Shown here: positions 1-64,000 of the stretch, in pieces | How positions within the stretch are numbered: the stretch's first letter is position 1 | Layout of the letters: each line of letters opens with the position of its first letter | Assembly: GCA_046598045.1 (NCBI GenBank) | Contig: JBKJJJ010000174.1 | Location: forward strand, 42,148-106,147 | Length of the DNA stretch: 64,000 nucleotides | Source: Candidatus Eiseniibacteriota bacterium | Lineage (GTDB): Bacteria; Eisenbacteria; RBG-16-71-46; DASYSL01 | Direction: 5' to 3' | Notes under the pieces: generated by a model | Database searches by the model: none | What the model was told of the DNA's origin: nothing | Seen by the model: the letters and a program-made list of their open reading frames with translations, nothing else | Program-made: the position numbers and the translations under genes

Positions 1-164
1 AAACCGATGGGGCATGCGGAGTTCTCCCGGGCGATGTGGTTCATGCCGATCGTCACGAGGGAGGCCCGGACCTTAGGGGGTTCGGCCCGGTGCGACAAGG
101 GGTTGTTCCCGGCGCGGAAGGGGCGTAGGCTCTTTGCACGCCGGGCACGAGCAGGAGCTTTCGC

Positions 165-917
165 ATGGCGCATCCGTTTCTCCCACTGATCCCCCTGTAC
201 TTCGCCGCCTCCACCATCGTGGGCGGTCCGGTCGGCGTGCCGCCGGCAGACACCCCGACCGCGCTGCACGCCTGCGCCATCGCCGCCATCACGAACGACG
301 ACGCCTCCGCTGCGACCGCGTGCGATCGCCTGCGCGCGAACGGCCCTGCAGGGCTCGACGCGCTGCTCAACGAACACAAGGACGTGCTTGCCCGGGGCGC
401 GAGCGACCCGCGCTGGCCGCGGGTCACGGCCGCGATCGACCGCGTGGCGGCGCAGAAGGACGCGTTCTCCTCGCGGCTCTTCTGGTACACGGATCTCTAG
501 GAGGCCAAGGCCGCGGCCCGCGCCACTGGCCGGCCGATCCTCTCGCTCCACATGCCCGGGCGGCTTGATCGCAGTCCGCGCACTTCGCTCTACGCCGATC
601 CGAAGGTCTCGGCGCTCCTGCGCGAGCGCTTCGTCCTCCACTGGGAGAGCGAGGCGAAAGCCCCGAGCGTCGTGCACTACGTGCTCGATGCCGACGGCCG
701 CCCGGTCGATGCGATCCCCGCCGCGGCCGCCGCGAGCGAGTTCCGCGCGGAGCTGACGGAGGACGCCGACCTCGAGCGCGCGGTGCGCGGGCTTTCCCCG
801 GCCGACCGCGCGGCGCGGCTGCTGCACCACCAGCAGCTGAGGCGCCGCGTGCTGAACGAGGAGTGGCCCGCGTTCATGGTGGATGCGCGGCCCGCACGCA
901 TGGAGGCAAGGGCGTAA
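165..917 (+). pseudogene. Secreted thioredoxin-fold-like protein interrupted by an in-frame TAG at 498-500. The two track ORFs 165..500 and 552..917 are in the same frame. Alternatively they are two small genes.
   Basis: N-terminal signal-peptide-like MAHPFLPLIPLYFAASTIVGG. The motif WYTDL[TAG]EAKAAARATGRPILSL spans the stop and matches the W-x-T-D-L-E-E-A-K start of thioredoxin-like domains, with TAG where GAG (Glu) is expected. Both ORFs share frame 0. Confidence 0.35.
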
Positions 918-1040
918 TCGATCCGGCATGCGGTGCTGTCCCCGGATGCGCTGATCCTTGCGTCGGGGCCGGCGCCGGTTCATCCTCCGGGTGGAGGCCC
1001 CGTTTCCCGGACCGTGATCCACCCGCAAGGAGCGCGACCC

Positions 1041-1319
1041 ATGGCGACCAAGAAATCCACCGGCAAGAAGACCCGACGCACGACGATGCGTTCCAGCACC
1101 GGCACGAAGCTGTACGCCGTGCGCGACGCCTCCGGTAAGTTCAAGGACATCCAGACCTACAAGCGCGCCCAGGGCGCCGACATCAAGCGCAGCTCGGCCG
1201 CGGAATCCGGCGGGAGCAAGAAGCTCGCGAAAAAGAAGGCTGCGAAAAAAGCGGCTGGGAGAAAAAAAGTCGCCGCGAAGAGGAAGGCGACGAAGAAGCG
1301 CGCGGCAAAGCGCAAGTAG
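1041..1319 (+). CDS. Lysine/alanine-rich histone H1-like (HC1/AlgP-like) DNA-binding protein
   Basis: ATG at 1041 preceded by AAGGAG. The C-terminal KKAAKKAAGRKKVAAKRKATKKRAAKRK repeats are typical of bacterial histone H1-like tails. Stop codon is TAG. Confidence 0.6.
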   Translation: MATKKSTGKKTRRTTMRSSTGTKLYAVRDASGKFKDIQTYKRAQGADIKRSSAAESGGSKKLAKKKAAKKAAGRKKVAAKRKATKKRAAKRK

Positions 1320-1338
1320 CCCGCGCCGCAGCATGCGA

Positions 1339-1378
1339 AAGGCCGCCGAGCCTCTGGCCCGGCGGCCTTGTTCGTTGT
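1339..1378. terminator. Bidirectional GC-rich hairpin terminator between convergent genes
   Basis: Perfect 10-bp inverted repeat AAGGCCGCCG ... CGGCGGCCTT followed by GTTCGTTGTGG, lying between the + gene ending at 1319 and the - gene ending at 1398. Confidence 0.4.
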
Positions 1379-1397
1379 GGTTCCCCGAGCTTGCGTG

Positions 1398-2774
1398 TCA
1401 GGGCGCGTGAAATGTCGGCTTCCCCGGCGTGCCCTCGTTGGTGGCGACCTGCGGCAGCCTCTCGGGGCCGTCGTCGGCGTCCACCCAGCGCACGCCCTTG
1501 GAGCACGGGCAGACCGAGTCGGTCTTGCGCTTCAGCACGGGCGACTTCATCGCGGCCTGCTCGCTCGTCACCTCGCCGGCCGCGACCTTCCGGATCAGGT
1601 CCCGGTACTGCATCATGTCCTTGCTCGCGAGGTATGCCGCCGGCAGCACGCGCGCGAGGTGGCGGACGTACTCCTCGACGTCGGCAATCGGGTCGCCCTC
1701 GACCGACACCATGCGGTACGCCGGCTCGCCGCGGCGGCGAAAGAACTCGCGGTGCGGCATCTTGAGGATCTCGTCGTAGGTCGTGCCCTCGATCGTGGAA
1801 CGCTCGCGCAGCAGCGTGGCGAGCATGCGCTCGATGTCGTCCGGCGACTTCGACGCGTAGCGCGCGCGCAGGAAGCGCAGGTTGAGGTCGTGCAGCAGCT
1901 TCTTGACCTCGTCGTAGTACTTCGATTGCGCCTCGCGGTTCTTCATGTCCTTGAAGCCGAGCTTGATGTTGGTGTCGCCGCCGCGCTCGTCGCCGAACAT
2001 CTCGAGCCCGCGCGGTACCCACTTGTTGATCGCCATCTGGATCTGCTCGGGCGTGATGAACGCGTCGCCCTGGGCGGCGGCCTCGAGCCAGCGCCGCATG
2101 GGCACCACGCCGGCCGCGAGGTGGAACGCCTCCTCGCGCAGCATCGGCGGCATCGACTGGGCGAACGGGCGGTAGGCGCAAACCTTCTGCATCGAGAGCT
2201 GGTACTTGCCCACGCGGTCGATGATGCCCGAGAACACCACGTTGTCGACGAACGAGTCGTAGGGGAGGTTGAACGCCTCGAGCACGTGGCTGCCGGTCTC
2301 CATCTGCAGCACGTCCTCGACCATGTCCTCGGTCTTGACGCCGGCGAGCTTCTCCCAGTTGCGGCTCGTGAGCATGTGGAACATCTGGTAGCCGTGGCGC
2401 AGTTCCTCGGCCATGACGCGCAGCACCCAGAACTTGTCCTGGTCCGACGGCGAGCGCTCGAGCGTCACCTGGTGCTGCTGGATCGAGCCGAACTCGGTCG
2501 AGGCCTGGGCGCGGATGATCGCGAGCAGGTGCTTCGCCGCGTCCTCGGTCAGCTCGCTCGGGTCTTCGGCCTTGGGCTGGCCCTGGTGCTCGCCGATCTC
2601 CTGCGTGCGCGACGTCGAGAGGTCGAGCTTGGCGCACAGACAGAACGCATCGTCGGCGGGGAAGTGCTTGTCCCAGTACTTGTGCAGGATCGGCAGGTCC
2701 TGGAAGTTGTGCTTCACCCAATGCGCGATCGCGTCTTCGTACTTCTTGGGAATCTGCGTGGTCTCGACGTTCAT
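1398..2774 (-). CDS. Diiron oxygenase of the PaaA/BoxB family (benzoyl-CoA 2,3-epoxidase subunit B-like)
   Basis: 458 aa. Two E-x-x-H diiron motifs (VMAEELRHGYQMF and MLREEAFHLAAGV) and overall resemblance to BoxB/PaaA-type ferritin-like oxygenases. No boxA or boxC partner is in the window. Confidence 0.55.
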   Translation of the reverse strand: MNVETTQIPKKYEDAIAHWVKHNFQDLPILHKYWDKHFPADDAFCLCAKLDLSTSRTQEIGEHQGQPKAEDPSELTEDAAKHLLAIIRAQASTEFGSIQQHQVTLERSPSDQDKFWVLRVMAEELRHGYQMFHMLTSRNWEKLAGVKTEDMVEDVLQMETGSHVLEAFNLPYDSFVDNVVFSGIIDRVGKYQLSMQKVCAYRPFAQSMPPMLREEAFHLAAGVVPMRRWLEAAAQGDAFITPEQIQMAINKWVPRGLEMFGDERGGDTNIKLGFKDMKNREAQSKYYDEVKKLLHDLNLRFLRARYASKSPDDIERMLATLLRERSTIEGTTYDEILKMPHREFFRRRGEPAYRMVSVEGDPIADVEEYVRHLARVLPAAYLASKDMMQYRDLIRKVAAGEVTSEQAAMKSPVLKRKTDSVCPCSKGVRWVDADDGPERLPQVATNEGTPGKPTFHAP

Positions 2775-2783
2775 CGCGCTCCC

Positions 2784-3236
2784 CTAGCCCAGTTTCTGTT
2801 CCAGCGCCGTGAGCGCGCTGGGTCCGAACCCGACCGCCTTGAGGAAGGTCGCGGTGTCGGTCTGCCCGGCGTCCACGAACGTGCGCATCGTGCGCGCGCC
2901 CGACGCCTTGAAGTGCCCGGCGAGCGCGTCGAACATCATGCGCCCGATGCCCTTGCCGCGCGCCGCCGGGTCGACCCCGAAGCGCTCGATCCAGCCGCTG
3001 GTCTCCTCCAGCCCGAATTCGCCGCCGCGCAGGTCGCCGAGCATGAAGCCCACGACCTCGCCGCCCAGGTCGGCGACCCGGGAGGACTCGGGGTCGCGCC
3101 GCAGGTAGTAGGCCACCCGGTCCTCCCAGAAATCGGGGCGATAGCGCCCGGTGACCTTCTCGTCGATCCGGGTGATTGCGTCGATGTCCGTGTCGGACAG
3201 CGGACGAATCGTGATTTCGGGGGCCACGGCCGCCAT
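2784..3236 (-). CDS. GNAT family N-acetyltransferase
   Basis: Internal ATG at codon 155 of track ORF 2784..3698, with AGGAGG upstream. Acetyl-CoA-binding motif V-x-x-x-x-R-G-x-G-I-G (RGKGIGRMMFDAL). TAG stop. Confidence 0.7.
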   Translation of the reverse strand: MAAVAPEITIRPLSDTDIDAITRIDEKVTGRYRPDFWEDRVAYYLRRDPESSRVADLGGEVVGFMLGDLRGGEFGLEETSGWIERFGVDPAARGKGIGRMMFDALAGHFKASGARTMRTFVDAGQTDTATFLKAVGFGPSALTALEQKLG

Positions 3237-3465
3237 GAACGTCCTCCTTGGGGAGCGCCAGGAACGAGTCCAAAATACCACATTGGGCGGGCTTGCCGCA
3301 GCCCCGGGCGGGCCGTGATTCGGCACTTGCGGGGGCGGGGCCGCAATGGCTAACGTCGTCTTGACGAGGAGGTGGGTTTTCGGGGGCTCCTCCGCAAGCC
3401 ACCGAGTGGGGCCCGTACACCGACGGGCCCCGGCCCGCCTCCTTCCTTTTCTCCGGATCACCCCC

Positions 3466-4272
3466 ATGACCCACGCGCCATCCCCGGATACCGCGAACAC
3501 GGTTCGCCTCGACGTGCGCGCGCACATCGCGTGGCTGACGATCGATCGCCCACCGCTCAACATCCTCGACATCCCGACCAATCGCGCGCTCGCGGCGCAG
3601 GTGCGTGCGCTCGCCTCGCGCGACGACGTGCGCGTGGTCGCGCTCCAAGGCGCCGGGACGCGGGCGTTCTCGGCCGGCGTCGAGATCGCGGACCACACGA
3701 AGGAGCGCGTCGGGGCGATGCTCGAGGCGTTTCACGGAGTGTTTCGCGCGCTGCTCGAACTCGGCCGGCCCACGGTCGCGGTCGTGCGCGGCGCGGCGCT
3801 CGGCGGCGGCTGCGAGCTGGTGGCATTCGCCGATGGGGTGATCGCGAGCGAGTCGGCGACGTTCGGGCTGCCGGAGATCGTGCTCGGGTGTTTCCCACCG
3901 GTCGCGGCGCTGGTGCTGCCGGCGGTCGTGGGCGCGCACCACGCCGCCGAGTTGCTGCTCACCGGGGACCCGATCGACGCGCGCCGGGCGCTCGCGATCG
4001 GGCTGGTCAACGAGGTCCTGCCCGACGCCTCGTTCGACGCGGCCGCGGAGGCGTTCGCCCAACGCTTCGCGCGCCACAGTGGGGCCGCGCTTGCTCTGGC
4101 CCACGAGGCGATGCGGCCCGCCGCGCTGGGCGGGCGCTCGCGCGAGGAGTTCCTGCGCGAGCTGGCCCGGATCGAGGCGCTCTACCTGGAGCGCCTGATG
4201 GCGACGCACGACGCGAACGAGGGGATTGCCGCGTGGCGGGAGAAGCGTCTTCCTACGTGGTTAGATCGCTGA
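3466..4272 (+). CDS. Enoyl-CoA hydratase/isomerase (crotonase family)
   Basis: Start MTHAPSPD at the internal ATG of ORF 3346..4272. Crotonase signatures AFSAGVEI and GAALGGGCELVAFADGVIASESATFGLPE. Confidence 0.8.
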   Translation: MTHAPSPDTANTVRLDVRAHIAWLTIDRPPLNILDIPTNRALAAQVRALASRDDVRVVALQGAGTRAFSAGVEIADHTKERVGAMLEAFHGVFRALLELGRPTVAVVRGAALGGGCELVAFADGVIASESATFGLPEIVLGCFPPVAALVLPAVVGAHHAAELLLTGDPIDARRALAIGLVNEVLPDASFDAAAEAFAQRFARHSGAALALAHEAMRPAALGGRSREEFLRELARIEALYLERLMATHDANEGIAAWREKRLPTWLDR

Positions 4273-4423
4273 GATCAGCTCGGAGTGTCCTCCTTGGGGC
4301 CCGCGTACAATTGCGTTGCAACGTCCGATATCGTTCAGCACAGGGCATTAACCCCCGGGGCAAGGTAGACACACGGCCACCCCTGCACCCGCAGGGATGG
4401 CCGCGCTCACACCACCGCTGCAG

Positions 4424-5020
4424 CTAGCGGTAGTAGCCCTTCACGCTCCCCCAGCTCGAACGAATCGCCGGAGTTGGATCGAGTCCCCCGAACTCCACGA
4501 GCACGAACGTCTTGAGGCAATTGTTCGGCGGGCCGCAGCCCGGGCAATACACGCCGGAGCGTGCCGTCTCGTACCAGTTGCCGCCCCAGCACACCAGAAC
4601 GGTCGAGAAGGCGCCGCACGAGACGAACGTGTTCCGGCGGAAGACGATCGCTTGCCCCGCCTCCGGCCCAGTGGCCCATTTCCAGACGCCCTGATCGAGG
4701 ACACCTCCCGAGTACACCTCGGAACGCAGTTCGTTGTAGTCGAAGAGCATCTGCGCTTCCGCCTCGGTGTTGATCGTCGCCGCGTATCCCGGGAAGCCGA
4801 GGTAGCTGAGCGATGAGGCGAACTGCGCCGCGGCGTTCCACGAAAACGGCTCGCCCTCGGCGAGCGTGGCCTCCCACACTTGGTAATAGTGCCCCGTCGC
4901 GGGCAGGAACGAAGGGGGCGCGCTTCGCGCGTGCCACGTGTAGGCGTCGGCGGTCGTGAATGCGAGCATCCCCGCAATGAGAGTGCCGGTACAGAGTCCT
5001 GCTCGAACCAATGCGTCCAT
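4424..5020 (-). CDS. Secreted C-type lectin-like domain protein
   Basis: Signal peptide MDALVRAGLCTGTLIAGMLAFTTADA. CTLD-like pattern GHYYQVWEATLAEGEPFSW...FASSL...LATINTEAEAQ...GVWKWATG plus C-terminal Cys pairs. Confidence 0.5.
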   Translation of the reverse strand: MDALVRAGLCTGTLIAGMLAFTTADAYTWHARSAPPSFLPATGHYYQVWEATLAEGEPFSWNAAAQFASSLSYLGFPGYAATINTEAEAQMLFDYNELRSEVYSGGVLDQGVWKWATGPEAGQAIVFRRNTFVSCGAFSTVLVCWGGNWYETARSGVYCPGCGPPNNCLKTFVLVEFGGLDPTPAIRSSWGSVKGYYR

Positions 5021-5116
5021 GGTGTTTCTCCTCCTGTTGGAATCCGACGGCGGTGCTGCGGTGGATCACGCCCAATGGGCGCGAGTTGGGGGGAAAGTGG
5101 GTGTGGAAGGCGCCCC

Positions 5117-8100
5117 TTACCTAGAGCCCACGGCGACGAACGCGCCCCAGCCCTTCGGGTGTGTGCTGGCGTGGTTCTTCCGTCGGGACTCGATCATTGC
5201 GATCGACGCGCGGCGTGCGGCCTGCGTGAGGTCGCCATGCGCCGGTAGGTAGCCATTGTAGAACTCGCCGATCCAGATGCGGGTCTGCAGGTCGTCCACC
5301 CGCCAGAGGCTCATCACGAGCGAGCGGGCTCCCGCAAGTTGGAATGCGCGGCGGAGGCCCATCATGCCCTCGCCGGCCATGACGTCCCCAACCCCGCTCT
5401 CGCAGGCCGAGAGCACGGCGCACCGCGCCTTCGACAGGTCGAGCGCGCTGATTTCCTCCGCCGTGAGGATGCCGTCGTCGCCGGTTCCCTGTCCGCGCCG
5501 GTTTGCACCGGCGAACACCAAGCCGGACCGACGGAGGGGGTTGGGTTCCTGGCTCGATGCCGACTCGCGGCGTTGATCGACAACCTGCGGTCCGCTCGAT
5601 GACGGGCTGCAGTTGTCCCCGAGGAAGAACCCATGACTCGCGACATGGATGTGTGCGCATCCCACCGCCAGGTGCTTGAAGGCGGTCTCTGTCGCTGCCT
5701 TCCCCATGAGTTGGTGCACGTTGCCGCCCCCTGCACGCCGCCAGGCCGCGGTGGTCTCGTCCGCCTCGACCGCTGTCTGCGCGAGCGGGTGGAACCGCTC
5801 GAGCGCGAAGCGAGCGCAGTCGGGCGCCGCGCCTCGGTAGACGCCACGAGATGAGAGCAAGGCCGGGAACGCCTTGGTCGGCGATTCCGCCGGGGCGGCG
5901 CCATCGAAGTCGACGTTGCCGACGACCAGCACCCCGCTCCCCGTGGCCGCCTCGGTGTTGCGCGCGACGAGGTCGCGCTCGCAGGTCTGAGGCGCAAAGA
6001 CCGGGCCCGTCTCCTCGAGGTACTTGCCGCCCTCGACGGGCAGAGTCCCAAGGTTGATCAATTGCAGGGAGCCATCAGGGACGACGTAGAGGACTTTTGG
6101 GGATCCGAGAGCGCCGGCGACCGGATCCCACACCGCCTCGCGCAGCCGTCCAGCCGCGAGCCGGTACGAGGCTTCGCCCGCGGACATCGAAGCCGAGTCC
6201 GAGGTGGCCTGCCGGTGCCACTCCGCAACCCTCGAGTCGATCCCGGCGGCGTCCCCGAGCAGGATGAGCCGGGGAGCGCCGCCCGGCGTCAGGACGAACG
6301 CCGCATACGATGCGATGCGACGAGCGATCTCGTGGCGCGCGTCGCCATGCGGCCCGCGGCGCAGGTACCTCACATAGGAGAGGAGCGCGGTCCCGGGCGG
6401 GAGCGTTCTAGAGACCTCGGTGAGTCCGGCGCGGCTGCGCGCGGAATCGAGCGCGAACCGAGCGCTCAGTCCACCCAGGCGTCGCTCGATCGCCTCGACA
6501 CTCCGCCTTGCGCTGTCGACACGCGCCTCGAAGTGCTCGATCGTGTCGTCGCCGGGTCCCTCTTCATGGAGCGTGGCCAGCGCTCCTGATTCGCGCGCCA
6601 ACTCGGAGGCGACCCGGACCGTGGTGGTGTCCGTGCTGGTCCAGGTCGCGCGCAGTCGCTCGGAGATTCCGTCGAGCACGAGGCTGCGCGCGCGGATCAC
6701 CGCGTCCCATGCCGTGACGACGCGGTCGGGCGCATTCGCGAGACTGATCGCCAGGTCGGTGCCAGATGGGCGAATCGAGGCGTAGTCGAGCGCCTCCCGC
6801 TCGGACAATCCTCGCAACGAGACGCGTAGGTGTTCGCGCCCCACGTTCTCGGCCTCGAGCGCGTAGCGGAACGCGTTAGCCGAATCTCCCATGTCGGCGA
6901 GCAGCCCCGAGAGCGCATCGCAGCTCTGCGCATAATCTGGGTGCTCCATGCCCAGCGTCGCCTTCCGCATCGAGAGCGCCCGTTCGTAGTCCCGGCGCGC
7001 GTCCGAGTAGTCGCCCAGGGCGTGCTCGACCTCGCCCAGATTGTCGAGCACGTGCGCCGTCATGACGTCGTCACCCGGGGACGTCTTGGACCACGCGGCA
7101 AGCGCGGTCTGGTAGCGCGTTTTTGCGAGCTCGAGGCTGTCCTGCATGAACGCGACGTAGCCCAGGTTGTCCCCGACTCGTGCGAGCTCCGGGTGACCCG
7201 GCGGATAGGCCTTGATCCAGATTGCCTGCGCGTGCAGGTACAGCGTCTCGGCCGCTGCGAAGTTGCCGAGCTCGCGCTGCGCGTTGCCCTCGTTGTTGTA
7301 GCTGCTCCCAACCGCCGGATGCCCCGGAGGCATGCGCTCGATGAAGATCGCGCGCGAGCGTTCGTACATCGGGATCGCCTCGGCCTGGTCGCCGAGACGC
7401 CGCAGCGTGCCGGCAAGCCCGTGGAGACCCTTGCCGACGTTCATGCCGGTCGGACCCTCGAGCTTCTCCCACGTCCTCAGGACGTCCTCGTAACGCGCGC
7501 GCGCCTCGACGTACTGGCCGAGGTCGTTCATGAGCACTGCAAGGTTGTAGGTATTGCCGGCGACCTCGCCCGGATCCGCGCCGGGCGTCGCACGCCACAC
7601 CGAGTCGGCCTGCACGTACGCCGCGCGCGCGTTCGTGAAGCCCTGCGACAGGTAATAGAGCCTCCCGACGCCGTTGAGATTCCGCGCAAGGCCGCTTGCG
7701 TCGTTCGAACGTTCACGGATCCGTCGCGCGCCGGTCTGCGCGGCGATCGCAGGCGGGAAGTCGAAGAGCACTCCGAGCACGCCTGCGAGCTGCTCGAGGC
7801 TGGTCGCGAGCTCAGGAGACCCCGGCTGCAGGCGCTGCCGGATCCGGACGCTGCGTTCGGCCAGCGCGCGCGACGCGGAGTCGCGCACCGAGCTGCGAAC
7901 GAGCCGGCCCTCGAGGACGAGATCCTGCACGCCAGCCAGCTCGATCGACGCCGTGTCCGCACGAGACTCGAATTCACCGATGACCTTCTGGCCGAGTGAG
8001 TCTGCGGGCGCGAAGCGGCGGGATCGAACCTGCGCGCGGAGCGAGTCGACCTCGGCGGGCGACGCAAGTGCGGTCCGGGGCGCCGGGGCGAGCGCCAGGG

Positions 8101-8128
8101 CAATCGCCAGGATCCATGCGCGCCTCAT
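5117..8128 (-). CDS. Periplasmic/secreted TPR-repeat protein with C-terminal CHAT (caspase-like) protease domain
   Basis: Signal peptide MRRAWILAIALALAPAP from M10 of track ORF 5117..8155. Many TPR-like helices through the middle. CHAT dyad motifs HVASHG and LSACESG near the C-terminus. Confidence 0.8.
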   Translation of the reverse strand: MRRAWILAIALALAPAPRTALASPAEVDSLRAQVRSRRFAPADSLGQKVIGEFESRADTASIELAGVQDLVLEGRLVRSSVRDSASRALAERSVRIRQRLQPGSPELATSLEQLAGVLGVLFDFPPAIAAQTGARRIRERSNDASGLARNLNGVGRLYYLSQGFTNARAAYVQADSVWRATPGADPGEVAGNTYNLAVLMNDLGQYVEARARYEDVLRTWEKLEGPTGMNVGKGLHGLAGTLRRLGDQAEAIPMYERSRAIFIERMPPGHPAVGSSYNNEGNAQRELGNFAAAETLYLHAQAIWIKAYPPGHPELARVGDNLGYVAFMQDSLELAKTRYQTALAAWSKTSPGDDVMTAHVLDNLGEVEHALGDYSDARRDYERALSMRKATLGMEHPDYAQSCDALSGLLADMGDSANAFRYALEAENVGREHLRVSLRGLSEREALDYASIRPSGTDLAISLANAPDRVVTAWDAVIRARSLVLDGISERLRATWTSTDTTTVRVASELARESGALATLHEEGPGDDTIEHFEARVDSARRSVEAIERRLGGLSARFALDSARSRAGLTEVSRTLPPGTALLSYVRYLRRGPHGDARHEIARRIASYAAFVLTPGGAPRLILLGDAAGIDSRVAEWHRQATSDSASMSAGEASYRLAAGRLREAVWDPVAGALGSPKVLYVVPDGSLQLINLGTLPVEGGKYLEETGPVFAPQTCERDLVARNTEAATGSGVLVVGNVDFDGAAPAESPTKAFPALLSSRGVYRGAAPDCARFALERFHPLAQTAVEADETTAAWRRAGGGNVHQLMGKAATETAFKHLAVGCAHIHVASHGFFLGDNCSPSSSGPQVVDQRRESASSQEPNPLRRSGLVFAGANRRGQGTGDDGILTAEEISALDLSKARCAVLSACESGVGDVMAGEGMMGLRRAFQLAGARSLVMSLWRVDDLQTRIWIGEFYNGYLPAHGDLTQAARRASIAMIESRRKNHASTHPKGWGAFVAVGSR

Positions 8129-9123
8129 CGTGTGCGCACTGAGAGTTGGAACCACGAGTCCTGGAAGTCCTTCGTCGGATTTGCGGCGCTGGCAATCCGG
8201 AGCCGGTACAGGCCCGACACGAAGCCGTGCTCGCCGCGCGGGACCGCGATGCGCGGTGTGTCGGCGAACGAGCTCAACCGATCCTCTCGCCGAACCAGCA
8301 GGACGTGACTTGGATCCACAACCGTCACGATCACACGGCCATCGGGATCGAACGGGGGCAGGTCGAACTCAACGGGGATCAGGTCGACGCCCGCATGGAT
8401 CGTGTCGGCCGGGGCGCCCGGCGCGCGATCGGCGGCCGTGCGGATCGGGGTGCCGACGATCGCGGCGGACAGGTTCGGGGTCGATGGGGTCTCGACGGGA
8501 GCCGGCGGCGGGCTCACGGGGGCGGGTGCCGGCGTTCCGTGATCGACCGGCGCGGGCGCAACCGGCGTACCGGTCGCCGGGCCGCCCGGCGCCGGGCGAT
8601 TCATCGGGTTCACGACCAGGATCAGCACCGCGGCCGCCGCGGCGACCAGCCCGCCGAAGGCGCTGCCCGTCCAGAATTCCCGCGATCGCCAGCGCGGCTG
8701 CGGCATGGGCACGACACGGGCCGTGTTCTGCGACAATAGGTCGAGCACCTCCCGGGACGGCTCGAGCCCGGCAACGTGCTTCAATTCGGGCGCGTGCCCG
8801 AGGTGCTTCAGGATTGCGCGGCATTCCTCGCACTCCACGAGGTGGCGCCGCGCGAGCTCGCGCTGGAGCCCGCGCAACGCGGGAGCCTGCTCGCCCCAGT
8901 GAATGATGAGTGGTTCGGGCAGGTGCCGCGACGGAGCGGCACCCGAGGCTCGTGCACGCTCGAGGACCTCGCGGCATTCGTCGCACAAAGCGGCATGCCG
9001 CTCGACCCGGTCGTCGTCGGCCGGGTCCAACAGACCCGCCGCGAACGGCGCGAGTTGACGCCGCGTCCAGTCGTGGTCGTCAGGCGCCGGCGTCACGCGG
9101 ACTCCAATCGCGAGCGGAACCAC
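8125..9123 (-). CDS. Anti-sigma factor, zf-HC2 type, single-pass membrane protein
   Basis: N-terminal H-x3-C-x2-C motif (HAALCDECREV) and a second HLVECEECRAI. One TM helix (LVAAAAAVLILVV), then a Pro-rich periplasmic domain. Sits immediately downstream of and overlapping the ECF sigma gene. Confidence 0.65.
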   Translation of the reverse strand: MVPLAIGVRVTPAPDDHDWTRRQLAPFAAGLLDPADDDRVERHAALCDECREVLERARASGAAPSRHLPEPLIIHWGEQAPALRGLQRELARRHLVECEECRAILKHLGHAPELKHVAGLEPSREVLDLLSQNTARVVPMPQPRWRSREFWTGSAFGGLVAAAAAVLILVVNPMNRPAPGGPATGTPVAPAPVDHGTPAPAPVSPPPAPVETPSTPNLSAAIVGTPIRTAADRAPGAPADTIHAGVDLIPVEFDLPPFDPDGRVIVTVVDPSHVLLVRREDRLSSFADTPRIAVPRGEHGFVSGLYRLRIASAANPTKDFQDSWFQLSVRTR

Positions 9124-9716
9124 TGACCGAGGGGTCCGTCATCTGACTTGCAGATCGTGCGGGCGCGGTCGCGGCAGCGCACGGACCGCTGACGCACGGT
9201 CGCGTGACTGAGTCCCAGTTTCTCGGCGACTAATCGCAGGTTGAGCGTGGTGAGCCAGTGCTCGAACAGTTCCCGGCACTGCCCCCCGAGCGACCGCATG
9301 ATCTCCTGGATGTAGAACTGCGCGTCCTCGGGGCGTAGCTCGTCGTCGTCGAGTTCGGGCAGTGGCATGGGCAGGTCCTTCTCCGGCAGCGGCTCTGTTC
9401 GAGGGCGCCAACGCATGCGATCGATCGCGACACGCCTGGCGATCTCCACCTCGAGTGCGACCTGGTTGTCGATCGGCCCGCGCAGGACGGCGCGCATCAC
9501 CCGGATGCAGGCATCCTGCGCCAGGTCCTCGAGCTCGTCGGGACCCACGAGACGTGTCAGGTTCGCCGCGATCACCCGCCTCATACGCGCCCTCGCCTCC
9601 TCCCAGTTCACCTGATCGAGCGGGCCGCCGCCTTCGGGCGACCGGTTGTCCAGGGTCATATCGGACCGATCCTCGGGTCTGGGAGTGGAGTCGGGCTGCG
9701 GGCAGGGGTGTGACAA
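9093..9716 (-). CDS. RNA polymerase ECF-type sigma-70 factor
   Basis: Sigma region 2 (DLAQDACIRVMRA) and region 4 helix-turn-helix (LRLVAEKLGLSHATVRQRSVRCRDR). The true start may be the internal ATG at about 9659. Confidence 0.75.
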   Translation of the reverse strand: MSHPCPQPDSTPRPEDRSDMTLDNRSPEGGGPLDQVNWEEARARMRRVIAANLTRLVGPDELEDLAQDACIRVMRAVLRGPIDNQVALEVEIARRVAIDRMRWRPRTEPLPEKDLPMPLPELDDDELRPEDAQFYIQEIMRSLGGQCRELFEHWLTTLNLRLVAEKLGLSHATVRQRSVRCRDRARTICKSDDGPLGQWFRSRLESA

Positions 9717-9898
9717 CTCGGCCGTCTAGTATCCGGCAGCGGTCCCCCGGAATCAATCCCGTATATTGCCAAGCCTATTCCTGCTAGGGGATTGCCGCCG
9801 GCGCGACAAGCTAACAAATTCCCGCGTCACACTTGGCCGACCGCTCGACCTCCTCCGCGAAGGTCACTGGATCACCGATCCGTCCCGAGGAGCTCGCG

Positions 9899-10714
9899 AT
9901 GAACCCGAACTGGATTGAGATCGCTCCGATCGTCCACTCCCGGACCGAATTCGTCTTTCGAGACGTGCGTGGCAGGGAGGAATTGCTGCAGGTGCTTGCG
10001 CTGAGGTACCGCCTCTACTCGACGACTCCGGGCATGTGCCGGCTCGACTCGGTCGACCACGCGACCCGGCTCGACTTCGATACCTATGACCTGAACTCAC
10101 GGCACTTCGGATTGTTTGCCCGCAACGGATCGGACGACCGCCTGGTCGGCACGCTTCGCGCCACCGGAACCCGGACGGGGCCGATGGCGGGCTTGTTGCG
10201 GGAGATCGCCTCCGCCCACCCGACGCTCGAGGCGCGAGTCGCGAAGGGTACGACCGAGCTCCTGCCCATGCTGGCGGACCTCGCCCAAGCCCCGGCCGTA
10301 CGCGAGGCCATCCGGTTGCGCAGCGGGGAGGAGATCGCCGAGCCCGGGCGGCTGACGGTCGACCCGCGGGTTCGTCTCGCCGCGGGGCGGCGCGGGATCC
10401 GGCTGTCGCACTTCCTCGTGCACTGCGCGCTGGCGGTGGGCTGGGATCAGCTCGGGCTCGATCGGGTCTACGTCTATTGCAACGAGCGACTGGATTCGTT
10501 CTACCGCCGCGTCGGGTTCTATCCGCTCCCGGGAGGCGAGTCGACGTTCCAGCAGAAGCAACAAATCCCGATGGTCGTGTTCCAGGCGACCCCGGCCTCG
10601 CTCCCCGTCGACCTGCGCCCTGAGATCGAACTCTGCGCCCGGCAGTTGCGCGAACGCGGCGAGGCGATTCGCGAGCTTCTCGAGCCGACGGAGACCCGCT
10701 GCGCCGCAGCCTAG
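9899..10714 (+). CDS. GNAT-fold N-acyltransferase of the autoinducer-synthase-like superfamily (LuxI / FeeM N-acyl amino acid synthase / OlsB-like)
   Basis: ATG at 9899 with GAGGAG upstream. Motifs LRYRLY ... RLDFDTYDLNSRHFGLFA ... RLVGTLR match the R-x-x-V/L-F/Y, E/D-x-D-x-Y-D and RL-x-p-T landmarks of LuxI-like acyltransferases. Confidence 0.5.
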   Translation: MNPNWIEIAPIVHSRTEFVFRDVRGREELLQVLALRYRLYSTTPGMCRLDSVDHATRLDFDTYDLNSRHFGLFARNGSDDRLVGTLRATGTRTGPMAGLLREIASAHPTLEARVAKGTTELLPMLADLAQAPAVREAIRLRSGEEIAEPGRLTVDPRVRLAAGRRGIRLSHFLVHCALAVGWDQLGLDRVYVYCNERLDSFYRRVGFYPLPGGESTFQQKQQIPMVVFQATPASLPVDLRPEIELCARQLRERGEAIRELLEPTETRCAAA

Positions 10715-10742
10715 GCGCCACCCTACCTCAGAGGAGCCAGCG

Positions 10743-11378
10743 ATGTGGAACCGAGTCGTTCGAAACGCGATCGTCGTTGCCGCCATCTTCCTGCTTCCCC
10801 TCGCCGCGAGACCGGACCACCTGCGGCATCCCGCGCCCTGGCTTGCCGCCGCGGTGGCGCTCGTAGTGCTGATGTCGCAGCCGGCCGTCGACCTTTGCGA
10901 ATCGGCCTCGCGCGACGCATCCGATCGCGGATCGGCGCTCGGCATCTTTGCCGCGATGATCGGGGCCCAGGTTGCGTCCTCGCTCCAGTTCGCGGCGGGC
11001 CCGGCTGCACAGCCCGCTTGGACCCTCGCAGGCGGCGCCCTGCTCGTCGTGACCGGGCTCGCGCTCCGGCTTTGGGCGATCCGCACGCTCGGGCGCTTCT
11101 TCACGAGCACGGTGCGCGTGGCCGAGTCGCACCGTGTCGTTCAGGGCGGCCCGTACCAACTGCTCCGTCACCCGTCGTATACCGGCGCGCTCATGACCGC
11201 GCTCGGCACCGCGGCGTTGCTCGGCAGCACGGTCGGAGCGGCGCTGGTCGCCGTGCTATGCGTGCCCGCCTACCTGTATCGAATCGCCACTGAAGAGCGC
11301 GCGCTCATGAACGCGCTCGGTGCCGAGTACGCGGAGTATCGCAGCCGGACCTGGGGCGTCCTCCCCGGGTTGCGGTGA
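10743..11378 (+). CDS. Isoprenylcysteine carboxyl methyltransferase (ICMT/PEMT) family membrane methyltransferase
   Basis: Multi-TM protein with the ICMT signature GPYQLLRHPSYTGAL and C-terminal EERALMNALGAEYAEY. Confidence 0.75.
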   Translation: MWNRVVRNAIVVAAIFLLPLAARPDHLRHPAPWLAAAVALVVLMSQPAVDLCESASRDASDRGSALGIFAAMIGAQVASSLQFAAGPAAQPAWTLAGGALLVVTGLALRLWAIRTLGRFFTSTVRVAESHRVVQGGPYQLLRHPSYTGALMTALGTAALLGSTVGAALVAVLCVPAYLYRIATEERALMNALGAEYAEYRSRTWGVLPGLR

Positions 11379-11472
11379 GTTAGCCGGTCACAGATCCGAT
11401 CGGGCACGACTTCCCAGCATACCGGCGGATCGAGCCCCGGATCGCGAACGAGTTCAACAGTGGAGGTGGTCG

Positions 11473-12309
11473 ATGCAGGGAGTCCTGAAGTCCAGATGGG
11501 TGGTTGCGGTGCGCGTCGCACTCCTGTCGACGGCGCTCATTCTCGGGGGTTGCGGAAAAGACAAGATCTCCGATCCCCAGACGGTGGTGACTCCGGGTGG
11601 CGGGACGGATCCGGTTCCTCACGCGGTGATCGGCGCGAATCGATACACGGGTGACGCCCCGTTCGTCGTGAGCTTCAGCAATCAGTCGACCAACGGCACC
11701 AGGTGCGAGTGGTCGTTCGGCGATGGCGCGAGTTCCACGGAGTGGAGCCCGAGCCATACCTACACCAGCCTGGGGCGCTATACGGCGAACCTTACCGTGT
11801 ACAACTCGAAAGGCGCGACTTCGACCGACCAGCGTGTCGTCACGGCGTACTTGCTCGTCCGACCGTTCGGGGTCGGCGGTAGGGTCTTCGGCCCGTACTA
11901 CCCCAGTCTCACCCAGGGGGACTGCGACTTTGGCGGGCATGGCCCGGACGTCTGGATGGACGCCAAGCTGTCGGTCGCGTCCAGCAATCCCGCCCGACTC
12001 CAACTCAACGCATCGATGCGCGCGGTCGAGACCCAGGCCGACTGGACGACCGGTGTCGTGAATGTGGCCACCATCATCTACACGGCGCCGTCAGGAACGC
12101 GGATCGAAACCCTTCCCGACGTCAGCGAGCTCCACGAGGCGTATCAGGACAACGGATGGGGTCTCGCGACGACCGCCGGCAATGCGCTGGGGAGCTTCAC
12201 GTGGAAGGGCGATACGGATGGAAATGACGTCTGCGGAACGACCTCGGACGACACTCAGATGTTCGTGAACATCAAGGGCATTCAGCTGCGCCTGGGTCCG
12301 AGCCAATGA
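11473..12309 (+). CDS. Lipoprotein with PKD domain
   Basis: ATG at 11473 after GGAGGTGG. Lipobox LILGGCG. PKD-like segment FVVSFSNQSTNGTRCEWSFGDGASSTEWSPSHTYTSLGRYTANLTVYNSKGATS. Confidence 0.65.
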   Translation: MQGVLKSRWVVAVRVALLSTALILGGCGKDKISDPQTVVTPGGGTDPVPHAVIGANRYTGDAPFVVSFSNQSTNGTRCEWSFGDGASSTEWSPSHTYTSLGRYTANLTVYNSKGATSTDQRVVTAYLLVRPFGVGGRVFGPYYPSLTQGDCDFGGHGPDVWMDAKLSVASSNPARLQLNASMRAVETQADWTTGVVNVATIIYTAPSGTRIETLPDVSELHEAYQDNGWGLATTAGNALGSFTWKGDTDGNDVCGTTSDDTQMFVNIKGIQLRLGPSQ

Positions 12310-12347
12310 GCGCTCCCAGCGGTGTTGCTCACGAGGGGAGGCTCCCG

Positions 12348-13640
12348 ATGACGCTTTGCTTCCGCGCGCGATTTGCAGCTCGAGCCCTAGCATTGGTGGC
12401 GTTCGCCATCGGACTATTCGCCGGGGTCGCGCATGCCGTGGACACCGAACCGGCAGTACCGCCGATTCCGACTCGCCCGCCGAATTTCGTATCCAAGAAC
12501 CCCACGATCCAATCGGGGCCGAACCTTCGGTACATAAACGGCCCCGTGATTGCCAACGTCAAGATCGCGATGGTCCTCTATGGAACGGGTCCTCACGACC
12601 CACACGTCGCTGGGACCGTTCCGCCGAGCATGCCTTTCTACTATCAGGACATTGTCGATGACTGCGCCTTGGACTGGTTGAGCGAATACAGCACTCCGAG
12701 CCAGGCAATCGGGCGTGGAACGTTTCTGGGAATGAATCGCGTCACTCCCAGTGCCGGCCGTAGCGGCTCGAGCCTCACGGACCAGAATTTCCGTGATGAA
12801 TTGGCGCACCAGATCGACATCCAGGCCATCCCGCGACCGGATGCGAATACTCTCTACATGGTCCACATGGATCAGGGCCAGACGGTCAGTTTGGGAAAGG
12901 ATGTTCTGTGCGCGACCATGGGCGGTTACCACTCCAGCTTCAGCCACAACGGGGCGCCGATTTACTACGCCGTTCTTCCGGACCCGAGCACCTGTGGCTA
13001 CCAGACGATCCAGGTGCTCATGGGATCGGCGTTTCACGAGATCATCGAGGCCATCACGGACCCCGTGGCAGGGAAGGGCTGGTACGACCCCGATTTCGTG
13101 TATGTCTCGGGGACTTCCGGCGCGGAAGTCGCTGACATTTGTGATCCCAGCCCCGTCTTGTTCACGGGTCGCACGAGCAATGACTTCACAATCGAGACCG
13201 GATGGTCCAACCAGCGAGGAACTTGCTACACGGGCCTGGACTCGGTCCAGCTGATCAGCCCCTCGAACGGGGCGGGGTGTGTGAGCGTGAGCGGCACGCT
13301 GCACTGGTCTCCGGTCTCGGGCTCGACCAGCTACAAGGTTTCGATCAGCAACGCGTCCTACTTTCCGGGCCATATTGTTGAAGCGGGTAAAGGGAGCTCG
13401 GGCTCATACAGCTTTGGCCCGCTCCAGCCTCTCACTGCCTACTACTGGCAGGTGAAAGCCGTGGTTCAGTCGGGCTCTGCGGAGAGCCCGTCTGTGGTCC
13501 GATCTTTCGTGACCGGCCCGAATCCGCCTACGATGCCGGTCGTGTCCTATCCCGCCGACGGAGCGGTCCAACTGCCGGCGAATGGGCAGTTCGCCTGGCA
13601 ACCCGTACCCGGCGCCACGAACTATCATGTCATCGTGTAG
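12348..13640 (+). CDS. Secreted multidomain protein, N-terminal part: signal peptide, about 300-aa domain of unknown function, then an FN3-like module. It ends at an in-frame TAG and continues in frame as 13641..15140.
   Basis: ATG at 12348 after GGAGG. Signal peptide MTLCFRARFAARALALVAFAIGLFAGVAHA. The TAG at 13638-13640 falls inside a repeated W-x-x-V-P-G-A-x-G-Y module. Confidence 0.55.
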   Translation: MTLCFRARFAARALALVAFAIGLFAGVAHAVDTEPAVPPIPTRPPNFVSKNPTIQSGPNLRYINGPVIANVKIAMVLYGTGPHDPHVAGTVPPSMPFYYQDIVDDCALDWLSEYSTPSQAIGRGTFLGMNRVTPSAGRSGSSLTDQNFRDELAHQIDIQAIPRPDANTLYMVHMDQGQTVSLGKDVLCATMGGYHSSFSHNGAPIYYAVLPDPSTCGYQTIQVLMGSAFHEIIEAITDPVAGKGWYDPDFVYVSGTSGAEVADICDPSPVLFTGRTSNDFTIETGWSNQRGTCYTGLDSVQLISPSNGAGCVSVSGTLHWSPVSGSTSYKVSISNASYFPGHIVEAGKGSSGSYSFGPLQPLTAYYWQVKAVVQSGSAESPSVVRSFVTGPNPPTMPVVSYPADGAVQLPANGQFAWQPVPGATNYHVIV

Positions 13641-15140
13641 TGCGCCGCGGGCGATGTCGTGGCGTCCTCCGTGGTGGCCGCGAGTACTTACTCGTACAGC
13701 CTGTCACCAGCGACTTACTCGTGGCAGGTGTACGCCACGGATCAGTGCGGGCAATCGAGCGTCCTCTCACCCTCTCGAGCCTTCACCGTCGGAAACGGAT
13801 CAAGCTGTCCCGCGCCGAACAAGCTGATGCCAAGCGATGGCGCGGCGTGTCAACCGACCTCCGGCACTCTGCGGTGGGAGGCGGTCCCAGGGGCCACGGG
13901 GTACTTCGTCGACCTGCGATCCGGCACCTGCGATCACTTCAAGCCCAGTTCGACGCCGGTCCACGTGACAACGAACGCATACGACTATGCCGGGCTGCAT
14001 GCCGATGCGTCCTACTCTTGGGCTGTGAAGTCCGACTGTGCATGCGGGGCGTGTTCCACCTGTGCCAGCTTCAGGACAGCCGCGGATGCGTCCAGCTATC
14101 CTCCGCCCAAGTTGGCCTCCCCGGCGAACCTTGCCAAGAACATCCCAAGCAGCGGTACGTTGAGCTGGCAGGGCGTTCCCAATGCGGTGGGATATCGCGT
14201 ACAGATCGGAACGGCGTGTGGCACCGGGGCGGAGCAGGACGTCACCGCTCCGAGCGTACCCTACTCGGGCCTCGCCGAGGGAACAACGCACTATTGGAAA
14301 GTGCGCGCCAGATACGACTGCGGCGGGCTCGGATCGTACTCCAGCTGCTACAGCTTCACGACCGATCGCGTGACGGGTATCAATCGGGTCTACTTCCCGT
14401 CCGATCTCGCTTTCGCGCGAGGTCAGACGCACGCCTCGATCCCGGTGCGAGTCGAGAATCTGGGACTGATCGAGGGCGGGCAGATTACGGTGGAACTCAA
14501 TCCCGCGGTCTTCACCTATCGAGGATGTTCGCTTGCAGGCACGCGGGGCGACGGCGGAGCATCCCTGGTCGGTCAACTCGATGCGTCGCACACTCGAGTC
14601 CGGTTCACTCTCTCGTACTCGGCGACAGGGAGTTGCCCGCCATCCATTCCGGCGGGCCTCGGCGATCTGTTTGACATCCTGGTCGACGTCCCGGCCACGG
14701 CTCCGCTCGGCTCGACCGCGATCGGGCTCCCTTCGCCGGCCAAGCTTGATGCATGCGCCGATCACGGCACGCACTCGGTCAGCGCAGTGCTGCAGCCGGG
14801 TTCGGCCCGGATTGCCGAGTCGGTCGCCGTGGGAGATCCCCCGGCTGAGTCGCCTGAGCCGGGAAGGCTTCAGCTTCTCGCACCATTCCCGAATCCTGCT
14901 CGATCCGGCGCGATGATTCGATTCAGCGCTCCCGCGGCAGGCCGGGTAATCGTCACGCTCTACGACATCGCAGGGCGAGAGGCCGCCAGAATCGCCGATG
15001 AGGATTTCACAGCCGGCTGGCATGAGCTTCGCTGGGATGGCCGCGGGCTCAATGGGGTTCTCCTGGCGAGCGGGGTCTACGCGCTTCGCGTCAGCGGGGG
15101 CGGCCAGACGAGAATTCAGCACATGATCCTGATTCGCTGA
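13641..15140 (+). CDS. Continuation of the same secreted protein: FN3-like repeats and a C-terminal T9SS type-A / FlgD-Ig-like sorting domain
   Basis: Same frame as 12306..13640. Repeats LRWEAVPGATGYFVDL and LSWQGVPNAVGYRVQI. C-terminus LAPFPNPARSGAMIRFSAPAAGRVIVTLYDIAGREAA...WDGRGLNGVLLASGVYALRV matches the Por-secretion-tail / FlgD-Ig pattern. Confidence 0.55.
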   Translation, partial: CAAGDVVASSVVAASTYSYSLSPATYSWQVYATDQCGQSSVLSPSRAFTVGNGSSCPAPNKLMPSDGAACQPTSGTLRWEAVPGATGYFVDLRSGTCDHFKPSSTPVHVTTNAYDYAGLHADASYSWAVKSDCACGACSTCASFRTAADASSYPPPKLASPANLAKNIPSSGTLSWQGVPNAVGYRVQIGTACGTGAEQDVTAPSVPYSGLAEGTTHYWKVRARYDCGGLGSYSSCYSFTTDRVTGINRVYFPSDLAFARGQTHASIPVRVENLGLIEGGQITVELNPAVFTYRGCSLAGTRGDGGASLVGQLDASHTRVRFTLSYSATGSCPPSIPAGLGDLFDILVDVPATAPLGSTAIGLPSPAKLDACADHGTHSVSAVLQPGSARIAESVAVGDPPAESPEPGRLQLLAPFPNPARSGAMIRFSAPAAGRVIVTLYDIAGREAARIADEDFTAGWHELRWDGRGLNGVLLASGVYALRVSGGGQTRIQHMILIR

Positions 15141-15317
15141 CAAATACTCGCGGAATCGCGGTATTTCGTAACGCTCCGGGCACCCGCCGCGTTGCGGTCG
15201 CCCTGGTAAGGCGTCTTGACGGGGCCCCCGCGGGCAATAGTGTCGTTGTCCCCCCCGCTTTCCTCAGCACCCCAAACTAGGGGTCTCCAGGTTCCAGAGG
15301 AAGGAAGTGTTTCGACC

Positions 15318-16325
15318 ATGCCACTACGAGGCGCCTGCTCGGTCGTTGCCTGCGCGTTCGGCCTGTTGGCGGTTGGCCCGACGCTCTCGAGCGCGCAGTG
15401 TACCGGCGACGTCACCGACGACTTCGATGGCTCTACGCTTGGTCCGTTGTGGGCGAACGTTTCCCAGTGCGCAAGTAGCGTCACCGAGAGTGATGGGGTC
15501 CTCCATCTGTTCAAGCCCGACAACGGCCTCGGGTTCGCGATGGTACGTCTTGCGCCTGACAGGCTGCTGTGCGACGACTTCGATCTCGCAATCGACTACA
15601 CGCTGAGCATGCCGCCGGCGCAGGACATGGGAGGCAGCATCCATGGGACGCAGCTCTATACCGCGACCGGGACACTGGTCGCTGGCGCAGAGCGCTATAG
15701 GCAGGGGAGTACCTCATGCGTCTCGCCGCAGTATGACTCCTACAAGTTCTACACGACCGTGCCGGGGTGTCCGACGGATGCCATCTACCTTCCCACCTCA
15801 GCCGCGGCCGGAAGGTTTCGGCTCATCCGAACCGGCGGGACGATCGAAGCCTTCTATTGGAATGACACAGACTGGGTCCTGAGGATGAGTCGACCGATTA
15901 CGACGGCAGCTGTCTATCTTCAGCTCAACAGCGGCACGAACTTTAGCATTTCTCCGGGGTTGAAGGCCGCCACCGGCGGCACGTTCGACAATTTTCACGT
16001 GGGCCTGCCGAACCTGGCTGGTGTCGCGCCCGGGACCGGAGCTTCTGGGCTGGCCTGTTCCGTGCAGCGAAATCCGATGCCGCGCTCGATTCCGGTGCGG
16101 TTCGTCTTCGAAACTCCGCGTGATGGGCGAGTGACTCTGCGGATCTACAACGCAGGCGGAGCTCTTGTCGGGACGGCCCTGGACGAGGACCTTCCTTCGG
16201 GGGGTCACATCGCGAGCTGGAGTTCGACCTCTTCCGATGGCAGTCGGCTGGGCAGCGGTGTCTATTTTGCTCAGCTCGTCGCGAGCGGGCAGCGGGTTTC
16301 CACGCGAGTCGTCCTGCTTCCGTAG
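15318..16325 (+). CDS. Secreted concanavalin-A/LamG-like domain protein with C-terminal T9SS type-A / FlgD-Ig-like sorting domain
   Basis: ATG at 15318 after GAGGAAGGA. Signal peptide MPLRGACSVVACAFGLLAVGPTLSSA. DDFDGSTLGPLW jelly-roll motif. C-terminal RVTLRIYNAGGALVGTALDEDLPSGGHIASWSSTSSDGSRLGSGVYFAQL. Confidence 0.65.
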   Translation: MPLRGACSVVACAFGLLAVGPTLSSAQCTGDVTDDFDGSTLGPLWANVSQCASSVTESDGVLHLFKPDNGLGFAMVRLAPDRLLCDDFDLAIDYTLSMPPAQDMGGSIHGTQLYTATGTLVAGAERYRQGSTSCVSPQYDSYKFYTTVPGCPTDAIYLPTSAAAGRFRLIRTGGTIEAFYWNDTDWVLRMSRPITTAAVYLQLNSGTNFSISPGLKAATGGTFDNFHVGLPNLAGVAPGTGASGLACSVQRNPMPRSIPVRFVFETPRDGRVTLRIYNAGGALVGTALDEDLPSGGHIASWSSTSSDGSRLGSGVYFAQLVASGQRVSTRVVLLP

Positions 16326-16454
16326 TTGCGCGCGCCCTGCTCGTAGGGGATGGCAGGCGCCCTCGAGGCTTCCCCGGCCTGTGTTTAGGGGTCCACCGCT
16401 CATACTCACGGATGGGCGGTAATCGAGTTTGTTGACGGGCAGAACCGGTTACGC

Positions 16455-17528
16455 CTAACGCCCGCCGTCCACCCACGCCAGCCCGAACGGCTCGGGCCCC
16501 ACGCGGATACGATCGCTCACCGTGTTGGACGCGAGGTCGATGACTGAAAGCTCGTCGTCGCGCGTCGAGGCGACGTACGCGCGCCTGCCGTCCGAGTCCA
16601 GCGCGATGCCCAGCGGGTAGGTCCCGACCGGGATGCTCCCGAGCCGCACGCGCGTTCGCGCGTCGAAGTAGGCCACCGAGCCCTCGCCCGCGTTGACCAC
16701 GTAGGCGCGGCTCCCGTCGGCCGAGAGTGCGATGCGCACGGGCGCGCGCCCCGCGTTGAGCACCGCGAGCGAACCGAGCGTGTAGGGATCGAGCACGCTG
16801 ACCGTGCCGTCGTCGCGGTTCGCGACCCATACTGCCGACCCGTCGGGCGCGACCACGACCGCCTCGGGCCCGGAGCGGACGCGGGTCTCCTGCACGTCGC
16901 CACCGGTCAGGTTCACGGCGAACAGCGTCGGACCGTTGGCGTCGGTGACGTACAGGCGGGTCTCGCTCGGGTCGAGCGCGACCTCGTGCGGGACGCCGTG
17001 AGGCAGCACGAACGTACGGTCAATTTGGCGCGACAGCAGGTTGATCTCGAGCACCGAGCGGCGCGTCTCCGAGGCGGCGTAGAGGTACACGCCGGAGCGC
17101 GCGCAGGCCAGCCCGTGGAACCGTCCATAGGGATAGAAGTCCAGCCGGTCGATCTCCTGCCGCGACGACGTCGAGAGCACGGAGATCGTCCCCGCGCCGA
17201 ACTGGCCGCCGTCGTAGTTCACGACGTAGATCCGGCGCTGGTCGGGCGAGACTGCGAGTTCGCGCGGATTGAAGCCCACGCGCGCGTAGGCGAAGACGCG
17301 GCGCGTGTCGGGGTTCAGGAACGCGACCGCACTGCCCGAGTTCTGCGTGACCACGAGCATGCCGCGCAGGGTCGCGCCGGGGTCGCGCTCGCGCAGCGAG
17401 TCGGGCCACGAGGCTTCGGCGCCGCCCGGCCCGGGCGCACGCTGGGCGACCGCGCCGCCGGTGGGCGCGCAGCCCGAGGCAAGCGCGGCAAGAACGAGAA
17501 GCGCGAGCAGGGTCCGGGTGTGCGTCAC
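16455..17528 (-). CDS. YVTN-family beta-propeller repeat lipoprotein
   Basis: GTG start at 17528 with GGAGA upstream. Lipobox LAALASGC. Repeated YVVN, YVTD and YVAS blades (RIYVVNYDGG, RLYVTDANGPT, RAYVVNAGEGS, RAYVAS). The upstream part of the 590-aa track ORF is Arg-rich noise. Confidence 0.7.
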   Translation of the reverse strand: MTHTRTLLALLVLAALASGCAPTGGAVAQRAPGPGGAEASWPDSLRERDPGATLRGMLVVTQNSGSAVAFLNPDTRRVFAYARVGFNPRELAVSPDQRRIYVVNYDGGQFGAGTISVLSTSSRQEIDRLDFYPYGRFHGLACARSGVYLYAASETRRSVLEINLLSRQIDRTFVLPHGVPHEVALDPSETRLYVTDANGPTLFAVNLTGGDVQETRVRSGPEAVVVAPDGSAVWVANRDDGTVSVLDPYTLGSLAVLNAGRAPVRIALSADGSRAYVVNAGEGSVAYFDARTRVRLGSIPVGTYPLGIALDSDGRRAYVASTRDDELSVIDLASNTVSDRIRVGPEPFGLAWVDGGR

Positions 17529-17657
17529 GAGGGTCTCCGCGGTGGAAGCCGGCTTGGTCCTTCGGCGAGCGGCGAGTATATACTGCGCGTCCAGCGCTGG
17601 ATCGGAGGAACGCCACGGTCTTCGCTCGCGTTCCTCGTGCCGGTCACGGGCCCGCAC

Positions 17658-18197
17658 ATGCCGGCCGTGATCCATGCGCTCATCAACGTGGTCATGCTGG
17701 TGCGCACGCTGATGCGCGTGCCGGCGTACGTGCTCGGCCTGTTGGCCGTCACCCTGTGGGTCAACGGGGCGAAGTCGCCCGGGATCGGGTTCTTCACGCC
17801 GGTGGTCATGATGCTGGCGGCCTCGACCCGGACGGCCTCGGACCTGCTCGAGTATGTGGGCCGCGCCCGAGCGGCTGCCCAGCGGGCGCACTGGCCCCGG
17901 CCAAGCCCCTTGCGGCGTCAGGGGATGCGCTCTAATGTGACCCGGCCCGGGGCCCCGCCCGCTCAAGGATGGAGCATCCCCGGCCGATACCGTCAGGAGG
18001 CCGGCTTGCGCCGCTACGAATTGCAACTCTGGGAGCCGGACAAGGGTGGCTGGCGCACGGTCCTGACCGCGGCGAGCGCGGAAGTGCTCAAGCGCTCGGC
18101 GAGCACGCTCGAGTGGCAGACCCAGAAGCCCGTCCGGGTCCTGGGTCCCGACGGCGCCGTGCCTCACGGCGAGACCGAACTCGCCCATCGGGGGTAG
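17658..18197 (+). CDS. Hypothetical membrane-anchored protein
   Basis: ATG at 17658. Two predicted TM helices, then a soluble domain. No recognisable family. Confidence 0.3.
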   Translation: MPAVIHALINVVMLVRTLMRVPAYVLGLLAVTLWVNGAKSPGIGFFTPVVMMLAASTRTASDLLEYVGRARAAAQRAHWPRPSPLRRQGMRSNVTRPGAPPAQGWSIPGRYRQEAGLRRYELQLWEPDKGGWRTVLTAASAEVLKRSASTLEWQTQKPVRVLGPDGAVPHGETELAHRG

Positions 18198-18386
18198 ACC
18201 GTGCAGGGAATCAGCGAATTCTTCCATGCCATGGGCCGCGAGGCCGCTTCGCTCTGGGACCTGATCACCGTCTGGCTGATCTCGGTGTTCGATCCGCAGT
18301 CGGGGATGATGCCCAAGCTGATCTTCGGCGGGGCGCTGCTGGCGGTCGTCTTCTATATCTCGCGGCGGGGCACGAAGTCCTAGTTT

Positions 18387-19220
18387 CTAGCGGCTCGTTC
18401 GGGTGGAGAGTCCGACGCCCAACAGGATGAGCGCGGCGCCCACCGCTTGCGAAAGCGTCAAACCTTCCCTCAGCCACAACGCCGACGACCCGATCGCCAC
18501 GATCGGCTCGAGTAGCGCCACGATCCCGGCGCGCGAGGCATCGAGGCGCGCCAACCCCGCGTAGAACAGCCCGAACGGCACCAGCGCCGAGCCGAGCGCG
18601 ATCACCAGGAACAGCCCCCACGCGCGCGCATCGTAGTGCGCGGCCACGATGATCCCGGGCGGATGAAAGACCATCCAGAACAGCGTCGCCACCAGGAATC
18701 CGTAGAACAGCACCGTGTAGGGCGACAGCCGCGCGAGCAGCCGTTTCGCGTATACAATGTAAAAGGCGAAGAACAGCGCCGATGCGAGCCCGAGCGCGAT
18801 CCCCCTCGGGTTCGCGCGCGCGACCGCCGCGCCATCGGCGAGCACCAGCAGCGCCACGCCGAGCGTCGCGCAGGCGAGCGCCACCAGTTCGAGCGGCCGC
18901 GGCGAGCGCCGCGCGGCGAGGGCCTCGTACGCGACCACGAGCGTGGGCGCGAGATATTGCAGCAGGATGGCCAGGTTGACGCCCACCCAGCTGACGTTCG
19001 TGTAATACGAACCCTGCACGGCCGCGATGCCGAACGTGCCCAGCAGGAGCAGCGGCAGCACGTCGCCGCGCCCGATCCGGAACAGCGCCGGCCGAAACAG
19101 CGCGAAGATCCCTGCCAGGAGGACGACCGAGATCGCGAGCCGGAGCTCGACCACGGTCAGCGGCGGCACGTCGTGCTTCATGGTCCAGCGCGCGAGCGTC
19201 GCGCTCGTGCCCCACAGCAT
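18387..19220 (-). CDS. EamA/DMT-family transporter. The N-terminus probably extends upstream of the first ATG.
   Basis: Ten hydrophobic helices and the twin EamA-domain architecture. The frame stays open upstream of 19220 (..RARAGFLCVIAAT preceding MLWGTS). Confidence 0.7.
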   Translation of the reverse strand: MLWGTSATLARWTMKHDVPPLTVVELRLAISVVLLAGIFALFRPALFRIGRGDVLPLLLLGTFGIAAVQGSYYTNVSWVGVNLAILLQYLAPTLVVAYEALAARRSPRPLELVALACATLGVALLVLADGAAVARANPRGIALGLASALFFAFYIVYAKRLLARLSPYTVLFYGFLVATLFWMVFHPPGIIVAAHYDARAWGLFLVIALGSALVPFGLFYAGLARLDASRAGIVALLEPIVAIGSSALWLREGLTLSQAVGAALILLGVGLSTRTSR

Positions 19221-19288
19221 GGTGGCGGCGATGACGCACAGGAACCCCGCGCGCGCCCTTGCCGCCGCCGTTGCCCCGGACTCGCCGC

Positions 19289-20524
19289 TCAGTTCGCCTC
19301 CAGCACGAGACCCGGGCGATTCGACGTGTGCGCCAGCCTGGCGAGATCGACCGGGAGGATGTGCGCCCCGTAGCGCCGGTTGATCGCCTCGAGGAACACA
19401 TTGGCGAGGATGCCCGAGCCCAGCGCGGTCGGATGGATGCCATCGAGGCTGAACAGCCCGCCCGTGAGGAACGCGGTCGTGTAGCGCACGCCCCCGATCA
19501 CGACGCCGTCATGGTTGATGCGGTCATAGGTCGTGTACTCGTCGACCAGTGCCGCGCCCCGGGCCTGGGCCTCGGAGGCGATCACGGCGTTGTAGCCCTG
19601 GACCGCGCTCTCGATCGCCGCGCGCTCGGCGAGCGTGATCACGAGGCTGTCGGGCAACGGCGGCGCCGGCGATGGAAAGCCGTAATGCGCCTGGATCAAG
19701 GGGATCGCTGTCAGGAGGATGAGCGTGCCGTCGGGCAGCAGCCCCGCGCCGTCGCGCAGGCGCACGGGCACGAGCGCGCCGCCCGGGCCGATCGGCGCCT
19801 GCGCCACGGGCGGTACGGTGGCCGCGTAGGGGATGAGCGTGATCGGCGGGATGTTCGAGAGCGCGAGGCGGGCGTTCGGCGCGCCGGCGGCGAGCGAGTC
19901 CATGAGCTGCGTGTAGAGCGTGGCGAACACCGGTACCGGAGTGATGGCCGTGGGGTCGCCACCGCGGAGCACGGGGCGCACGGCCTCGTTCGCGCCCAGT
20001 TCGACGGTGATGAACGTCGGGTTCTGCGCGATGCACTGCCTGAGCATTGCGCCGTGCCCCTGGAGCACGAAGTCGAAGTAGGGTACGCCGGTCTCCTGCG
20101 CGATCGCTGCGGCGACGCCCGCCCCGGAGATCGCGAGATTGTCGTAGCCGTCCGGCGGGCGCGCATTGTAGGGCGCGGACGGCGGCGTGCCTGGAAGCGT
20201 GCTGAACGTGAGCGGCGAGAGCGAGACCAGCGTGATCAGGTTCGGCAGTCCGGGCTCCCCGCACAAAGGCTGGCTGAACCCGCCGCCGTTCGCCCGCGCC
20301 TGGCGCGCGATCAGCCGGGGCACGGACGTGACCTGGTTCTGGGCCAGCAACCCGCCCGACCGGATGCCCATCGAGACGCTGGTGCCGATCGCGACGTAGC
20401 TCGAAAAGTCGGCTTCGCCGGTGCTCGATGCGGGCGGCGCGATCGGGTCGAGCTTTGCACATCCAGAGGCCAGCAGGACGAGCAGCGCAGCCGCGCTGGC
20501 ATACCGGGTGCGATCGATGCGCAT
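19289..20524 (-). CDS. SGNH/GDSL-like hydrolase lipoprotein
   Basis: Lipobox LLASGCAK. N-terminal block VAIGTSVSMG (GDS-like). Overall length and C-terminal DGIHPT-like block (LDGIHPTALG) fit SGNH hydrolases. Confidence 0.5.
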   Translation of the reverse strand: MRIDRTRYASAAALLVLLASGCAKLDPIAPPASSTGEADFSSYVAIGTSVSMGIRSGGLLAQNQVTSVPRLIARQARANGGGFSQPLCGEPGLPNLITLVSLSPLTFSTLPGTPPSAPYNARPPDGYDNLAISGAGVAAAIAQETGVPYFDFVLQGHGAMLRQCIAQNPTFITVELGANEAVRPVLRGGDPTAITPVPVFATLYTQLMDSLAAGAPNARLALSNIPPITLIPYAATVPPVAQAPIGPGGALVPVRLRDGAGLLPDGTLILLTAIPLIQAHYGFPSPAPPLPDSLVITLAERAAIESAVQGYNAVIASEAQARGAALVDEYTTYDRINHDGVVIGGVRYTTAFLTGGLFSLDGIHPTALGSGILANVFLEAINRRYGAHILPVDLARLAHTSNRPGLVLEAN

Positions 20525-20543
20525 GGCGATCCTCCTCGCGCGG

Positions 20544-21842
20544 CTAGTGGAAGTGGAACCCGAGGCTCAGCCCCGAGAGAAACGTTCCGGTCGAGTAGGT
20601 GCCGTCGTAGCCGTCGCGATTCTCGCCCTCGGTCGAGCGGTCGGGCACGATCAACCACAGCGCGTAGCCGTTCACGGAAACGTTGCGCCCGTCGCGGCCG
20701 AACCCGAGCGAGACGCCGTGGCGGTCGGAGTCGGGGAGCAGCGGGCCGAGGCTGGCGCGCGGTTGCGGCGTCTGGTCGAAGTAGTAGCCGGCGCGGTACG
20801 ACCATGCCGCCGTGCCGCCCCTGCGATACTCGGTCCCGACGCGCACGTTGACCACGTCCTTCCAGTCTTCGATCTGAGTGAAGTTCGCCGATGGCGTCTG
20901 CTCGAATGCGACCTCGAGCCGGTCGAATGTGCTCCACCACGTGAGATTGAGGTCGGCCTCGAACGCCCACGACGGGCACGATTGGTAGGCGATACCGAGC
21001 GACCCCTGGGCGGGGAACGGGATCGACGTCGCCACCCGCTGGTCGGGCGGGAACGCGGCTGCCACGATGGGATCGAACAGCGGGTCGCCCGAGGGGGCCT
21101 GCGCGAAGTCGGCGCGCCCCGTGTATTCGATCCCGACGCGGCTCCGGTAGGTTGCGCCGAACTTGCAGCGGCCGGGCGGCCACCACTGCACGCCCAGGTT
21201 GTAGCCCGCGCCGAAGGTGCTCTCGCTCGTGAGAGCGACCCGCCCGACGTCCACCGTCGCCTCGAGGTACGGATCGTACGCCGCGATGTGGCGCGCGAGC
21301 TCGACGTGCGAGACCACGAGGTTCGCGCCCGCCCCCACGCGCAGGCGATCGTTGAGCGTGACCGCGACCGTGGGCACGAAGAAGAACGGCGTGATCTTCG
21401 AGTGCGTGGAGATAAAGCGCCCCGAGTAGAACAACGGCATCGCCCACTCGACCTCGAGACCGTACGGGTTGTAGATCCCGATGCCCGCAGAGGCCTTGCG
21501 CCCGATGCCCTGCGCATAATAACCGGCCATCGGCACGAACGCCTCGGTGCGCGTGTTCTCATGCACGCCATAACCCGGGTTCGGGTCGACGCCGGCGAAT
21601 TCGGTCTTGTAGAGGATCAGGTTCGGCGACAGAAGCAGCTCCTTGCCATCGATGCGCGACAGTCCAGCCGGGTTGAAATAGATCGACGAGGGATCATCGG
21701 CACGCGCGGTGAACGCGCCCGCCTGTCCGGTCGCACGCGCGCCCTGTTCGTACAGCCCGTAGCCGGCTGCGCGTGCGAGTGCGGGCGCGCACAGCATCAG
21801 CGTGGCGATCCCCAGGCAGCGCGCCCGGCGCGAGCTCTTCAT
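20544..21842 (-). CDS. fadL: Outer-membrane long-chain fatty acid / hydrophobic compound transporter, FadL/OmpP1/TodX family
   Basis: Signal peptide, then the hallmark N-terminal hatch GYGLYEQGARATGQAGAFTARADDPSSIYFNPAGL. Alternating beta-strand pattern ending in an aromatic residue (..FHFH). Confidence 0.8.
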   Translation of the reverse strand: MKSSRRARCLGIATLMLCAPALARAAGYGLYEQGARATGQAGAFTARADDPSSIYFNPAGLSRIDGKELLLSPNLILYKTEFAGVDPNPGYGVHENTRTEAFVPMAGYYAQGIGRKASAGIGIYNPYGLEVEWAMPLFYSGRFISTHSKITPFFFVPTVAVTLNDRLRVGAGANLVVSHVELARHIAAYDPYLEATVDVGRVALTSESTFGAGYNLGVQWWPPGRCKFGATYRSRVGIEYTGRADFAQAPSGDPLFDPIVAAAFPPDQRVATSIPFPAQGSLGIAYQSCPSWAFEADLNLTWWSTFDRLEVAFEQTPSANFTQIEDWKDVVNVRVGTEYRRGGTAAWSYRAGYYFDQTPQPRASLGPLLPDSDRHGVSLGFGRDGRNVSVNGYALWLIVPDRSTEGENRDGYDGTYSTGTFLSGLSLGFHFH

Positions 21843-23686
21843 GGCGTCCTCCCCGCGCTCGAATCCGGGTCGTGCGGAGCCGGGCCCGGAGTCTCGTGCC
21901 CGGCGTAGAGCGCGTCGATTTCATGCGCGTAGTGCTGGGCCACGATCTTGCGGCGCACCTTGAGCGTGGGGGTCAGCTCACCCTGGTCCTGCGAGAATTC
22001 CCGCTCGAGCAGGCGGAAGCGCTTGATCTGTTCGAAGCGCGCGAGGTCCTTCGTGAGCGTCATGATCTCGCTCTGCATGAATTCGACGATGGCCGGGTGT
22101 TTCACGAGGTCCTGACGCTCGACGTACGAGATGCCCTTCGCGCGCGCGTAGGTCTCGAGTTGCTCGAAGTTGGGCACGATCAGCGCGCTGATGAACGGGC
22201 GCTGGTCGCCGATCAGCACCGCCTCGGCGATGTACTTGCTGGTCTTGAGCGCGTTCTCGATCGGCTGGGGCGCGATGTTCTTGCCGCCCGCGGTGACCAG
22301 CAGGTCCTTCTTGCGGTCGGTGATCACGAGGTGTCCGTCCTCGTCGAGGTGGCCGATGTCGCCGGTGTGGAACCAGCCGCCCGTTATCGCCGCCTCGGTC
22401 TCGCCCGGGAGGTGGAAGTAGCCCTTCATCACGCCGGGCCCCTGCACCAGGATTTCGCCGTCCTCGGCGATGCGCACGACCACGTTCGCGATCGGCGGGC
22501 CGACCGTGCCGGGCTTGTTGCGGGCAGGTCGGTTGACCGCGATCACGGGCGAGGTCTCGGTCAAACCGTAGCCCTCGAGCACGGGCAGCCCCGCGCCCAG
22601 GAAGAACTCCGCGATCTCGGCCCCGAGTGGCGCACCGCCGGAGACGAAGAACCGGATGCGCCCGCCCATGCGCGCGCGCAGCTTCGAGTACACGAGCTTG
22701 TCGAAGAGCGCGTGCTGGAGCGCGAGCCACGGCGGGATCGATTTGCGCGCGACGAACAGCCGCGCCCAGCGCAGCGCCACCGCCTGCGCGCGCAGGAAGA
22801 TCGCGCGCGGGAGCGGCCCGCCCGCGTGCGCGCTGTCGACCACGCGACCGTAGATGCGCTCGAACAGGCGCGGCACCGCGAACACGACCGTGGGCCGGAC
22901 CTCCTGCAGGTTGGCGGCGAACGCCTCCACGCTCTCGGCGTAGGCCACACTGACCGCGCGCGAGATCATCGTGTAGTGCCCGGCCATGCGCTCGAAGATG
23001 TGCGACAGCGGCAAGACCGAGAGCGCCGAGTCGGCGGGCGAGATCTCGAACTCGAGGAGGCCGTCGCGCACGTTCGAGGCGAGGTTCGCATGGGTCAGCA
23101 TCACGCCCTTGGGCACGCCCGTCGTGCCCGAGGTGTAGATCAGCGTGGCGATCGACTCCGGCGTGACCGCGTCGCCGAGCCGGGTCGCCAACGCCGGATC
23201 CGCGGCGAGCGCGGCGGCCCCTTCGGCGATCAGGGCATCCCACGTCACGGCACCGATTGCTTCGCCCTGGGCGGGGTCCATCAGGATCGCCGCCTTGAGC
23301 GCGGGCAGCTCGCCGGCGATCGAGCGCACCTTCGCGAGCTGGGTCGCCGTCGAGACGAGGACGAGCCTGGACTCGGAGTCGTGGAGGATGTGGCGCACCT
23401 GGGCGGCGGTGAGCGTGGCGTAGATCGGCACCGTCGCCGCGCCCGCGGTCAGGATGCCGAAGTCGCCGAGCGCCCATTCGAGGCGGTTTTCCGCCAGGAT
23501 CGCCACCCGGTCCGCGGGCGCGATGCCGCGCGCGGACAACGCGGCGGCGAGGCGCTCGATCGTGCGCTGCGCATCGGCGGAGGAGACGTCCTGCCACGCG
23601 CCCGAGACCTTGTGGCGAAACGCATCGGGCCTCGGGTGGTCGCGAAACGCCGCTCGGTACAATTCGACCAGGGTCGTGAACGCCAA
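21839..23686 (-). CDS. fadD: Long-chain fatty acid--CoA ligase (AMP-dependent synthetase)
   Basis: AMP-binding motifs YTSGTTGVPKGVMLTHANL, GYGLTE and TGDIGHLDEDGHLVITDRKKD. Likely TTG start at 23686 after GGAGGA. The track ORF extends to 23761 with a GTG start. The stop overlaps the fadL start by 4 nt. Confidence 0.85.
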   Translation of the reverse strand: MAFTTLVELYRAAFRDHPRPDAFRHKVSGAWQDVSSADAQRTIERLAAALSARGIAPADRVAILAENRLEWALGDFGILTAGAATVPIYATLTAAQVRHILHDSESRLVLVSTATQLAKVRSIAGELPALKAAILMDPAQGEAIGAVTWDALIAEGAAALAADPALATRLGDAVTPESIATLIYTSGTTGVPKGVMLTHANLASNVRDGLLEFEISPADSALSVLPLSHIFERMAGHYTMISRAVSVAYAESVEAFAANLQEVRPTVVFAVPRLFERIYGRVVDSAHAGGPLPRAIFLRAQAVALRWARLFVARKSIPPWLALQHALFDKLVYSKLRARMGGRIRFFVSGGAPLGAEIAEFFLGAGLPVLEGYGLTETSPVIAVNRPARNKPGTVGPPIANVVVRIAEDGEILVQGPGVMKGYFHLPGETEAAITGGWFHTGDIGHLDEDGHLVITDRKKDLLVTAGGKNIAPQPIENALKTSKYIAEAVLIGDQRPFISALIVPNFEQLETYARAKGISYVERQDLVKHPAIVEFMQSEIMTLTKDLARFEQIKRFRLLEREFSQDQGELTPTLKVRRKIVAQHYAHEIDALYAGHETPGPAPHDPDSSAGRTP

Positions 23687-23796
23687 CCGTCCTCCGCTCG
23701 GTTCGAGGTGCGTCCACCATAGAACCCGCCCCGCCCCGCGCCAAGGGCCTTGACGCCACACCTCGCGCTTGAAACAGTCGCGCCGGGAGGGCCTCC

Positions 23797-24585
23797 ATGC
23801 GTTCCATCCGATCCGCGTTTACTCTGGCACTTGGCTTCGTGGCGCTCGTCTGTGCGCCCGGGATGGCCGCCGCCAGCCCCGGGGCGGCGCTCGCGCTCGA
23901 GCGCGGCAAGACGGCCGAGCGCGCGTTCGACGTCTACAGCGCCTACGGCGAGTACCGCAAGGCGGCGGCGATCGACTCCACCTCGTTCGAGTTGTGGTGG
24001 CGCCTCGCCCACGCCGCCGGCGACGCCGGGGACCGCGCCCAGTTCGATCATGACAAGAAGCGCGCCGAGGCCGCGTTCGCCGAGGCGGTTCGCGCCGCGC
24101 GCCGGGCCGTCGCCCTCGAGCCGGGCGCCTACGAGGGCCATATCGAGCTCGCGTCCTCGCTCGGCCGCTTTGCGCTGTTCCAGGGCGGCAAGGCCAAGAT
24201 CCGGATGGCGAACGAGGTCAAGCTCGAGGCCGACAAAGCGCTCGCGATCAACCCGCAATCGGATCGCGCGTACCACGTGCTGGCGCGCTGGAACCGCGCG
24301 ATCGCCGAGCTGTCGTTCTTCGAGAAAGCGGCGGCAAGGGTCATCTTCGGCGGCGTGCCCGAGGGCGCGTCCATGAACAACGCGGTCACCCTGTTCGAGA
24401 AGGCGATCGCGCTCAATCCCGACCATGCGAACCACCGCCTCGAACTCGGGCGGACCTATCTCGATCTCGGGCTCAAGGACAAGGCGCGCGAGCAGCTGAC
24501 CCGCGCGCTCGCGTGCCCGCGGCAGAGTCCCTTCGACCCCGAGTACAAGGCGGACGCGCAAGTGCTCCTGCGCCGGACGCACTGA
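23797..24585 (+). CDS. Secreted tetratricopeptide-repeat protein
   Basis: Signal peptide MRSIRSAFTLALGFVALVCAPGMAAA, then TPR-like helical repeats (AIALNPDHANHRLELGRTYLDLGLKDKAREQL). Confidence 0.55.
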   Translation: MRSIRSAFTLALGFVALVCAPGMAAASPGAALALERGKTAERAFDVYSAYGEYRKAAAIDSTSFELWWRLAHAAGDAGDRAQFDHDKKRAEAAFAEAVRAARRAVALEPGAYEGHIELASSLGRFALFQGGKAKIRMANEVKLEADKALAINPQSDRAYHVLARWNRAIAELSFFEKAAARVIFGGVPEGASMNNAVTLFEKAIALNPDHANHRLELGRTYLDLGLKDKAREQLTRALACPRQSPFDPEYKADAQVLLRRTH

Positions 24586-24591
24586 GGTTCC

Positions 24592-25914
24592 ATGGCGATC
24601 GGTATCGACGGGACCAACGGCCGGAGCATCGTGATCGTGGACGGACTGCGCACGCCGTTCGCCAAGGCCGGTGCGGCGTTCAAGGACGTTCCCGCAGCCG
24701 AGCTCGGCCGCGTCGCGGTGCAGGAGCTGCTCGCGCGCACCGGCTTCGATCCCGCGAGGCTCGATGAAGTCGTGCTCGGCAATTGCGGCACGCCCGCGGA
24801 CGCCGCGAACATCGGGCGCGTGTCCGCGCTCGAGGCCGGCGTGCCGAAGAGCGTGCCCGCGTTCACCGTGCACCGCAATTGCGCGTCGGGCATCGAGTCG
24901 ATCGCCCAGGCCGCGTACAAGATCGGCGCGGGCGCGGCGCACGCGATCATCGCCGGCGGCACCGAGTCGATGTCGAACTATCCGCTGATGTTCGGCCACG
25001 ACCTGGCGGAGGCGTTCGCGGCCTCGGCGCGCGGCAGGTCCCTGCCCGCGAAGCTCGCGCCGTTTCTCGGGCTCAAGCCCGCCGCGCTCCAGCCCCGCAT
25101 TGCGATCCTCGAGGGGCTGAACGATCCGGTGAGCGGGCTCAACATGGGCCAGACCGCCGAGGTCCTCGCGCGCGAGTTCGCGATTCCGCGGGAGGCGCAG
25201 GATGTGTTCGCGCTCGAATCCCATCGTCGCACGATCGCCGCGTGGGACGAGGGCCGTTTCAAGGACGAGGTCATCCCCGTCTATCCGGCGCCCACGTTCG
25301 CTCCGGTGGTCGAGGACGTTGGCCCGCGCCGCGAACAGACGCTCGAGCAGCTCGCGAAGCTCAGGCCGTTCTTCGACCGCCGCCACGGCACGGTCACCGT
25401 GGGCAACGCCTGCCCGATCACCGACGGCGCCGCCGCCGTGCTGGTGATGGACGAAGAGCGCGCACGCGCCGAGGGCTATCACCCGCTCGGGCGCCTGCGC
25501 TCGTTCGCGTTCGCCGGCCTCGACCCCGAGCGCATGGGGCTCGGGCCGGTGTACGCCACGCCCGTGGCGCTCGCGCGCGCGGGCGTCACGCTCGACGACA
25601 TCGCGCTGATCGAGATCAACGAGGCATTCGCCGCGCAGGTGCTCGCCTGCCTCGCCGCGTTCGAGAGCGACGCGTTCGCGCGCGAGAAGCTCGGCCTGGG
25701 CAAGGCGATCGGCGCGATCGACCCCGCGAAGCTCAACGTCAACGGCGGCGCGATCGCGCTCGGCCACCCGGTGGGTGTGAGCGGGACGCGCATCGTGCTC
25801 ACGCTGCTCAAGGAGTTGCGCCGTCGCGGCGGCGGACTCGGCCTCGCCACGCTGTGCGTCGGCGGCGGCCAGGGCGCGGCGGTGGTCGTCGAGTCGATGC
25901 CGGAGGCCGCGTGA
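24592..25914 (+). CDS. fadI: Acetyl-CoA C-acyltransferase (3-ketoacyl-CoA thiolase, FadA/FadI type)
   Basis: Thiolase N-terminal active-site Cys region (VHRNCASGIESIAQAAYKI) and C-terminal NVNGGAIALGHPVGVSGTRIV. The stop overlaps the downstream start (GTGA). Confidence 0.9.
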   Translation: MAIGIDGTNGRSIVIVDGLRTPFAKAGAAFKDVPAAELGRVAVQELLARTGFDPARLDEVVLGNCGTPADAANIGRVSALEAGVPKSVPAFTVHRNCASGIESIAQAAYKIGAGAAHAIIAGGTESMSNYPLMFGHDLAEAFAASARGRSLPAKLAPFLGLKPAALQPRIAILEGLNDPVSGLNMGQTAEVLAREFAIPREAQDVFALESHRRTIAAWDEGRFKDEVIPVYPAPTFAPVVEDVGPRREQTLEQLAKLRPFFDRRHGTVTVGNACPITDGAAAVLVMDEERARAEGYHPLGRLRSFAFAGLDPERMGLGPVYATPVALARAGVTLDDIALIEINEAFAAQVLACLAAFESDAFAREKLGLGKAIGAIDPAKLNVNGGAIALGHPVGVSGTRIVLTLLKELRRRGGGLGLATLCVGGGQGAAVVVESMPEAA

Positions 25915-28094
25915 TCGCGCCCGAGCCCGCCGCTGCCGGCACGCTCGCGCCCAGCCTGTGGCGCTTCGAGACGCCGGGGGGCGGCGCGATCGGCGTGCTC
26001 GCGATCGATGCGCCCGAGCAGAAGGTCAACGTGCTTTCAGCCGAGGCGCTCGACGAGCTCGGCGCGCAGCTCGAGCGCATTCCTCACTTCGGCATCTCGG
26101 GCCTGGTGATCACGAGCGGCAAGCCGCGCACGTTCGTCGCCGGCGCCGACGTGCGCGAGATCCAGGCAATCCAGAGTCCGGACGAGGGCGCGATGAAGGC
26201 CGCGCGCGGCCAGTTGATCTTCCAGCGCCTCGCGACGCTCGCTGTCCCGACGCTCGCCGCGATCGACGGCCTGTGTCTCGGCGGCGGCACCGAGCTCGCG
26301 TTGGCGTGCCGCTACCGCGTGGCTTCGGATTTCGAGCGCACGTTCCTCGGCCTGCCCGAGGTGCGGCTCGGAATCCTCCCCGGCTTCGGCGGCTCGACGC
26401 GATTGCCGCGCCTGATCGGCGTCCCCGCGGCGCTCGACCTGATCCTGACGGGCAAGACGGTCGACGCGTTGCGCGCGTTCAAGCTCGGCCTGGTGGACGA
26501 CGTGCTGCCGCGCGAGGACTTCGTTCCGCGCGCGATGCGTTGGCTGTCGACGCGGCTCGATGCCGCGGCGTTCCAGCGCGTGCGCACCGAGCGCAAGCGC
26601 CGCCGCGCCGGCCCGCCCGCATGGGCGCTCGAGGGCAACCCGCTCGGCCGCGCGTTCGTGTTCGCGCAAGCGAAGAAGAGCGTGTTGCGCGAGACCCACG
26701 GCCACTACCCGGCGCCGCTCAAGGTGCTCGAGATCCTGCCGCACACCAGTCGCGGTCCGGTCGAAGAGGCGCTCGCGCTCGAGGCGCGCGCGGTCGGCGA
26801 GCTCCTGGTCACGCCCGAGCACAAGAACCTGCTCTCGATCTTCTTCCTCACCGAGGGCGCAAAGAAGGATCCCCCGACGCCCAGCGCCGTGGACGTGCAT
26901 GCGGTCGGCGTGCTCGGCGCGGGGGTGATGGGCGGCGGCATCGCGTTCGCGCTCTCGGACTCCGGAATCCCGGCGCGGCTCAAGGACGTGGCGCCCGATG
27001 CCGTCGGCAAGGGACTGAAGGCGGCCTACGATCTCTACCAGCGCCGCGTGCGCCGCCGCCGCCTCAAGCCGGCGGAGCGCGATCGCAAGTTGCGCCTGAT
27101 CGCGGGCGGCACCGACTACGCGGGCTTCTCGCGCCTCGACGCCGTGATCGAGGCGATCGTCGAGAAGCTGGAGGTCAAGCAGGCCGTGCTCGCCGAGGTC
27201 GAGGCCCGTCTTCCCGCGCATGCGATCCTGCTGACCAATACGTCGTCGCTCGACGTCGACGCGATGGCGTCGCGCATGGCGGACCCCGGGCGCCTCGCGG
27301 GGCTCCACTTCTTCAACCCGGTCGACCGCATGCCGCTGGTCGAGATCATCGTGGGCGCGCGCACGTCGCCCGCGGCGACCGAGACCGCGCTCGCGCTCGC
27401 GCGCCGGCTCGGCAAGACGCCGGTCGTGGTCAAGAACGCGCCCGGCTTCCTCGTCAACCGCATCCTCATGCCCTACCTCAACGAGGGCCTCCACCTGTTC
27501 CGCGAGGGCGTGCACATCGAGACGCTCGACCAGGCGATGGTGGACTTCGGCATGCCGATGGGACCGCTCCGCCTGCTCGATGAGATCGGGCTCGACGTCG
27601 CGGACAAGGTCTCGCACATCCTGGGCGCCGCGTTCGGCGATCGCGTCGATCCGGCGGGCGTGCTCGAGGCGATGGTCGCGGGCGGGCGCGTCGGCAAGAA
27701 GGGCGGGCTCGGCTTCTATCGCTACCGGGAGGGCACGGGCACGCCCGACCCGGCGGTCTATCCGCTGGCCGATCGCCCGTCGCGCGACGTGATCACCGCC
27801 GGGCCGGCGGCATGGCGCGAGCGCATGACGCTCGCGATGATCAACGAGGCCGCGCGCTGCCTCGAGGAGCAGGTCGTGGAGTCGCCCGCGCAGGTGGATC
27901 TCGCGATGATCATGGGCACGGGCTTCCCGCCGTTCCGCGGCGGGCTCATGCGCTACGCCGACACGCTCGGCCCCACGGTTGTCGCCGAGCGGCTGCGCGC
28001 GCTCGCGCAGGTGCATGGCGCGCGCTTCGAACCCTGCGCGCTGATCGTACACATGGCGCAGGACGGGTACGTGTTCCGGCCGGAGTTCCGCTGA
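25911..28094 (+). CDS. fadJ: Fatty-acid oxidation multifunctional alpha subunit (enoyl-CoA hydratase / 3-hydroxyacyl-CoA dehydrogenase, FadJ/FadB type)
   Basis: GTG start at 25911 overlapping the thiolase stop. N-terminal crotonase fold (FVAGADVREIQ, GGGTELALAC). NAD-binding VGVLGAGVMGGGIAFAL. C-terminal 3HCDH domain. Confidence 0.9.
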   Translation: MIAPEPAAAGTLAPSLWRFETPGGGAIGVLAIDAPEQKVNVLSAEALDELGAQLERIPHFGISGLVITSGKPRTFVAGADVREIQAIQSPDEGAMKAARGQLIFQRLATLAVPTLAAIDGLCLGGGTELALACRYRVASDFERTFLGLPEVRLGILPGFGGSTRLPRLIGVPAALDLILTGKTVDALRAFKLGLVDDVLPREDFVPRAMRWLSTRLDAAAFQRVRTERKRRRAGPPAWALEGNPLGRAFVFAQAKKSVLRETHGHYPAPLKVLEILPHTSRGPVEEALALEARAVGELLVTPEHKNLLSIFFLTEGAKKDPPTPSAVDVHAVGVLGAGVMGGGIAFALSDSGIPARLKDVAPDAVGKGLKAAYDLYQRRVRRRRLKPAERDRKLRLIAGGTDYAGFSRLDAVIEAIVEKLEVKQAVLAEVEARLPAHAILLTNTSSLDVDAMASRMADPGRLAGLHFFNPVDRMPLVEIIVGARTSPAATETALALARRLGKTPVVVKNAPGFLVNRILMPYLNEGLHLFREGVHIETLDQAMVDFGMPMGPLRLLDEIGLDVADKVSHILGAAFGDRVDPAGVLEAMVAGGRVGKKGGLGFYRYREGTGTPDPAVYPLADRPSRDVITAGPAAWRERMTLAMINEAARCLEEQVVESPAQVDLAMIMGTGFPPFRGGLMRYADTLGPTVVAERLRALAQVHGARFEPCALIVHMAQDGYVFRPEFR

Positions 28095-28098
28095 GCGA

Positions 28099-28764
28099 TT
28101 ATTTCTTGAACGCCATCGGCACGCTCACCCACGTGGCCACGGGCTGCCCGCTCGTGGCCGCGGGCTTGAAGCGCCACTGGCGCACCGCGTCCTGCGCGGC
28201 GCCGTTGAGCATCGGGATCGACTTGACCACGCGCGTCTCGCGCACGCGACCGTCGGCACCGACCAGCGCCTGCACCACGACCGTGCCCTCGAGACCGGCC
28301 TGGCGGGCGAGCTCGGGGAACGCGGCCTTCACGGTGTAGATCGGTTCCGCGGGATCGTCGACCGCGACGAACGCGTTCGGGTCCGGAGCGTTGGCGATCC
28401 CACCCGACGTGATCGCGGGCCGCAGCGGCGCGCCGTCGGGCATGCCGAGCGAGTCGCCCAGGAGCGCGCCCGCATGTTGCATGCCGTACGCCTGCGTCTC
28501 GCGGTTCGCGCGCAACTCCGCGTTGATGCGTTGGGCCTCATCGATCTGGCGCTGGAGTTCGGCCTCGGTGAGCGGCGTCGGCGGGACCGGCGCATCGCTC
28601 CCGGGCAGGGAGGACAGCAGCTGGTCGGCGAAGCGCTGCGTGCCCCACGACGATGCGAACACCACGGCGAGGCAGGCTCCGAGGAATGCCAGCCGCGGGC
28701 GCCGCTTCAAGGAGGAGAAGGCGTCGCTGGCAATCTCGGTGAGTCGTGCGCGATTCAGGCCCAT
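28099..28764 (-). CDS. tonB: Energy transducer TonB (TonB C-terminal domain protein)
   Basis: N-terminal TM anchor, Pro-rich linker (PVPPTPLTEAELQRQ), and the C-terminal TonB domain with YP motif (..EPIYTVKAAFPELARQAGLEGTVVVQALVGADGRV..). Confidence 0.7.
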   Translation of the reverse strand: MGLNRARLTEIASDAFSSLKRRPRLAFLGACLAVVFASSWGTQRFADQLLSSLPGSDAPVPPTPLTEAELQRQIDEAQRINAELRANRETQAYGMQHAGALLGDSLGMPDGAPLRPAITSGGIANAPDPNAFVAVDDPAEPIYTVKAAFPELARQAGLEGTVVVQALVGADGRVRETRVVKSIPMLNGAAQDAVRQWRFKPAATSGQPVATWVSVPMAFKK

Positions 28765-28804
28765 GGGGCCCTCCGCGCCGGGCTGGCGGGTAGAGCGCTC
28801 GGGA

Positions 28805-30463
28805 CTAGCCGCGTCCGCTGACCGGCGCTTCGCTGCTGAAGAACACGTCGCGCAAGTACGGCAGCGGCGGCGTTCCGTGCGACAGCAGTGCGTCGTTGAA
28901 CTCGCGCAGGTGGAAGGCGGCGCCCTTCGCGGCCTTCTGTTCCTCGCGCAGCTTGAGGATCTGCTGCCATCCGACGAAGTACGTCGAGAGCTGCACCGAC
29001 GAGACCTGCGCGCGGCGGATCTTCTCCTCCGCCACCTTCTTCGTCTGGTAGCCCTCTTCGAGCAGCAGGCGCAGCGCCTCTTCCTCGGTCATGTTGCCGG
29101 CGTGCAGGCCGACGTCGATGATCGTGTTGAGCACGGCGCGCTGCCAGAACTTGAGCTGGCCCAGCTCATGACGTGGATCGTGATTCAGTCCCGCCTCGAG
29201 CATGAGCTGCTCCGAGTAGACCGCCCAGCCCTCGGCGAACGCGCCGTTCCAGAGCGCAGTCGGGACCAGGCGCCCGCCCTGGTTCGCGTGCCACAGCTGG
29301 AGGTAGTGACCGGGCAATGCCTCGTGCGCCGCGAGGATGCGCAACTGCCACAGGTTGTACTCCCTCAGGTAGTCGTCGGTCTGCTCGGCGGTCCACGAGT
29401 CCGGGACGGGCGTCACGTAGAAGAATGTCGGCAGGTGGGACTCGAGCACGCCCGGCGGGTCGCAAGACGCTCCCGGCACGCCGCGATTGAACTCGGGCGT
29501 GAGCTCGACCTTGAGGTCGACCTTCTCGGGCATGGTCACGAGGTCGTTCGCGCGCAGGAAGGCCTCGAGCTCGACGCAGTACTCCTTGCAGCGCGCCAGC
29601 AGGTCCTCGCGGCCGGGCTTGTCCTTCTCGAGCTGGGCGAGCGCGGCCTTCACCGACGCCACGCCCATCTGCGAGGCGACCTCTTCCATGCGCTTCTTCT
29701 GCACGGCCAGGACGCTGTACGCCCACTCGGAGAGCTTCGTCGGCGTGAGGCCCGCGACCAGCGCGAGCTCGAGCTTCTCGGCGTACAGTTCCTCGCCGAG
29801 GCGCCAGTCGCCGCCCGGCTTGTGGCCGAGCGCCTTGAGGTGCTTCTCGAACGCGACCAGCGCGGTGGTCGCTTCGTCGACCGCCTTGCGCGCGCGCTCG
29901 GAGAGCGCCGGCGCCTGGGCGTCAACCTGCGCGAGGAACGTCTCCTCGAGGAACTGCGACAGCCCGTCGACCTGCAACAGCCCGACCGCGACGTGGGGCT
30001 TGGGCACGCGCACCAGGTTGAGCGTCGCCTGCGTGAAGAACCCCTGGAACTGCTCGATGCGGCGGATCGCGTTCTCGTACCGCACCGCCGCCGCCGCGAA
30101 CTCACGCTTGAGTAGCGTCGAGACGCCCTCGCCGGCCTGGCGAATGTAGAAATTCGGGTCATACTGCCAGGGGCGCTCGTCCTCGAGCTCGAACAGGGCG
30201 GCGCGGGCGCCGTTGGTCAGGATCTTGAGGTCGAGCCGGTCCTCCGCGTCGAGTCCGTCCTCGGAGACGCCTTCGAGGCGCTCGAGCAAGGAGGTCAGGC
30301 CGCCGGCGGCCTTGCGACGACCGTCCTTATCGTAGGCCGGGAGCATATGATCCAGTCCGTGGTCCCCCATCGCGGTGGCGTAGACCGGGTCGGAGACGAA
30401 GAGGTGCTGAATCAGCTCTTTCGCCAGCGAGGCCAGCGCGGGGTTGGTGGGCAGTCCTTGCAT
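28805..30463 (-). CDS. DUF885-family protein (putative Zn-dependent peptidase-like, HExxH-containing)
   Basis: ATG at 30463 after GAGGA. Conserved block LAAHEALPGHYLQLW, characteristic of DUF885. Confidence 0.6.
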   Translation of the reverse strand: MQGLPTNPALASLAKELIQHLFVSDPVYATAMGDHGLDHMLPAYDKDGRRKAAGGLTSLLERLEGVSEDGLDAEDRLDLKILTNGARAALFELEDERPWQYDPNFYIRQAGEGVSTLLKREFAAAAVRYENAIRRIEQFQGFFTQATLNLVRVPKPHVAVGLLQVDGLSQFLEETFLAQVDAQAPALSERARKAVDEATTALVAFEKHLKALGHKPGGDWRLGEELYAEKLELALVAGLTPTKLSEWAYSVLAVQKKRMEEVASQMGVASVKAALAQLEKDKPGREDLLARCKEYCVELEAFLRANDLVTMPEKVDLKVELTPEFNRGVPGASCDPPGVLESHLPTFFYVTPVPDSWTAEQTDDYLREYNLWQLRILAAHEALPGHYLQLWHANQGGRLVPTALWNGAFAEGWAVYSEQLMLEAGLNHDPRHELGQLKFWQRAVLNTIIDVGLHAGNMTEEEALRLLLEEGYQTKKVAEEKIRRAQVSSVQLSTYFVGWQQILKLREEQKAAKGAAFHLREFNDALLSHGTPPLPYLRDVFFSSEAPVSGRG

Positions 30464-30636
30464 GGATATCCTCATCAGTCGGGGGCGGGGACGGCTGCCG
30501 GGGCGGGCGATCGCCCACCGGACCACCTTCACCGGAACGGCCGGATTATCCGGGGGGCCGCCGGGCGGGTCAAGGAAAGGCTGTCCGGTCGAGCGCATTC
30601 AAATGCGCACCAAATCTAGGTTTGAGGAGAAATGCC

Positions 30637-30960
30637 ATGACCGACGAGAAGTGGGAAGCGATGGTGGGCCAGATCCAGCGCAAGTTCAAGGTCACGGAGC
30701 ACACCACGGGCGAGCCCGATCCGCGCGATCACGGCGTGCGCGAGCTGATCGTCTTCGACGGCCCCTCCGGCCCGATGAAGCTCGAGCGGGTGACGCGTCC
30801 CCTGGTCCTCGAGAAGAAACCGATCTACACGCACCGCTCCGGGGGCGGCGTGAACTACGAATTCGTCTATCACCCCACCGAGAAGACCCACCGCGAGACG
30901 CTTTTCCGTTGGGAGAACAACGGATGGACGGAGATGGACCTGTCGTTTATGACCCGCTAG
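30637..30960 (+). CDS. Small hypothetical protein (107 aa)
   Basis: ATG at 30637 with AGGAGA 7 nt upstream. The track ORF starts at TTG 30622. No family recognised. Confidence 0.4.
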   Translation: MTDEKWEAMVGQIQRKFKVTEHTTGEPDPRDHGVRELIVFDGPSGPMKLERVTRPLVLEKKPIYTHRSGGGVNYEFVYHPTEKTHRETLFRWENNGWTEMDLSFMTR

Positions 30961-31103
30961 CGCCGACCGAAAGCCCGACGACCGCGCTGTGGATAAGGGT
31001 GCGCAACTCTGCGCAGCGGTGATTCTAGATCTCTGAAACCATTGTTATACAATCAGTTGCACAAAGTCACCGCGGCCGTACGTTATCCACCGTCGCGCTT
31101 GGC
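30961..31103. promoter_or_regulatory. Convergent intergenic region with two DnaA-box-like 9-mers flanking an unusually AT-rich ~50-bp core (candidate DnaA-binding / oriC-associated element)
   Basis: TGTGGATAA (30988-30996) is the reverse complement of the consensus TTATCCACA. TTATCCACC (31083-31091) is an 8/9 match. Between them lies GATTCTAGATCTCTGAAACCATTGTTATACAATCAGTTGCACAAAGTCAC, which is far below the genomic GC. Confidence 0.35.
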
Positions 31104-31682
31104 TTAAGCGGAACGTGGAGTCCCGCCGCGACTTGCCCCGCCAACCCCAGCCGAAGCTCCGCCCGAGCCCGCCATGCCTCCCGGCTCATTGTTGGGGTTC
31201 TCGTCCAGCATGGTGCAGCGCCCTGAGAAGCGGACCCCTTCATCGATCACGATCGCGTGCGAGGTCAGGTCCCCGCGCACGCGGGCACCCCGGAGGAGGT
31301 CAATCCGCTCCTCGGCCTGGATTCCGCCGTCGAAGACCCCCCCGACAATCGCCTCGCGCACATGCACATCCGCTCGGACGTGTCCGTACGGTCCCACGAT
31401 GATGCGGTCACAGTTGAGGATGTCCCCTTCGAAATCGCCGTCCACCAGCAGCGTGCCCTCGATCATCAGGGTCCCGCGGAAGCTCGACCCCACCCCGATG
31501 TGGCAGTTGGTGACGATGTCATCGTCGTCGCTCGCGTCCTCCCGGCCCCGCGCGAACGGATTCTTCAGACCGCCGCGCGACTCCGAGGAATCCATCTCCG
31601 TGGGATCGAGGCCGAGCGCCTTCGCTGCGACGCGTTGAGCGAGGGACCTCCCCCGCGCCGGGTTCTTCGTGTCGTTGGTCAT
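31104..31682 (-). CDS. Bactofilin (DUF583) cytoskeletal protein
   Basis: Internal ATG at 31682 of track ORF 31104..31823, overlapping the parB stop by ATGA. Central bactofilin beta-helix repeats (IGVGSSFRGTLMIEGTLLVDGDFEGDILNCDRIIVGPYGHVRADVHVREAIVGGVFDGGIQAEERIDL). Disordered charged and Gly-rich termini. Confidence 0.8.
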   Translation of the reverse strand: MTNDTKNPARGRSLAQRVAAKALGLDPTEMDSSESRGGLKNPFARGREDASDDDDIVTNCHIGVGSSFRGTLMIEGTLLVDGDFEGDILNCDRIIVGPYGHVRADVHVREAIVGGVFDGGIQAEERIDLLRGARVRGDLTSHAIVIDEGVRFSGRCTMLDENPNNEPGGMAGSGGASAGVGGASRGGTPRSA

Positions 31683-32653
31683 CAGAGGACTCCCAGGTTC
31701 TCGAGCAGGCGCTCGAGATCGGTCTCGTTGTAGTACTCGATCTCGATCTGTCCGCGATCCGTGCTCCCCACGGGCACGATACGGACCTGGGTCGCGAGTT
31801 TCCGACGGAGTTCGTTTGTCCACTCCGCGTAAGTGCTAGAAACCGCATCCACAGCGGCTTGTGACGCGCCGTCGCCGCCGCGGCTCCTGCGCGAGGAGAT
31901 CTTGCGACGCATCTTGCGCGCGACCAGCGCCTCGGTTTTGCGAACGCTGAGACCCATGTCCGACACGTAGCGCGCGCTGGCTTCGATCTCGGCGCCGGAA
32001 GGCAAGCCGAGAAGTGCGCGGCCATGGCCCGCGGTCAATGTTCCACGTGAAACCATCGACTGTACCGACGCGGGAAGCGTGAGCAAGCGCAGCGCATTCG
32101 TGATCGAAGTGCGGTTCTTTCCCACGCGCTCACTCAGGCGCTCGTGCGTGTACTTCAACTCCTCGATCATGCGCTGATAACCGAGGGCCTCTTCGATCGC
32201 GTTGAGATCCTCGCGCTGGAGGTTCTCGATGAGCGCGATTTCAAGGATCTCGTCGTCGCTCACCTGGCGCACGATCGCCGGAATGGTCCCCAGTCCGATG
32301 CGTTGCGACGCGCGGAAGCGGCGCTCCCCCGCGATCAGTTGAAAATGGTCGCCGGCAGGACGAACCAGCACCGGTTGGAGCACGCCCTGGGCGCGAATCG
32401 ACTCCCCCAACTCGGCTAGCGCATCCTCGGTGAACTCGATTCGAGGCTGCTTCGGGTTGGGAACGATACGATCCAGCGGGATTTCCTGCACTCGCTCGCG
32501 AGTGTCCTCGGAGGCGGCGTAGCCCTGGGAAGGTCCCCCGGTTTCGGGTAGGTCGGTCGCCACGGCTCCGCTGGGAGCCTCCGTTTCGTCGCCCGGACCC
32601 GGCGCGCCAGGAATCAGCGCGCCCAGGCCACGGCCGAGAGCCTTTCTAGTCAT
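31682..32653 (-). CDS. parB: Chromosome partitioning protein ParB (Spo0J)
   Basis: Start MTRKALGRGLGALI (GRGL box), ParB/Srx motif VRPAGDHFQLIAGERRFRA, and HTH region. Overlaps the parA stop by 8 nt. Confidence 0.9.
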   Translation of the reverse strand: MTRKALGRGLGALIPGAPGPGDETEAPSGAVATDLPETGGPSQGYAASEDTRERVQEIPLDRIVPNPKQPRIEFTEDALAELGESIRAQGVLQPVLVRPAGDHFQLIAGERRFRASQRIGLGTIPAIVRQVSDDEILEIALIENLQREDLNAIEEALGYQRMIEELKYTHERLSERVGKNRTSITNALRLLTLPASVQSMVSRGTLTAGHGRALLGLPSGAEIEASARYVSDMGLSVRKTEALVARKMRRKISSRRSRGGDGASQAAVDAVSSTYAEWTNELRRKLATQVRIVPVGSTDRGQIEIEYYNETDLERLLENLGVL

Positions 32654-33407
32654 GGTGAATGACCTCCTGCGCCAGAGCGCGGTAACTCTCTGCCCCTGAG
32701 GATGTTCCATCGTAATGGATGATCGGTTTTCCGAAGCTGGGAGCCTCGCTGAGGCGCACGTTTCGCGGGATGACCGTGGTATAGACCCGGTCCGAGAAGA
32801 ACTTTCGAGCCTCGTCCGCGACCTGCTGCGAAAGATTGAGCCGCGAGTCGAACATCGTCAGCAGCACCCCCTCGATGCGGAGCCCCGGGTTCAAATTCTC
32901 CTGCACGAGCTGGATCGTGCGCACGAGCTGGGTCAGGCCCTCGAGCGCATAGTACTCGCACTGCAGGGGAATCAGGACCGAGTCGGCGGCGGTCAAGGTG
33001 TTGACCGTCAACAGGCCGAGCGAGGGCGGGCAATCGACGAAGATGTAGTCGTAGACATCGCGAATCGGCTGTAGCGCATGGCGAAAGCGGGTCTCGCGGG
33101 CCATCACGCCGACCAGTTCGACTTCGGCGCCGCTGAGTTTCTGTCCCGAAGGCAGGACATCCAGGTTGGGCAGGACCTCGCGCTGGATCGCCTCTTCGAT
33201 CGGTAGGCTGTTGACGAGGACTTCGTAGAGCGTGGGGCGGGACTCGTCGACACTGACGCCCAGGCCGCTGGCCGCGTTGCCCTGGGGATCGATGTCGACC
33301 AGCAGGATCCGCTTGCCATCTTCAGCGGCACAAGCGCTTAGGTTGATTGCGGTTGTCGTCTTTCCAACGCCACCTTTTTGGCTGGCGACGGCGATCACTT
33401 TACCCAT
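32646..33407 (-). CDS. parA: Chromosome partitioning ATPase ParA (Soj)
   Basis: Deviant Walker A KGGVGKTTTAINLSA. Full-length ParA/Soj homology. Confidence 0.9.
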   Translation of the reverse strand: MGKVIAVASQKGGVGKTTTAINLSACAAEDGKRILLVDIDPQGNAASGLGVSVDESRPTLYEVLVNSLPIEEAIQREVLPNLDVLPSGQKLSGAEVELVGVMARETRFRHALQPIRDVYDYIFVDCPPSLGLLTVNTLTAADSVLIPLQCEYYALEGLTQLVRTIQLVQENLNPGLRIEGVLLTMFDSRLNLSQQVADEARKFFSDRVYTTVIPRNVRLSEAPSFGKPIIHYDGTSSGAESYRALAQEVIHHD

Positions 33408-33562
33408 CGACCTTGAACGTCCTTGCGGGGGCCAGGGTTGTGTTTCAACGGGCGTACGAGCGCGCTCAAGGTACTCGGGCGTTCGGGCTCGGTCAATGTG
33501 CTTCTGAAAACGTGCTGGATTGCAGCCATTTACGCGGCACTACGAGAATGTTCCGCAGGGCT

Positions 33563-33578
33563 GTTCCACGTGAAACAT
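33563..33578. promoter_or_regulatory. parS: parS centromere-like site (perfect match to the Bacillus-type consensus)
   Basis: TGTTCCACGTGAAACA, the canonical 16-bp parS palindrome, about 160 bp upstream of parA. Confidence 0.8.
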
Positions 33579-33627
33579 CCCGACCCACGGCGCCACGGCT
33601 CTTCGCCAGGAGATCAAAGAGGCTCGA

Positions 33628-33643
33628 TGTTCCACGTGGAACA
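33628..33643. promoter_or_regulatory. parS: Second parS site (one-mismatch, perfectly palindromic variant)
   Basis: TGTTCCACGTGGAACA, 65 bp from the first site. The small track ORFs translating MFHVEHRA here are artefacts of the palindromes. Confidence 0.7.
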
Positions 33644-33685
33644 TCGGGCCCCGAATCTCTCCTCGGACGGGTGTTCTTGAGCGGT

Positions 33686-34414
33686 CTACGCCTCCAGGCG
33701 CTGAAACACCACGTAGTGAAGATGGCGGTCCGGGACGGGCACGGTTTCCAGGTGCGTCCAGCTCTTGTCTCCGCTCTTGGACCAATCCAGCAGCTCCACG
33801 GGGTGCGAGCTCCCCTTGAACAACACGGCGTAGCCTCCGGGGCGAATGATCGGCGTCAGCCAGGGCAAAAGTTCGCCGATCAGGGCGACGGCACGGGCTG
33901 TCGCTGCGTCGAAGGGCCCGGCGCCATCGGCCGCGAGGCGCTCGGCGCGGCCGACGATGACCGTGGTGTTGGGGAGATCGAGGCCCTCGACAATGCGCTT
34001 GAGGAACAATCCCTTTCGGCGGCGCGATTCCACCACGGTCACCGCGAGCTCGGGGCGGGCGATTTGGATCGGGAGCGCGGGAAAGCCGGCGCCGCTGCCG
34101 ACGTCCACGACGCTCTTCGGAGCAAGGCGGTCGAGCAGGGGAAGCACGGCCAGGGACTCCGCGACATGTCGACTGGCAAGGCGCCCCAGATCGTTCTGCG
34201 CCACCAGATTGCTGTCCTGAGTCCAGTGGAGCAAGTCTTCGAGATAGGCTTCGAGACAGGCCAGCATGGGGCCTGCAGCCTCCGGGGTCAGGGCATACTC
34301 GGACGCCAGTTTTCGAAGAACGGAGCGCTCTCCGGACGAGAGCTGCCGGACGCTCTCCGCACTGGCGGCGCGTCCGGAGTCATCATTGCGAGGCTTGGCG
34401 GGAGAGGATCTCAT
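33686..34414 (-). CDS. rsmG: 16S rRNA (guanine527-N7)-methyltransferase RsmG (GidB)
   Basis: SAM-binding VVDVGSGAGFPALPIQI. Full-length GidB homology. Confidence 0.9.
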   Translation of the reverse strand: MRSSPAKPRNDDSGRAASAESVRQLSSGERSVLRKLASEYALTPEAAGPMLACLEAYLEDLLHWTQDSNLVAQNDLGRLASRHVAESLAVLPLLDRLAPKSVVDVGSGAGFPALPIQIARPELAVTVVESRRRKGLFLKRIVEGLDLPNTTVIVGRAERLAADGAGPFDAATARAVALIGELLPWLTPIIRPGGYAVLFKGSSHPVELLDWSKSGDKSWTHLETVPVPDRHLHYVVFQRLEA

Positions 34415-34461
34415 GTCCGCAGATTAACCCGGCGACGGCCCGCCGTGCTTCCTAAAGATAC

Positions 34462-36402
34462 CTACGAAGGCGAAGCGCTCAGCGATGCCAACCCGGCCTT
34501 GAGTTGGACCAGGAGGACCGCCACGTCCGCGGGAGAGACGCCCGGGATCCGGCCCGCCTGCCCCACTGTGAGCGGGCGCACCTCGAGCAGCTTCTCGCGG
34601 GCCTCACGCGAGAGACCGCGCAATTCCCTGTCCCAGAGAGCACTGGGAATGGGTGTCGATTCCATGCCGGCGAGCCGGGCTACGAGGCGCTCCTGGCGCT
34701 CCAGGTAGCCGGCATAACGGGTCCGGACCTCGAGCATCTCGCCCTCGAGCGGACCGAGTTCTGCGAGGCCGTGTTCGCGCAGAAGTTCGTAGGAGCCTCC
34801 CGCGTGGGTCAGCAGGTCTCCGAGCGCATGCATGCCCGCTGGGAGGTCGGTGCCCGAGCCGATCCGGGTGGCGAGCGCCGCGCGGTGATCCGTCGGGATG
34901 CGCGTCGCGGCCAGGCGACGAGCCTCGACCCCAATTCGATCAACCTTGGCAATCACTTGCTGTAGTTTGGTTTGTGAGATCAGACCAAAGCGTGCTCCAT
35001 AAGCCGAGAGCCGTTCGTCGGCGTTGTCGTAACGCAGCAGAAGCCGGTACTCGGCCTGCGAGGTGAAGAGCCGATACGGCTCCTCGGTGCCCCGCGTCAC
35101 GAGGTCATCGACCATGACCGCGAGGTACGCCTCGTCGCGCCGCGGAAGGAACGCCGGCTCGCCGCGCACGGCGAGCGCGGCATTGATACCCGCCACGAGG
35201 CCCTGGGCGGCGGCCTCCTCGTAGCCCGAGGTGCCGTTGATCTGGCCGGCGAGATGGAGCCCCTCGACGGTGCGCACCTCGAGGCCGGAGCTGAGCTGGG
35301 TCGGGATCACGAAGTCGTACTCGACGGCATAGCCGGGTCGGAGCATGACCGCATCTTCGAGGCCGGGCACGGTCGCGATTGCGGCCCGCTGCGCCTCCTC
35401 GGGCAGGCTGGTCGAGAAGCCGTTGACGTAGATCTCCTCGGCGGCCAGGCCCTCGGGCTCGAGGTGGAGCAGGTGCTGCGGCTTGTCCGCGAAGCGTACG
35501 ACCTTGTCCTCGACCGAGGGACAGTAGCGCGGGCCGATGCCCTTGATCTGCCCGCTGTACATCGGCGACAGGTGCAGGTTGTCGCGGATGAAACGGTGCG
35601 TCGCCTCGGTGGTGTGCGTGAGGTGGCAGACCGCGCGGTTCGCGACCGGCGTATCGCCCCAGTGCGAAAACGGCAGCGGCGGATCATCGCCGCGCTGCAC
35701 GGTGAGCGAGTCCCAAGCGATCGAGTCACGATGGAGCCGCGGCGGCGTCCCGGTCTTGAGCCGGCCGAGGCGAAGCCCCGCGCGCAACAATGCGGGCGAC
35801 AGCCCGGCGCTTGCGCGTTCCCCGCGACGACCACCGGTGACCTGGCGCGTGCCGCAATGCATCACGCCGTTCATGAATGTGCCCGGGGTGACCACCACGC
35901 GCGGCGCCGCAAGCGTGCGCCCGTCCTCGAGCACGACGCCGCGCATCACGCCGCGGCGTTCGAGCACGCCGGTGGACGAGAAGCGCGGCTCGTCGAACAC
36001 GAGATCCTCGACCATCGCTTCGATCAGCGCGAGGCGCGACTCGGCGCGCAGCTCGGCGGCCATCGCGGCCGGGTAGAGGTCGCGATCCGCCTGCGCGCGC
36101 GGCGACCACACCGCGGGACCGCGTCCCTTGTTGAGCATGCGGAACTGGATGCCCGCGCGATCGATCACGCGGCCCATCACGCCGCCGAGGGCATCGATCT
36201 CGCGCACGAGGTGTCCCTTCGCGAGTCCGCCGACAGCCGGGTTGCATGACAGGCGCGCGGTGGCGTCGACCGACGCGGTGACCAGCGCGGCGGACAGGCC
36301 CATGCGCGCGGCGGCAAGTGCCGCCTCACAACCGGCGTGGCCGCCGCCCACCACGATCACGTCGTAACTCGCGCGTTCGAAGATCACGGACGCCACGCTC
36401 AC
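34462..36402 (-). CDS. mnmG: tRNA uridine 5-carboxymethylaminomethyl modification enzyme MnmG (GidA)
   Basis: GTG start at 36402 overlapping the mnmE stop (GTGA). FAD-binding [23 protein letters not shown]. The upstream 369 codons of track ORF 34462..37509 are a spurious run-on through mnmE on another frame. Confidence 0.9.
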
Positions 36403-37775
36403 TTTCCGATGCAGAAGCGCGCGAAGATGCGCGCCAGGAGGTCGGGTGCAACGGCCTCGCCGGTGACTTCGCCGAGTGCCGCGAGCGCGACGCGGATCTC
36501 GCCCGCGACGATCTCCCCGGGCGCCGCGGCGGCTGCATCGCGCGCCTCGTCGATCGCCAGCTGCGCACGCCGCAACGCGTCGATGTGGCGCGCGTTGGTG
36601 ACGAGCGCGGAGGCGGGATCTTCGCTGCTGCCCGAGACCAGCGCGGCGGCAAGCGCACGCCGCAGCGTCGCGACGCCCTCCCCGCTGTGGGCGGACACCT
36701 CGATGCAAGCGGCGGTGGCGAGCGCGGTCGGCGCGGCGAGCGCGCGCGGCAGGTCGCTCTTGTTGAACGCGATCACGCAGGGTCGATCGGAGGCGAGCGC
36801 CCAGGCCTCCGCGTCCGCGGCGGTCCACGGCGCGGACGCGTCGAGCACGAGCAGCGCCAGGTCCGCGGCGCGGAGCTCCTCGCGCGTGCGCGCGATGCCG
36901 AGGCGCTCGACCACCTGGTCGCCCTCCGCCTCGCGCAGGCCCGCCGTGTCGATCAGGCGCACCGGGATGCCTCCGAGGTCGAGACGTTCGCTCACCGCGT
37001 CGCGCGTGGTGCCCGCGATCTCCGCGACCAGCGCGCGCGATTCTCCCAGGAGCGCGTTGAAGAGCGAAGACTTGCCGACGTTCGGCCGCCCGACGAGCGC
37101 GAGTCGCGCGCCTTCGCGGGCGCGGCGGCCGAGGTCGGCGCCGCGCAGCACGTCCTCGAGCGCATCCGAAGCGCGAGCGAGACCCTCGGCGACGTGGGGC
37201 GGCAACGTGGCCTCGCCCACGTCCTCGGCGAAGTCGACGCGCGCCTCGACCTCGGCAAGCAGGTCGCGCAACGGCTCGGCCACGTTCGACAATCCGCTCG
37301 AGAGTGCGCCCGCGACCTGGCGCGCGGCGAGGCGATGCGCGAGTTCGCTCTCGGCGTGGATCACGTCGGCGACCGCCTCGGCGCGCGCGAGGTCCATGCG
37401 GCCGTTGAGGAACGCGCGCTCGGTGAATTCGCCGGCCCGCGCCGCGCGCGCGCCCGCCGCGAGCAGCGCCGCGAGCAGGCGCGGCGCGGACCAGTCGCCG
37501 CCGTGGCACGTGAACTCGACCATGGTCTCGCCGGTGTAGGACGCGGGCGCGGGGAGGACCACCGCGAGCAACTCGTCGATCATCTCGCCGGACGCGTCGT
37601 GGGCGGAGCCGTGGCGCAGCGCACGCGGCGGGGCGTCGGCGAGCGGGCTCGCGCCCGGACCCCAGCCGCGGAACACGCGATCGCCGATCGCGCCCGCGTC
37701 GGCTCCGGAGAGCCGGACGATCGCGAGCGCGGAGCGCCCCGGGGGCGTGGAGATGGCGGCGATGGTGTCGGTCAT
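36399..37775 (-). CDS. mnmE: tRNA modification GTPase MnmE (TrmE)
   Basis: ATG at 37775 ([13 protein letters not shown]). G-domain [14 protein letters not shown] and DTAGLRE. C-terminal CIGK tetrapeptide (..FARFCIGK). Confidence 0.9.
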
Positions 37776-37819
37776 GGGAGCGCCGGGCGGCGCTCCCGCG
37801 ACGACCGGCTTGCCTCGGA

Positions 37820-38722
37820 TCAGCCCTTGATCGCCGGGCGGATGGCGATGCGTTTGAGCACGCCGTCGCCGTACGACTCGGTGGTCACGCTGCCGTCGGC
37901 CGTGAGCGCGCGATGGATGACGCGGCGCTCCTCGGGCGAGAGCGGCTCGGTCAGGGCCTCGTCGCCACTGGCGATCGCCTCGGCGGCGAGCGCACGCGCG
38001 CGACCGAGCAGCGATTCCTTGCGCTCGGCCCAGTAGCCGTTGACGTCGACCAGCAGGTGGGCCCCCGGTCCGCGGCGCGGGTTCACGAGGCGCGACAGCA
38101 CGTGCTGGATCGAGAGCCGGGTCTCGCCCCGGCGCCCGGTGAGCAGCGCGTCGTCGGTCTCGCTGGTGAGGCTGACGGTGACCTCGTCGTCCTCGTGCGC
38201 CACCGCAACCTTCGCCTCGAAGCCGAGGCGCTCGAGCAGCCACTCGGCGTCGGTGCGCACCTTCGCGAGGAAGGCGTCGTCGACGTCGAAGCGCTCGCCC
38301 GGCTCGAGCGGCGTGCGCGGGCGGCGCGGACGCTCGGGCCGATCACCCCGCGACGGGCGCTCGCGGCGCTCCCCGCGCTCGGGACGTCCGCCGCGCACGC
38401 CACGATCTCCACGGGCGCCGCGATCCTCGGCGGCGCTGCGGTCGATGCGATCCTGGCGCGCGGGACCGTGGTCGATCTCTTCGTCCTCGGAGTAGGCGTT
38501 GCGCTCCGCCTTCGGGGCCGGCGGCGGCGGTGGTGGTGGGGCGAACTCGGGGCGCCACGTCGCGCGCACGCGGAACAGGCGGGCCACGCCGCCCATGAGC
38601 CCGGCCGGACCACCTTCCTCGAGCTTCTTGAGGGTGGCCTGGTCGGGCCGGGCGCCCAGCGTGTTGAGGGCGTCCAGCACGGCTTCCTCGAGCGTGTTAC
38701 CCGAACCGACGGCGCTATTCAC
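37820..38722 (-). CDS. jag: Jag/KhpB-type RNA-binding protein (KH + R3H domains)
   Basis: Conserved position between yidC and mnmE. N-terminal Jag_N. Arg/Glu/Asp-rich linker. C-terminal R3H-like [36 protein letters not shown]. Confidence 0.8.
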
Positions 38723-38743
38723 GATCCCCTCCGAGCGTCATGC

Positions 38744-40456
38744 CTACGCGGCCTTGGCCTTGGGCTGCGCGTCGCCGCGGGCGATGAGCCACGACTGCAA
38801 CGCGGTCAGCAGGTTGATCACGGTCCAGTAGAGGACCAGTCCCGACGGCAGGTTGTAGAACAGGAACAGGAAGACCAGGTTCATCAACGTCATCGTGGTC
38901 TTCTGCTTCGGGTCGGTCGGCGACATGTGCATCTGGAGCACCATCGACCCGTACATCAACACCGGCATGAGGCGCAGCGGCACCGGCCCGATCTGGGCGA
39001 GCAGGTCCGGCGACGACAGGTCGGTGATCCAGCCCACGAAGCCCGCCTGGCGCAGCCCGATCGAATACCCGAGCACGTGGTAGAGCGCGAGGAAGAACGG
39101 CATCTGGATGACCATGGGCAGGCAACCCGAGAGCGGGTTGATCTTGTGCTCCTTGTAGAGGCCCATCATGGCCTCGTTCAGCTTCTGCGGATCCTTCTCG
39201 TGCTTCTTGCGGATGCGCTCGACTTCGGGCTGGATCTTCTGCATCGAGCGCATCGAGCGCATGCCCTGCGACTGCAGCGGGTGCGTCGCCGCCTTGGCCA
39301 GCGTCGAGAGCAGGATGATCGCGAGGCCCCAGTTGCCGACGACCTTGTGGAAGAACCCGAGCAGCCACGCCAGCGCGGACGAGAACGGCCGGAAGAAGTT
39401 GAACGCAAATGCGTGCGGCGGCTCGAGGTCCATGCCGATGCGCTGGATGTGCCAGTAGTCGAGCGGCCCGGCATAGAGCATGTACTGGTGGACGCGTCCC
39501 GCGGCGGGCAGCGGCAGCGTGATGTCGCCGATCACTGCGTCGTGGGCCTCGGGAAGCGTGCCCGGCGCGAGGTTGGCCGACGTGGCGACGCCATCCACGT
39601 TCTCGGCGACCAACCCGAGCAGGAAGTACTTGCTGTGGACCGCGAGCCAGGAGACGGCGCCCTCGCGCGATTTCACGCCCTTCTTGAGCCCCGTCGCCAT
39701 CTCGCGGCGGTTGTCCTTGCCGACCTTCGCGGTCACGCCGAGGTTGTTGAGGTCCTCGAGGTGATTGCGCTCGGTTGCCAGCGGCCACGAGCGCAGCGCG
39801 ATCCGGTAGTGCCTCAGGTCGAGCTTGGGGTCGAGCCCGGCGATCGAGACGGAGTAGCCGATGCGATAGTCGGCGGCGTTGAAGCGGAACGCCTGTTCGA
39901 TCGTGAGCCCGCTCGAATCCCGCGCGGTGAACGTGAGCTTCGCGACGTGGCCCGAGGTGTCGAGGCTCTCGGCCCACGCGTAAGGCACGTCGTCGAGGTC
40001 GATCGGAGTCTGCGCGTCGCCGAGGTCGAGCGCGAGCGCCGGATCCCCCGACAGCGTGGCGCGGCCCGAGTTGCCGTCCTTGTAATCCTTGAGCACGACC
40101 GAGAGCAGGCGCGCGCCGCGCGCGCGAAGGCGCGCCGTGTAGAGCGGCTGCTCGATGGTCAGGATGCTGTCGGCGCCGGCGGGTGCGAGCCACGTGCCGT
40201 TTGCTCCGCCCGCGCTGTCGGGCGCGGCCGGGACATGGCTGCCGAGGATCGCAGCGGCCGGACCCTTGACCGGCGCGGGCGCTTGCAACTGCGGCGTGCC
40301 GCCGGGGACCGTCGGTCCCGCGGGCGTCTGCACCTTGACCTGGGCCTGGCGCTGTTGCGCGGGCGTGGGAATCCACCCGAGCTTCTGGAACAGGAGGTTG
40401 GAGCCGAACAGGACGACGAACGAGAGCGCGATCGCGACCAGCGCGCGGCGATCCAT
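38744..40456 (-). CDS. yidC: Membrane protein insertase YidC
   Basis: N-terminal TM, large periplasmic domain, and the C-terminal five-TM 60-kDa-IMP core (..NPLSGCLPMVIQMPFFLALYHVL.. and NLPSGLVLYWTVINLLT). Confidence 0.9.
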   Translation of the reverse strand: MDRRALVAIALSFVVLFGSNLLFQKLGWIPTPAQQRQAQVKVQTPAGPTVPGGTPQLQAPAPVKGPAAAILGSHVPAAPDSAGGANGTWLAPAGADSILTIEQPLYTARLRARGARLLSVVLKDYKDGNSGRATLSGDPALALDLGDAQTPIDLDDVPYAWAESLDTSGHVAKLTFTARDSSGLTIEQAFRFNAADYRIGYSVSIAGLDPKLDLRHYRIALRSWPLATERNHLEDLNNLGVTAKVGKDNRREMATGLKKGVKSREGAVSWLAVHSKYFLLGLVAENVDGVATSANLAPGTLPEAHDAVIGDITLPLPAAGRVHQYMLYAGPLDYWHIQRIGMDLEPPHAFAFNFFRPFSSALAWLLGFFHKVVGNWGLAIILLSTLAKAATHPLQSQGMRSMRSMQKIQPEVERIRKKHEKDPQKLNEAMMGLYKEHKINPLSGCLPMVIQMPFFLALYHVLGYSIGLRQAGFVGWITDLSSPDLLAQIGPVPLRLMPVLMYGSMVLQMHMSPTDPKQKTTMTLMNLVFLFLFYNLPSGLVLYWTVINLLTALQSWLIARGDAQPKAKAA

Positions 40457-40459
40457 GCG

Positions 40460-40681
40460 TCAGGCGTCCCGCGTCGGAGTGGTGGGCACGGGATCGACGC
40501 CGTGGCCGCCCCAGGGGTGGCAGCGGAGCAGGCGCTGCGCGGTCAGGCCGAGGCCGCGCCACGAGCCGTGCCGGATCAACGCCTCCTCGGCGAATTCGGA
40601 ACACGAAGGCCAGTAGCGGCAGGTGGCAGGCAGCAGCGGAGAGACGAGGCGCCGGTAGAGCCGGATCACCAGGACGGTCAT
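40460..40681 (-). CDS. yidD: Membrane protein insertion efficiency factor YidD
   Basis: 73 aa from ATG 40681. YidD signature RYWPSCSEFAEEALIRHG and conserved Cys. The long track ORF 40460..40999 has a spurious N-terminal extension. Confidence 0.8.
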   Translation of the reverse strand: MTVLVIRLYRRLVSPLLPATCRYWPSCSEFAEEALIRHGSWRGLGLTAQRLLRCHPWGGHGVDPVPTTPTRDA

Positions 40682-40686
40682 GGGGA

Positions 40687-41085
40687 TCAAGAGTCGAGTA
40701 CTCCCAGTTGCTGCATGAGTTGGGCGACGTCGAGCGCCAGTCGATCGAAGTCTACGTGCGGCGCCGAGGGCAGCGCAATCAGCACGACCTGCCGGCCGTC
40801 GGGATGCACCCGGGGCCAGAGCGCCCGCGCGATCTGGCGCAGGCGGCGCTTGGTGCGATTGCGCAACACCGCGTTGCCCACCTTGCGGCTGGCGATGATC
40901 CCGACCCGGGACGGCTCGCCGACTGCGACGTGGGCGTAGGCCACCACGCACTGCCCGCGGCGGCTCAAACCCTCGCGGAACGCGCGCTGATACTGCCACC
41001 CGCGGACGAGGCGATGCGCGCGCCCAAAGCGCGCGCGCGGCTCCGGCCCGCCCGGTGGGACCGGGGGATCGGCGGGACGCACCAT
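40687..41085 (-). CDS. rnpA: Ribonuclease P protein component RnpA
   Basis: Position between rpmH and yidD. Basic RNR motif region (VLRNRTKRRLRQIARAL). Confidence 0.75.
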   Translation of the reverse strand: MVRPADPPVPPGGPEPRARFGRAHRLVRGWQYQRAFREGLSRRGQCVVAYAHVAVGEPSRVGIIASRKVGNAVLRNRTKRRLRQIARALWPRVHPDGRQVVLIALPSAPHVDFDRLALDVAQLMQQLGVLDS

Positions 41086-41119
41086 GTTTTCGTCCGGGAT
41101 GACGGCTCGGCGCGGGCGA

Positions 41120-41260
41120 CTACGAGGAGACGGTCAGACGCTTGCGGCCGCGGGCGCGACGACGCGCCAGGACCTTGCGACCGTTCGCCGTCTTCATCCG
41201 GGCACGGAAGCCGTGCACCTTCCTGCGGCGGCGGTTGTGGGGTTGAAACGTGCGCTTCAA
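41120..41260 (-). CDS. rpmH: 50S ribosomal protein L34
   Basis: TTG start at 41260, 6 nt downstream of GGAGG. Translates [47 protein letters not shown] (46 aa), matching the L34 consensus MKRTFQP..HGFRARM..GR.VL.RRRAKGRKRL. The 93-aa track ORF has a spurious extension. Confidence 0.8.
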
Positions 41261-41551
41261 GACAGACCTCCAGACAGGGGCGATTCCGGGAAACCCAAGA
41301 CCGGGAAAGTACTTAACTCCGGCCGGAAGGTCAAGGGTCGTGCCCCTGAAATTGCAGACCCTCTCCGAGGAGGCCGCGCCGGGCGCGGGCGGGAGGCCCA
41401 AAGTCGGCGGGCAGCCAAAATCGGACTCAACTCATTGTTCTGTATTGCATTAGGCTGACTCGCATATCATTTCAGGGGCACGAGGGAAGGGTTGCAGTCG
41501 TTCGCGGGGACCCTTAGCTTGTGTCCAACCCCCTCAGGAGGAGGCAAAACC

Positions 41552-42268
41552 ATGGACCAGAGCCTTTCCCGCGGCATCGCGATCGCCGACGCCGCACCCG
41601 AAGTCCGCTCGGCCTACCTGCGTAAGGTCCTCGGCATCACCGTCTTCGGCCTGGCCCTGGCGGCCGTCGTGGGCGTGGCGAGCGCGCTGGCGATCGCCAC
41701 TCAGCCCCGGCTGTTCTCGGGTTACTGGCCGCTGGCGCTGATTCTCGGCTGCTGGGCGATCACGAACTTCGTCGCCCGCCCGATGGTGTTCGGGACCGCC
41801 AAGTGGCCGGGGTTCCTGCTTGGGACCGTGGCGCAGGGCGCCGCAATGGGCTTCATCCTGCTGGTCGGCGTGCTGGTCTCGCAGCAGGCGTTCGCCAATC
41901 CCTTCCGACTCGTCGGGACGGCGCTCGGGATCACGCTCTGCACGGGCATCGGGCTGGCGATCTACGTCTCCGCGGAGCGGCGCGAATTCTCGCTCCTGCG
42001 CGCCGGCCTGGGTGCGGTGTTCATCCCGATGCTCATCCTGATGGGCGTCTCGTTCGCGTTCCCGAACTTCCTGGGCGGACCGATCGGGATCGCGGTCAGC
42101 GCGGTGTTCGTGCTGATCTCGGCTGCGGGGCTGCTCTACCAGCTCAACCTGGTGATGCACGAGTTCACCGAGGACATGGCGATCGAGGGCGCATACATCG
42201 TGACCATCGGCCTCTTGATCCTGTTCTGGAACGTGCTCTCGCTGCTCACCCGCATCTTCCGCCGCTAG
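41552..42268 (+). CDS. Bax inhibitor-1 / YccA family membrane protein
   Basis: ATG at 41552 after AGGAGGAGG. Seven TM helices. Family-typical N-terminal ..YLRKVLGIT.. and overall BI-1 topology. Confidence 0.75.
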   Translation: MDQSLSRGIAIADAAPEVRSAYLRKVLGITVFGLALAAVVGVASALAIATQPRLFSGYWPLALILGCWAITNFVARPMVFGTAKWPGFLLGTVAQGAAMGFILLVGVLVSQQAFANPFRLVGTALGITLCTGIGLAIYVSAERREFSLLRAGLGAVFIPMLILMGVSFAFPNFLGGPIGIAVSAVFVLISAAGLLYQLNLVMHEFTEDMAIEGAYIVTIGLLILFWNVLSLLTRIFRR

Positions 42269-42278
42269 GGAGCGCCCC

Positions 42279-42833
42279 TTGCCCACGCCCGCCGACGAGC
42301 TCACGAAGTCCGCGCTGACCGCGTCGGCGGGCGACCACCCCGGGACGATCCAGTCGTACTACCCGTTCTGGGACTCGTACTTCCGGCCCTACCTGCTCGA
42401 CGCGGTCGAGTTGCTGCCGGCGTCGCAGTTCGACTTCAAGCCGCGGCCCGAGATGCTGACCGCGAGCCAGCTCATCCTCCACATCGCCGAGGCCGAACGC
42501 TGGTGGATCCATCACATCGTCGAGCAGGAGCGCTACGAGGACTTCGTGGTCCGGCACGAGGACCCGGCCCGGGGCTGGGTGACCGTGTATGACGCGCCGG
42601 ACCACAACATGCTGCGCTTCACGCTCGAGGAGTACCACCGCCACACGCAGCGACTGTTCGGGCTGCCGGCCCGGGAACTCGAGCGCCGGGTGACGCATCG
42701 GCGGGAGAATGGCGTGGAGACGACCTACTCGCTGCACTGGATCCTGGCCCACGTCGAGGAACACGAGCTGCACCACCGCGCGCAGCTGAGCATGTACCTC
42801 CGGCTGCTGGGGATCCCGCCGCCGACTTTCTGA
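42279..42833 (+). CDS. DinB/YfiT-like (DinB_2) metal-dependent four-helix-bundle protein
   Basis: TTG start at 42279. His triad spread as LILHIAEAERWW ... HRRENG ... HVEEHELHHRAQL. Confidence 0.6.
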   Translation: MPTPADELTKSALTASAGDHPGTIQSYYPFWDSYFRPYLLDAVELLPASQFDFKPRPEMLTASQLILHIAEAERWWIHHIVEQERYEDFVVRHEDPARGWVTVYDAPDHNMLRFTLEEYHRHTQRLFGLPARELERRVTHRRENGVETTYSLHWILAHVEEHELHHRAQLSMYLRLLGIPPPTF

Positions 42834-42839
42834 GCCGAC

Positions 42840-44327
42840 CTACTCGACCATTTCCTCGGGGCGCACGTCGACCTTCTCCGGGTGGACCGCCTCCAGCACG
42901 GTGACGTGGCTGGAGTGGCCGCGCGGGACGCCCTGGTTCGCCAGGTCGATGCGGCGGCCGTCGAGCGACGGCATGCCGGACACCTCGCGCAGGATCTTGA
43001 CCACGGGGGCGGTGACGTCCTCGGCGTTCGGGTAGACCGACAGCGCGAGCTCGCCGCTCGACAGCCGCACGAGCGTGCCCGGGGGGTAGATCCCGACCGT
43101 CTGGATGAACACCTTGAGCAGCGTCGAATCGAAGCGCTCGGGAATCTTGCTCGTCATGTAGTGCAGCGCCTCGTAGGGCGTGAACGGGTGCTTCTGGTAC
43201 GAGCGGTGCGCGGTCATGGCGTCGAAGCAGTCGCAGACCGCGACGATGCGACTCATCAGGTTCTGCTCGCGCGGCCGCTTGACGTGCGGGTAGCCCGAGA
43301 GGTCGATGTTGAGGTGATGCTCGTAGGCGACGGCGATCGCGCGCATCGCCAGCGGCGACAACCCGTGGAGGCGCGTGATGATCTTCACGCCCTCGATCGG
43401 GTGGGTCTGCATGAGCGACCACTCCTCGGGCGAGAGCCGGCCGGGCTTGGCGAGGATCTCGTTCGGGATCACGACCTTGCCGATGTCGTGGAACAGGCCG
43501 GACACGCCGAGCTGCGAGAGCTGCTGCTTGGTGAGCCCGAGCCGGTGGCCGACGGCGATCGAGAGAATCGCGACGTTGACGCAATGCTGGTACGTGTACT
43601 CGTCGTAGTCCTTGAGCGTGGTCATGCCGAGCAGCGACAGCTCCTGCGACAGGATCAGGTCCACGATCGACTGCACGGCGCGCTTCGCCTGGCGCAGGTC
43701 CACGCTCTTGCCGCGACGCGCGGTGAGCATCACGTTCTTGGTCGACTGGATCGCGCGGAAGAACGTCTTCTTCGCGACCATGCGGCGACCCTGGGCCTCG
43801 GTGTCGGTCGGGTCCGCGGGCGGCAGCACGAGTTCGCGCACCGGCAGGATGCGCGAGACGCCCTCGACCTCGCACTGCGCGATGATCGCGTCGAAATCCG
43901 GCGGCGATTGCGCCGACTCACCGAGGAAGATGCGCGTGAAGGTCTGCAGCTCGCTGCGCTCGAGGCTCTGCGAGAAGCGCAGGCCCCCGACGTGCCGCCG
44001 CGCGAGCTCGTCGCAGATGAACTGGTGTGACGCGTAGCCGACCACGTCCACCTTGAGGCGCTGGTCGTTGATGTACAGGCAGTCGCCCACCACCTGGATC
44101 ACGAAGTCCGAGCCGAGCGACAGCATCTGCTGGATCGAGTCCATCAGGTTGCCGAGCGATTGCGCGTACGCGACGTTGCGCGCGTCGTAGAGGCGCGCCG
44201 TCTTCCAGAACACGGAGAGGTTCGCGGCCAGCGAGCGGCCGGCGACGGTCAGGCGCGAGGCATGGGCCTCGTCACCGACATCGCGCGAAAGTTCGCGGGC
44301 GGAGTTGCCGTCGTGATGGGGGTTCAT
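42840..44327 (-). CDS. HD-GYP domain c-di-GMP phosphodiesterase with an N-terminal DUF3391-like domain
   Basis: ATG at 44327 (MNPHHDG). HD motif GLFHDIGK. GYP motif HHLNIDLSGYP. The start overlaps the upstream gene's stop (ATGA). Confidence 0.85.
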   Translation of the reverse strand: MNPHHDGNSARELSRDVGDEAHASRLTVAGRSLAANLSVFWKTARLYDARNVAYAQSLGNLMDSIQQMLSLGSDFVIQVVGDCLYINDQRLKVDVVGYASHQFICDELARRHVGGLRFSQSLERSELQTFTRIFLGESAQSPPDFDAIIAQCEVEGVSRILPVRELVLPPADPTDTEAQGRRMVAKKTFFRAIQSTKNVMLTARRGKSVDLRQAKRAVQSIVDLILSQELSLLGMTTLKDYDEYTYQHCVNVAILSIAVGHRLGLTKQQLSQLGVSGLFHDIGKVVIPNEILAKPGRLSPEEWSLMQTHPIEGVKIITRLHGLSPLAMRAIAVAYEHHLNIDLSGYPHVKRPREQNLMSRIVAVCDCFDAMTAHRSYQKHPFTPYEALHYMTSKIPERFDSTLLKVFIQTVGIYPPGTLVRLSSGELALSVYPNAEDVTAPVVKILREVSGMPSLDGRRIDLANQGVPRGHSSHVTVLEAVHPEKVDVRPEEMVE

Positions 44328-46300
44328 GCGGCCTGGTCCTGGCTTTCCTCGAGCGCCTTCCTGCTGGCGCCCCGCACCGCGGGAATGAGGCTCCGGGCGT
44401 GCCGCCTGAGCACGGCCTGGGCATCGGGATCGTTCATGTGCGCCAGCGCCTGGGCGGCGAGTTCGCGGCGCGCGCGCAGGTCGCTGCCGCCGCCGAGGCG
44501 CCACAGGCCGAGCCACGCGTCGAGCGTGGCCAGCACCACGGGACCGCCGACGCCGACCAGCGTGTCGAAGTAGGCGCCGCGCTCCACCGTCGATTGCTCC
44601 GCGAAGCGCGGGCCGCCGAGCACGGCGAGCAGCCGCTCGGCGAGCGCGCGGCTTTCCTGCGCGGCGCCGAACGACTCGCGCACCGCGTGCAGGCCGGCCG
44701 CGCGGACCTGGGGATCGTCGTCGTCGAGCGCGCGCAGGAGATAAGGCCGCGAGTTGGGGTTGCCCGTCGCGGCGATCGCGGCGATCGCCTCCTTGCGCAC
44801 GCGGGCCTCCACGTGCGACGTGGCGGCCGTGAGCGCCTGCTCGGCGTCGGGGCTGCCGACCTGCGCAAGCACCTGCACGAGCAACCGCGCGGCCGCGGGC
44901 GGCGCGTGATCGATGCGCCCGCGCACGGCGGCGAGATCCTGCTTCGCGAGCTCGACCAGCGCGAGCTGGAGGTAGCCGTGCAGCGAGTGCAGGTCGACGT
45001 CGACCAGCAGGTCCACGACCGGGTCGATCACGCGCGGACCGAGGTGCACGAGAAATTCGGGAAGCAACGATCCGTCGGCCTCGGGGTGGCGCCCGAGCGC
45101 GGACACCGCTTGCGCGGTGAGATCGCGCACGTCGGGCATGAAGCCCTGTGGGTCGTGCCCGCGGCTGGCGGAGAGGGTCTTGAGCGTCGCGACGATCTCG
45201 ACCGCGTGGCGGAGGTCGGCCTCCTGCACGACGACGATCAGCAGGTCGCCGAACGCGCGCGCGAGATCGGCGAACGCCTCGGGCTTGGTCTCGATCTCGG
45301 CGACCTCGGTCAGGATCTCGAGCACCACGTCGTGCAGCGAGCGCGAGTGCTCGCGGTGGATCTCCTCGGCGAGCGCCTCGATCTCCTGCGACGTGAGATG
45401 CAGGAAGTCGCTCGAGCAGCTCTCGTCGACGTGCGCCACCGGCACGAGTTCGTTCCAGTCGTCGGCGCGGTGGCCGGAGCCGCCGTCCTCCGCGGTCCAG
45501 CCGTGATGCTCGGTCCAGGGCACGCCGGTCAGCTCGTCGACCGCCTCGGACTCGTCGCGCTGCGGGAACGAGAGCTCCAGCTCGGCGCGCGCCTCCGCGC
45601 TCAACTGCTGCAGGTCCATGCTCTCGTGCAGGTCGTCGATCGCGAGGTAGGCGTACGAGATGTGCGAGAACTCCTGCTCCCAGAACAGCGTCACCAGGTC
45701 GTCCTCGAGCGAGGCCGATTCCATCGCGTGCGCCATCACCGAGAGGAAATCCTCGAGCTCCTCGGAGGCGAGGCCCTCCTGGAAGACCAGCTCGGTGATG
45801 CCGTCCTTCGAGAAGCGGAACGCGATCGATTCCTTCTTGCTCGTGTTGTTGTAGATGCTCTGCCCGAGGAACAGGAGGTCGAACTGCTGCACGGTGACGT
45901 GGACGTCGCCGACGGCCTCGAGCGTCTCCGACATCGCGATCGTGGCTTCGGCGAGGATCCGTTGGAGCTGGGGATTGTTCGCCGGATACATGCGCTTGGC
46001 CTTGAGCGCGCGCACCAGGATGCGCATCAGGTCGCGCAGCCGCCCGATGGTCTGCTGCTCGCGCTGTTCGGCATCGAGCGCGGCGAGTCCCGGGGCGAGC
46101 GGAGTTCCCGCCGCCTCGCCGGCGGAAGTCGGGGACGACTCGTCGTCGTCGCCGGGCTCCACCGTCGAACCGAAACCGTTGATGGGCGTGTTCGGCAGTT
46201 TCAGGGGCTTCATGCGGGCGGGCGTGTTGCTGATGCCCTCGCCGCGCGAGCCCGGCCCGCCGGCCATGCCGCGTTCGTCTTCGGGTTGATCCACGGGCAT
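44324..46300 (-). CDS. HEAT-repeat protein whose N-terminal domain is homologous to the N-terminus of the downstream HD-GYP protein
   Basis: ATG at 46300 after GGAGGG. Acidic central region. C-terminal HEAT/PBS-lyase-like repeats (LLRALDDDDPQVRAAGLHAVRE). N-terminal block RMYPANNPQLQRIL...VTVQQFDLLFLGQSIYNN...FRFSKDGITELVF aligns with RLYDARNVAYAQSL...VIQVVGDCLYINDQ...LRFSQSLERSELQTF of the HD-GYP protein. Confidence 0.6.
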   Translation of the reverse strand: MPVDQPEDERGMAGGPGSRGEGISNTPARMKPLKLPNTPINGFGSTVEPGDDDESSPTSAGEAAGTPLAPGLAALDAEQREQQTIGRLRDLMRILVRALKAKRMYPANNPQLQRILAEATIAMSETLEAVGDVHVTVQQFDLLFLGQSIYNNTSKKESIAFRFSKDGITELVFQEGLASEELEDFLSVMAHAMESASLEDDLVTLFWEQEFSHISYAYLAIDDLHESMDLQQLSAEARAELELSFPQRDESEAVDELTGVPWTEHHGWTAEDGGSGHRADDWNELVPVAHVDESCSSDFLHLTSQEIEALAEEIHREHSRSLHDVVLEILTEVAEIETKPEAFADLARAFGDLLIVVVQEADLRHAVEIVATLKTLSASRGHDPQGFMPDVRDLTAQAVSALGRHPEADGSLLPEFLVHLGPRVIDPVVDLLVDVDLHSLHGYLQLALVELAKQDLAAVRGRIDHAPPAAARLLVQVLAQVGSPDAEQALTAATSHVEARVRKEAIAAIAATGNPNSRPYLLRALDDDDPQVRAAGLHAVRESFGAAQESRALAERLLAVLGGPRFAEQSTVERGAYFDTLVGVGGPVVLATLDAWLGLWRLGGGSDLRARRELAAQALAHMNDPDAQAVLRRHARSLIPAVRGASRKALEESQDQAA

Positions 46301-46404
46301 GCTCCCTCCGAGCCGGTTATCGGCGAAAGGGGGGCGTCCCTGAAGGGAAACCGTGTTGCAATCTGCATCGGAAGGAATGGTTGACCGCGCGCCCGCGCGC
46401 GCCT

Positions 46405-46585
46405 ACGGTGCGAACAGTTTCGATCGGGTGCCCTGCAGCCAGGGGTGAAAAGGGAAGGGGGTGCGAATCCCCCACGATCCCGTCACTGTGATGGGCGAGC
46501 CGCGATTCCACGATGCCACTGGCCGCAAGGCCGGGAAGGCGGAACCGGCGCCGAGCCCTCAGTCAGGAGACCTGCCCGGTCCACG
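46405..46585 (+). promoter_or_regulatory. Cobalamin (adenosylcobalamin) riboswitch, Rfam RF00174-like
   Basis: Conserved elements in order: GGTGCC ... AGGGAA ... GGTGCGAATCC ... CACTGTGATGGG ... B12 box GCCACTGG ... GGGAAGGC ... AGTCAGGAGACCTGCC. It lies immediately upstream of a TonB-dependent receptor gene. Confidence 0.85.
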
Positions 46586-46713
46586 TTCCCGTGACTCTCC
46601 GCGAGAGAGAGGCTGGGCGATTTTCCCGTCCCGCCAAAGCGGGCGCCCGCCCGCCGCTCTCCCGTCGTGACGAGTCGCATGCCTGGACCAGCCACGAGGC
46701 GGGAGACCTCGTC

Positions 46714-48744
46714 GTGTCCTTCGTTCCCGCAATGGCATTGCTCGTGGCGCTCGCCTCCGGCGACAGCGTGCTCACGCTGCCGGGCGTCGAGGTGCGCGAC
46801 GCGCGCCCGCTCGACGACCCGGCGCTCCGCCGCGCCCCGGGGTTCGCGCGCTCGTACGACGTGACGCCGGCCTACGGCCGCCTCGGCACGGTGAGCGACC
46901 TGCTCGCGCGCGGCGTGGGCGTCCACGTGCGCCAGTTCGGCGGGCTCGGCGCGTTCAGCGCGGTGTCGATCCGCGGCTCCTCGAGCGCGCAGGTCGCGTA
47001 CTACCTCGACGGCGCTCCGCTCAACCAGGCGCAGTACGGCGTGGTCAATGCCGCCGACCTGCCGATCGAGGCGCTGTCGCGCATCGAGGTCTACCGCGGC
47101 GGCGCACCGCTCGCGTTCGATGCACCCGGGGGCGGCGTGGTCGAGCTGGTCACGCGCGACGACCCGGGCCGCTGGATGCGCGCCGACCTCGGCGGCGGCA
47201 GCTTCGGCACGCGCAAGCTGGACCTCGCATTGGGCGCGACCCGCGCGCGCACCACGCTCATGGCCGTCGTGCAGAGCCTCGCGAGCCACGGCGACTTCCG
47301 CTACCTCGACGACAACGCCACCGATGCCAACACGGACGACGACACGCTGCGCACGCGCGCGAACAACGCATTCGATTCTTACGCGGTCACCGCGCGCGTG
47401 GCGCAGGGCGTGGGCCCGGCACGGATCGCGCTGACACATGACCGCCTCGGCAAGCGCCAGGGCGTACCGGGCACGGGCGCGAACACCGCGCTCGCGGCGC
47501 GGCTGCGCACCGACCGCGCGGTGAGCGTGCTGCGCGCGGCCGCCGAGACCTGGCCGCTCACGCCCGTGCAGTCGTTCTTCTACGCGCAGCAACGCGACCG
47601 CTTCTCGGACCTCGCGCGGGAGTTGAGCGGGACGAAGCAGGACAACGACGATCACACCACGCGCTACGGGGCGCGCACCGAGGCTGCGCTTGCGCTGCCC
47701 GGCGCGCTCGGCGGCACGCATCGCCTCGCGCTGCTGGGCGAGGCGCGGCGCGAACGCTACACGCCGAAGATCAACCTGCCCGCGCCACGCGTGCTCGCCA
47801 CGTCGCAGCGCGAGGTCGCGATTTATGGCGCGGAAGATCGCTGGTCTCCGGGCCGCGGCCGGCTCGGGCTGACCGCGCAGGCCCGGCGCGAGCTGACGTT
47901 CGACGCGTTCCCCGCCGGACCGGCGTATCCGGGCGCGCTCCCGTCGCCGGCTGCTGACCGGACGATCCGCCTGACGCGCTGGACCGTGGCTGCGCACGTG
48001 GAGTTGGTGCGCGGCACGGCGGGGACGCTCGCGCTTCGCACCTCGCTCGCGCGGCTCGCGCGCACGCCCACGCTCGAGGAGCTGTTCGGCAACCGCGGGG
48101 GCGTGCACGGCAACCGCGACGCGCTGCCCGAGCGGGTGCTCACGCGCGACGCCGGGCTGACCGGCGCGTGGACGCTCGCGCAAGGCGGCGCGGCGCGGCC
48201 GCGCGCGCTCGAGGCCCAGCTGTCGGCGTACCGCTCGGACGCAGACGACTTGCTGGTGTTCATCCAGAACTCCGCGCGCACGTCGGTGGCGCAGAACGTG
48301 GCGGCGGCGCGGCTCGAGGGCATCGAGCTGGCGTCGCGCGCGGCGTGGGCGTGGGGCCTCTCCGCCGATCTTTCGTGGACGCGCCAGTGGACGCGCGACC
48401 AGGGGCAGGTCGCGTACTGGCGCGGCAAGGACCTGCCCGGCCGCCCGCGCGACGAGGCCAGCCTCGGGCTGTCGCTCGAGCGCGGCCCGGTGCGCGGCTT
48501 CGGCGAGCTGCACGCCACTTCCCCCTTCCATCTCGATCGCTACAACCAGGTCACGATCCCGGCACGCGCACTGGTCGACGTCGGCGCGTCGTACGCATTT
48601 GCCGGGCGCACCACCGATGTCGTCCTCGAATGCCGCAACGTGGGCGACGCGCACGTGCAGGACTTCGGCGGCTATCCCCTTCCCGGGCGCTCGTGGGCGC
48701 TGGGCATCCGTTTCCATCTCGATCGAAAGGCAGATCTCCCGTGA
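46714..48744 (+). CDS. btuB: TonB-dependent receptor, BtuB-like (vitamin B12/cobalamin outer-membrane transporter by riboswitch context)
   Basis: Signal peptide ..FVPAMALLVALASG. TonB box-like DSVLTLPGVEV. Plug-domain motifs (VSIRGSSSAQVAYYLDGAPL, IEVYRGGAPLAFDAPGGGVVELVTR). About 22-strand barrel length. The start is uncertain (GTG near 46714 or ATG 46732). Confidence 0.8.
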   Translation: MSFVPAMALLVALASGDSVLTLPGVEVRDARPLDDPALRRAPGFARSYDVTPAYGRLGTVSDLLARGVGVHVRQFGGLGAFSAVSIRGSSSAQVAYYLDGAPLNQAQYGVVNAADLPIEALSRIEVYRGGAPLAFDAPGGGVVELVTRDDPGRWMRADLGGGSFGTRKLDLALGATRARTTLMAVVQSLASHGDFRYLDDNATDANTDDDTLRTRANNAFDSYAVTARVAQGVGPARIALTHDRLGKRQGVPGTGANTALAARLRTDRAVSVLRAAAETWPLTPVQSFFYAQQRDRFSDLARELSGTKQDNDDHTTRYGARTEAALALPGALGGTHRLALLGEARRERYTPKINLPAPRVLATSQREVAIYGAEDRWSPGRGRLGLTAQARRELTFDAFPAGPAYPGALPSPAADRTIRLTRWTVAAHVELVRGTAGTLALRTSLARLARTPTLEELFGNRGGVHGNRDALPERVLTRDAGLTGAWTLAQGGAARPRALEAQLSAYRSDADDLLVFIQNSARTSVAQNVAAARLEGIELASRAAWAWGLSADLSWTRQWTRDQGQVAYWRGKDLPGRPRDEASLGLSLERGPVRGFGELHATSPFHLDRYNQVTIPARALVDVGASYAFAGRTTDVVLECRNVGDAHVQDFGGYPLPGRSWALGIRFHLDRKADLP

Positions 48745-50180
48745 ATCTCCGCCCGTCCCTCCTGGTCCTCCTGTTCCTCGGCGCGCTCGCGCCCGGCGCG
48801 AGCGCCGCCGAAACCCGCGCCTACGTGTACTGCACCGACTTCGGCTCCGGTGCGATCTCGACCGTCGAGTTCGGCCCGCCGCGCACCGCGATCAACAACC
48901 GGGCGAGCGTGGGCTCCGACGCGGTCGTGCGCTGGTTCGGCGGGCAGCTCTACGTGGTCGAGCGCTTCGGCCTCGACAACATCCGCATCCTCGACCCGGC
49001 GACGTTCGCCGTGGTGCGGCAGTTCTCGGTCGGCAACGGCTCGAACCCGAACGACATCTACGTGGTCTCGCCGACCAGGGCCTACGTCACGCGTTATGAC
49101 AAGCCGGACCTGTGGATCGTGAACCCCTCGACCGGCGCGTTCGTGAGCAGCATCTCGCTGGCACCATTTGCCGATCCCGACGGCCTGCCCGAGATGAACC
49201 GGCTCACCTACCACGCGGGGCGCCTGTTCGTGTCGTGCCAGCGGCTCAATCGCGACAACTTCTTTTCGCCCACGGACTCGAGCCTCGTGGTCGTGATCGA
49301 CACGGAGACCAACCAGTTCGTGGACGCGGACCCGACCCTACCCGGCGCACAGGGCATCCTCCTGCCGCGCACGAACCCGACGACCGAGTTCGCCACCACG
49401 CCCGAGGGCGACTTCCTGCTCGGCTGCACCGGGGCTTACAGCGTGAACGATGGCGGCGTGGCGCGGATCGACCCGCGCGCGCTCACGTCGACCACGGTCG
49501 AGGTGACCGAGGGAGAGCTCGGCGGCGACGTCAACGACGTGGCGATCGGCCCGGGGGCGAGCGGCGTCGCGCGCGCGTTCTGCGTCGTGAGCGATCCGGC
49601 GTTCAACACCAACCTCGTGTCCTACCAACGCTCGGGCGCGCCGTCGGTGGCGACGGTGTTCCCCGGTGTCGGCTTCGTGCTCGGGGACGTCGAGGTCAAC
49701 GACCGGGACGAGGTGTGGCTGTGCGATCGCACCGGGACCGGACCCGGCGTGCGCGTGTTCGACGCGGTCACGAACGCGCAGCTCACCGCGAGCGCGATCT
49801 TCACCGGGTTGCCGCCCTCGGACATCTCGTTCGACGTGGTCGAGCCCGTCGGCGTTCCGGGCCCGCCGCCCGCAGCCGCGGTCAGCGTGGCGTTCGCGGG
49901 CATCGCCCCGAACCCGGCGGTCGGGGGCGCCCCGACGACGATACGCCTGCGCGCAGAGGTGGCCGGCGCGCTGCGCGTCTCGATCGTGGACGCCGCAGGC
50001 CGCCTGCTCCGGACCTGGCGGCTCGAAACCGCCGCCGGGGAGCGGGTCCTGGCCTGGGACGGCCGGGACGAGGCGGGCCGGGCGGCCCCGGCGGGCGTGT
50101 ACCTCGTCCGCGCCGCGCTCGACGATCAGCCGGGCGTCGCGAGCGCGCGACTGGTCCGACTGGCCCCGGCGCGGCTATAA
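48741..50180 (+). CDS. Secreted beta-propeller-like protein with T9SS type-A / FlgD-Ig-like C-terminal sorting domain, co-transcribed with btuB (candidate surface cobalamin-binding accessory protein)
   Basis: GTG at 48741 overlapping the btuB TGA (GTGA). Signal peptide VNLRPSLLVLLFLGALAPGASAA. Repeated Y-V-V / Y-V-T blades. C-terminus IAPNPAVGGAPTTIRLRAEVAGALRVSIVDAAGRLLRTWRLE...WDGRDEAGRAAPAGVYLVRA. Confidence 0.65.
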   Translation: MNLRPSLLVLLFLGALAPGASAAETRAYVYCTDFGSGAISTVEFGPPRTAINNRASVGSDAVVRWFGGQLYVVERFGLDNIRILDPATFAVVRQFSVGNGSNPNDIYVVSPTRAYVTRYDKPDLWIVNPSTGAFVSSISLAPFADPDGLPEMNRLTYHAGRLFVSCQRLNRDNFFSPTDSSLVVVIDTETNQFVDADPTLPGAQGILLPRTNPTTEFATTPEGDFLLGCTGAYSVNDGGVARIDPRALTSTTVEVTEGELGGDVNDVAIGPGASGVARAFCVVSDPAFNTNLVSYQRSGAPSVATVFPGVGFVLGDVEVNDRDEVWLCDRTGTGPGVRVFDAVTNAQLTASAIFTGLPPSDISFDVVEPVGVPGPPPAAAVSVAFAGIAPNPAVGGAPTTIRLRAEVAGALRVSIVDAAGRLLRTWRLETAAGERVLAWDGRDEAGRAAPAGVYLVRAALDDQPGVASARLVRLAPARL

Positions 50181-50187
50181 TCGAAGG

Positions 50188-50225
50188 CCCGGGGGCGGCG
50201 GCTTGCCCCGCCGCCCCGTTCGCTT
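50188..50225 (+). terminator. Rho-independent-like terminator after the btuB operon
   Basis: Perfect 10-bp GC stem GGGGCGGCGG-CTTG-CCGCCGCCCC followed by GTTCGCTTG. Confidence 0.5.
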
Positions 50226-50264
50226 GAATGCAGCTCGCTCGAGGTCCCCTCAGGGAGTGTCCGG

Positions 50265-51350
50265 ATGTTCACCGTGCCCCATCGTCCCCTGCGCGCCCTC
50301 GCTGCCGCCCTTTTCGTGACCGCCGTCCTGGTCACCGCGTTGCCCGGTCGCGCCGAGTCGCCCTGCGCCGGTTCGTTCTGCTGGATCCAGCGCGGCAACT
50401 ACGCGGGGCTCGAGTTCACCGCCCTGCTCTCGCCCCCCGGCAACCCGTGCGTCGTGGCGTGGACCGCGCTCTCGAACGGCGGGCTCGGCGTGTCGACCGA
50501 TTGCGGCGCGCAGTACGCGAACCTGTTCCAACTCAGCGCCTACGACGTGACCGCGCGCGACTCGAACGTGGGTTACGTCGCCGCCGGCGCGCTCGGCATC
50601 GCGAAGACCAAGGACACGGGATCGAACTGGTTCGCGATCAACAGCGGCCTGCCCGCGTTCCCCGACGCGCGCGCGATCCTCCTGCACGTGGCGAAGCCGG
50701 ACTCGGCGTTCTGCGGCCTGCACGGCGGCGGCGTGTTCATCGGCGGCCCCAAGGCCGGCGGCGGCACGGACTCGCTCATGCAGTGGACCGCGATCAACGA
50801 GGGTCTCTTAGACCTCAACGTGCGCGCGCTGGCGCGCGTGCGCGGCGGCACGTTCCTGGTCGCCGCGACCGACGGCGGCATCTGGCGCCGCGGCAACAAC
50901 GTGTGGTTGCTGGTCGGCCCCGCGGTGGTGGCGAACGCGCTGGTGATCGACTCGGCGGATTCGAGCCGCGTCTACGCCGCGACCGAGAACGGCGTCTACC
51001 GCAGCCTCAACCAGGGCCTGTCGTGGTTCCCGTCGTCGGCCGGCCTTCCCTTGAACACGCCGGTGAACGACATCGCGCGCCGCACCGACAACTCCGCGGT
51101 GCTCTACATCGGGACGCGCGGGCAGGGCGTGTGGCAGAGCACGAATTACGGCGCGAACTGGACGCCGTTCGGCCCGCCGCTGCCGGGCGACAACGACGTG
51201 CGCGCCGTGCTGTGCGCGGTGGGCGCGGCCGCGCCCGACTCTGCGAACGTGTTCGCCGGGACGCGCGCGAACGGGCTCTTCCAGAACGGCTACTCGACGC
51301 CCGCGCGGCCGGTGACCTGGGGCCAGATCAAGGACCGGTATCGGCGGTAA
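50265..51350 (+). CDS. Secreted BNR/Asp-box repeat protein (Ycf48/sortilin-like beta-propeller)
   Basis: Signal peptide. Asp-box repeats S-x-D-x-G-x-x-W (TKDTGSNWF, SLNQGLSWF, STNYGANWT). Confidence 0.65.
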   Translation: MFTVPHRPLRALAAALFVTAVLVTALPGRAESPCAGSFCWIQRGNYAGLEFTALLSPPGNPCVVAWTALSNGGLGVSTDCGAQYANLFQLSAYDVTARDSNVGYVAAGALGIAKTKDTGSNWFAINSGLPAFPDARAILLHVAKPDSAFCGLHGGGVFIGGPKAGGGTDSLMQWTAINEGLLDLNVRALARVRGGTFLVAATDGGIWRRGNNVWLLVGPAVVANALVIDSADSSRVYAATENGVYRSLNQGLSWFPSSAGLPLNTPVNDIARRTDNSAVLYIGTRGQGVWQSTNYGANWTPFGPPLPGDNDVRAVLCAVGAAAPDSANVFAGTRANGLFQNGYSTPARPVTWGQIKDRYRR

Positions 51351-51351
51351 G

Positions 51352-52719
51352 CTAGAAGTCGATGCGAGTCGTCGTCACTTCGCCCGCCCGGACGACCACC
51401 GAGTCCGTGGCGGGCGAATCGTTGCGGCCCGCCGCGCGCGCGAAGATCCGGTACAGCCCGGGCGCGAGATTGAGCCGCACCGCGGGCGCGCCCTGCGTCT
51501 GCGCGAGCGCCGCGCTCGCGGCGCCCCCGCCGCCCGCGGCCGCCCCCCAGAGGGGATCGAACTCGACCGTCGCGCCGTCGAGCACCGCGCCGCTCTCAGC
51601 CGCGCGCGCGTCGACCAGCACGTGGCCGCGCGCCCCATCCGGCGCCGGCCCTCCGGCGGAGAGCGCCCAGGCAGAGAGCGTGTCGGGCGGCACGATCACC
51701 TGCGATAGCGTGGTGTCCTGGTCGAGCGCCTGCGGCCAGCTCACGGTCGGCAGGAAGCCCGCGGCCGTCACGCGCGCGACGTAGCGCCCCGCCGACAGGC
51801 CGACCAGCGAAAACTGGGAGAGGAAATTCGTGGTCGAGGTCACCCCGGCGGTCGGGCCCTCGAGCACGCTCACGAGCGCGCCCGCGACCGGCGTTCCGCT
51901 CGAGCGCGCGGCGAACACAAAGCCGTTGAAGTTCGGCCGGGCGCGCGGCGCGGCGAACAGGACGACGCCCGGGCGCAGCGCCACATTATAAGGGCCGTCC
52001 CACACGTACCCGCCGCGCGCGAGCCCGAGCCCGAAGTCGCCGATCGCGGCGTTGACCAGCACGATCGGGTCCTTCCCCTCGCCGGTCTGGACGAGCGTGC
52101 CGCCGGGCGAGGGCGCGAACGAGACCAGCGCGTCGCCCAGCGGCACGCCCGTGCTCTTGAGCGCGAACAGCCCGAACAGCCCCTGCGCGCGGTCCCACGC
52201 CGGCGCGCCGCGGGCGAGGAGCACGGAATCGATCTCGGCGTCGGTGAACAGCGGCACCACGGCGTCGACCAGGTTCCTGGTCACGCGAAAGTCGTAGGTC
52301 ACCGTGGTGCGGCGGCCGGACCGGTCGGCGCGCAGCCGGTGGACGCCCGCAGGCAGGCCCTGCAGCACGAAGTAGCCGTCGGCGTCGCTGGTCACGCCGC
52401 GGATCAGAGGCTCGTTCTCGACCGAGATCGTCGCGCCGGCCACGCCCGAGATCGGGCTCGTGGTGGCGTCCACCACGCGGCCGCCCACGACGTAGACGAT
52501 CGGGATCGTGAGGTCCTTCGCGCCGCCCCCGCAGCCGGCGAGCGCGAGGGCGATTGCGGCCGCCACGGATGCGCGGGTGACGCGCGCGTGCCACACCGTG
52601 CGTGCCCACGCGCCACATACCGCGGCGGCGTGTGCGCCATGGCGGAACGCGTAAGCCCTGAGCTTTGTGGCGGCATGCAGGGCGCGCGCGGTGAGGGGAC
52701 TCAAGCCAAGTCGGAACAA
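51352..52719 (-). CDS. Lipoprotein with two carboxypeptidase-regulatory-like (CarboxypepD_reg) beta-sandwich domains
   Basis: Lipobox ALALAGCGG. GGRVVDATTSPISGVAGATISV...VTSDADGYFVLQGLPAGVHRLRA pattern, repeated later. The true start is uncertain (ATG 52719 or a GTG near 52566). Confidence 0.5.
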   Translation of the reverse strand: MFRLGLSPLTARALHAATKLRAYAFRHGAHAAAVCGAWARTVWHARVTRASVAAAIALALAGCGGGAKDLTIPIVYVVGGRVVDATTSPISGVAGATISVENEPLIRGVTSDADGYFVLQGLPAGVHRLRADRSGRRTTVTYDFRVTRNLVDAVVPLFTDAEIDSVLLARGAPAWDRAQGLFGLFALKSTGVPLGDALVSFAPSPGGTLVQTGEGKDPIVLVNAAIGDFGLGLARGGYVWDGPYNVALRPGVVLFAAPRARPNFNGFVFAARSSGTPVAGALVSVLEGPTAGVTSTTNFLSQFSLVGLSAGRYVARVTAAGFLPTVSWPQALDQDTTLSQVIVPPDTLSAWALSAGGPAPDGARGHVLVDARAAESGAVLDGATVEFDPLWGAAAGGGGAASAALAQTQGAPAVRLNLAPGLYRIFARAAGRNDSPATDSVVVRAGEVTTTRIDF

Positions 52720-53101
52720 TGCGTTGCGGCCTCCGTCAAGGTGTCGTCAAGCCCACGGGCGGTCAGGACCCTCGTGGCACGACGCTTGTATAAGGAATCA
52801 AACGCCGGCCGCCTGATCAAATCACGAGCCATGCAATACCTTGGCGGGTGAGCGGGGGCTCCGGGACCAGAGCGGTCCCGCGATCAGGCTGGCTGGTCCA
52901 AGTCCCGTTGCGGCGGGACTTGGACCGGTTCTTCCCGGTTCCGGCGCGGCCTTCCCGGCTGCGAACATTGTAACGCATGCCGGCGGGCCGCTCGCGCAAG
53001 TGGGCGGCCCGCGACCTTGAGGGGCGCGCCACATCCAGCGCTGCATCTTGCACTCGCGTCCAGCTCATTCATCCTGCGCGCGCCCCTTCAAGATCGCCTG
53101 C

Positions 53102-54520
53102 TCACTCCCCGAACAACCCGGCCTTCTCCAGCGGATTCGGCACGCGCGTGTTCCAGCCGTAGGTCTCCTTCAGGAGCGCGGCGAGCGACTCCGCCGACTC
53201 CGGCTCGCCGTGCGTCAGGAACACGCGCGAAGGCGCCGGCTTGCCGAACGTGCCCGCCCAGCGCACCAACTCGGAGCGGTCCGCGTGCGCCGACAGCGCG
53301 TCGATCTTCTCGATCTGCGCGCGCACCGGCACGAACTCGCCGAACATCTTCACTTCCTCCGCGCCCTCCAGCAGCGTGCGGCCGCGCGTGCCCGGCGCCT
53401 GGAAGCCGACGAACAGCACGATGTTGTTCGGGCCCGGCAGCCGGCTCCGCAGGTGGTGCACGATGCGGCCACCCGACGCCATGCCGCTCGCCGACACGAT
53501 CACGCGCGGGCCGGGCATGGTGTTGAGTTTCTTCGACTCCTCGACCGACTGCACGAGGTTCAGCTCGCCGAAGTAGAACGTGCAGCCCCGATCGCCCGCG
53601 TGGACGTGCGGCACCTTCTGCTCGGCGGGGTACTTGCAGTAGATCTCGGTGGCGTCGATCGCCATCGGGCTGTCGAGGTGAACCGGGACCTTCGGGATCG
53701 AGCCGTCCTTCATGCCCTCCTTCAGGATGAGCAGGATCTCCTGCGTGCGCCCGACCGCGAACGCGGGGATGAGCAACACGCCCTTCGACTCCACGATGCG
53801 TTTCACCAGGGACGCGATGTAGGAGCGCGGGTCCTTCTCCTCGTGCTCGCGATTGCCGTACGTCGACTCCATGACCAGCAGGTCCGCGCCCGTGCTCATG
53901 TCCTCGGGGTCCCGCATGAGGAGCGAGTCGTAACGGCCGAGGTCGCCCGAGAACACGAGGCGCTTCTTCTCCCCGTTCCGCTTCACGGCGAGCTCGACGA
54001 TCGCCGAGCCGAGGATGTGTCCCGCGCGGTGGAACACGACGTCGACCGAATCCGAGAGCGCGAGGCGCTTGCCGGGCTCGATGTCGTGGAACAGATCCAT
54101 CGCCTGCTCGGCCTGGCGCACGGTGTAGAGCGGCAGCGCGGGCTTGTGCTTGGAGTAGCCGCGCCGGTTCGCGTACTCGGCCTCCTCCTCCTGCAGGTGC
54201 GCGCTGTCCTTGAGCATGAAATCGCACAGGTCGCGCGTGGCGGGCGTCGCCCACACCTTGCCCCTGAACCCGTCTGAAACCAGCCGGGGCAGGTAGCCCG
54301 TATGGTCGATATGCGCATGGGTCAGGACCACGTGATCGATGCCCGCCGGATCGATCGGCAAGGGCTGCCAGTTGCGGAGCCGCAGGTCCTTCAAACCCTG
54401 GAACAAACCGCAATCCACCAGCACCTGCGTGCCGCCCGCCTCGACCAGGTACTTGGACCCGGTGACGGTGCGCGCCGCGCCCAGGAATTGCAGGCTGAAA
54501 CCGCCAAAGTCGTTCGCCAA
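53102..54520 (-). CDS. MBL-fold beta-CASP RNA-metabolising metallo-hydrolase (RNase J / CPSF-like)
   Basis: N-terminal FLGAARTVTGSKYLVE. MBL motif VVLTHAHIDHTGYLP. Beta-CASP region and C-terminal LTHGEP. Probable TTG start near 54520. The upstream 300 codons of track ORF 53102..55435 are noise. Confidence 0.75.
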   Translation of the reverse strand: MANDFGGFSLQFLGAARTVTGSKYLVEAGGTQVLVDCGLFQGLKDLRLRNWQPLPIDPAGIDHVVLTHAHIDHTGYLPRLVSDGFRGKVWATPATRDLCDFMLKDSAHLQEEEAEYANRRGYSKHKPALPLYTVRQAEQAMDLFHDIEPGKRLALSDSVDVVFHRAGHILGSAIVELAVKRNGEKKRLVFSGDLGRYDSLLMRDPEDMSTGADLLVMESTYGNREHEEKDPRSYIASLVKRIVESKGVLLIPAFAVGRTQEILLILKEGMKDGSIPKVPVHLDSPMAIDATEIYCKYPAEQKVPHVHAGDRGCTFYFGELNLVQSVEESKKLNTMPGPRVIVSASGMASGGRIVHHLRSRLPGPNNIVLFVGFQAPGTRGRTLLEGAEEVKMFGEFVPVRAQIEKIDALSAHADRSELVRWAGTFGKPAPSRVFLTHGEPESAESLAALLKETYGWNTRVPNPLEKAGLFGE

Positions 54521-54550
54521 GCTGCACCGCCCTTGCGCTAGGATGCGAGC

Positions 54551-55702
54551 ATGGGTGCGCCCGCATCGGCCGATTTGGATCGCGATTTGCGCGTGTTTTT
54601 CGCGCAGGGCCTCGCCGCGCCCGCCGACGAGCGCGCGTTCAACGACCTCGCGCTGCGCGTGTTCGCCTACCAGTACGAAGCGCTCGCACCCTACAAGGCG
54701 TACTGCCAGAAACGGGGCGCGCTGCCCCAACGCCTGCGCACCTGGGCCGAGATCCCGCCCGTGCCGGCGCAGGCGTTTCGCGACCTGCGCCTGTGGTGCG
54801 ACGACGACGGCGCGCCGGCCGCGGTGTTCCGGACCTCGGGCACCACGGCGCAAGGCCGTCCCGGCGAACACTACATGAGCGCCAGCGGGCTTGCACTCTA
54901 CGACGCCTCGCTCCTGCCCACGTTCCGCGCGTTCGTCCTGCCGGAGCTCTCCGACGAGGCGGACGCGCGCTCGACGATTGCGCTGCTCGCGCTCGGACCG
55001 CCGCCCGCCGAGGCGCCGCACTCCTCGCTCTGGCACATGGTGGGCGTCGCCGGCCGCGCGCTGTTCGAGCGCCCCGCGCGCTGGTTCCTGCCCGCTGCCG
55101 GCCTCGACGCGCCCGGCCTCGAGCGCGCGTTCGCCGAGGGTGGCGCGGCGTGCCTGGTCGCGACCGATCTCGCGCTCGACGCGTATCTCGAGTCCGCGCT
55201 GGCGCGCGGCTTCCGGGTCGCGCTGCCCGCCGGGTCGCGGCTCGTCCACACGGGCGGAGCCAAGGGCAAGCGGCGCGGGGTCGCGCCGGAATCGCTCTAC
55301 GTTCGGGCGCGGGCCGTGCTCGGCCTCGCGCCGGAGCGCTGCGTCAGCGAATACGGCATGACCGAGCTCGCCTCCCAGTTCTATGAGGACACGCTGCGCG
55401 ACACCCCAGCGTCCGCGCCGCCGCGGCTCAAGCACGCGCCGCCCTGGCTGCGCGCGATCGTAGTCGACGCCCGGACGCTCGAGCCGGTCGCGCCCGGCAG
55501 CTCCGGCCTCCTGCGCCTCTTCGATCTCGCGAACCGCGGCTCGGTGATGGCGATCCAGAGTGAGGACCGCGCCGCCTGTGCGACCGACGAGGAACTCGGC
55601 AGCTCTCCGGGGTTGGGCGCGCGGCCGTTCCGCCTGCTCGGGCGCGCGCTGGGCACCGAGCCCCGCGGCTGCTCGCTCGCCGCCGAGGAGGCGCTCGCGT
55701 GA
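54551..55702 (+). CDS. luxE: LuxE-family acyl-protein synthetase (fatty-acid activating, adenylate-forming)
   Basis: About 380 aa. N-terminal LuxE-like region (..FAYQYEALAPYKAYCQKRG..). Phosphate-binding motif FRTSGTTAQGRPGEH. The stop overlaps the next gene (ATGA). Confidence 0.65.
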   Translation: MGAPASADLDRDLRVFFAQGLAAPADERAFNDLALRVFAYQYEALAPYKAYCQKRGALPQRLRTWAEIPPVPAQAFRDLRLWCDDDGAPAAVFRTSGTTAQGRPGEHYMSASGLALYDASLLPTFRAFVLPELSDEADARSTIALLALGPPPAEAPHSSLWHMVGVAGRALFERPARWFLPAAGLDAPGLERAFAEGGAACLVATDLALDAYLESALARGFRVALPAGSRLVHTGGAKGKRRGVAPESLYVRARAVLGLAPERCVSEYGMTELASQFYEDTLRDTPASAPPRLKHAPPWLRAIVVDARTLEPVAPGSSGLLRLFDLANRGSVMAIQSEDRAACATDEELGSSPGLGARPFRLLGRALGTEPRGCSLAAEEALA

Positions 55703-57021
55703 GCCTCGCGCCCGATCCGCTCGTCGACTCGCCGGTCGCGCATCCGGTCACCGCCGCTCAGGTGGGCGCGATCTGGGAGGAGCTGTCGGACGCGCGGGGC
55801 GCGCTCGATCACCGGCTCGCCGCGGATCTCCTGCCCGCGCTCGTCGGCGCGATGCGCCGGCTGACCGCGCCGACGGGGCCCTACCGGCAGCGCCTGCTCG
55901 ATGGGCTCGCGCAATCGACCGGCTGGAACAGCGGCGCGATCGAGGAGGGCCTGGCACGCTTCACACGCGCCTACACCGAGAACGCGCTGCGGGCAGCGAT
56001 CGTGCGCGCGGTCGGGTCGCTCGAGACGCTCGATCGGCGCGGGCAGCGGCGCGCAATGAGCCCGCGCGGCGTGTTCCTCGCGCTCGCCTCGACCATTCCG
56101 TGGGCCGGCATCGAGTCGCTCACGTGGGCACTGCTCGCGCGCTCGACCTGCCTGGTGCGCGTCTCGGCGGGAGAGCCGTGGACCGTGCCTTTGTTCCTCG
56201 ATGCGCTCGCCGAGGAGTACCCGCCGCTGGCGCGCACTGCAGCCGCGCTCTACTGGCCGTCGGACGACGCCGAGGCGCACGGCGCCGCGATCGCGTACCC
56301 CGAGGCCGCGGTGGTCTACGGCGATGACGACTCGGTGGCGACCTGGCGTGCGCTCGCCGCCCGGCGCGCGAACCCGCCGCGCGTGATCGAGCACGGGCAC
56401 CGCATGTCGGTCGCGATCGTGGGCCGCGGATCGCTCGCGCCCGGTGTCGCCGACCAGGTCGCCGACGTGCTCGTGCGCGAAGCCGCGCTCTACGACCGGG
56501 ACGGCTGCCTGTCGCCGACGATCGCCTATCTCGAGGCTTCGGGCGCGATCCGCCCCGAGGATTTCGGCGAGCGCTGTGCGCGCGCGCAGGCGCGCTGGGC
56601 CGAACGCTGGCCCGCCCGGCTGCCCGACGACGCGCAGGCCTCGGCCACGCACCAGGCGCGCGGCACGTGCGAGCTCGCGGGCGGGCAGGTGTGGGCCGCG
56701 CCCGACGCGACGTGGACAGTGGCGCTCGATCGCCGCGATCCGCCGCCCGCGCCGGTCGCCGGGCGCTTCCTCTGGCTCCACCAGTTCACCGACTTCGAGG
56801 GGCTGCGCGCGCAACTCTCCTCCTGGGGCGACCGGCTCTCGACCATCGGCGTCTCGGCCTGGAAGGCGCGCGACGCCGAGCTGATCACGATCATCGGCCC
56901 GAGCGGCGCGACGCGCGTCTGCCCGCTGGCCACGATGCAGGATCCACCGCTGGACCGATTCCACGACGGGCGCTCCGAGCTCGCCGACCTGCTGCGCATT
57001 CGCGACTGGGAGCTTGCATGA
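55699..57021 (+). CDS. luxC: LuxC-family acyl-CoA / acyl-protein reductase (fatty aldehyde-forming)
   Basis: About 440 aa, the typical LuxC length, with a conserved Cys in ..LYDRDGCLSPTIAYLE.. Translationally coupled downstream of the luxE-like gene. Followed by another 4-nt overlap. Confidence 0.6.
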   Translation: MSLAPDPLVDSPVAHPVTAAQVGAIWEELSDARGALDHRLAADLLPALVGAMRRLTAPTGPYRQRLLDGLAQSTGWNSGAIEEGLARFTRAYTENALRAAIVRAVGSLETLDRRGQRRAMSPRGVFLALASTIPWAGIESLTWALLARSTCLVRVSAGEPWTVPLFLDALAEEYPPLARTAAALYWPSDDAEAHGAAIAYPEAAVVYGDDDSVATWRALAARRANPPRVIEHGHRMSVAIVGRGSLAPGVADQVADVLVREAALYDRDGCLSPTIAYLEASGAIRPEDFGERCARAQARWAERWPARLPDDAQASATHQARGTCELAGGQVWAAPDATWTVALDRRDPPPAPVAGRFLWLHQFTDFEGLRAQLSSWGDRLSTIGVSAWKARDAELITIIGPSGATRVCPLATMQDPPLDRFHDGRSELADLLRIRDWELA

Positions 57022-57419
57022 CCGCCTGCCTGCGCTGTGGAAAGCCTGCCGATGGCCGGTTGCGCGCCGCGATCTGGGAAGAGGAAGAGAAGGGCCGCCT
57101 CGGCGCGCGACCCGTGACGCTGTGCGCCGCCTGCCACAAGGCGTTCCTCAAGGGGAACGTCACGCGCGTCGAGATCGGCCGCGCCTATCACGCGGCGAAA
57201 GGCATCGAGCCGCGCGGCTGGATCGGGCGCATCGACCGCGACCTGCTGCTCAACATCGTGTGCCTCGAATGTGGCGTGATCCTGCCGCTCGAGTCGGCCG
57301 ACGACGCGCCGGCCTCGGACCACGACGCGCTGCCCGACACGCGCTGCCGCGAGTGCGGCACGACCAACCGCTTCGCCCGCCGCGGCGAGCGCTGGATCAC
57401 GGCCGAGATCGTGCCGTGA
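57018..57419 (+). CDS. Cys-rich zinc-ribbon protein (four CxxC pairs)
   Basis: ATG 57018 overlapping the luxC TGA. CLRCG ... CAAC ... CLECG ... CRECG spaced as two zinc ribbons. Confidence 0.5.
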   Translation: MTACLRCGKPADGRLRAAIWEEEEKGRLGARPVTLCAACHKAFLKGNVTRVEIGRAYHAAKGIEPRGWIGRIDRDLLLNIVCLECGVILPLESADDAPASDHDALPDTRCRECGTTNRFARRGERWITAEIVP

Positions 57420-58060
57420 GCAAGGTCGTCCCGCTCGAGTTCCCGTACTACTTCGTCTGCCTGGTGGGCGTGATGCTGGCGTGGGTGGGCTTCACGCTCG
57501 CGTTCGTCGTGTTCAAGCCGAAGACGCCGAAGGCCGCCCAGTCGCCCGCGGGGCCCCAGGAGAAGCCGGAGATCAAGACCCGCGACCGGCGCTCGCTCGG
57601 CGGCGTCCTGCTGCAATCGGTCGGCTATTTCCTGATGTGGCTCTCGTTCCGCCCGCCGTTCCCGACGCTCTCGCTGTTGCCCGCCCCGCTTGCGCTCGCA
57701 CTGGCGGCCTTCGCGGTCGTGCTCGCGTGGGCGGCGGCGAGCTTTGCGTTCTGGGCGCAGCGCACGCTCGGCAAGGAATGGAGCTTCCAGGCGCGCCTGG
57801 TGGAGGGGCACCGCCTGGTGAACACGGGCCCGTACGCGATCGTGCGCCACCCGATCTACACGGCGATGTGCGGCATGTGGCTCGCGACCGCGCTCGCGAT
57901 CGCGCGCCCGTGGGGCATCGTGCTCGGCGTGGTGCCGATGTTTCTCGGCACGCTGATCCGCGTCAAGCTCGAGGACGCGCTGCTGCGCGGCGCGTTCGGC
58001 GACAAGTTCGAGGAGTGGGCGAAGCGGGTGCCGGCGGTGGTGCCGATCCCGAAGGGCTAG
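57416..58060 (+). CDS. ICMT/PEMT-family membrane methyltransferase (second paralog in the window)
   Basis: GTG 57416 overlapping the upstream TGA. TM helices. ICMT signature GPYAIVRHPIYTAM and EDALLRGAFGDKFEEW. Confidence 0.75.
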   Translation: MSKVVPLEFPYYFVCLVGVMLAWVGFTLAFVVFKPKTPKAAQSPAGPQEKPEIKTRDRRSLGGVLLQSVGYFLMWLSFRPPFPTLSLLPAPLALALAAFAVVLAWAAASFAFWAQRTLGKEWSFQARLVEGHRLVNTGPYAIVRHPIYTAMCGMWLATALAIARPWGIVLGVVPMFLGTLIRVKLEDALLRGAFGDKFEEWAKRVPAVVPIPKG

Positions 58061-58085
58061 CCTAACTCGAACCACCGGCCCAGCC

Positions 58086-59801
58086 TCAGCGCAGAACGAC
58101 GAACTTGGCTCCGTCGGACATCTCCCCGCTCTGATCGCGCACCCGCGCGAAGTACACACCCGGACGGATCCCACCCCCCTGGAGTGGAATCTTCAGCGTC
58201 TGTGCGTCACGATCGGCTCGTTGGACCCTTGCCTGCTGAACTACGCGGCCCGCGAGATCATAGATCGTGACCGTGAGTTCGGATCCGATCGCATCGCTCA
58301 AATCAAGCGTGAGCGCGTCGGTCGTGAAGCCCCGCGGACGAGCCTCGAAGTGCCGCTTGCGGCCGCCTCCCGGGGAAAATCGCGCAATCGGGCTGAGCCA
58401 CTCGAACCGCGAGTCGACGCTCTCGCGGCGAATGCGGTACGAAATGTCGTCCCTCTGAGACCACCCCGAACGATTATCGAGGTCCGTCCAACTCATCGCG
58501 AGACTTGCTCCCGCCTGGAGCCGGGCGACCGCTGCGAATTCGCCAGCCCCGGTTCGCCGCAACACCGACCACCACGTCCCGGGAGCCAAGGTCGAGAGCG
58601 TCCAGGTCAATCGGGGATGTCCCTGGGAGACGTCCACCGCGGGAACGCTCGTGGTCGCGGAGGTATGGGTGTGCGTATAGCGGAAAGGCTGAAAGGATTC
58701 GGACCACGCGACCCAGGCGTCGCCGTTGCGGTCACGTCCGATCGACGGAACGGCGCCATATCCACTGCTGTAGAACTGATCGCCCGGATCCCAGCCATGA
58801 TCATTGGGGAAGTTGACGACGACACCGGCGGAGCCGTCGAGATAGTTGGTGTACGCCCACGTCACGAGCGGTCGGTAGGCGGCGTCCCGGCTCAGGTCGG
58901 TCGAGAGGGCCTCGGCCCCGCGCGGCGTCGTGATCGCAGGACAGAACAGCGTCTCCGGGGCCGACCACACGTGGCCGTCGAACCGCCGGAGAAAGACGCT
59001 CTGTTCCCCGCTGCTCCACGTCATCCAGGCGCCGCCACCGGCACTAAATCGAAGTCGGGGACCGCCCGCGAACCCGGATGTGAGGATTTCGGGAGAGCGC
59101 TCCCACCGGCTTCCGCGAAGAACTCCCCAGTCAAGCGGCTCTCCGTTTCCAGCCCATGCCATGAGCGCGGTCGTGTCGTCGAGCGCGACCAGGTTGAGGC
59201 CGTAGTTGCCGATCGCTCCCGTCGAGACTTCATTCCATCGGTCGCGCTCATCGGAATAGAACAGGCGGAGAACACCACGGTCCTCGATCGCCACCCATCG
59301 TCTAGGATCTCGAAACGCGCCACCGTACGAGGTTCGAAATTGGCCGACTTGAGCCACGATCTCGGGCGGGGTCGGGTGATCGTCGATCACCTCGGAAACG
59401 AAAAACGTGTGGTCCGTCGCGTAGGATCCGCCAGTGTACACGAGGGGATAGCGTCCGACGGGCGCGTCGACAGCATACAGTCCGAGCGGGTTCGCCCCAA
59501 GGGTCCACCACGGCTCCCACAAGCTCCCAAGCCACTTGTACGCAAGTCCGTCGTCCTGCTGCGAGTCCTGATACAGAACCCCCGTTCCGATCAGCAGAGG
59601 ACTTCCGGTGGCGGTCATCTCGACCCGCGGGACCACGAGTTCATTGAACCCGGAAACCTGTAGCACCTCGACGTCTCCCCACTCCCTGCCGGCAGGAGCC
59701 GCCACCGCTAGCATAGGAACCAACCAAGCAACGAGTCCGAGGCCTCTGACAAGAAGGCCGACGGCATCGCATTTCGACTTCCGCCCCATCATGACCTCCA
59801 C
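58086..59801 (-). CDS. Secreted protein with T9SS type-A / FlgD-Ig-like C-terminal sorting domain
   Basis: Signal peptide LVAWLVPMLAVAAPA. The large N-terminal domain has Trp-rich beta-propeller-like repeats. C-terminus LTLDLSDAIGSELTVTIYDLAGRVVQQARVQRADRDAQTLKIPLQGGGIRPGVYFARV. Confidence 0.6.
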   Translation of the reverse strand: MEVMMGRKSKCDAVGLLVRGLGLVAWLVPMLAVAAPAGREWGDVEVLQVSGFNELVVPRVEMTATGSPLLIGTGVLYQDSQQDDGLAYKWLGSLWEPWWTLGANPLGLYAVDAPVGRYPLVYTGGSYATDHTFFVSEVIDDHPTPPEIVAQVGQFRTSYGGAFRDPRRWVAIEDRGVLRLFYSDERDRWNEVSTGAIGNYGLNLVALDDTTALMAWAGNGEPLDWGVLRGSRWERSPEILTSGFAGGPRLRFSAGGGAWMTWSSGEQSVFLRRFDGHVWSAPETLFCPAITTPRGAEALSTDLSRDAAYRPLVTWAYTNYLDGSAGVVVNFPNDHGWDPGDQFYSSGYGAVPSIGRDRNGDAWVAWSESFQPFRYTHTHTSATTSVPAVDVSQGHPRLTWTLSTLAPGTWWSVLRRTGAGEFAAVARLQAGASLAMSWTDLDNRSGWSQRDDISYRIRRESVDSRFEWLSPIARFSPGGGRKRHFEARPRGFTTDALTLDLSDAIGSELTVTIYDLAGRVVQQARVQRADRDAQTLKIPLQGGGIRPGVYFARVRDQSGEMSDGAKFVVLR

Positions 59802-59831
59802 ATTCTTGGCATCGCCATCAATTCTAGCTTG

Positions 59832-59842
59832 CCCCCCCCCCC
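59832..59842. repeat. Homopolymeric C11/G11 tract in a divergent promoter region
   Basis: GCTTG-CCCCCCCCCCC-TAATCG lies between the - strand gene start at 59801 and the + strand ATG at 59984. Confidence 0.7.
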
Positions 59843-59983
59843 CTAATCGAGCGCAGAATGTTTGCCGAACTCCGTCGGCCGGTTAGCCACCCCCCGGCTC
59901 AGCCTTCCATAGCCGCAAGTGCCCTTCCGACTGCGCCCTGCAAATCGCCCTGGGAAACGCCCCTCCCGCCTTGGAGGTTCGAC

Positions 59984-62900
59984 ATGGACGTCAAAGTTCC
60001 CTCCTCAGCAACTGCGCTCGCCCTGGCGGCGGTGCTGCTCGTTTCAAGTGCAGAAGGCTCGGGGACTGGTATAAGCGTCGCCGGCGACGCTGTGACCACC
60101 TCGTCTACGACCGACACGCTCTTCTTTCCTTACAGGCCGAAGGTGACCGGAACGCAGTCTCGATATACGAGAGACTTGGAATTTCAGCTCTCTTCGCGAT
60201 ATTCGATTGGCCGAGGGGATGCCACTCCCGGACGAATCGGATCCGATAATTTGACGCTGATAAATTTCGGCGCGACTCTCACCGACTCGATCGGCAAGAA
60301 CCCGTTCAACGCGCCATACTCGGATTTGCATCTCGGCTACGACTATTTTTCCAGGACAGGCCAGCAGTACGATCCAAACCCATTCAACCCAGTCGGCTTC
60401 ACTCTCCCCATCAGCGACGGGAGCTACCCGACGGTCGACAAGGCCCATGTCGACTTCTACATCTTCGAACCGGGGCAGACCCAGGCCCTGAACTTCAGAG
60501 GTAGTGGAAGCGCTCCGTCGTTCTTCACGACACCGAAGGAAGATTCCTCGACCGGGCATTGGTCGTCGCCGACGAACTTCACCGTCCTTCCGAAGAATTC
60601 GGCCATGGGTGTCGGCCCGTCTCGCGCTGCGCTTGCGGATGTCGGGGGGACCGGCTGGACGCGGCCCGGACAGGCAGCCAACTGGACCTTCACGCATGAA
60701 TTTCAGCACCTCGTTTCTGGAGGCTCAGCCTCTACGGGGAATGCGCTGGAGGAGCTCTTCTCCGCCGGCGCTGAGGTGCTCACCGGGGACTTGCCGAGTG
60801 ATGCAGCAGCCTTCGATTACGCGTACACTTGGAGCTTATTGGTCAACGACAATGTCGGTCTGGGTGGCGTGAGAAGTGCCGGGGCGAACTACGCGGGCAG
60901 GCGACTCCTCGCGGCGTATCTCTTGTACAACTATCGCAATCAGGATACGACGGCGACGCTGAACGTGGGCTCGACGGTCGGGGGATTTGCGGACGACCTC
61001 TTCTATCGCTGGGCGCGGGAATCGTTACGAACTTTCGGCAGCCTCCAGGGCCTGCTCTCGAACGCCAGTTGCTACACTTGTTCTCTCCGCCCCTCGTTGA
61101 GTCCCGGAGGGCAACCGCTCTCGGACTACGATCGCCTGCAACTCGTGATTCACCAGATGAGGGTGGCCAGCTTCGTCAACAACCCGTTCCTCGCGGCCGA
61201 CGCGAGCGGTTACGGCCCGTACGGCTATCCGCCCCGGTTCGGCTTCTCGCCCGCGGCCGACGTGGGCGCCTGGCGGGACATCGATCCCAACGGCCCTAAC
61301 GTCGTCGCCATTCCGCAGGAAGTGACGGCGCGGCCGGGTTGGGTCTCGCGCGACACGGTCCTCTCGAAGGACCGCTCGAGGGACGGGGTCTCCTACCCGC
61401 TCGTTCTGCAGCCGTATGGGTCGGAGTACTGGGTGATCCGGTCCACTTCCGGCATCTCCGCGGGCACGGACTTGATGGTTCGGGTGGAGTCCGACAGCAT
61501 TTTTCGGACGTCGACGCTCTTGGGGCTGTACTGTCTTCCGCTTGGCAAGCTGGATGCCCGGCTGATGGCGACCGTGGTGGGCTATACGCAGCAATCCGAC
61601 AGCCTCTGGGCTCACCCCGAGTACGCGGGAACGGTCCTCGACACGCGTTGGGTGGACGTCGACAGCCTCGCCGGCGAGTTCGTCTTCTCCCTGCCGAACT
61701 TCGGCACGCAGTACCGTGCTGCCGTCCTCACCCTGACCCTCGGAGACGGGCCGTCGTTCGGGCTCAACGCGGCCAGTAGCTTTAACACGTATCAGGAGGC
61801 CGTGCATTACCGCCTCAATCTCGGGCTGCGCAAGTCTCCACCCGCCGGGTCCGACCCCGCGGCCTTAGTCGAATCGTCGGTGACCGAGGACTATCCCGCC
61901 TGGTCCCCCAATGGGACCGAGATCGCCTACGAGTCTGCCGATGCCCCGAACTCGAGAATCATGAGAAAGCCGGTCGCCGGCGGTGCGGCCACGGTCCTTG
62001 TCAGCGCGTCGAATTCCCAGCACACGCCCGATTGGTCCCCGCGCGGCGACCGCGTCGCCTTCGCCGAAGATGCCGCAGGGGGCAATCGCCACATCCGCTC
62101 GTACAACTTGACCACGCAGGTCGCGACAGACCTGACCACGGGAACGGTCTCCGATCTCTACCCGGTCTTCCAACCCAACGGCGAGCGGCTCGCCTACGTG
62201 CGCACCATCCCCGGCAGCGGCCAGTGGACGATTCGCCGTGTCAACGTGGACGGAAGCAACGATGCGGCGATCCTGACGACCGCGCTGAGCACGGCCATCG
62301 TGTCTCCGCGCTGGACCCCGAACGGCCAGGCCGTCTACTTCGTCAGCAACAGTCGGCTCTATTCCGTCCCCGTGAGCGGGGGAACAGCCACTCCTCAGGA
62401 CTCTCTCGGTCGAGATATCGCTACGTTCGATCTGCCGCGGGGGAGCGGTCGCCTGCTGATCGAGAACGCCGCCTCCCTGCGCTGGATCTGCGATGACGCA
62501 AACGCTCCAGCATTCATGCCCTATCGCCGCATCGCCCTGAGGGACACGCTCGCGAGCCCGAAGGATACGGAGATGCGCTGGTATCGCACCGGCGCCAGCT
62601 TCTGGAGCCCCCGCTACTCGTTCGACAACACGCGCATCGCCTACCGCTCGGACCAGAACGCCGCCTCAGGCGGGGATCTCTATATCGGCCAAGCCGTCTA
62701 CGATCACGCGCCGACGTTCGTGAGCACGGTCACGGACACGACGGTCGGCATGGGGATCGGATTGAGCCTGAGCCTCGCCGCCAATGACCCGGACGGGGAT
62801 GCCCTCACCTACTCCGGGGCCTACTTTCCAGCGGGGGCGAGCCTGATCGGCAACCTCTTCTCCTGGCCGAGCCCGGATACGACCGGCGGCCCGGTTTCGG

Positions 62901-64000
62901 TCGTCCTTCGAGCCCTGAGCCCGGGGGGCGCGCTCGCCAGCAAGGTGGTCAAGATCACGGTCGTCCCCAGGCCGGTGGCCGTTGCCACTCTGGTGGCCGA
63001 TGCGGGCAGGACCACCGCGGCTGCCGCGTGGTCCGAGCCCAATCAGCCACAGGGGCAGGCAACTTCCTACGAATTGCGCTACCTGATTAACACGACGATC
63101 ACCGAGAACAATTTCTCGACGGGGACGGTCGTCTCCCAGTCGGAGGTCCCCGGACCTGCGGGAACACCGCACTGTGTCCTGATCCCGGGCATTGCTTCGT
63201 GCAAGAATCTCTCGATCGCAGTGAGGACATGGAGGAATGGCATTCCCTCCACGATCAGCAATGTCGCGAGCGCGAGCACCGCGTGTTCGGGATCCCTTGA
63301 GGTGAGCTGCGGCGACTTCGGGCTGTGGGGTGGAGGAGGTGGCGGCGGGTTCTTGCGGGCCGGCGGTACGCGCACCGCTTCGACCTCGGGTTCCCCCGGC
63401 TCGGCCGTCTCGAACGCCACTTCGGCCTCGGAAAACTCCATACTCGGCGACGTCCACGGAACATCCAGGGCGGACCTTCTGCGGCTGCCCACCCCGATCG
63501 AGCCCGACCACGGCGAGTACGCGATCCATGTGCGAAGGAACGACGGCCGGACGATGGACCTCGACCAGGTCGCTCTGCTTGCGGTGGATCACGCGGACGG
63601 CGAAGCGGCCATCGCATCGAACGACGGCGTGCTGATCGGCACATGCGCGGGAGTCGCTTCGATTCGCGACCTGCTCGGGCAGGTCGGTTCCGATGCCGCA
63701 GGACAGCTCTCCGATGGTGGGATCGTGCTCGGACGGGAGAATGCTCTCACCATCGAACTGGACGACCGGGAACCGTCGTCGGTGCTCGTGATCGACTGCG
63801 TTGCCCCGGCGGCGGAGGTCGTGCGCGATTCAGCAGGCGTTGCCGTCCAGATTCCGACCGGCGACGGCGACTGGGGGACGATCGACCTGGTGCGGCCACG
63901 TGCGGCGGCGGATCGGAGGGCCGTCGACCTGCGAGGGTCGCACAGCGCACGCCTCGTGGCACTCGGGAAATACACGATTCTGCGGGTTCAGCGTCTGGCC
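59984..64000 (+). CDS. Very large secreted multidomain protein, 3'-truncated by the window edge (over 1338 aa): HExxH gluzincin-like metallopeptidase region, PD40/TolB-like beta-propeller repeats, cadherin-like and FN3-like domains, and a poly-Gly linker
   Basis: The ORF runs from ATG 59984 (GGAGG 8 nt upstream) in frame 2 to the window end and is absent from the supplied track. Signal peptide MDVKVPSSATALALAAVLLVSSAEG. FTHEFQHLVSGGSASTGNALEEL (HExxH with a downstream Glu). Five WSP-x-G-x-x-IAY/F PD40-like repeats (DYPAWSPNGTEIAYES, HTPDWSPRGDRVAFAE, LYPVFQPNGERLAYVR, VSPRWTPNGQAVYFVS, WSPRYSFDNTRIAYRS). NDPDGDALTYS cadherin-like motif. GGGGGGG linker. The 5' 400 nt is markedly lower in GC than the surroundings. 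Confidence 0.7.
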   Translation, partial: MDVKVPSSATALALAAVLLVSSAEGSGTGISVAGDAVTTSSTTDTLFFPYRPKVTGTQSRYTRDLEFQLSSRYSIGRGDATPGRIGSDNLTLINFGATLTDSIGKNPFNAPYSDLHLGYDYFSRTGQQYDPNPFNPVGFTLPISDGSYPTVDKAHVDFYIFEPGQTQALNFRGSGSAPSFFTTPKEDSSTGHWSSPTNFTVLPKNSAMGVGPSRAALADVGGTGWTRPGQAANWTFTHEFQHLVSGGSASTGNALEELFSAGAEVLTGDLPSDAAAFDYAYTWSLLVNDNVGLGGVRSAGANYAGRRLLAAYLLYNYRNQDTTATLNVGSTVGGFADDLFYRWARESLRTFGSLQGLLSNASCYTCSLRPSLSPGGQPLSDYDRLQLVIHQMRVASFVNNPFLAADASGYGPYGYPPRFGFSPAADVGAWRDIDPNGPNVVAIPQEVTARPGWVSRDTVLSKDRSRDGVSYPLVLQPYGSEYWVIRSTSGISAGTDLMVRVESDSIFRTSTLLGLYCLPLGKLDARLMATVVGYTQQSDSLWAHPEYAGTVLDTRWVDVDSLAGEFVFSLPNFGTQYRAAVLTLTLGDGPSFGLNAASSFNTYQEAVHYRLNLGLRKSPPAGSDPAALVESSVTEDYPAWSPNGTEIAYESADAPNSRIMRKPVAGGAATVLVSASNSQHTPDWSPRGDRVAFAEDAAGGNRHIRSYNLTTQVATDLTTGTVSDLYPVFQPNGERLAYVRTIPGSGQWTIRRVNVDGSNDAAILTTALSTAIVSPRWTPNGQAVYFVSNSRLYSVPVSGGTATPQDSLGRDIATFDLPRGSGRLLIENAASLRWICDDANAPAFMPYRRIALRDTLASPKDTEMRWYRTGASFWSPRYSFDNTRIAYRSDQNAASGGDLYIGQAVYDHAPTFVSTVTDTTVGMGIGLSLSLAANDPDGDALTYSGAYFPAGASLIGNLFSWPSPDTTGGPVSVVLRALSPGGALASKVVKITVVPRPVAVATLVADAGRTTAAAAWSEPNQPQGQATSYELRYLINTTITENNFSTGTVVSQSEVPGPAGTPHCVLIPGIASCKNLSIAVRTWRNGIPSTISNVASASTACSGSLEVSCGDFGLWGGGGGGGFLRAGGTRTASTSGSPGSAVSNATSASENSILGDVHGTSRADLLRLPTPIEPDHGEYAIHVRRNDGRTMDLDQVALLAVDHADGEAAIASNDGVLIGTCAGVASIRDLLGQVGSDAAGQLSDGGIVLGRENALTIELDDREPSSVLVIDCVAPAAEVVRDSAGVAVQIPTGDGDWGTIDLVRPRAAADRRAVDLRGSHSARLVALGKYTILRVQRLA

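Follow-up and report, generated by a model that had tools for sequence, protein, structure and literature searches.

Split relatives of DdvS/DdvA: an ECF sigma factor, a zinc-finger anti-sigma factor and an exported TPR-CHAT protein form a conserved unit in several bacterial phyla

In a 64,000-nucleotide stretch of DNA from a Candidatus Eiseniibacteriota bacterium (the window), an ECF sigma factor, a zf-HC2 anti-sigma factor and a TPR-CHAT protein are encoded in this order on the minus strand (Table 1), and sigma factor, anti-sigma factor and exported TPR-CHAT protein form a conserved unit. A switch made of a sigma factor and an anti-sigma factor with a TPR-CHAT domain is known from DdvS/DdvA of Myxococcus xanthus; what is new is the two-gene split form, present in several phyla. 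We tentatively favour, with a confidence just short of even, the reading that the module works as an envelope signalling switch with three parts, related in type to DdvS/DdvA but with the sensor-protease as a separate polypeptide. Our literature searches found no description of the split sigma/anti-sigma/TPR-CHAT arrangement, and CHAT is unmentioned in the main text of the ECF re-classification paper.

Table 1. Positions of the module genes, their neighbours and the sites discussed in the text (numbered from the first letter of the window).
Feature	Position	Strand	Remarks
ORF4, small secreted protein	4424..5020	-	198 aa; N-terminal signal-like segment
TPR-CHAT caspase-like protein, exported	5117..8128	-	1003 aa; CHAT E=1e-51
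Codon of catalytic Cys909 (LSACESG)	5402..5404	-	at least 90% in 30 homologs, invariant in 11
Codon of catalytic His832 (HVASHG)	5633..5635	-	at least 90% in 30 homologs, invariant in 11
Predicted Sec signal peptide of TPR-CHAT, aa 1-22	8063..8128	-	cleavage between ALA and SP; read from sequence
Anti-sigma factor, single-pass zf-HC2 (ZAS-type)	8125..9096	-	323 aa; public gene call P0130
Codon of anti-sigma Arg219, candidate P1 residue	8440..8442	-	near-invariant in family; site role putative
Anti-sigma transmembrane helix, aa 144-162	8611..8667	-	Kyte-Doolittle 19-residue maximum 2.33
Divergent ECF-type sigma factor	9093..9659	-	188 aa; ortholog profile A9 vs ECF SigE structures
Promoter-like motif GTCACA-N15-CGACTC, upstream of sigma gene	9688..9714	-	candidate autoregulated ECF promoter
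Second motif copy, GTCACA-N14-CGACCT, facing FeeM-like gene	9826..9851	+	equivalent in L083
FeeM-like N-acyl amino acid synthase / Acetyltransf_5 protein	9899..10714	+	271 aa from ATG 9899; divergent from sigma gene
ICMT-family membrane methyltransferase	10743..11378	+	211 aa
Third motif copy, before PKD lipoprotein gene	11387..11412	+	equivalent in L088
PKD-domain lipoprotein	11473..12309	+	278 aa from ATG 11473; lipobox LGGC

The three genes are joined by two 4-nt overlaps, GTGA at the first junction (the GTG start of the anti-sigma gene lies on the sigma stop codon) and ATGA at the second (the CHAT ATG lies on the anti-sigma stop codon). These overlaps and the domain matches given below bear out the preliminary description, which had reported an ECF sigma factor, a single-pass zf-HC2 anti-sigma factor and a TPR-CHAT protein with a signal peptide as tightly spaced genes. 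It had counted ORF4, 96 nt beyond the CHAT gene, as a fourth member of the string; all four genes are real and three are as described, while the lectin identity of ORF4 and its place in the module are unsupported. A long minus-strand ORF at 1183-4209 was rejected as spurious, as genuine genes on the opposite strand and in other frames overlap it.

The sigma ORF (9093-9716, minus strand) is open back to a TTG at 9716; its likely start, ATG 9659, is that of the public gene call P0128. As a single sequence the protein falls just under the curated Pfam and NCBIfam cut-offs (Sigma70_r2, E=1.6e-4; Sigma70_r4, E=2.5e-3; TIGR02937, E=1.5e-9), and the NCBIfam CAS_III-E sigma model reaches only E=0.013. 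The profile of 10 orthologs (A9) matches the sigma2 and sigma4 domains of the ECF SigE, SigL and SigW structures over positions 17-179 (E=1e-9), and 9 of the 10 family members match Sigma70_r2. ECF sigma factors consist of sigma2 and sigma4 domains only, in about 170-200 aa, and the window protein has this make-up. A search for close homologs of the sigma factor returned one ortholog only, and the family was traced via the anti-sigma factor instead.

The anti-sigma factor is matched by zf-HC2 (PF13490) above its cut-off (E=6e-5), and its family counts 308 representatives at E<=1e-3. Two HxxxCxxC motifs (H34/C38/C41 and H85/C89/C92) are conserved across 120 family members, and the position of the transmembrane helix is kept in the family alignment. 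Beyond the helix there is a Pro-rich linker followed by a C-terminal domain of about 100 aa. The extracytoplasmic part is variable across the family except at the position of Arg219, its only nearly invariant residue (113 of 120 members have Arg, with Gly or Ser next to it). Placed between the Pro-rich linker and the C-terminal domain, Arg219 is a candidate cleavage site. Two observations at this position count against the switch model: the window protein has Arg-Thr instead of Arg-Gly, and members at two loci (L084, L088) keep Arg-Gly although no CHAT gene adjoins them.

The TPR-CHAT protein is matched by TPR_12 (E=2.5e-40) and by CHAT (PF12770) over residues 668-1011 of the 1012-aa ORF. Its N-terminus, MRRAWILAIALALAPAPRTALA followed by SP after the predicted cut, reads as a Sec signal peptide, and at least 76 of 120 CHAT homologs pass a crude signal-peptide test. 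The preliminary description had made its proposal depend on the conservation, in relatives, of the catalytic dyad and of the gene linkage. His832 and Cys909 are indeed kept (Table 1), and the protein, a putative protease, thus matches the CHAT domain with both catalytic residues in place. None of the 120 closest CHAT homologs searched contains PF13490. When the AlphaFold model (pLDDT 85, pTM 0.83) was submitted to Foldseek, DdvA ranked first, and Csx29 and separase also appeared as structural relatives of the modelled protein; the global TM-scores to DdvA are low (0.25-0.28) and sequence identity is only 14-17%. Sequence searches of PDB chains gave nothing relevant for the CHAT region: the single sequence and the full-length profile matched TPR proteins only, and a profile of CHAT alone gave no significant match. 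Sequence profiles thus do not link this CHAT domain to solved CHAT structures, which counts against the switch model; the link to DdvA, Csx29 and separase comes from fold comparison only.

The linkage is likewise conserved. Scanning genomes for CHAT relatives with the C-terminal 141 residues as seed gave 80 loci, in which ECF sigma genes lie 0-2 kb upstream of the CHAT gene in 31 cases and 0-1 kb downstream in 10, with a single case at 1-8 kb downstream. When the window's own candidate anti-sigma gene and 19 from related loci were examined, 18 of the 20 encoded zf-HC2 anti-sigma proteins. Relatives of the window's sigma/anti-sigma pair adjoin a TPR-CHAT gene in four gene orders: the window order is repeated at three loci (L085, L087, L091), the CHAT gene is convergent to the pair at L083 and precedes it at L040, and at L064 it belongs to an operon divergent from the sigma gene. 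The split type occurs in Eisenbacteria, Acidobacteriota, Krumholzibacteriota and other phyla.

A family-specific promoter-like motif, GTCACA-N15-CGAC, with a 15-nt spacer, precedes the sigma gene in each of the eight window-type loci whose upstream DNA is available, namely the window itself and seven related ones, and the window contains four motif matches where 0.87 are expected. Two further copies face the divergent genes (Table 1). Equivalent motifs precede the divergent FeeM gene of L083 (-1475), a divergent gene of L085 that is cut off by the contig end (-116), and the PKD gene of L088 (-4358). The FeeM-like gene adjoins sigma/anti-sigma homologs at L083, L084 and L088/L089, with the ICMT gene conserved beside it at L084 and L088/L089. 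The FeeM-like gene is probably a member of the regulon of the sigma factor, to which, in our model, the ICMT and PKD genes would belong as well. A simple scan for sigma-70 promoters and terminators was uninformative.

On the gene identities, the export signals, the conservation of the dyad and of the neighbourhood, and the conserved promoter-like motif, we build the following model. The ECF sigma factor would be held inactive by the cytoplasmic zinc-finger domain of the membrane-bound anti-sigma factor. TPR-CHAT would be exported to the periplasm by its signal peptide, its synthesis kept in step with that of the anti-sigma factor via the ATGA overlap. A signal received via the TPR array would then cause His832/Cys909 to remove the extracytoplasmic part of the anti-sigma factor (site-1), with Arg219 as the candidate site; an RseP-type site-2 protease and cytoplasmic proteases would free the sigma factor. 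Acting at GTCACA-N15-CGAC promoters, the sigma factor would then drive transcription of its own operon and of the divergent FeeM-like/ICMT/PKD genes. We infer the physical interaction, the cleavage of the anti-sigma factor by CHAT and its site, the later proteolytic steps and the regulon. That a periplasmic CHAT domain performs the site-1 step is plausible.

The preliminary description had stated that no described sigma-activation pathway matches this arrangement. That is wrong, as two described systems are comparable. The closer is M. xanthus DdvS/DdvA, reported in 2024, in which an ECF sigma factor is paired with a transmembrane ZAS anti-sigma factor that carries a periplasmic TPR-CHAT region (PMC11506125; PDB 8ROT, 8RW5). 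Both systems pair an ECF sigma factor with an anti-sigma factor that has a zinc-finger domain at its N-terminus, one transmembrane helix and a flexible linker outside the cytoplasm. Both also have a TPR array that leads into a CHAT domain with its His/Cys dyad, periplasmic in DdvA and, as predicted from the signal peptide, in the window. The window thus combines a TPR-CHAT protein of predicted extracytoplasmic location with an adjacent ECF sigma gene in the same operon, as the DdvA type does, but it lacks the single polypeptide in which ZAS domain, transmembrane helix and TPR-CHAT are joined. Anti-sigma factor and TPR-CHAT are instead two genes and two polypeptides, the latter with its own signal peptide. 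As protease and anti-sigma factor are on separate chains, any cleavage would be in trans. The window anti-sigma factor also adds a second HxxxCxxC motif and a small C-terminal periplasmic domain of its own. Apart from one Comamonas, the authors of the DdvA study saw the fused type in no group other than Myxococcota, with only a subset of DdvA-like pairs near defence genes (PMC11506125). In contrast to the antiphage (CBASS/CRISPR) defence island of DdvA, the neighbours of the window module are FeeM-like, ICMT, PKD and metabolic genes; PADLOC gave no match for nine local proteins, and a defence-island reading was dropped.

The second comparable system is the type III-E Craspase, in which the TPR-CHAT protein Csx29 cleaves Csx30 and relieves the inhibition of an ECF-like CASP-sigma (PMC10028731). 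Craspase works in the cytoplasm, where it is guided by RNA and bound to Cas7-11, and the inhibitor there is a soluble protein that is not of the ZAS type, whereas in the window the protease and the target segment are both predicted to be extracytoplasmic. Neither Cas7-11 nor CRISPR array genes flank the window module.

In classical regulated intramembrane proteolysis, DegS and RseP act on RseA, and PrsW and RasP on RsiW. The logic proposed for the window follows this pattern, in that a signal would trigger the site-1 cut outside the membrane, the site-2 cut would come next and an ECF sigma factor would be set free. The classical site-1 enzymes are general serine or metalloproteases encoded elsewhere, whereas in the window the role would fall to a cysteine protease of clan CD that has a TPR sensor and is encoded in the sigma operon. 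Many related loci resemble the window in that an exported TPR-CHAT gene of this kind adjoins an ECF sigma gene, but the sigma partner there is a membrane kinase that carries DUF4384 as its extracytoplasmic domain, and a clostripain-like C11 peptidase is encoded with it. Neither a kinase nor a C11 gene is present in the window, which has an anti-sigma factor instead. Pairing of ECF sigma factors with Ser/Thr kinases has been described for ECF43-like groups (PMC7826278).

Among the alternatives to the switch model, the one that survives best takes TPR-CHAT as an output of the sigma factor and not as a regulator, that is, as an exported caspase-like protease for, e.g., envelope remodelling, predation or defence that is produced while the sigma factor is active and is co-transcribed as a regulon member. 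We regard it as somewhat unlikely. The CHAT gene lies downstream in an operon that bears the sigma-type promoter motif, a position equally expected of an output gene, and at L064 the motif precedes the operon of a large secreted protein and CHAT. At L088 the slot after the anti-sigma gene is filled by a different exported protease (Peptidase_M10, 3420 aa), and roughly half of the close CHAT relatives lack a sigma gene in their vicinity, with some relatives standing in tandem CHAT arrays. The operon position and the sigma-less relatives count against the switch model. Several observations point instead to a regulatory or sensory role, beginning with DdvA, where anti-sigma factor and TPR-CHAT are fused. 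The 4-nt translational coupling between anti-sigma and CHAT genes recurs at L091, L005 and L020 as well as in the window, and the three genes duplicate together: a single metagenome-assembled genome has four paralogous copies of the three-gene module, whose parts diverged alongside one another (identities of 86/79/88, 77/66/72 and about 49/43/42%). Features of a CHAT loop also follow the type of the neighbouring sigma regulator, since an RGxGGL-like loop that lies between the two catalytic residues is present in 19 of 19 kinase-linked CHAT proteins and in 0 of 17 anti-sigma-linked ones; pair-specific covariation of kinase tail and CHAT loop is weakly supported (p about 0.03).

A role without cleavage strikes us as improbable. 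TPR-CHAT would in that case be a periplasmic co-sensor like RseB that binds the extracytoplasmic domain of the anti-sigma factor and keeps a different site-1 or site-2 protease away from it, and the dyad would at most be used for self-processing. The work on DdvA lends this some substance, as its bulky TPR-CHAT domain was proposed to block RseP sterically and dyad mutants behaved like the wild type (PMC11506125). The behaviour of these mutants, and the finding in the same work that phage did not induce autoproteolysis, also count against the switch model. The large TPR array, too, suggests binding of a ligand or protein. The His/Cys dyad and its surrounding motifs are, however, conserved across the family, which suggests selection for catalysis, and the conserved Arg with its following small residue in the anti-sigma family likewise speaks for cleavage as proposed in the switch model.

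The preliminary description had seen in ORF4 a C-type-lectin-like member of the module, from which follows a reading in which a lectin senses a glycan ligand and signals in turn to the CHAT protease. In its favour, ORF4 encodes a secreted protein next to the CHAT gene; it has a good ribosome-binding site, no terminator precedes it after the CHAT gene (in the scan that was itself uninformative), and the only PDB matches of its profile are to the C-type lectin domain of CLEC4D, in a plausible register at a sub-threshold E=0.16. No Pfam or NCBIfam match was found, and six orthologs had none in Pfam with the limit relaxed to E<=10; AlphaFold gave a low-confidence model (pLDDT 55) that had no fold match in Foldseek; and no sigma-type motif stands before the gene. 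Its orthologs (70-81% identity) lie in unrelated neighbourhoods, and none occurs in the 80 CHAT-relative loci or in the loci related through the sigma/anti-sigma pair. ORF4 thus adjoins the module but is not a conserved member of it, and this missing conservation already largely refutes the lectin reading, which we consider very improbable.

Acidobacteriota and related phyla are rich in ECF sigma genes. This abundance (see also PMC7826278) could place sigma and CHAT genes side by side by accident, but such an explanation is scarcely credible, being refuted by a distribution of sigma distances sharply peaked at the CHAT gene and opposed by overlapping gene starts and an association that survives four rearrangements of gene order.

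DdvA is the only anti-sigma factor with a TPR-CHAT domain characterised so far. Its CHAT domain was proposed to act as its own site-1 protease, cutting ahead of RseP; this self-cleavage is still a proposal because the trigger is not known and protease and substrate are one chain (PMC11506125). In the split version enzyme and substrate can be purified separately, so that a caspase-like site-1 cut freeing an ECF sigma factor becomes directly testable, and candidates for the cleavage site, the promoter and the regulon (an N-acyl amino acid synthase-like enzyme and a methyltransferase) are provided here. More broadly, and with considerable doubt, exported TPR-CHAT caspase-like proteins, which occur in Acidobacteriota, Eisenbacteria, Krumholzibacteriota and further phyla, may be a widespread and unrecognised class of site-1 proteases or sensors that are dedicated to ECF sigma regulators, encoded in their operons and active in trans. 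Via a conserved extracytoplasmic site of Arg and a small residue, they would act on at least two types of zf-HC2 anti-sigma factor and possibly on ECF-linked Ser/Thr kinases, and the fused myxobacterial DdvA would be a narrow offshoot of a larger split family. The split version means that the design is not limited to myxobacteria, but is common, in several flavours, in abundant and little-studied soil phyla.

Four co-directional ORFs occupy positions 4424-9716 of the minus strand, and three of them, encoding a sigma factor, an anti-sigma factor and a TPR-CHAT protein, are confirmed as a gene string. As a single sequence, the sigma factor matches Sigma70_r2 (E=1.6e-4), Sigma70_r4 (E=2.5e-3) and TIGR02937 (E=1.5e-9), each slightly below the curated cut-off. 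Because a profile of ten orthologs aligns with solved structures of ECF sigma factors across both sigma2 and sigma4 (SigE, E=1e-9), we assign the product of 9093-9659 as a divergent ECF sigma factor. The sigma4 region has two cysteines that are invariant in the family (ortholog alignment A9), Cys128 and Cys162 in the numbering of the 188-residue protein; such a pair is unusual for ECF sigma factors and might serve as a redox or metal site. Besides two HxxxCxxC motifs, the anti-sigma factor has a single strong transmembrane helix (residues 144-162), a linker rich in Pro and a small domain at its C-terminus. Both motifs are complete, lie approximately 50 residues apart in the cytoplasmic region and are kept family-wide; Pfam picks up the first only. 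The junctions read GTGA (sigma/anti-sigma) and ATGA (anti-sigma/CHAT), and an independent gene caller agrees on the CHAT start. The TPR-CHAT protein has approximately nine TPR_12/TPR_10 units and the dyad named in the preliminary description: His832 (in HVASHG) and Cys909 (in LSACESG) are conserved to 90% or more across 30 full-length homologs and do not vary in a set of 11. A crude test detected a signal peptide in at least 76 of 120 CHAT homologs, and inspection points to a higher number.

Features of the window and of related loci
Feature	Position	Strand	Remarks
Sigma factor ORF	9093-9716	minus	public gene calls start at ATG 9659, giving 188 aa
Anti-sigma factor	8125-9096	minus	323 aa; zf-HC2 match
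Arg219-Thr220 of anti-sigma factor	8440-8442 (Arg219 codon)	minus	from family alignment
TPR-CHAT protein	5117-8128	minus	1003 aa; predicted Sec-type signal peptide; CHAT E=1e-51
ORF4	4424-5020	minus	198 aa; own AGGAGG ribosome-binding site; 96 nt past CHAT gene
SWGxxKxxYR end of ORF4	4424-4460	minus
Hairpin	~4373-4405	minus
Rejected ORF	1183-4209	minus	1008 aa
PaaA/BoxB-like oxygenase	1398-2774	minus	overlaps rejected ORF
GNAT acetyltransferase	within 2784-3698	minus	overlaps rejected ORF
Enoyl-CoA hydratase	3346-4272	plus	overlaps rejected ORF
FeeM-like N-acyl amino acid synthase	9899-10714	plus	divergent from sigma gene
ICMT-family methyltransferase	10743-11378	plus	divergent from sigma gene
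PKD lipoprotein	11473-12309	plus	divergent from sigma gene
Promoter-like motif GTCACA-N14/15-CGAC[CT]	9688-9714	minus	upstream of sigma gene
Promoter-like motif	9826-9851	plus	before FeeM-like gene; likewise in L083
Promoter-like motif	11387-11412	plus	before PKD gene; likewise in L088
Promoter-like motif, fourth copy	16204-16230	plus	inside an ORF; may be chance
Outer membrane barrel (OMP_b-brl_4, CarboxypepD_reg, Plug)	L050 2702-5998; L069 2756-6001		between anti-sigma and CHAT genes
TPR-CHAT tandem array	L093 69-17732
Genes in place of CHAT	L088 7944-14936
Kinase-type loci	L006, L009, L010, L012-L014, L018, L019, L021, L031, L033, L035, L041, L043, L046, L048, L053, L057, L063, L067, L071, L072, L080

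The fourth gene, ORF4, which had been counted in the string as a C-type-lectin-like protein, is not part of the module. Its relatives number only six in 5.8 billion clusters, and none was found in the 80 CHAT loci described below. The two orthologs with readable contigs (70% and 81% identical) both lie beside unrelated genes, encoding HxlR and a transposase-type HTH protein on one contig and ATP synthase on the other. ORF4 has no match in Pfam or NCBIfam, its AlphaFold model is poor (pLDDT 55) and Foldseek found nothing with that model. A profile of the six orthologs has as its sole PDB match the C-type lectin domain CLEC4D, aligned in a plausible register though with E=0.16, leaving the lectin label as an unproven lead. 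ORF4 and its orthologs (P0122-P0126) share a conserved C-terminal end, SWGxxKxxYR, that is absent from every other ORF of the window. Directly past the ORF4 stop is a G+C-rich hairpin without a T-tail that may be a terminator; no terminator-like structure lies between the CHAT gene and ORF4. A long ORF nearby was rejected as a high-G+C artefact overlapped by real genes.

Scanning genomes with the conserved C-terminal portion of the CHAT protein yielded 80 loci, the majority of them in Candidatus Eisenbacteria, Acidobacteriota and Krumholzibacteriota. The proposed association with sigma genes is borne out: an iterated ECF profile detected them in 51 of the 80 loci, sharply peaked at the CHAT gene, with 31 ending within 2 kb upstream of it, 10 starting within 1 kb downstream and only 1 in the 1-8 kb downstream interval. 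Approximately half of the loci have no sigma gene adjoining CHAT, and the closest full-length CHAT homolog is encoded in a tandem array that has no neighbouring sigma gene. This array comprises at least four TPR-CHAT genes, one CHAT-only gene and further TPR-repeat genes; CHAT tandems also occur in L079 and L061.

Gene maps of the CHAT loci revealed three architectures. Approximately 13 loci have the order of the window, sigma factor, zf-HC2 anti-sigma factor and TPR-CHAT protein. The zf-HC2 model is matched by 18 of 20 candidate anti-sigma sequences (the window's and 19 from related loci), and most of the scanned zf-HC2 anti-sigma sequences of this architecture contain a periplasmic TPR domain. 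In the second (L050 and L069), a TonB-dependent-type outer membrane protein is inserted into this order, reminiscent of FecIRA-type cell-surface signalling. The third combines, in several orientations, a sigma factor, a membrane Ser/Thr kinase with DUF4384, a clostripain-like C11 peptidase and a TPR-CHAT protein; all 17 kinases scanned match Pkinase and DUF4384, and all 18 peptidases match Peptidase_C11. These kinase-type loci form a second, larger class. The extracytoplasmic tail of the kinases bears an LRGVGGL-like motif whose Arg is invariant (17/17), and an RG[VI]GGL-like motif is found in the disordered His-Cys loop of all 19 CHAT proteins from kinase loci, versus none of the 17 CHAT proteins beside anti-sigma factors. 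The CHAT proteins are thus specialised by the type of neighbouring sigma regulator, which argues for a direct functional relationship between the two. Pair-specific covariation between kinase tail and CHAT loop is weak (p about 0.03). The motif shared by kinase tail and CHAT loop may mark a proteolytic cascade outside the cytoplasm in which the C11 enzyme is Arg-specific.

Proteins of roughly 300-350 residues make up the distinct family to which the window's anti-sigma factor belongs; 308 representatives reach E<=1e-3. Within this family, CHAT comes after the anti-sigma gene in L085, L087 and L091, abuts in convergent orientation in L083 (where the sole close ortholog of the sigma factor, at 58% identity, is encoded), lies ahead of the sigma gene in L040 and is in a divergent operon in L064; L090 and L092 are too short to tell. 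That the same three parts recur in four distinct orders is good evidence of a functional link among them. One metagenome-assembled genome, MFD09779.bin.2.66, contains four paralogous three-gene modules (L037, L052, L054, L062) in which the three components show parallel divergence, the pattern to be expected from duplication of the module as a whole. Neighbourhood reading found no CHAT gene in L084 or L088/L089; in L088 its place after the anti-sigma gene is taken by genes for a 193-aa protein and for a very large exported protein of 3420 aa with a Peptidase_M10 domain.

Sequence profiles alone provided no bridge from the window protein to solved TPR-CHAT members. Its AlphaFold model is confident (pLDDT 85, pTM 0.83) and matches DdvA (3e-14 and ranked first by one fold-comparison method; 16.9 and the highest identity, 17%, by a second), Csx29 (1.6e-13; 21.5) and separase (6.4e-13; up to 19.7). 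From these matches the modelled protein belongs to the TPR-CHAT structural class, the nearest solved member differing by method. The preliminary description could match the arrangement to no described sigma-activation pathway, but one exists in Myxococcus xanthus, where the ECF sigma factor DdvS is the partner of DdvA, an anti-sigma factor fused to a periplasmic TPR-CHAT protein (PMC11506125). In the model proposed in that study, a signal induces autoproteolysis by CHAT, which serves as the site-1 step ahead of RseP; the authors describe this step as unvalidated, dyad mutants being wild-type-like and induced cleavage not seen, and they report fused homologs solely in Myxococcota and one Comamonas (PMC11506125). 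A cytoplasmic analogue is the type III-E CRISPR complex Craspase; there an ECF-like sigma factor is inhibited by Csx30, which the TPR-CHAT protein Csx29 cleaves (PMC10028731). The window module resembles DdvS/DdvA in outline but lacks DdvA's single-chain architecture and defence-island context, and we found no description of the split two-gene arrangement in the literature; it is best regarded as the DdvS/DdvA design in a split form. The earlier interpretation, an envelope signalling module built around a periplasmic CHAT protease, is partly right: association and dyad are conserved, the lectin lies outside the module, and a counterpart has been described.

The extracytoplasmic part of the anti-sigma family is variable save for one position between the linker and the C-terminal domain, where 113 of 120 sequences have Arg and the next residue is Gly in 87 and Ser in 16. 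In the window this pair is Arg219-Thr220. By eye, most aligned acidobacterial anti-sigma factors have L-R-[GSTA] at the equivalent place. Cleavage on the C-terminal side of Arg is known from clan CD proteases such as separase, clostripain and gingipain R, which makes this residue a candidate cleavage site; it could instead be a structural residue. The motif is also present in family members without an adjoining CHAT gene. Cleavage of the anti-sigma factor by the CHAT protein is, in our assessment, a plausible but tentative reading. The main alternative, in which the sigma factor controls the protease as one of its outputs, we regard as less likely.

Each of the eight window-type loci with upstream DNA (the window, L083, L084, L085, L088, L092, L040 and L064) has a GTCAC[AG]-N15-CGAC motif upstream of its sigma gene. 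The window contains four matches versus 0.87 expected, three of them within 1.7 kb, and none before ORF4 or the CHAT gene. In the correct orientation, the motif also precedes the ICMT gene in L088 and other neighbouring genes in L085, L087 and L092. We infer that it is the sigma factor's own promoter type, in which case sigma, anti-sigma and CHAT would form an autoregulated operon and the FeeM-like, ICMT and PKD genes would be its likely regulon. FeeM-like and ICMT genes also lie beside sigma/anti-sigma homologs in L084 and L088/L089, the third position being held by a PKD gene in L088/L089 and an Ig-like-domain gene in L084; L083 has the FeeM-like gene. This gene set suggests that a lipid-like product, an N-acyl amino acid that is possibly methyl-esterified, is made under the control of this sigma factor.

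Follow-up and report, generated by a model that had tools for sequence, protein, structure and literature searches.

The window, the 64-kb stretch of DNA analysed here, derives from Candidatus Eisenbacteria and has a GC content of ~68%. Its minus strand carries, from right to left, the genes rpmH, rnpA, yidC, jag, mnmE, mnmG, rsmG, parA, parB and bactofilin, and the parB loci closest to its own belong to two Eisenbacteria MAGs (85% and 79% identity). The parB gene is overlapped and directly followed by the bactofilin gene, an arrangement kept throughout the clade, which we take to be reminiscent of the link between ParABS and bactofilins (BacNOP/PadC) in Myxococcus. Bactofilin orthologues are 74–85% identical in one comparison and 66–85% identical across the related loci that keep the boxes described below, while the small open reading frame (ORF) that faces the bactofilin gene has homologues in 43 clusters, each at least 51% identical and all on Eisenbacteria-like contigs. 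With a mean column identity of 83%, this ORF is a real, strongly conserved gene. It had no Pfam or NCBIfam match, and its AlphaFold2 model (pLDDT 88; an N-terminal helix and a long beta-hairpin sheet) had no significant fold match in the PDB; a role as a DnaA regulator was considered for it and set aside, as there was no family match and, for all the confidence of the model, no fold match.

The two genes converge on a short gap (Table 1). A first-pass annotation of the sequence had placed this gap beside bactofilin-parB-parA and the rpmH-to-mnmG cluster and had reported dnaA to be absent from the window. Gene annotation confirmed the former, and Pfam scans of all large ORFs in the 64 kb agreed with the latter, finding neither dnaA nor dnaN. 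The same annotation had described two parS sites; the number of parS-like sites is three, with one inside parB, ~0.95 kb from box 1, and two upstream of parA.

Table 1 Features of the convergent gap and its neighbourhood, in coordinates of the window (A5, alignment of 15 related sequences)
Feature	Position	Strand	Description
Small ORF, 107 aa	30637-30960	+	Convergent toward bactofilin; conserved Eisenbacteria-specific protein
Convergent gap	30961-31103		143 bp, between small ORF and bactofilin
Box 2, strong	30988-30996	-	Perfect TTATCCACA on minus strand, TGTGGATAA on plus strand
Box 3, weak	30998-31006	-	TTGCGCACC on minus strand; also given as GTTGCGCAC
Spacer	31007-31082		76 bp; length fixed, sequence free
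AT-rich core	31020-31069		Within spacer of the window
Central TTA (TTC in window)	31035-31037	-	Near element midpoint; A5 column 65 invariant, column 66 nearly so
Conserved AA	31057-31058	-	A5 columns 44-45, within GCAAC; A at column 44 invariant in 15 sequences
Box 1, strong	31081-31091	+	TTATCCACC, 8/9 match, at 31083-31091; conserved 5' extension, CGTTATCCAC
Bactofilin gene	31104-31823	-	Pfam PF04519, E = 7e-23; last gene of parA-parB-bactofilin operon
parS-like site	32039-32054	+	Inside parB; 14/16 bases match; 0.03 expected by chance
Two parS sites	33562-33577 and 33628-33643	+	Upstream of parA
rpmH	41135-41262	-	Start of operon running to bactofilin

Three further features of the window lie away from this locus. 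A strong cobalamin riboswitch (46409-46593, plus strand; 119.7 bits) sits immediately upstream of a TonB-dependent receptor gene (~46492-48744). A block of minus-strand ORFs (58086-63975) with a third-position GC of 0.51–0.74, against about 0.9 elsewhere, has almost no Pfam matches and is probably horizontally acquired DNA. The minus strand at 5117-9725 encodes a CHAT-TPR protein of 1083 aa and, after it, a zf-HC2 anti-sigma-like protein and a protein with sigma-70 region 2, which together may form an ECF sigma/anti-sigma/CHAT protease module.

DnaA boxes and spacer of the convergent gap

A pattern search recovered the arrangement described in the first-pass annotation, in which one perfect and one 8/9 DnaA box stand opposed around an AT-rich core. 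When no more than one mismatch to TTATCCACA is allowed, the 64 kb contain only two matches, TGTGGATAA and TTATCCACC, both of them in the gap. Two boxes in the window is a total not above chance (1.66 expected); their co-location, unlike their count, exceeds it, given that two such boxes lay within 150 bp of each other in 1.3% of Markov simulations of 64 kb, and that shuffles of the gap sequence contained two boxes in 0.014% of cases. Box 3 (TTGCGCACC), which has three mismatches to TTWTNCACA, lies head-to-tail with box 2 on its inner side, 10 bp from start to start. The ACA ends of all three boxes point outward from the core, into GC-rich coding DNA, and the 3' end of the bactofilin gene abuts box 1.

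Related loci were identified by scanning genomes with ParB, by scanning metagenomes with a bactofilin alignment and from contigs carrying homologues of the small ORF. All relatives share the same gene order (DUF885, small ORF, gap, bactofilin, parB, parA, and rsmG onward). Carriers of the element include the MAGs GCA_975254425.1 and GCA_050733935.1 and the assemblies to which JBDTYW010000048 and JBKJOC010000261 belong. Both strong boxes and their inverted orientation are kept in 17 related Eisenbacteria loci, and small-ORF identity across the loci keeping the boxes is 65–88%. The distance between box starts is 95 bp in 15 loci, 96 bp in L058 and L059, and 94 bp in L053, where the element is degenerate. 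The first-pass annotation had named a lack of conservation in related genomes as grounds for giving up its proposal; as the boxes are conserved, together with their orientation and spacing, in the Eisenbacteria loci that reach the gap, those grounds fall away. One metagenomic locus (L057; JGI 3300044699) was excluded from the alignments because its many split genes and its altered box 1 (TTATCCCAC) are consistent with homopolymer indel errors in the assembly.

An alignment of 12 sequences contains no gaps, and GGTGGATAACGTA and the box 2 core TATCCACA are invariant within it. When three more distant loci were added, the resulting 15-sequence alignment (A5) required a single 1-nt gap and still kept the cores GGTG.A.AAC and T.TCCAC. 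Box 2 varies in distant loci, reading TTGTCCACC in L054, where it is the high-GC variant, CCATCCACC in L053 and TTTTCCACA in L060; the substitutions in L054 and L060 are ordinary DnaA-box variants. Box 1 is the more constant of the strong pair, as GGTGGATAACG (minus strand) is invariant in all loci save the degenerate L053, and in L058 the box is a perfect TTATCCACA. Box 3 has the general form TT[GA][CT]NCAC, which also holds in L058 and L060. Across its A5 columns (96–104), T1, T2, C6, A7 and C8 are invariant in the 15 sequences and position 5 is free, in agreement with the consensus TTATNCACA, and this variation reads as the degeneracy expected of a weak DnaA box.

Related loci carry essentially no further boxes. 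L058 and L059 have an extra one-mismatch box (TGTGGATGA, at 8772 and 8637, respectively) in the parA-rsmG intergenic region, which holds parS in the window; this box is absent from the window. In L053 (1190-1226), a more distant lineage, the degenerate element is accompanied by two added boxes of the high-GC type (AGTCCACAC and TTGTCCACC) immediately beyond the left box, which suggests that the cluster was remodelled in a lineage-specific way. L052, with a small ORF that is 51% identical, is the most divergent relative; its gap is 27 bp long and lacks the element, which is thus not essential throughout the group.

In L001 and L002, the bactofilin ORF runs on and ends at a TAA stop inside box 1. 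Coding constraint was considered as the cause of the conservation of this box and was rejected, as the ORF enters the box only in these two loci and elsewhere stops 21 nt upstream. Just outside box 2, between this box and the stop of the small ORF, the motif CGTCGG(G/A)GTTGGACCG occurs in L041, L042, L044-L046 and L002, and in L041 (~816-880) it is repeated two to three times; the copy in the window is degenerate (GTCGGGCTTTCGGTCGG, 30963-30980, minus strand). Outside the Eisenbacteria, DnaA-box-like 9-mers after parB were found only in L009 among the Gemmatimonadota, Acidobacteriota and other loci checked, with the box scan of the Treponema loci being locus-wide only. In L009, a Gemmatimonadaceae MAG, the tandem box-like 9-mers GAATCCACA and GTATCCACA lie 12 bp apart directly after the parB stop (10803-10824), while three other Gemmatimonadota loci have none. 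A general habit of placing DnaA boxes after parB in other phyla was therefore rejected, since this one contig is the only example among the loci checked.

Between the boxes, sequence is far less constrained than length. Spacers have a mean pairwise identity of 42% and a minimum of 17%, and their base composition differs among lineages. The AT-rich core of the first-pass annotation was found as described in the window, where the 50-mer starting at 31020 is the most AT-rich of all (66% AT). Spacer GC is 46–51% in the window, L039, L001 and L002 and 63–73% in L040-L046; spacers are visibly AT-rich in L054, L055 and L060 and visibly GC-rich in L058. The AT-rich core is lineage-specific in an architecture that is otherwise identical across loci. 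Few spacer positions are conserved. They include the AA at a fixed distance from box 1 and, at the midpoint, a nearly invariant A at 31042, which with the central TTA gives A-N4-TTR, a partial IHF-like motif seen also in L058 and L060, whose sequences were read by eye. Only the window, L001 and L002 match the full IHF consensus WATCAANNNNTTR at 7–8 of its 9 positions (A5, by eye), and the central match is weak in GC-rich lineages; the IHF-like midpoint motif is suggestive only.

The geometry of the element is accordingly that of two inverted strong boxes 95 bp apart, about nine helical turns, with a weak box 10 bp inside the left one. Since intervals of 10, 85 and 95 bp correspond closely to one, eight and nine helical turns, all three sites would lie on the same face of the helix, and the combination of a fixed spacer length with a free spacer sequence is the signature of proteins contacting each other across the spacer. 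It is probable that the replication initiator binds these boxes, beside the genes for chromosome partition. With moderate confidence, we read the gap as a compact, conserved, non-origin DnaA-binding module with a regulatory role, in which the boxes, their conservation, orientation and spacing are observed, and DnaA binding, DNA bending and a regulatory output are what we infer from this layout.

Alternative readings of the gap

A reasonable alternative, albeit an unlikely one, is that the boxes form a DnaA-dependent, bidirectional transcription roadblock that halts RNA polymerase arriving from either convergent gene and so replaces an intrinsic terminator. The genes converge, no such terminator (GC hairpin and T run) was found in the gap, spacers fold no better than shuffles in most loci, and each incoming polymerase would meet the same (T/G)GTGGATAA on its coding strand. 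There is also precedent at asnC-mioC in E. coli, where DnaA/DnaA-box complexes block transcription in an orientation-dependent manner. However, a roadblock leaves the spacing unexplained, as two independent blocks need neither an exact 95-bp interval nor a third, phased box, and there is no obvious reason to tie termination to the level of the initiator. Two other candidates were rejected. An antisense promoter into bactofilin (TTGCAC-N16-TACGTT, with box 1 over the start site) fitted the first 12 loci, but in L054, L055, L058 and L060 TACGTT becomes ATCGTT, TTCGTT or CTCGTT and the -35 element is lost. A dif/XerCD site was suggested by the resemblance of GGTGCGCA to a XerC arm, but there is no accompanying XerD arm, and the locus adjoins parAB.

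The first-pass annotation had proposed a relocated oriC or a DnaA-titration element. A DnaA-binding element is well supported by the conserved boxes, their orientation and their spacing, while the relocated oriC is not supported. That the gap is the chromosomal origin, or the DnaA-assembly half of one, relocated from dnaA to where the par operon ends, is quite unlikely, despite several features that would suit it. Conserved blocks separated by variable sequence of fixed length, as seen here, are the classic pattern in comparisons of enterobacterial oriC. With TGTGGATAA on the left and TTATCCACC on the right, the strong boxes also repeat the layout of the anchors R1 and R4 of E. coli oriC, which are oppositely oriented. 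The most AT-rich 50-mer of the window lies inside the gap, and the 64 kb contain no other DnaA box and no dnaA. Finally, raw and third-position GC skew within the 64 kb follow the coding strand, and after correction for coding strand the third-position skew of the window alone has its best breakpoint at 30–32 kb, with the sign of an origin, at a non-significant F of about 2.5; skew over these 64 kb is uninformative as to the skew minimum that the first-pass annotation had named as a check.

Against these points, the features by which origins are recognised are largely missing. Origin calls usually require at least three boxes (TTWTNCACA, at most one mismatch) that are on average <100 bp apart; here, two boxes qualify and the third is weak. 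A conserved AT-rich DNA unwinding element (DUE) adjoining the boxes was not found in the related loci, where the core is not conserved, spacers are GC-rich in half the lineages and the outer flanks are GC-rich coding DNA. The bacterial basal unwinding system (BUS) consists of a box, a spacer of 0–16 nt and at least three DnaA-trios located 3' of TTATCCACA (PMC8287927). For our search, the orientation of the trios was taken from the C. difficile example 5'-CAC CTA CTA CTA. E. coli R1 has the same orientation relative to its DUE, with the unwinding region 3' of TTATCCACA. In the gap, this side of each box faces outward into coding DNA, and no run of trios, (NTN)x3 within 16 nt, was found in any of the 15 loci. 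Usable non-coding space amounts to 86–143 bp, the element is missing in L052, and, as estimated from ORF coordinates, a fork moving right from the gap would meet ~71% of the coding DNA on that side head-on, the whole rpmH-to-bactofilin operon included. The gap is therefore probably not oriC itself, though the ~110-bp module may alternatively be an unusually minimal origin without a BUS. For annotation, the locus serves as a warning that a good pair of DnaA boxes and a locally AT-rich core beside parB are insufficient to call an origin.

It is decidedly unlikely that the likeness to a DnaA box is fortuitous and that the sites are bound by another sequence-specific protein, such as a regulator of the par/bactofilin system confined to this lineage. 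Conservation at box 1 exceeds the 9-mer (CGTTATCCAC), the central invariant bases are not explained by DnaA, and the element co-occurs with the Eisenbacteria-specific small ORF, all of which such a protein would accommodate. Yet two independent sites share the exact core of the DnaA box, and the variants they tolerate, a G at the third position and any base at the fifth, are those known from DnaA boxes. A G precedes TTATCCACA at the R boxes of E. coli too. Least probable, and largely refuted, is a structured RNA or DNA hairpin (a 3'-UTR element, small RNA or terminator) unrelated to DnaA, in which the 9-mers would pair as a conserved stem. In its favour, GTGGATAA is the perfect complement of TTATCCAC, the two enclose a further inverted repeat (GCAGCGGTGA / TCACCGCGGC) in the window, and the L054 substitutions still permit G-U pairing. 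However, RNAalifold gives the outer box-box stem only, in which no pair covaries, and no inner structure is common to the loci. Folding z-scores are spread about 0 for the spacers and are -1.5 and -0.9 for the whole gap, and Rfam finds no known RNA family in the gap, whether at gathering score or with E relaxed to 10. The weak third box is left unpaired, and L053 breaks three stem pairs without compensation, which argues for two separate protein sites and not a base-paired stem.

Comparison with known DnaA loci

The DnaA-binding module favoured here was compared with the chromosomal loci at which DnaA is known to act. In E. coli datA, the locus of DnaA-ATP hydrolysis (DDAH), the minimal form combines a pair of high-affinity boxes with a single low-affinity box and an IHF site, in optimised orientation and at optimised intervals (PMC5742627). 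The gap is likewise a non-coding locus with two strong boxes and one weak box, its intervals are fixed to within 1 bp in 17 loci, and at the midpoint, where datA has a central bend site, it has the partial A-N4-TTR motif. In contrast, the essential boxes of datA point in the same direction, while here box 1 faces the opposite way to boxes 2 and 3. The two loci share no sequence homology, and the element spans ~110 bp against 183 bp for minimal datA. A datA-type activity could be present here but is putative.

In B. subtilis, clusters of DnaA boxes close to oriC but outside the dnaA-linked origin, one of them between thdF and jag, restrain initiation and interact genetically with Spo0J/Soj (PMC3245932). 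The boxes described here share with these clusters both an intergenic position and a conserved neighbourhood (jag, thdF/mnmE, gidA, gidB, soj, spo0J), which corresponds to the rpmH-to-parB region of the window. However, the B. subtilis clusters are looser and have no reported strict architecture, whereas the gap between the convergent genes contains three precisely phased sites. Helical phasing has a parallel at another B. subtilis site, a distal DnaA box that acts via a helically phased DNA loop in either orientation (PMC6669920). In Caulobacter, DnaA binds the parS region and so links replication control to segregation (PMC6399470). As in Caulobacter crescentus, a candidate initiator site lies next to the ParABS partition locus, but the boxes here are 1–2.6 kb from the parS sites instead of within the parS region, and the two arrangements are unrelated and arose independently.

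The remaining comparisons are with E. coli. Like R1 and R4 of oriC, the strong boxes are opposed with their TTA sides inward, and a weaker site of the same orientation lies beside one anchor; they differ in spanning 104 bp against about 200 bp, and in having no flanking DUE, no conserved interior array of low-affinity sites and no BUS trios. The cores of DARS1 and DARS2 also have three boxes, one opposed to two, with opposed boxes being the distinctive DARS feature. Box I of DARS runs against boxes II and III and is in direct head-to-head contact with box II, whereas the opposed boxes here are 76–86 bp apart and thus lack the DARS packing. The element would work like datA or a DnaA-box cluster, yet it belongs to no named family, departing from the same-direction rule of datA, from the box adjacency of DARS and from three features that define oriC. 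It is best classed as an Eisenbacteria-specific regulatory locus of the chromosome that binds DnaA.

Proposed mechanism and significance

In the proposed mechanism, DnaA would occupy the two strong boxes as anchors and from there recruit further DnaA onto the weak box, with the spacer probably bent or looped, perhaps by a protein of the IHF/HU type, so that the DnaA molecules are brought into contact. Such a complex could titrate or inactivate the initiator soon after initiation or after replication of the region, as at datA and the B. subtilis clusters, and it could also couple DnaA activity to the adjacent ParABS-bactofilin partition machinery. Gene clusters of the rpmH-to-parB type are origin-proximal in most bacteria, and the position of the module in such a usually origin-near cluster, at the 3' end of the par operon and ~1 kb from parS, suggests a non-origin DnaA regulatory locus. 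Speaking against a regulatory module are the little titration capacity that three boxes offer, the inversion of the strong pair relative to the same-direction essential boxes of datA, the partial nature of the IHF-like match and the lack of the element in L052. Its clean geometry and its position beside the partition locus make the module attractive, but its function is predicted from sequence.

A more specific proposal, and an unlikely one, is that DnaA binding is mechanically coupled to segregation, with the module acting as an initiator-dependent licence or boundary for the ParB/bactofilin complex. If true, this would be an independent invention, in an uncultured phylum, of a link between DnaA and the centromere that has so far been seen only in Caulobacter.

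To our knowledge, non-origin DnaA loci (datA, DARS and the B. subtilis clusters) have been described in detail only in two model organisms and share no common architecture. The element described here is conserved through a phylum known only from metagenomes and adjoins the ParABS-bactofilin segregation genes. If it binds DnaA, it would provide a compact, testable case of how box spacing and orientation build a regulatory DnaA complex, as well as a second possible example of crosstalk between initiator and centromere.

Follow-up and report, generated by a model that had tools for sequence, protein, structure and literature searches.

The window, a 64,000-nucleotide stretch of DNA from a Candidatus Eiseniibacteriota bacterium, contains two adjacent genes that encode a HEAT-repeat protein (P1) and a protein of the HD-GYP phosphodiesterase type (P2). 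The genes, their junction and the protein regions they encode are located as follows.

44324..46300, minus strand: P1 gene (658 aa, HEAT repeats), an open reading frame with a public gene call of the same length and homologues P0001-P0058
46082..46300, minus strand: P1 aa 1-73, low-complexity tail predicted to be disordered (pLDDT <50; variable and gappy in alignment A1)
45635..46069, minus strand: P1 aa 78-222, P1-type shared N-terminal alpha/beta domain (hhalign against the P2 N domain; AlphaFold pLDDT ~90)
45419..45634, minus strand: P1 aa 223-294, variable linker, mostly disordered (pLDDT <50 at 223-234 and 244-294; alignment)
44330..45412, minus strand: P1 aa 297-657, all-helical HEAT-type solenoid
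44332..44340, minus strand: Shine-Dalgarno-like AGGACCAGG, read from the sequence within the 3' end of P1, 4-9 nt upstream of the P2 start
44324..44327, minus strand: ATGA overlap of P1 stop and P2 start
42840..44327, minus strand: P2 gene (495 aa, HD-GYP phosphodiesterase), an open reading frame from the ATG at 44327 with a public gene call of the same length
43830..44270, minus strand: P2 aa 20-166, P2-type shared N-terminal alpha/beta domain (hhalign; AlphaFold pLDDT >88 for residues 21-160)
43617..43802, minus strand: P2 aa 176-237, helical linker from the N domain to HD-GYP (modelled helix starts at 176; DLRKAKRxVQ motif kept in the family)
43095..43616, minus strand: P2 aa 238-411, HD-GYP catalytic domain (solved-structure matches; metal ligands kept in 72/72 members)
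42843..43094, minus strand: P2 aa 412-495, conserved C-terminal extension with the motif GIYPPGTLVxL (family consensus)

The ATGA overlap that an earlier note on this DNA had claimed was confirmed by reading the junction, where the P1 stop codon TGA occupies positions 44326-44324 and the P2 start codon ATG positions 44327-44325. The same 4-nt overlap is present in independent gene calls of relatives and in 28 of the 79 loci described below. Judged from its sequence, AGGACCAGG may function as a Shine-Dalgarno element for P2.

The C-terminal part of P1 is an alpha-solenoid of paired helices resembling solved HEAT proteins in an AlphaFold model built from the shallower alignment A1, and a Pfam HEAT_2 match at aa 463-539 scores 55.1 bits against a cut-off (gathering score) of 27.7. 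These two results bear out the earlier description of P1 as a catalytically silent scaffold and point to a non-enzymatic HEAT solenoid. A degenerate HD domain in the middle and C-terminal region was rejected (hhalign probability <1%). A conserved GSGxRxDDW patch lies inside the variable linker. In the N domain, Y105, N109 and D166-G167 are invariant in the family alignment, the motif DDLVTLLWE is found at aa 200-208, and the modelled elements are H70-104, H110-130, E133-137, E141-144, E147-151, H159-165, E168-173, H179-194, H202-209 and E214-218. P1 is related in sequence to known HEAT scaffolds and adaptors (the PP2A A subunit; the phycobiliprotein lyases CpcE/CpcF and MpeQ; E. coli YibA) through generic HEAT repeats only, and it differs from them in adding an N-terminal alpha/beta domain that is common to its enzyme partner. 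Nothing points to P1 sharing the lyase function of CpcE/CpcF and MpeQ.

P2 has Pfam HD_5/HD matches at aa 238-403 and matches the solved structures PmGH (4MCW, E 2.8e-24), V-cGAP3 (5Z7C) and PA4781 (4R8Z). No solved structure matches P2 aa 239-411 better than PmGH, a GAF-HD-GYP protein and the reference active c-di-GMP phosphodiesterase. The HD-GYP residues of P2 are H248, H280-D281, K294, H309, H337-H338, D342, G345-Y346-P347 and D366. Among these, H248, H280-D281, H309, H337-H338 and D366 align with the His/Asp metal ligands of PmGH and are present, as are G345 and P347, in 72/72 members of the P2 family; Y346 is found in 71/72 and K294 in 67/72. K294 (in LAKPG) aligns with the LLKPG of PmGH and is equivalent to its c-di-GMP-binding Lys235.

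However, P2 also differs from PmGH in several respects. In place of the canonical signature HHExh(D/N)GxGYP it reads HHLNIDLSGYP, the acidic residue of its N-terminal loop is displaced by one position (DEYT), its sensor domain is different and it has ~85 additional aa at the C-terminus. Across the P2 family, the four residues seen most often at the E position of the signature are L, M, R and I, with no E among them, and L or R predominates at the G position (G itself in 11/72). As judged from its alignment, the P2 family carries a variant HD-GYP signature, and the changes from HHE to HH-L/M and from DG to D-L/R make substrate and activity uncertain. We regard P2 as probably an active HD-GYP-type cyclic-nucleotide phosphodiesterase, whose substrate would be c-di-GMP or a related cyclic dinucleotide. 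The C-terminal extension (aa 412-495) has no Pfam match; it also occurs in the fusion proteins described below. In the N domain of P2, family-invariant residues are G30, T43, N51, A53, R111, F118, F130 and F134, and the AlphaFold elements are H12-46, H52-71, E75-80, E83-86, H98-110, E115-118, H124-135, H145-155 and E160-163.

We compared the N-terminal domains of the two families at the level of profiles, as the earlier note had proposed. Alignments of P1-N and P2-N matched by hhalign with 98.5% probability (E 2.3e-15, 141 columns), and a second comparison (alignments A3 vs A2) gave 97.3% (E 1.8e-11, 147 columns). Full-length profiles of the two proteins match only at P1 78-247 vs P2 20-192, and control runs with other regions or reversed profiles never exceeded a probability of 4%. 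HMMER searches across families agree, the P2-N model matching the window P1 (E 2.4e-9) and the P1-N model the window P2 (E 5.8e-4). BLASTP of P1 vs P2 gave nothing significant (best E 1.2), indicating that the similarity needs profiles to be seen, and a Smith-Waterman comparison was marginal (z = 2.7; 38/2000 shuffles scored equally high). The AlphaFold models of both N domains have the element order H-H-E-E-E-H-E-H-H-E in common, and in the profile alignment the only residue invariant in both families is an Asn (P1 N109 = P2 N51). The proposal that the two proteins share a homologous N-terminal domain, here of ~145 residues, is thus upheld by the profile comparisons and their controls. Of the four motifs on which that proposal was based, R-x-Y-x-A-x-N, L-x-F and E-L-x-x-F fit the register of the profile alignment, but G-x-x-I-Y-x-N lies 5 residues out and is a coincidence. 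The P1 motif DDLVTLLWE is strongly conserved, P1-specific and without a P2 counterpart, so the functions of the two N domains may differ.

The further suggestion that this domain is a DUF3391-type module did not hold. PF11871 (DUF3391) gave no match at E<=10 in 35 members (14 P2-N and 21 P1-N) and none at E<=1 in full-length P1 and P2. Whereas in DUF3391 (Bd1817, PDB 3TM8) four beta-strands precede two long helices, the shared N domain opens with two long helices and continues with a beta/alpha unit in the AlphaFold models, and 3TM8 is absent among the fold matches listed for these models. Fold searches gave no match of the N domain to solved structures, no significant hit came from a profile search of PDB sequences, and Pfam, NCBIfam and PADLOC scans returned neither a family for it nor a link to defence systems. 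The N domain appears to be a previously undescribed alpha/beta domain of ~145 residues that is absent from Pfam. In overall layout, P2 resembles the Bd1817 family (DUF3391-HD-GYP; PA4108, VC2497), which likewise has a cytoplasmic N domain (~120-150 aa), a long helix and a C-terminal HD-GYP, but the N domains differ in sequence family and topology. The function of the Bd1817-family N domain is not known, and it may promote dimerisation (Galperin and Chou preprint). Our literature search on DUF3391 proteins found no description of an obligate HEAT partner with a second copy of the domain, and no relevant work came up in searches that combined HEAT repeat with HD-GYP, or with c-di-GMP, phosphodiesterase and operon.

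Relatives of P1 are encoded at 217 genome loci, and we analysed 85 loci (80 from that scan and 5 from contig look-ups). A co-occurrence survey, also proposed earlier, found a full-length P2 homologue directly after P1 on the same strand in all 79 loci with enough downstream DNA. Their junctions range from a 34-nt overlap to a 46-nt gap and the genes overlap in 47/79 (28 of the 47 being of ATGA/GTGA type), distances that are biased towards small values by our choice of the start codon nearest the P1 stop as the P2 start; in three loci the chosen starts coincide with those of independent gene calls. P1 loci span ~ten phyla (Eisenbacteria, Nitrospirota, Desulfobacterota/Syntrophia, Gemmatimonadota, Zixibacteria, Acidobacteriota, Armatimonadota, Ignavibacteria and Oligoflexia among the groups represented). 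No conserved third gene accompanies the pair, the best neighbour family being lineage-specific and present in 14/85 loci. P1-P2 is a strictly conserved two-gene unit. The distance matrices of P1 and P2 are correlated (r = 0.95) and their subfamilies congruent (ARI 0.72-0.75), the correlation being confounded by the shared species phylogeny.

An exhaustive search recovered 6,632 cluster representatives, with both subunit types counted. The best 150 comprise P1-type and P2-type proteins, isolated-domain fragments, a few odd chimeras and at least 13 single-chain fusions. These fusions, 1004-1985 aa long, join P1N-HEAT-P2N-HD in a single chain, a domain order identical to the gene order of P1-P2; they are present in several independent assemblies, and one was verified as a single 3360-nt open reading frame. 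In P0201 two N domains stand in tandem, in keeping with a pairing of N domain with N domain. We left out P0200 and P0245 as reliable fusions, since they look like frameshift read-throughs; P0233 and P0218 have the appearance of chimeric assemblies. Members of the fused clade have lost the GYP motif, so their HD part may not be a phosphodiesterase, in which case the partnership of P1 and P2 may not depend on catalysis.

That P1 and P2 are always either paired or fused suggests that the two proteins work as one complex, which is well supported, if indirectly, by these comparisons of genes and genomes. We give a probability of about 60% to the reading that P1-P2 is a two-gene signalling module in which a likely active phosphodiesterase and a HEAT scaffold, bearing paralogous N domains, assemble as a complex. 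A functional P1-P2 unit, as implied by the complex suggested in the earlier note, gains support from the invariant adjacency and the natural fusions; both of these are functional linkage and leave the interface unspecified. The two genes would be co-transcribed and translationally coupled, such that P1 and P2 would be made together and could assemble into a hetero-oligomer. The likeliest interface would be a pairing of the two related N domains in a pseudo-symmetric heterodimer, and the HEAT solenoid may be the subunit through which the phosphodiesterase is controlled or localised, in a regulatory or targeting role like that of the PP2A A subunit towards its catalytic subunit. A more far-reaching version, which we advance tentatively and at somewhat under even odds, is that the N module is a new fold and a dedicated heterodimerisation/sensing domain, defining a widespread two-subunit HD-GYP holoenzyme with the HEAT pseudo-paralogue as its obligate regulatory/targeting subunit.

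Alternatively, each N domain might bind the same small-molecule or protein signal, with P1 and P2 acting separately on different outputs and being co-expressed to answer one input. The N-terminal domains of HD-GYP proteins are generally held to be sensors (Galperin and Chou preprint), and each of the two families has its own invariant set with a single residue invariant in both. However, P1 has no recognisable output domain, and repeated whole-protein fusion, overlapping start and stop codons and unbroken adjacency are more typical of subunits in one complex, which makes separate action unlikely, at perhaps one chance in five. It is less probable still that P1 is an anti-enzyme rather than a scaffold, a pseudo-paralogue whose N domain breaks P2 homodimers into inactive heterodimers. 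The common N domain would suit such a role, as would the view that HD-GYP enzymes work as dimers, which their N-terminal domains may promote (Galperin and Chou preprint). Yet constitutive 1:1 co-translation and permanent fusion would keep the enzyme inhibited unless a further signal acts, and a conserved HEAT solenoid of 360 residues exceeds the needs of a decoy.

Much more doubtful is the idea that the shared module is a divergent DUF3391, which would place P2 among the ordinary Bd1817-family proteins. Of the cytoplasmic N-terminal partners of HD-GYP, DUF3391 occurs most often, and conservation in its Pfam model is weak (Galperin and Chou preprint), but the searches and topologies above speak against this origin. 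Finally, a resemblance due to chance or composition (two helix-rich regions in a high-GC genome, with an incidental gene overlap) would accord with the BLASTP and Smith-Waterman results and the one motif out of register, but is refuted by hhalign, the reciprocal HMMER cross-matches and the reversed and off-target controls, and is further opposed by identical predicted topologies and a pairing kept at every informative locus.

EAL enzymes are far better understood than HD-GYP phosphodiesterases. A census of HD-GYP architectures includes many with undefined N-terminal domains (Galperin and Chou preprint). One such domain is defined here and is also present on a separate HEAT protein; in many phyla, most of them uncultured, the enzyme and this protein are passed on as a unit, in some cases as a fusion. 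The N domain is a candidate new domain family for databases, and the fusion proteins could provide structural work with the proposed complex in natural single-chain form. The reading of P1-P2 as a complex gives a model, open to testing, in which an HD-GYP enzyme has a non-catalytic subunit dedicated to it. If true, the holoenzyme version of this reading would represent, across ~6,600 cluster representatives and ~ten phyla, a counterpart in bacterial second-messenger signalling to PP2A and other holoenzymes built from a scaffold and a catalytic subunit.

P1, the HEAT-repeat protein, and P2, the HD-GYP protein encoded next to it, each carry a copy of an N-terminal domain, paralogous between the two, that has not been described before (the N domain; P1 aa 78-222 and P2 aa 20-166). 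Homology of the two N-termini, as claimed in the earlier note, is borne out by family profile comparison, HMMER cross-detection and matching predicted folds. BLASTP of P1 against P2 found nothing (best E 1.2), and the N-terminal regions of the two, aligned by Smith-Waterman, were only marginally similar (z = 2.7; score equalled in 38 of 2000 shuffles). With family profiles built from collected homologues of both proteins, hhalign matched P1 family aa 80-240 to P2 family aa 20-200 at a probability of 98.5% (E 2.3e-15, 141 columns), and the independent family alignments A3 and A2 gave 97.3% (E 1.8e-11, 147 columns). The full-length profiles produced a sole alignment, P1 78-247 with P2 20-192, and off-target and reversed hhalign controls all remained at ≤4% probability. 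Plain HMMER profiles also cross-detected the other window protein (E 2.4e-9 and 5.8e-4).

The two families align in MAFFT nearly without gaps across ~141 residues, and the one residue universally invariant in both is an Asn (P1 N109, P2 N51). AlphaFold models computed from separate alignments contain confident N domains in both proteins (pLDDT about 90) with a common order of elements: two long helices, three short strands, a helix, a strand, two helices and a strand. Among the motifs on which the similarity had originally been proposed, R-x-Y-x-A-x-N, L-x-F and E-L-x-x-F are in register, but G-x-x-I-Y-x-N is five residues off and matching it would place P1 strand 3 opposite P2 strand 2. Apart from that register, the original observation is confirmed.

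The gene pair and its flanks lie in the window as follows:
44324-46300, minus strand, ORF of P1 (658 aa)
42840-44327, minus strand, ORF of P2 (495 aa), with the ATG at 44327 taken as start
44327-44335, Ala-Ala junction, with homologous junctions in loci L001, L002, L007, L012 and L014
46513-48744, plus strand, TonB-dependent receptor gene, upstream flank of the pair
42279-42833, plus strand, DinB-family gene, downstream flank of the pair

Because the genes on both sides are on the opposite strand, P1 and P2 make up a two-gene unit. Publicly available gene calls for a 113-kb NCBI contig contain exactly the same two products, and close homologues come from Candidatus Eisenbacteria. At the junction (...GCCGCATGAACC..., minus strand) the sequence reads as the ATGA overlap that the earlier note had described, with the P2 ATG (44327-44325) sharing bases with the P1 TGA (44326-44324), and a AGGACCAGG stretch lies 4-9 nt 5' of the P2 start. 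In the Eisenbacteria clade, P1 has a conserved Ala-Ala C-terminus (GCGGCATGA or GCCGCATGA), and this conservation may reflect constraint from the overlapping P2 ribosome-binding region and start codon rather than P1 function. A short way downstream of the pair, at 38744-41401 on the minus strand, follows an rpmH-rnpA-yidD-yidC cluster. Cumulative GC skew across the window reaches its maximum at 44-46 kb, and gene orientation becomes divergent across the 212 bp that separate P1 from the TonB-dependent receptor gene (46300/46513), a possible replication landmark.

In many phyla the genes of P1 and P2 are obligately linked and translationally coupled. Directly downstream of three distant P1 homologues (45%, 23% and 24% identity) an HD_5/HD gene is called, with overlaps of 4, 4 and 23 nt; beyond these two genes the neighbourhoods are unrelated. 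When GTDB was scanned with one genome for each species, 217 loci turned out to encode relatives of P1, and the 80 kept include Eisenbacteria, Nitrospirota/Thermodesulfovibrionia, Syntrophia and other Desulfobacterota, Gemmatimonadota, Zixibacteria, Acidobacteriota, Armatimonadota, Ignavibacteria and Oligoflexia. With five loci from contig look-ups added, a full-length P2 homologue with the N domain comes next on the same strand in 79/79 loci with enough downstream DNA (the six left out are contig ends). The two genes overlap by up to 34 nt or lie up to 46 nt apart, distances that the choice of P2 start codon biases short; 47 of the 79 overlap, 28 of them in the ATGA/GTGA manner. No conserved third gene was found near the pair in the 85 loci. 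Pairwise P1 distances track pairwise P2 distances (correlation r = 0.95), and the division into subfamilies is largely congruent between the two proteins (ARI 0.72-0.75). Some genomes carry two diverged pairs (L016/L042, L017/L038, L023/L024, L044/L047 and L018/L057; 27-32% identity for P1 and 33-50% for P2), consistent with the two genes having been duplicated or acquired together.

The two genes have also been fused, in gene order and apparently repeatedly. A combined N-domain profile, run with HMMER exhaustively against 1.84 billion cluster representatives, matched 6,632 proteins at E ≤ 1e-3 (2,316 at E ≤ 1e-10), and architectures were sorted for the 141 not yet retrieved among the best 150 of the 6,632. 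These 141 comprise 79 P1-type (N-HEAT) proteins, nine P2-type (N-HD) proteins, 34 short N-domain-only proteins that are probably fragments, a few odd chimeras, and at least 13 single-chain P1N-HEAT-P2N-HD fusions of 1004-1985 aa, co-linear with the genes (fusions: P0204-P0211, P0215, P0237, P0273, P0291, P0296, P0333; L086:3001-6360). Besides the chimeras, no other architectures, such as GGDEF or kinase outputs, were found in those best 150. Pfam places HEAT_2 and HD in the same fusion polypeptides, fusions recur in independent assemblies (e.g. MBK6683847.1, 1400 aa, on a 6.9-Mb contig), and P0206 was confirmed in GCA_037442205.1 to be one ORF of 3360 nt. In several clusters the linker between the halves has its own conserved motif, which argues against a frameshift artefact. 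P0200 and P0245 look like read-throughs and were not counted among the reliable fusions. Many fusions carry long low-complexity N-terminal extensions, and the P0333 C-terminus is weakly protein-kinase-like. P0201 (696 aa, on eight contigs) is P1-type with two tandem N domains before the HEAT solenoid. In the odd chimeras P0233 (329 aa) and P0218 (237 aa), a P1-type N domain continues directly into mid-HD-GYP sequence or into the latter half of a P2-type N domain; these are probably assembly artefacts, but could also stem from recombination between the two homologous domains.

Pfam matches are confined to aa 463-540 of P1 (HEAT_2/HEAT/HEAT_PBS) and aa 238-403 of P2 (HD_5/HD), leaving both N-termini without a hit, and NCBIfam added nothing specific. 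The DUF3391-type module suggested earlier is not supported: DUF3391 has no match at E ≤ 1 in either protein. P2 aa 239-411 match PmGH (4MCW, E 2.8e-24), V-cGAP3 and PA4781. By sequence the catalytic site is intact: in 72 unfused P2-family members the metal ligands H248, H280, D281, H309, H337, H338 and D366 are invariant, GYP is kept (G345 72/72, Y346 71/72, P347 72/72), and so in 67/72 is K294, the equivalent of the c-di-GMP-binding Lys. P2 is thus likely to be an active HD-GYP-type phosphodiesterase. Relative to the canonical signature HHExh(D/N)GxGYP, the family has L or M for E and mostly L/R for G, and the fusions whose sequences were read have HD and HH without GYP. A conserved ~85-aa extension with the motif GIYPPGTLVxL follows the HD-GYP domain (aa 412-495; window 42843-43094); it lacks a Pfam match and occurs throughout the P2 family and in fusions.

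From the shared domain, the obligate coupled pairing or fusion and the intact catalytic site we infer, as the earlier note had suggested, a hetero-oligomeric signalling complex of P1 with P2. Alternatively, the interface might lie elsewhere, such as in the P1-specific DDLVTLLWE helix, P1 might be a decoy inhibitor, or the two proteins might act as parallel independent sensors. If they do form a complex, the most economical interface would be pairing of the related N domains, with the HEAT solenoid as a regulatory or targeting subunit. The accessible literature describes neither an HD-GYP/HEAT pair nor the N domain. The HD-GYP enzyme class and HEAT scaffolds are already well known; the shared N domain and the fixed two-subunit or fused architecture are new.

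Follow-up and report, generated by a model that had tools for sequence, protein, structure and literature searches.

We find that the window, the 64,000-nucleotide stretch of DNA analysed here, carries a cobalamin riboswitch followed by the genes for a TonB-dependent receptor and a BtuG homologue, and that this homologue ends in a domain which, judged from its family, is of the type A sorting kind used by type IX secretion systems (T9SS). We consider it probable (roughly 0.6) that these are the parts of a corrinoid-repressed two-gene outer-membrane uptake unit, in which a T9SS-exported, surface-tethered BtuG homologue feeds the receptor. For the propeller protein we infer corrinoid binding, T9SS export, surface tethering and a lid complex with the receptor.

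Table 1. Features of the uptake unit, in positions of the window.
Feature	Position	Strand	Remarks
Cobalamin riboswitch aptamer (RF00174)	46409..46593	+	Full length including peripheral extension; 119.7 bits
Leader / expression platform	46594..46713	+	MFE -65.8 kcal/mol, z -2.53
TonB-dependent receptor, BtuB role	46714..48744	+	Plug and barrel domains
Signal peptide (residues 1-23)	48741..48809	+	Signal-peptidase-I type GASA|AE, no lipobox Cys
Seven-bladed beta-propeller, BtuG homologue (residues 24-366)	48810..49838	+	
Pro/Ala-rich flexible linker (residues 367-382)	49839..49886	+	pLDDT < 50 at 369-378
C-terminal Ig-like beta-sandwich (residues 383-479), FlgD_ig / T9SS type-A CTD kind	49887..50177	+	
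GC-rich stem-loop after stop codon	50185..50225	+	Core stem 50192-50217

Riboswitch, receptor and locus order

The sole Rfam match of the whole window is the RF00174 aptamer, which cmsearch aligned over model positions 1-189 of 189 at 119.7 bits (E 1.8e-29; gathering score 31.5 bits). An earlier note on this DNA had read a cobalamin riboswitch upstream of a btuB-like gene from the letters alone and had proposed this very search as a check; the result is strongly positive. The aptamer lies 121 nt upstream of the receptor start, on the same strand. In the leader between them two hairpins are predicted: one is long and GC-rich, and the other surrounds GGGAG (46701-46705), the putative ribosome-binding site directly 5' of GTG 46714, and would sequester that site. 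The receptor start itself is uncertain: it may be GTG 46714, which has GGGAG 8 nt before it, or ATG 46732. The ATG at 46513 of the mechanical open reading frame call falls within the aptamer.

The receptor matches Plug (PF07715, 7.5e-15) and TonB_dep_Rec_b-barrel (PF00593, 6.5e-25), as expected of the BtuB architecture of an N-terminal plug and a 22-strand barrel, and contains a possible TonB box, DSVLTLPGVEV. Of the solved structures, it is most similar to BtuB of E. coli (5e-14, in the plug region) and of B. thetaiotaomicron (2.6e-5). The btuB gene of E. coli likewise encodes a TonB-dependent receptor behind a cobalamin riboswitch leader, but it lacks the accessory surface binder of the window unit, and the window receptor scores far under the thresholds of the BtuB equivalog models (TIGR01779, 90.5 bits with a cut-off of 599.7; NF007926, 71 bits with one of 836). 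We assign the receptor its B12 role on account of its riboswitch and BtuG partner rather than its own sequence.

Receptor and propeller genes share four nucleotides, GTGA, at the junction ...CCGTGAAT..., where the receptor stop TGA occupies 48742-48744 and the propeller GTG begins at 48741, just as had been claimed for the btuB stop and the GTG of a 479-aa gene. Of 46 related loci, which come from Eisenbacteria, Krumholzibacteriota and Latescibacterota, all 46 have the arrangement riboswitch, receptor, propeller. Each has a homologous aptamer in the same relative position, and the receptor and propeller genes overlap by up to 17 nt or lie up to 31 nt apart. Co-conservation with btuB, which the earlier note had named as a test, is thus seen throughout this set. 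More widely, the related family comprises 2010 clusters at 50% identity (E <= 1e-3), and species-representative genomes contain at least 477 stretches that match it; its hosts include the same three phyla and also MAGs labelled Deltaproteobacteria, and a cobalamin riboswitch was present in every family locus examined. The window host, Candidatus Eisenbacteria, is a soil or sediment lineage.

Downstream of the propeller gene, a 10-bp all-GC stem (50192-50217), extended to 50185-50225, has a dG of -28.4 kcal/mol. The GC stem-loop that had been described as a Rho-independent hairpin is therefore present, but it has no U tract and was not called by a terminator scan, and its z-score is only -1.77, with 12 of 200 shuffles folding equally well or better. 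It is no canonical Rho-independent terminator, and its role may be to end transcription or to stabilise the RNA.

The propeller protein and its relation to BtuG

The second gene (48741-50180) encodes 479 aa, for which an AF2 model (mean pLDDT 89.6) consists of a propeller (24-366), a low-confidence Pro-rich linker (369-378) and a beta-sandwich (383-474). The signal peptide ends in a pattern, AxA|(A/Q)(E/Q)TRAF, that is conserved across 56 relatives, and neither these relatives nor the window protein have a conserved lipobox in their signal peptides. Solved BtuG structures superimpose on the propeller more closely than those of other propellers do, so the structural comparison that had been called for comes out in favour of BtuG. 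At the profile level, an hmmsearch of the PDB with the family profile matched nine BtuG entries (2e-7 to 6e-7), and hhalign of the propeller family against BtuG gave a probability of 96.5% in local and 97.6% in global mode over 294 columns, the latter spanning the entire propeller. The Pfam family of BtuG, PF16819, is touched by 10 of the 56 relatives (best E 1.6e-6); the window protein alone has no match to it even at E <= 1. By fold and sequence profile, then, the window protein is a BtuG homologue, and a likeness that had been suggested from context becomes one of homology.

The two also differ. BtuG (BtuG1/2/3 of Bacteroides thetaiotaomicron; PF16819, DUF5074; PDB 3DSM, 8BAI, 8BMX, 8BN0 and 8P97) shares 15-20% identity with the window propeller, which lacks both the lipoprotein Cys32 and the N-terminal hinge linker of BtuG2 and adds instead a C-terminal linker and a T9SS-type C-terminal domain (CTD). 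BtuG has been described as a lipoprotein exclusive to Bacteroidetes (PMC6143338), unlike the window family in Eisenbacteria, Krumholzibacteriota and Latescibacterota. The scores of XusB, BtuK and further propeller lipoproteins of Bacteroides, which also cap TonB-dependent transporters, are lower than that of BtuG, and no sequence profile links these proteins to the window family; XusB binds siderophores and is not controlled by a B12 riboswitch.

In an alignment that is of low confidence outside blades 2-5, some corrin contacts of BtuG2 look conserved or conservatively replaced in the window family and others do not. Gln219 of BtuG2, a corrin-amide contact and mutagenesis target (preprint 10.1101/2024.02.16.580637), aligns with window Gln204 (Gln in 55 of 56 relatives), and the DMB-stacking Phe58 with Phe34 (aromatic in all 56). 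Ser131 falls on Asn102 (55 of 56 relatives) and Asn107 on Glu/Asn74. About half of the polar and aromatic corrin contacts of BtuG2 are not conserved: Trp149 is replaced by Asp, Ser195 by Leu, Gln93 by Ser and Trp272 by Glu, and Tyr335 aligns with a Gly-rich loop. A propeller that is B12-regulated and binds no corrinoid, being co-expressed by chance as a lactonase- or YncE-like enzyme, an adhesin or a binder of another metabolite (as XusB binds its siderophore ligand), strikes us as highly improbable.

The C-terminal domain and the alternative lipid anchor

The CTD forms an Ig-like beta-sandwich at the far C-terminal end of a protein that carries a Sec signal, with strands from 383 to 474 at pLDDT ~90 and the motifs PNP, D-x-x-G-R and G-V-Y. 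It scores 41.8 bits against FlgD_ig (PF13860; cut-off 27) and 20.2 bits against the T9SS type-A model TIGR04183, under the cut-off of 23; the window protein has no match to PF18962. Within the family, TIGR04183 is matched by 35 of 56 relatives at E <= 0.01 (best 1.2e-13) and PF18962 by 19 of 56, the family profile matches the CTDs of PorZ (9e-5) and PorU (1e-4), and one relative carries the NCBI title of a T9SS type A sorting domain protein. The FlgD-Ig/T9SS tail that had been proposed is thus borne out for FlgD_ig and for the family, while the window copy stays just under the curated T9SS cut-off; on these profile matches the family, taken as a whole, has a CTD of the T9SS type-A sorting kind. 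Type-A cargo such as RgpB, PorZ and PorU of Porphyromonas gingivalis similarly places a C-terminal Ig-like beta-sandwich after a Sec signal and a functional domain, and shares with the window CTD the conserved Gly of the D-x-x-G-R loop and the G-x-Y motif. The window protein differs in that its CTD scores better against FlgD_ig than against TIGR04183, and in that the cargo is no protease, glycosidase or adhesin but the presumed partner that captures ligand for a TonB-dependent transporter.

Two mutually exclusive forms make up the family, one with an N-terminal lipobox and one with a C-terminal T9SS domain. A signal peptide is combined with a CTD in about 45 of the 150 best cluster representatives, and a lipobox occurs without a CTD in about 32-60 of them, depending on the lipobox pattern. 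Close relatives of the latter form sit at riboswitch-controlled loci (35-54% identity), one of them at a syntenic locus: this protein, P0441, which has a lipobox but lacks a CTD, shares 54% identity with P0110, which has a signal peptide and CTD, and the P0441 locus has the same synteny of permease, UDG, riboswitch, receptor, propeller and M48 peptidase. As close relatives have a lipobox and no CTD, the surface-anchoring devices have therefore been swapped. The earlier note had seen the novelty in a T9SS-sorted analogue of BtuG; since propeller lipoproteins also occur outside Bacteroidota, what is new is this anchor swap and not merely a BtuG in a new phylum.

A different account of the CTD, as a structural FlgD-like Ig domain with no secretion signal on a protein that is periplasmic or otherwise exposed and acts as a corrinoid binder or receptor chaperone, could draw on the FlgD_ig match being the best, on the T9SS scores of the window copy, on a unit that lacks btuF, and on the ~36 window open reading frames scanned, among which no T9SS machinery genes (SprA/Sov, PorV, PorU, GldKLMN) were seen. 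We also found no report of T9SS in Eisenbacteria in the literature searched. We regard this account as distinctly improbable, given the T9SS type-A matches and name among the relatives, the PorZ and PorU matches, and the position of the domain, which is the very C-terminal end of every full-length relative. The same domain also recurs on unrelated secreted proteins of the window, at the ends of open reading frames 13641-15137 (+), 15210-16322 (+) and 58089-59882 (-), the last of which in addition matches Por_Secre_tail below threshold (21.5 bits; cut-off 27). Moreover, orthologues have a lipoprotein anchor in place of the CTD, which argues for a targeting role and not one related to the ligand.

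Proposed uptake mechanism and its significance

In the T9SS-exported, tethered form that we favour, plentiful cobalamin would fold the riboswitch and turn expression off, probably via occlusion of the ribosome-binding site; under cobalamin shortage, the receptor would be made in its BtuB role, with the propeller translationally coupled to it. The propeller would cross the inner membrane via the Sec pathway, its ordinary signal peptide being removed, and the type-A sorting domain would direct it through the T9SS across the outer membrane. We expect that the sorting domain would then be removed and that the C-terminal linker would hold the propeller at the cell surface, with CTD cleavage and attachment near the C-terminal end of that linker if it is processed like Porphyromonas gingivalis cargo. 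This tether would take the position of the N-terminal lipid of Bacteroides BtuG, and the propeller face would capture corrinoids with high affinity and hand them to the receptor beneath.

The fate of the protein after export could also be another one, in which the propeller binds B12 but is released, as a diffusible 'corrinophore' that docks transiently on the receptor in the manner of a haemophore. In sequence, an anchored and a released T9SS cargo would look alike here, and many T9SS cargoes are freed once the CTD is cleaved (PMC11285876); furthermore, the linker that joins Cys32 to the propeller of BtuG2 is a proposed hinge on BtuB (PMC10404256), and the mature window protein starts directly at blade 1, with no linker of this kind before it. 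Against release, orthologues at the same locus are lipid-anchored, which suggests that the cell-bound state is the selected one, the Pro-rich C-terminal linker would serve as a tether, and a free high-affinity binder would be a public good, costly in open environments. We judge release unlikely and favour the tethered lid.

More speculatively, and as a tentative extension, a lipid anchor and a T9SS domain could be interchangeable for a transporter lid, with the swap among orthologues probably repeated in uncultured lineages of the FCB group, the T9SS form of the BtuG homologue perhaps released as a scavenger, and BtuB-BtuG capture ancient and widespread in soil and sediment. In a 2026 review (PMC13616437), B12 capture with the help of lipoproteins still figures as a trait of the gut Bacteroidota. 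If the extension is true, nutrient capture would become a function of T9SS, and BtuB-BtuG capture would not be a speciality of gut Bacteroidota. The anchor swap gives a direct argument for the CTD as a surface-display device in phyla where T9SS is unstudied, and a testable model of a transporter lid tethered from the opposite end of the chain. The family also supplies many divergent predicted B12 binders for corrinoid ecology and for B12-sponge tools, which have been built from BtuG2 (PMC13374852).

Organization of the receptor and propeller genes

In the whole window, Rfam has a single match, the RF00174 cobalamin riboswitch (119.7 bits, gathering score 31.5, E = 1.8e-29), which spans the entire model (positions 1-189) and lies upstream of a TonB-dependent receptor gene, as the earlier note had proposed. 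The receptor contains a Plug domain (7.5e-15) and a barrel (6.5e-25), and among solved structures it comes closest to BtuB of E. coli (5e-14, in the plug region) and of B. thetaiotaomicron (2.6e-5). As its score against the NCBIfam BtuB equivalog (90.5 bits) falls far below the cut-off of 599.7, we assign it a BtuB role because of its genomic context. The start called mechanically, ATG 46513, falls within the aptamer and was discarded for this reason; likelier starts are GTG 46714, which follows a GGGAG, or ATG 46732. Two hairpins are predicted in the leader, a long one and another that encloses this GGGAG, a fold that would fit control by masking of the ribosome-binding site. The 479-aa propeller ORF begins at a GTG (48741) that overlaps the receptor's TGA (48742-48744), so that both the receptor and the overlap described earlier are confirmed. 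The riboswitch and receptor of this unit are ordinary.

The claim that a Rho-independent hairpin closes the unit holds in part: a stem-loop is present after the propeller stop, and it is not a canonical terminator. Its fold is not significantly better than that of shuffled sequence, 12 of 200 shuffles folding at least as well. As a consensus terminator scan also made no call at 50185-50225, we claim no terminator here. The 361-aa gene directly 3' of the hairpin was considered as a third member and excluded, because outside the nearest clade (7 of 90 loci: L005, L006, L011 and L013-L016) it is not conserved 3' of the BtuG homologue. Read-through co-transcription into it is possible and is not a family trait.

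Features of the window
Feature	Position	Strand	Description
TPR/CHAT protein	5117-8368	-	1083 aa; TPR repeats and CHAT domain (CHAT 1.3e-51)
ORF ending in the C-terminal domain	13641-15137	+	
ORF ending in the C-terminal domain	15210-16322	+	
Second large beta-propeller	16455-18386	-	643 aa; YncE, lactonase and cytochrome-d1 family matches, mostly weak
Fatty-acid uptake/beta-oxidation cluster with adjoining TonB gene	20544-28094 and 28099-29088	-	FadL/TodX-type porin, acyl-CoA synthetase, FadB-like enoyl-CoA hydratase/3-hydroxyacyl-CoA dehydrogenase; adjoins a TonB gene (C-terminal domain 2.6e-20)
parA-like, mnmG/gidA, yidC	32646-40459	-	in a row
Cobalamin riboswitch	46409-46593	+	RF00174
TonB-dependent receptor gene	46714 or 46732 to 48744	+	first gene of the unit
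Propeller gene	48741-50180	+	second gene of the unit
Stem-loop	50192-50217 (extended 50185-50225)		10-bp all-GC stem, no U tract
361-aa gene	50265-51350	+	secreted product; weak F510_1955-family glycosylhydrolase match (6.7e-12, below cut-off)
ORF ending in the C-terminal domain	58089-59882	-	

Among the other features of the window, the second large propeller is unrelated to that of the unit: its Cytochrom_D1, YNCE and Lactonase matches reach the Pfam cut-offs, and it has no match to the propeller HMM of the BtuG homologue. The TonB beside the fatty-acid cluster could energise the receptor. A set of parA-like, mnmG/gidA and yidC genes is usual near bacterial replication origins, and oriC may therefore not be far from the window. 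The combination of TPR repeats with a CHAT domain is a caspase-like protease architecture frequent in signalling or defence contexts.

Conservation of the unit and homology to BtuG

A homologue search yielded 133 relatives of the propeller protein, mainly from Candidatus Eisenbacteria and Krumholzibacteria MAGs. When each GTDB species was represented by a single genome, at least 477 stretches matched, of which the best 80 come from Eisenbacteria, Krumholzibacteriota and Latescibacterota together with a few contigs bearing unlikely labels. The Eisenbacteria-type unit on contigs labelled Acidiferrales, Methylomirabilota, Saccharimonadales and Limnocylindria (loci L019, L024, L058 and L090) is probably the result of mis-binning. 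Wherever the DNA 5' of the propeller gene is long enough, its immediate neighbour there is a TonB-dependent receptor gene, and the co-conservation named in the earlier note is thereby borne out. Gene calls put the two genes anywhere between 17 nt of overlap and 31 nt apart, and at three of seven loci they overlap by 4 nt. A same-strand RF00174 match (55-119 bits) precedes the receptor at six of six and then 40 of 40 tested loci (46/46).

In an AlphaFold2 model built with 56 homologues (mean pLDDT 89.6), residues 24-366, which follow an N-terminal signal peptide, form a propeller of about 28 strands and residues 383-474 a beta-sandwich, and between the two lies a Pro-rich linker (369-378) that is disordered. 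BtuG tops the structural ranking for the propeller, and it is the sole family reached by sequence profiles, the family profile matching nine BtuG chains in the PDB (2e-7 to 6e-7). For direct comparison with BtuG2, the surface B12-binding lipoprotein of B. thetaiotaomicron, its 366-aa sequence was taken from human-gut metagenome contigs; a 97-aa piece of BtuG2, used as query, had matched gene fragments only, and the full-length search listed only relatives of at least 76% identity. Against this shallow BtuG2-type alignment, hhalign gave a probability of 96.5% in local mode and 97.6% in global mode (E = 1.7e-11, 294 columns), pairing residues 47-366 of BtuG2 with 24-365 of the window protein. 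The Pfam BtuG model PF16819 is touched by ten of the 56 relatives and has no match in the window copy. These profile comparisons indicate that the link to BtuG is one of homology, beyond fold alone, and so the description of the protein as BtuG-like by context stands in a stronger form, resting on homology and on the exchange of anchors described below rather than on contextual analogy. Among roughly 60 btuG2 copies in the human-gut contigs (loci L091-L170, e.g. L091 1114-1809), two are truncated or frameshifted, at 231 and 349 aa compared with 366 aa.

Residues of BtuG2 that contact the corrinoid were taken from published work (10.1101/2024.02.16.580637, a preprint; PMC10404256). Gln219 corresponds to window Gln204 (Gln in 55/56 relatives), Phe58 to Phe34 (aromatic in all 56), Ser131 to Asn102 (Asn in 55/56) and Asn107 to Glu/Asn74 (28 Glu and 28 Asn), while Trp149, Ser195, Gln93, Trp272 and Tyr335 are not conserved in the family. 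Since some contacts are kept or conservatively replaced and others are lost, we consider corrinoid binding by the window propeller likely. That half of the contact residues differ could mean that the propeller does not bind corrinoids at all, a reading made very improbable by the riboswitch linkage at all 46 tested loci, by the first place of BtuG in the structural ranking and by its being the only family that the profiles reach.

The C-terminal domain and the exchange of anchors

In Bacteroides, the lipoprotein BtuG carries its lipid at Cys32 and has an N-terminal linker that passes along the barrel of BtuB (PMC10404256, PMC6143338). In the window protein and the 55 relatives aligned with it, by contrast, the signal peptide is of the AxA type and blade 1 stands at the very start of the mature chain; no conserved lipobox is found in this 56-sequence alignment. 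Where BtuG2 ends, the window protein continues with a linker and an Ig-like domain (CTD, residues 383-479). This domain matches FlgD_ig at 41.8 bits and the T9SS type-A model TIGR04183 at 20.2 bits, just below the cut-off of 23. In the family, TIGR04183 is matched by 35/56 members (best 1.2e-13) and PF18962 by 19/56, one member is named a T9SS type A sorting domain protein by NCBI, and the CTD lies at the extreme C-terminus of every full-length relative. The T9SS-type tail claimed for this protein is thus upheld for the family, the window copy staying below the threshold. The same kind of domain terminates three further ORFs in the window (E = 7e-21, 4e-14 and 2e-7), one of which gives a match to Pfam Por_Secre_tail that, at 21.5 bits, stays under the cut-off of 27; none of the three can be assigned to a family with confidence from its N-terminal part. 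No T9SS machinery genes were found among about 36 window ORFs scanned.

A propeller-only HMMER search of 1.84 billion cluster representatives recovered 2010 relatives at E ≤ 1e-3 (260 at E ≤ 1e-30), and anchor type was classified for the best 150. About 45 of these have a signal peptide and CTD, and between about 32 and 60, depending on the strictness of the lipobox definition, are lipobox forms of about 365-390 aa that stop where the propeller stops (e.g. IAGC/S, ATGC/EED and FVAC/GDDDDD, with a slash after the lipidated Cys); others have N-terminal extensions or tandem propellers. Among these other architectures, P0298 (739 aa) has two propellers in tandem, P0338 and P0364 bear Cys-rich extensions at the N-terminus, and P0342, a lipobox form of 702 aa, has a long Cys-rich, EGF-like extension at the C-terminus; P0351 and P0358 also belong here.

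The lipobox forms, too, are linked to B12. A cluster including MAGs labelled Deltaproteobacteria (L171) combines riboswitch, receptor and lipoprotein propeller, and a metagenome contig (L173) carries, in order, permease, UDG, riboswitch, receptor, lipoprotein propeller and M48 peptidase genes, a synteny identical to that of the CTD-type loci L010 and L009. Lipobox protein P0441 and CTD protein P0110, from syntenic loci, share 54% identity across the whole propeller. On a second metagenome contig (L172, 3721-5098), a riboswitch (98.7 bits) lies directly 5' of the lipobox propeller P0398, with no receptor between and thiC next; P0398 is, by its predicted features, a stand-alone B12-regulated BtuG-like lipoprotein. 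When rooted on BtuG2, a crude neighbour-joining tree points to a CTD-less ancestor, with the lipobox forms nested within the main CTD clade; parsimony on this tree gave 18 changes, a number inflated by unclassified C-terminal extensions, and the tree serves here solely to show that nesting.

As judged from these sequences, lipobox and CTD exclude each other and replace one another between orthologues; we have no stronger argument for regarding the CTD as a surface-delivery device that serves the same function. The sub-threshold score of the window copy would suit a CTD that is not a secretion signal and a protein that stays in the periplasm, which the family-level matches and the swap of anchors render quite improbable.

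Proposed delivery of a B12-capturing lid

BtuG has been reported as exclusive to Bacteroidetes (PMC6143338), and in a 2026 review it still appears solely as a lipoprotein of gut Bacteroidota (PMC13616437). Our literature search found nothing relevant on T9SS in Eisenbacteria and no link of BtuG, or of any B12 binder, to T9SS. The propeller described here is homologous to BtuG and would work likewise, but it has no lipoprotein anchor, one of the defining features in descriptions of BtuG, and the window copy misses the Pfam model.

We favor, at a probability of roughly 60%, an operon repressed by corrinoid that encodes the receptor and a BtuG homologue, the latter exported by Sec and then by T9SS. 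The homologue would be held by its C-terminal linker and would serve as the receptor's B12-capturing lid. Many T9SS cargoes are set free, and the propeller might likewise be released as a diffusible scavenger; given that its orthologues carry a lipid anchor, we regard this as unlikely. Among the lipobox relatives, P0300, P0308, P0336, P0338, P0348, P0357 and P0398 have an acidic run after the lipidated Cys (C/EED, C/GDDDDDD, C/SDDDDD, C/AEEE), which resembles the signal by which Bacteroidota export lipoproteins to the cell surface; such a signal would be notable outside Bacteroidota.
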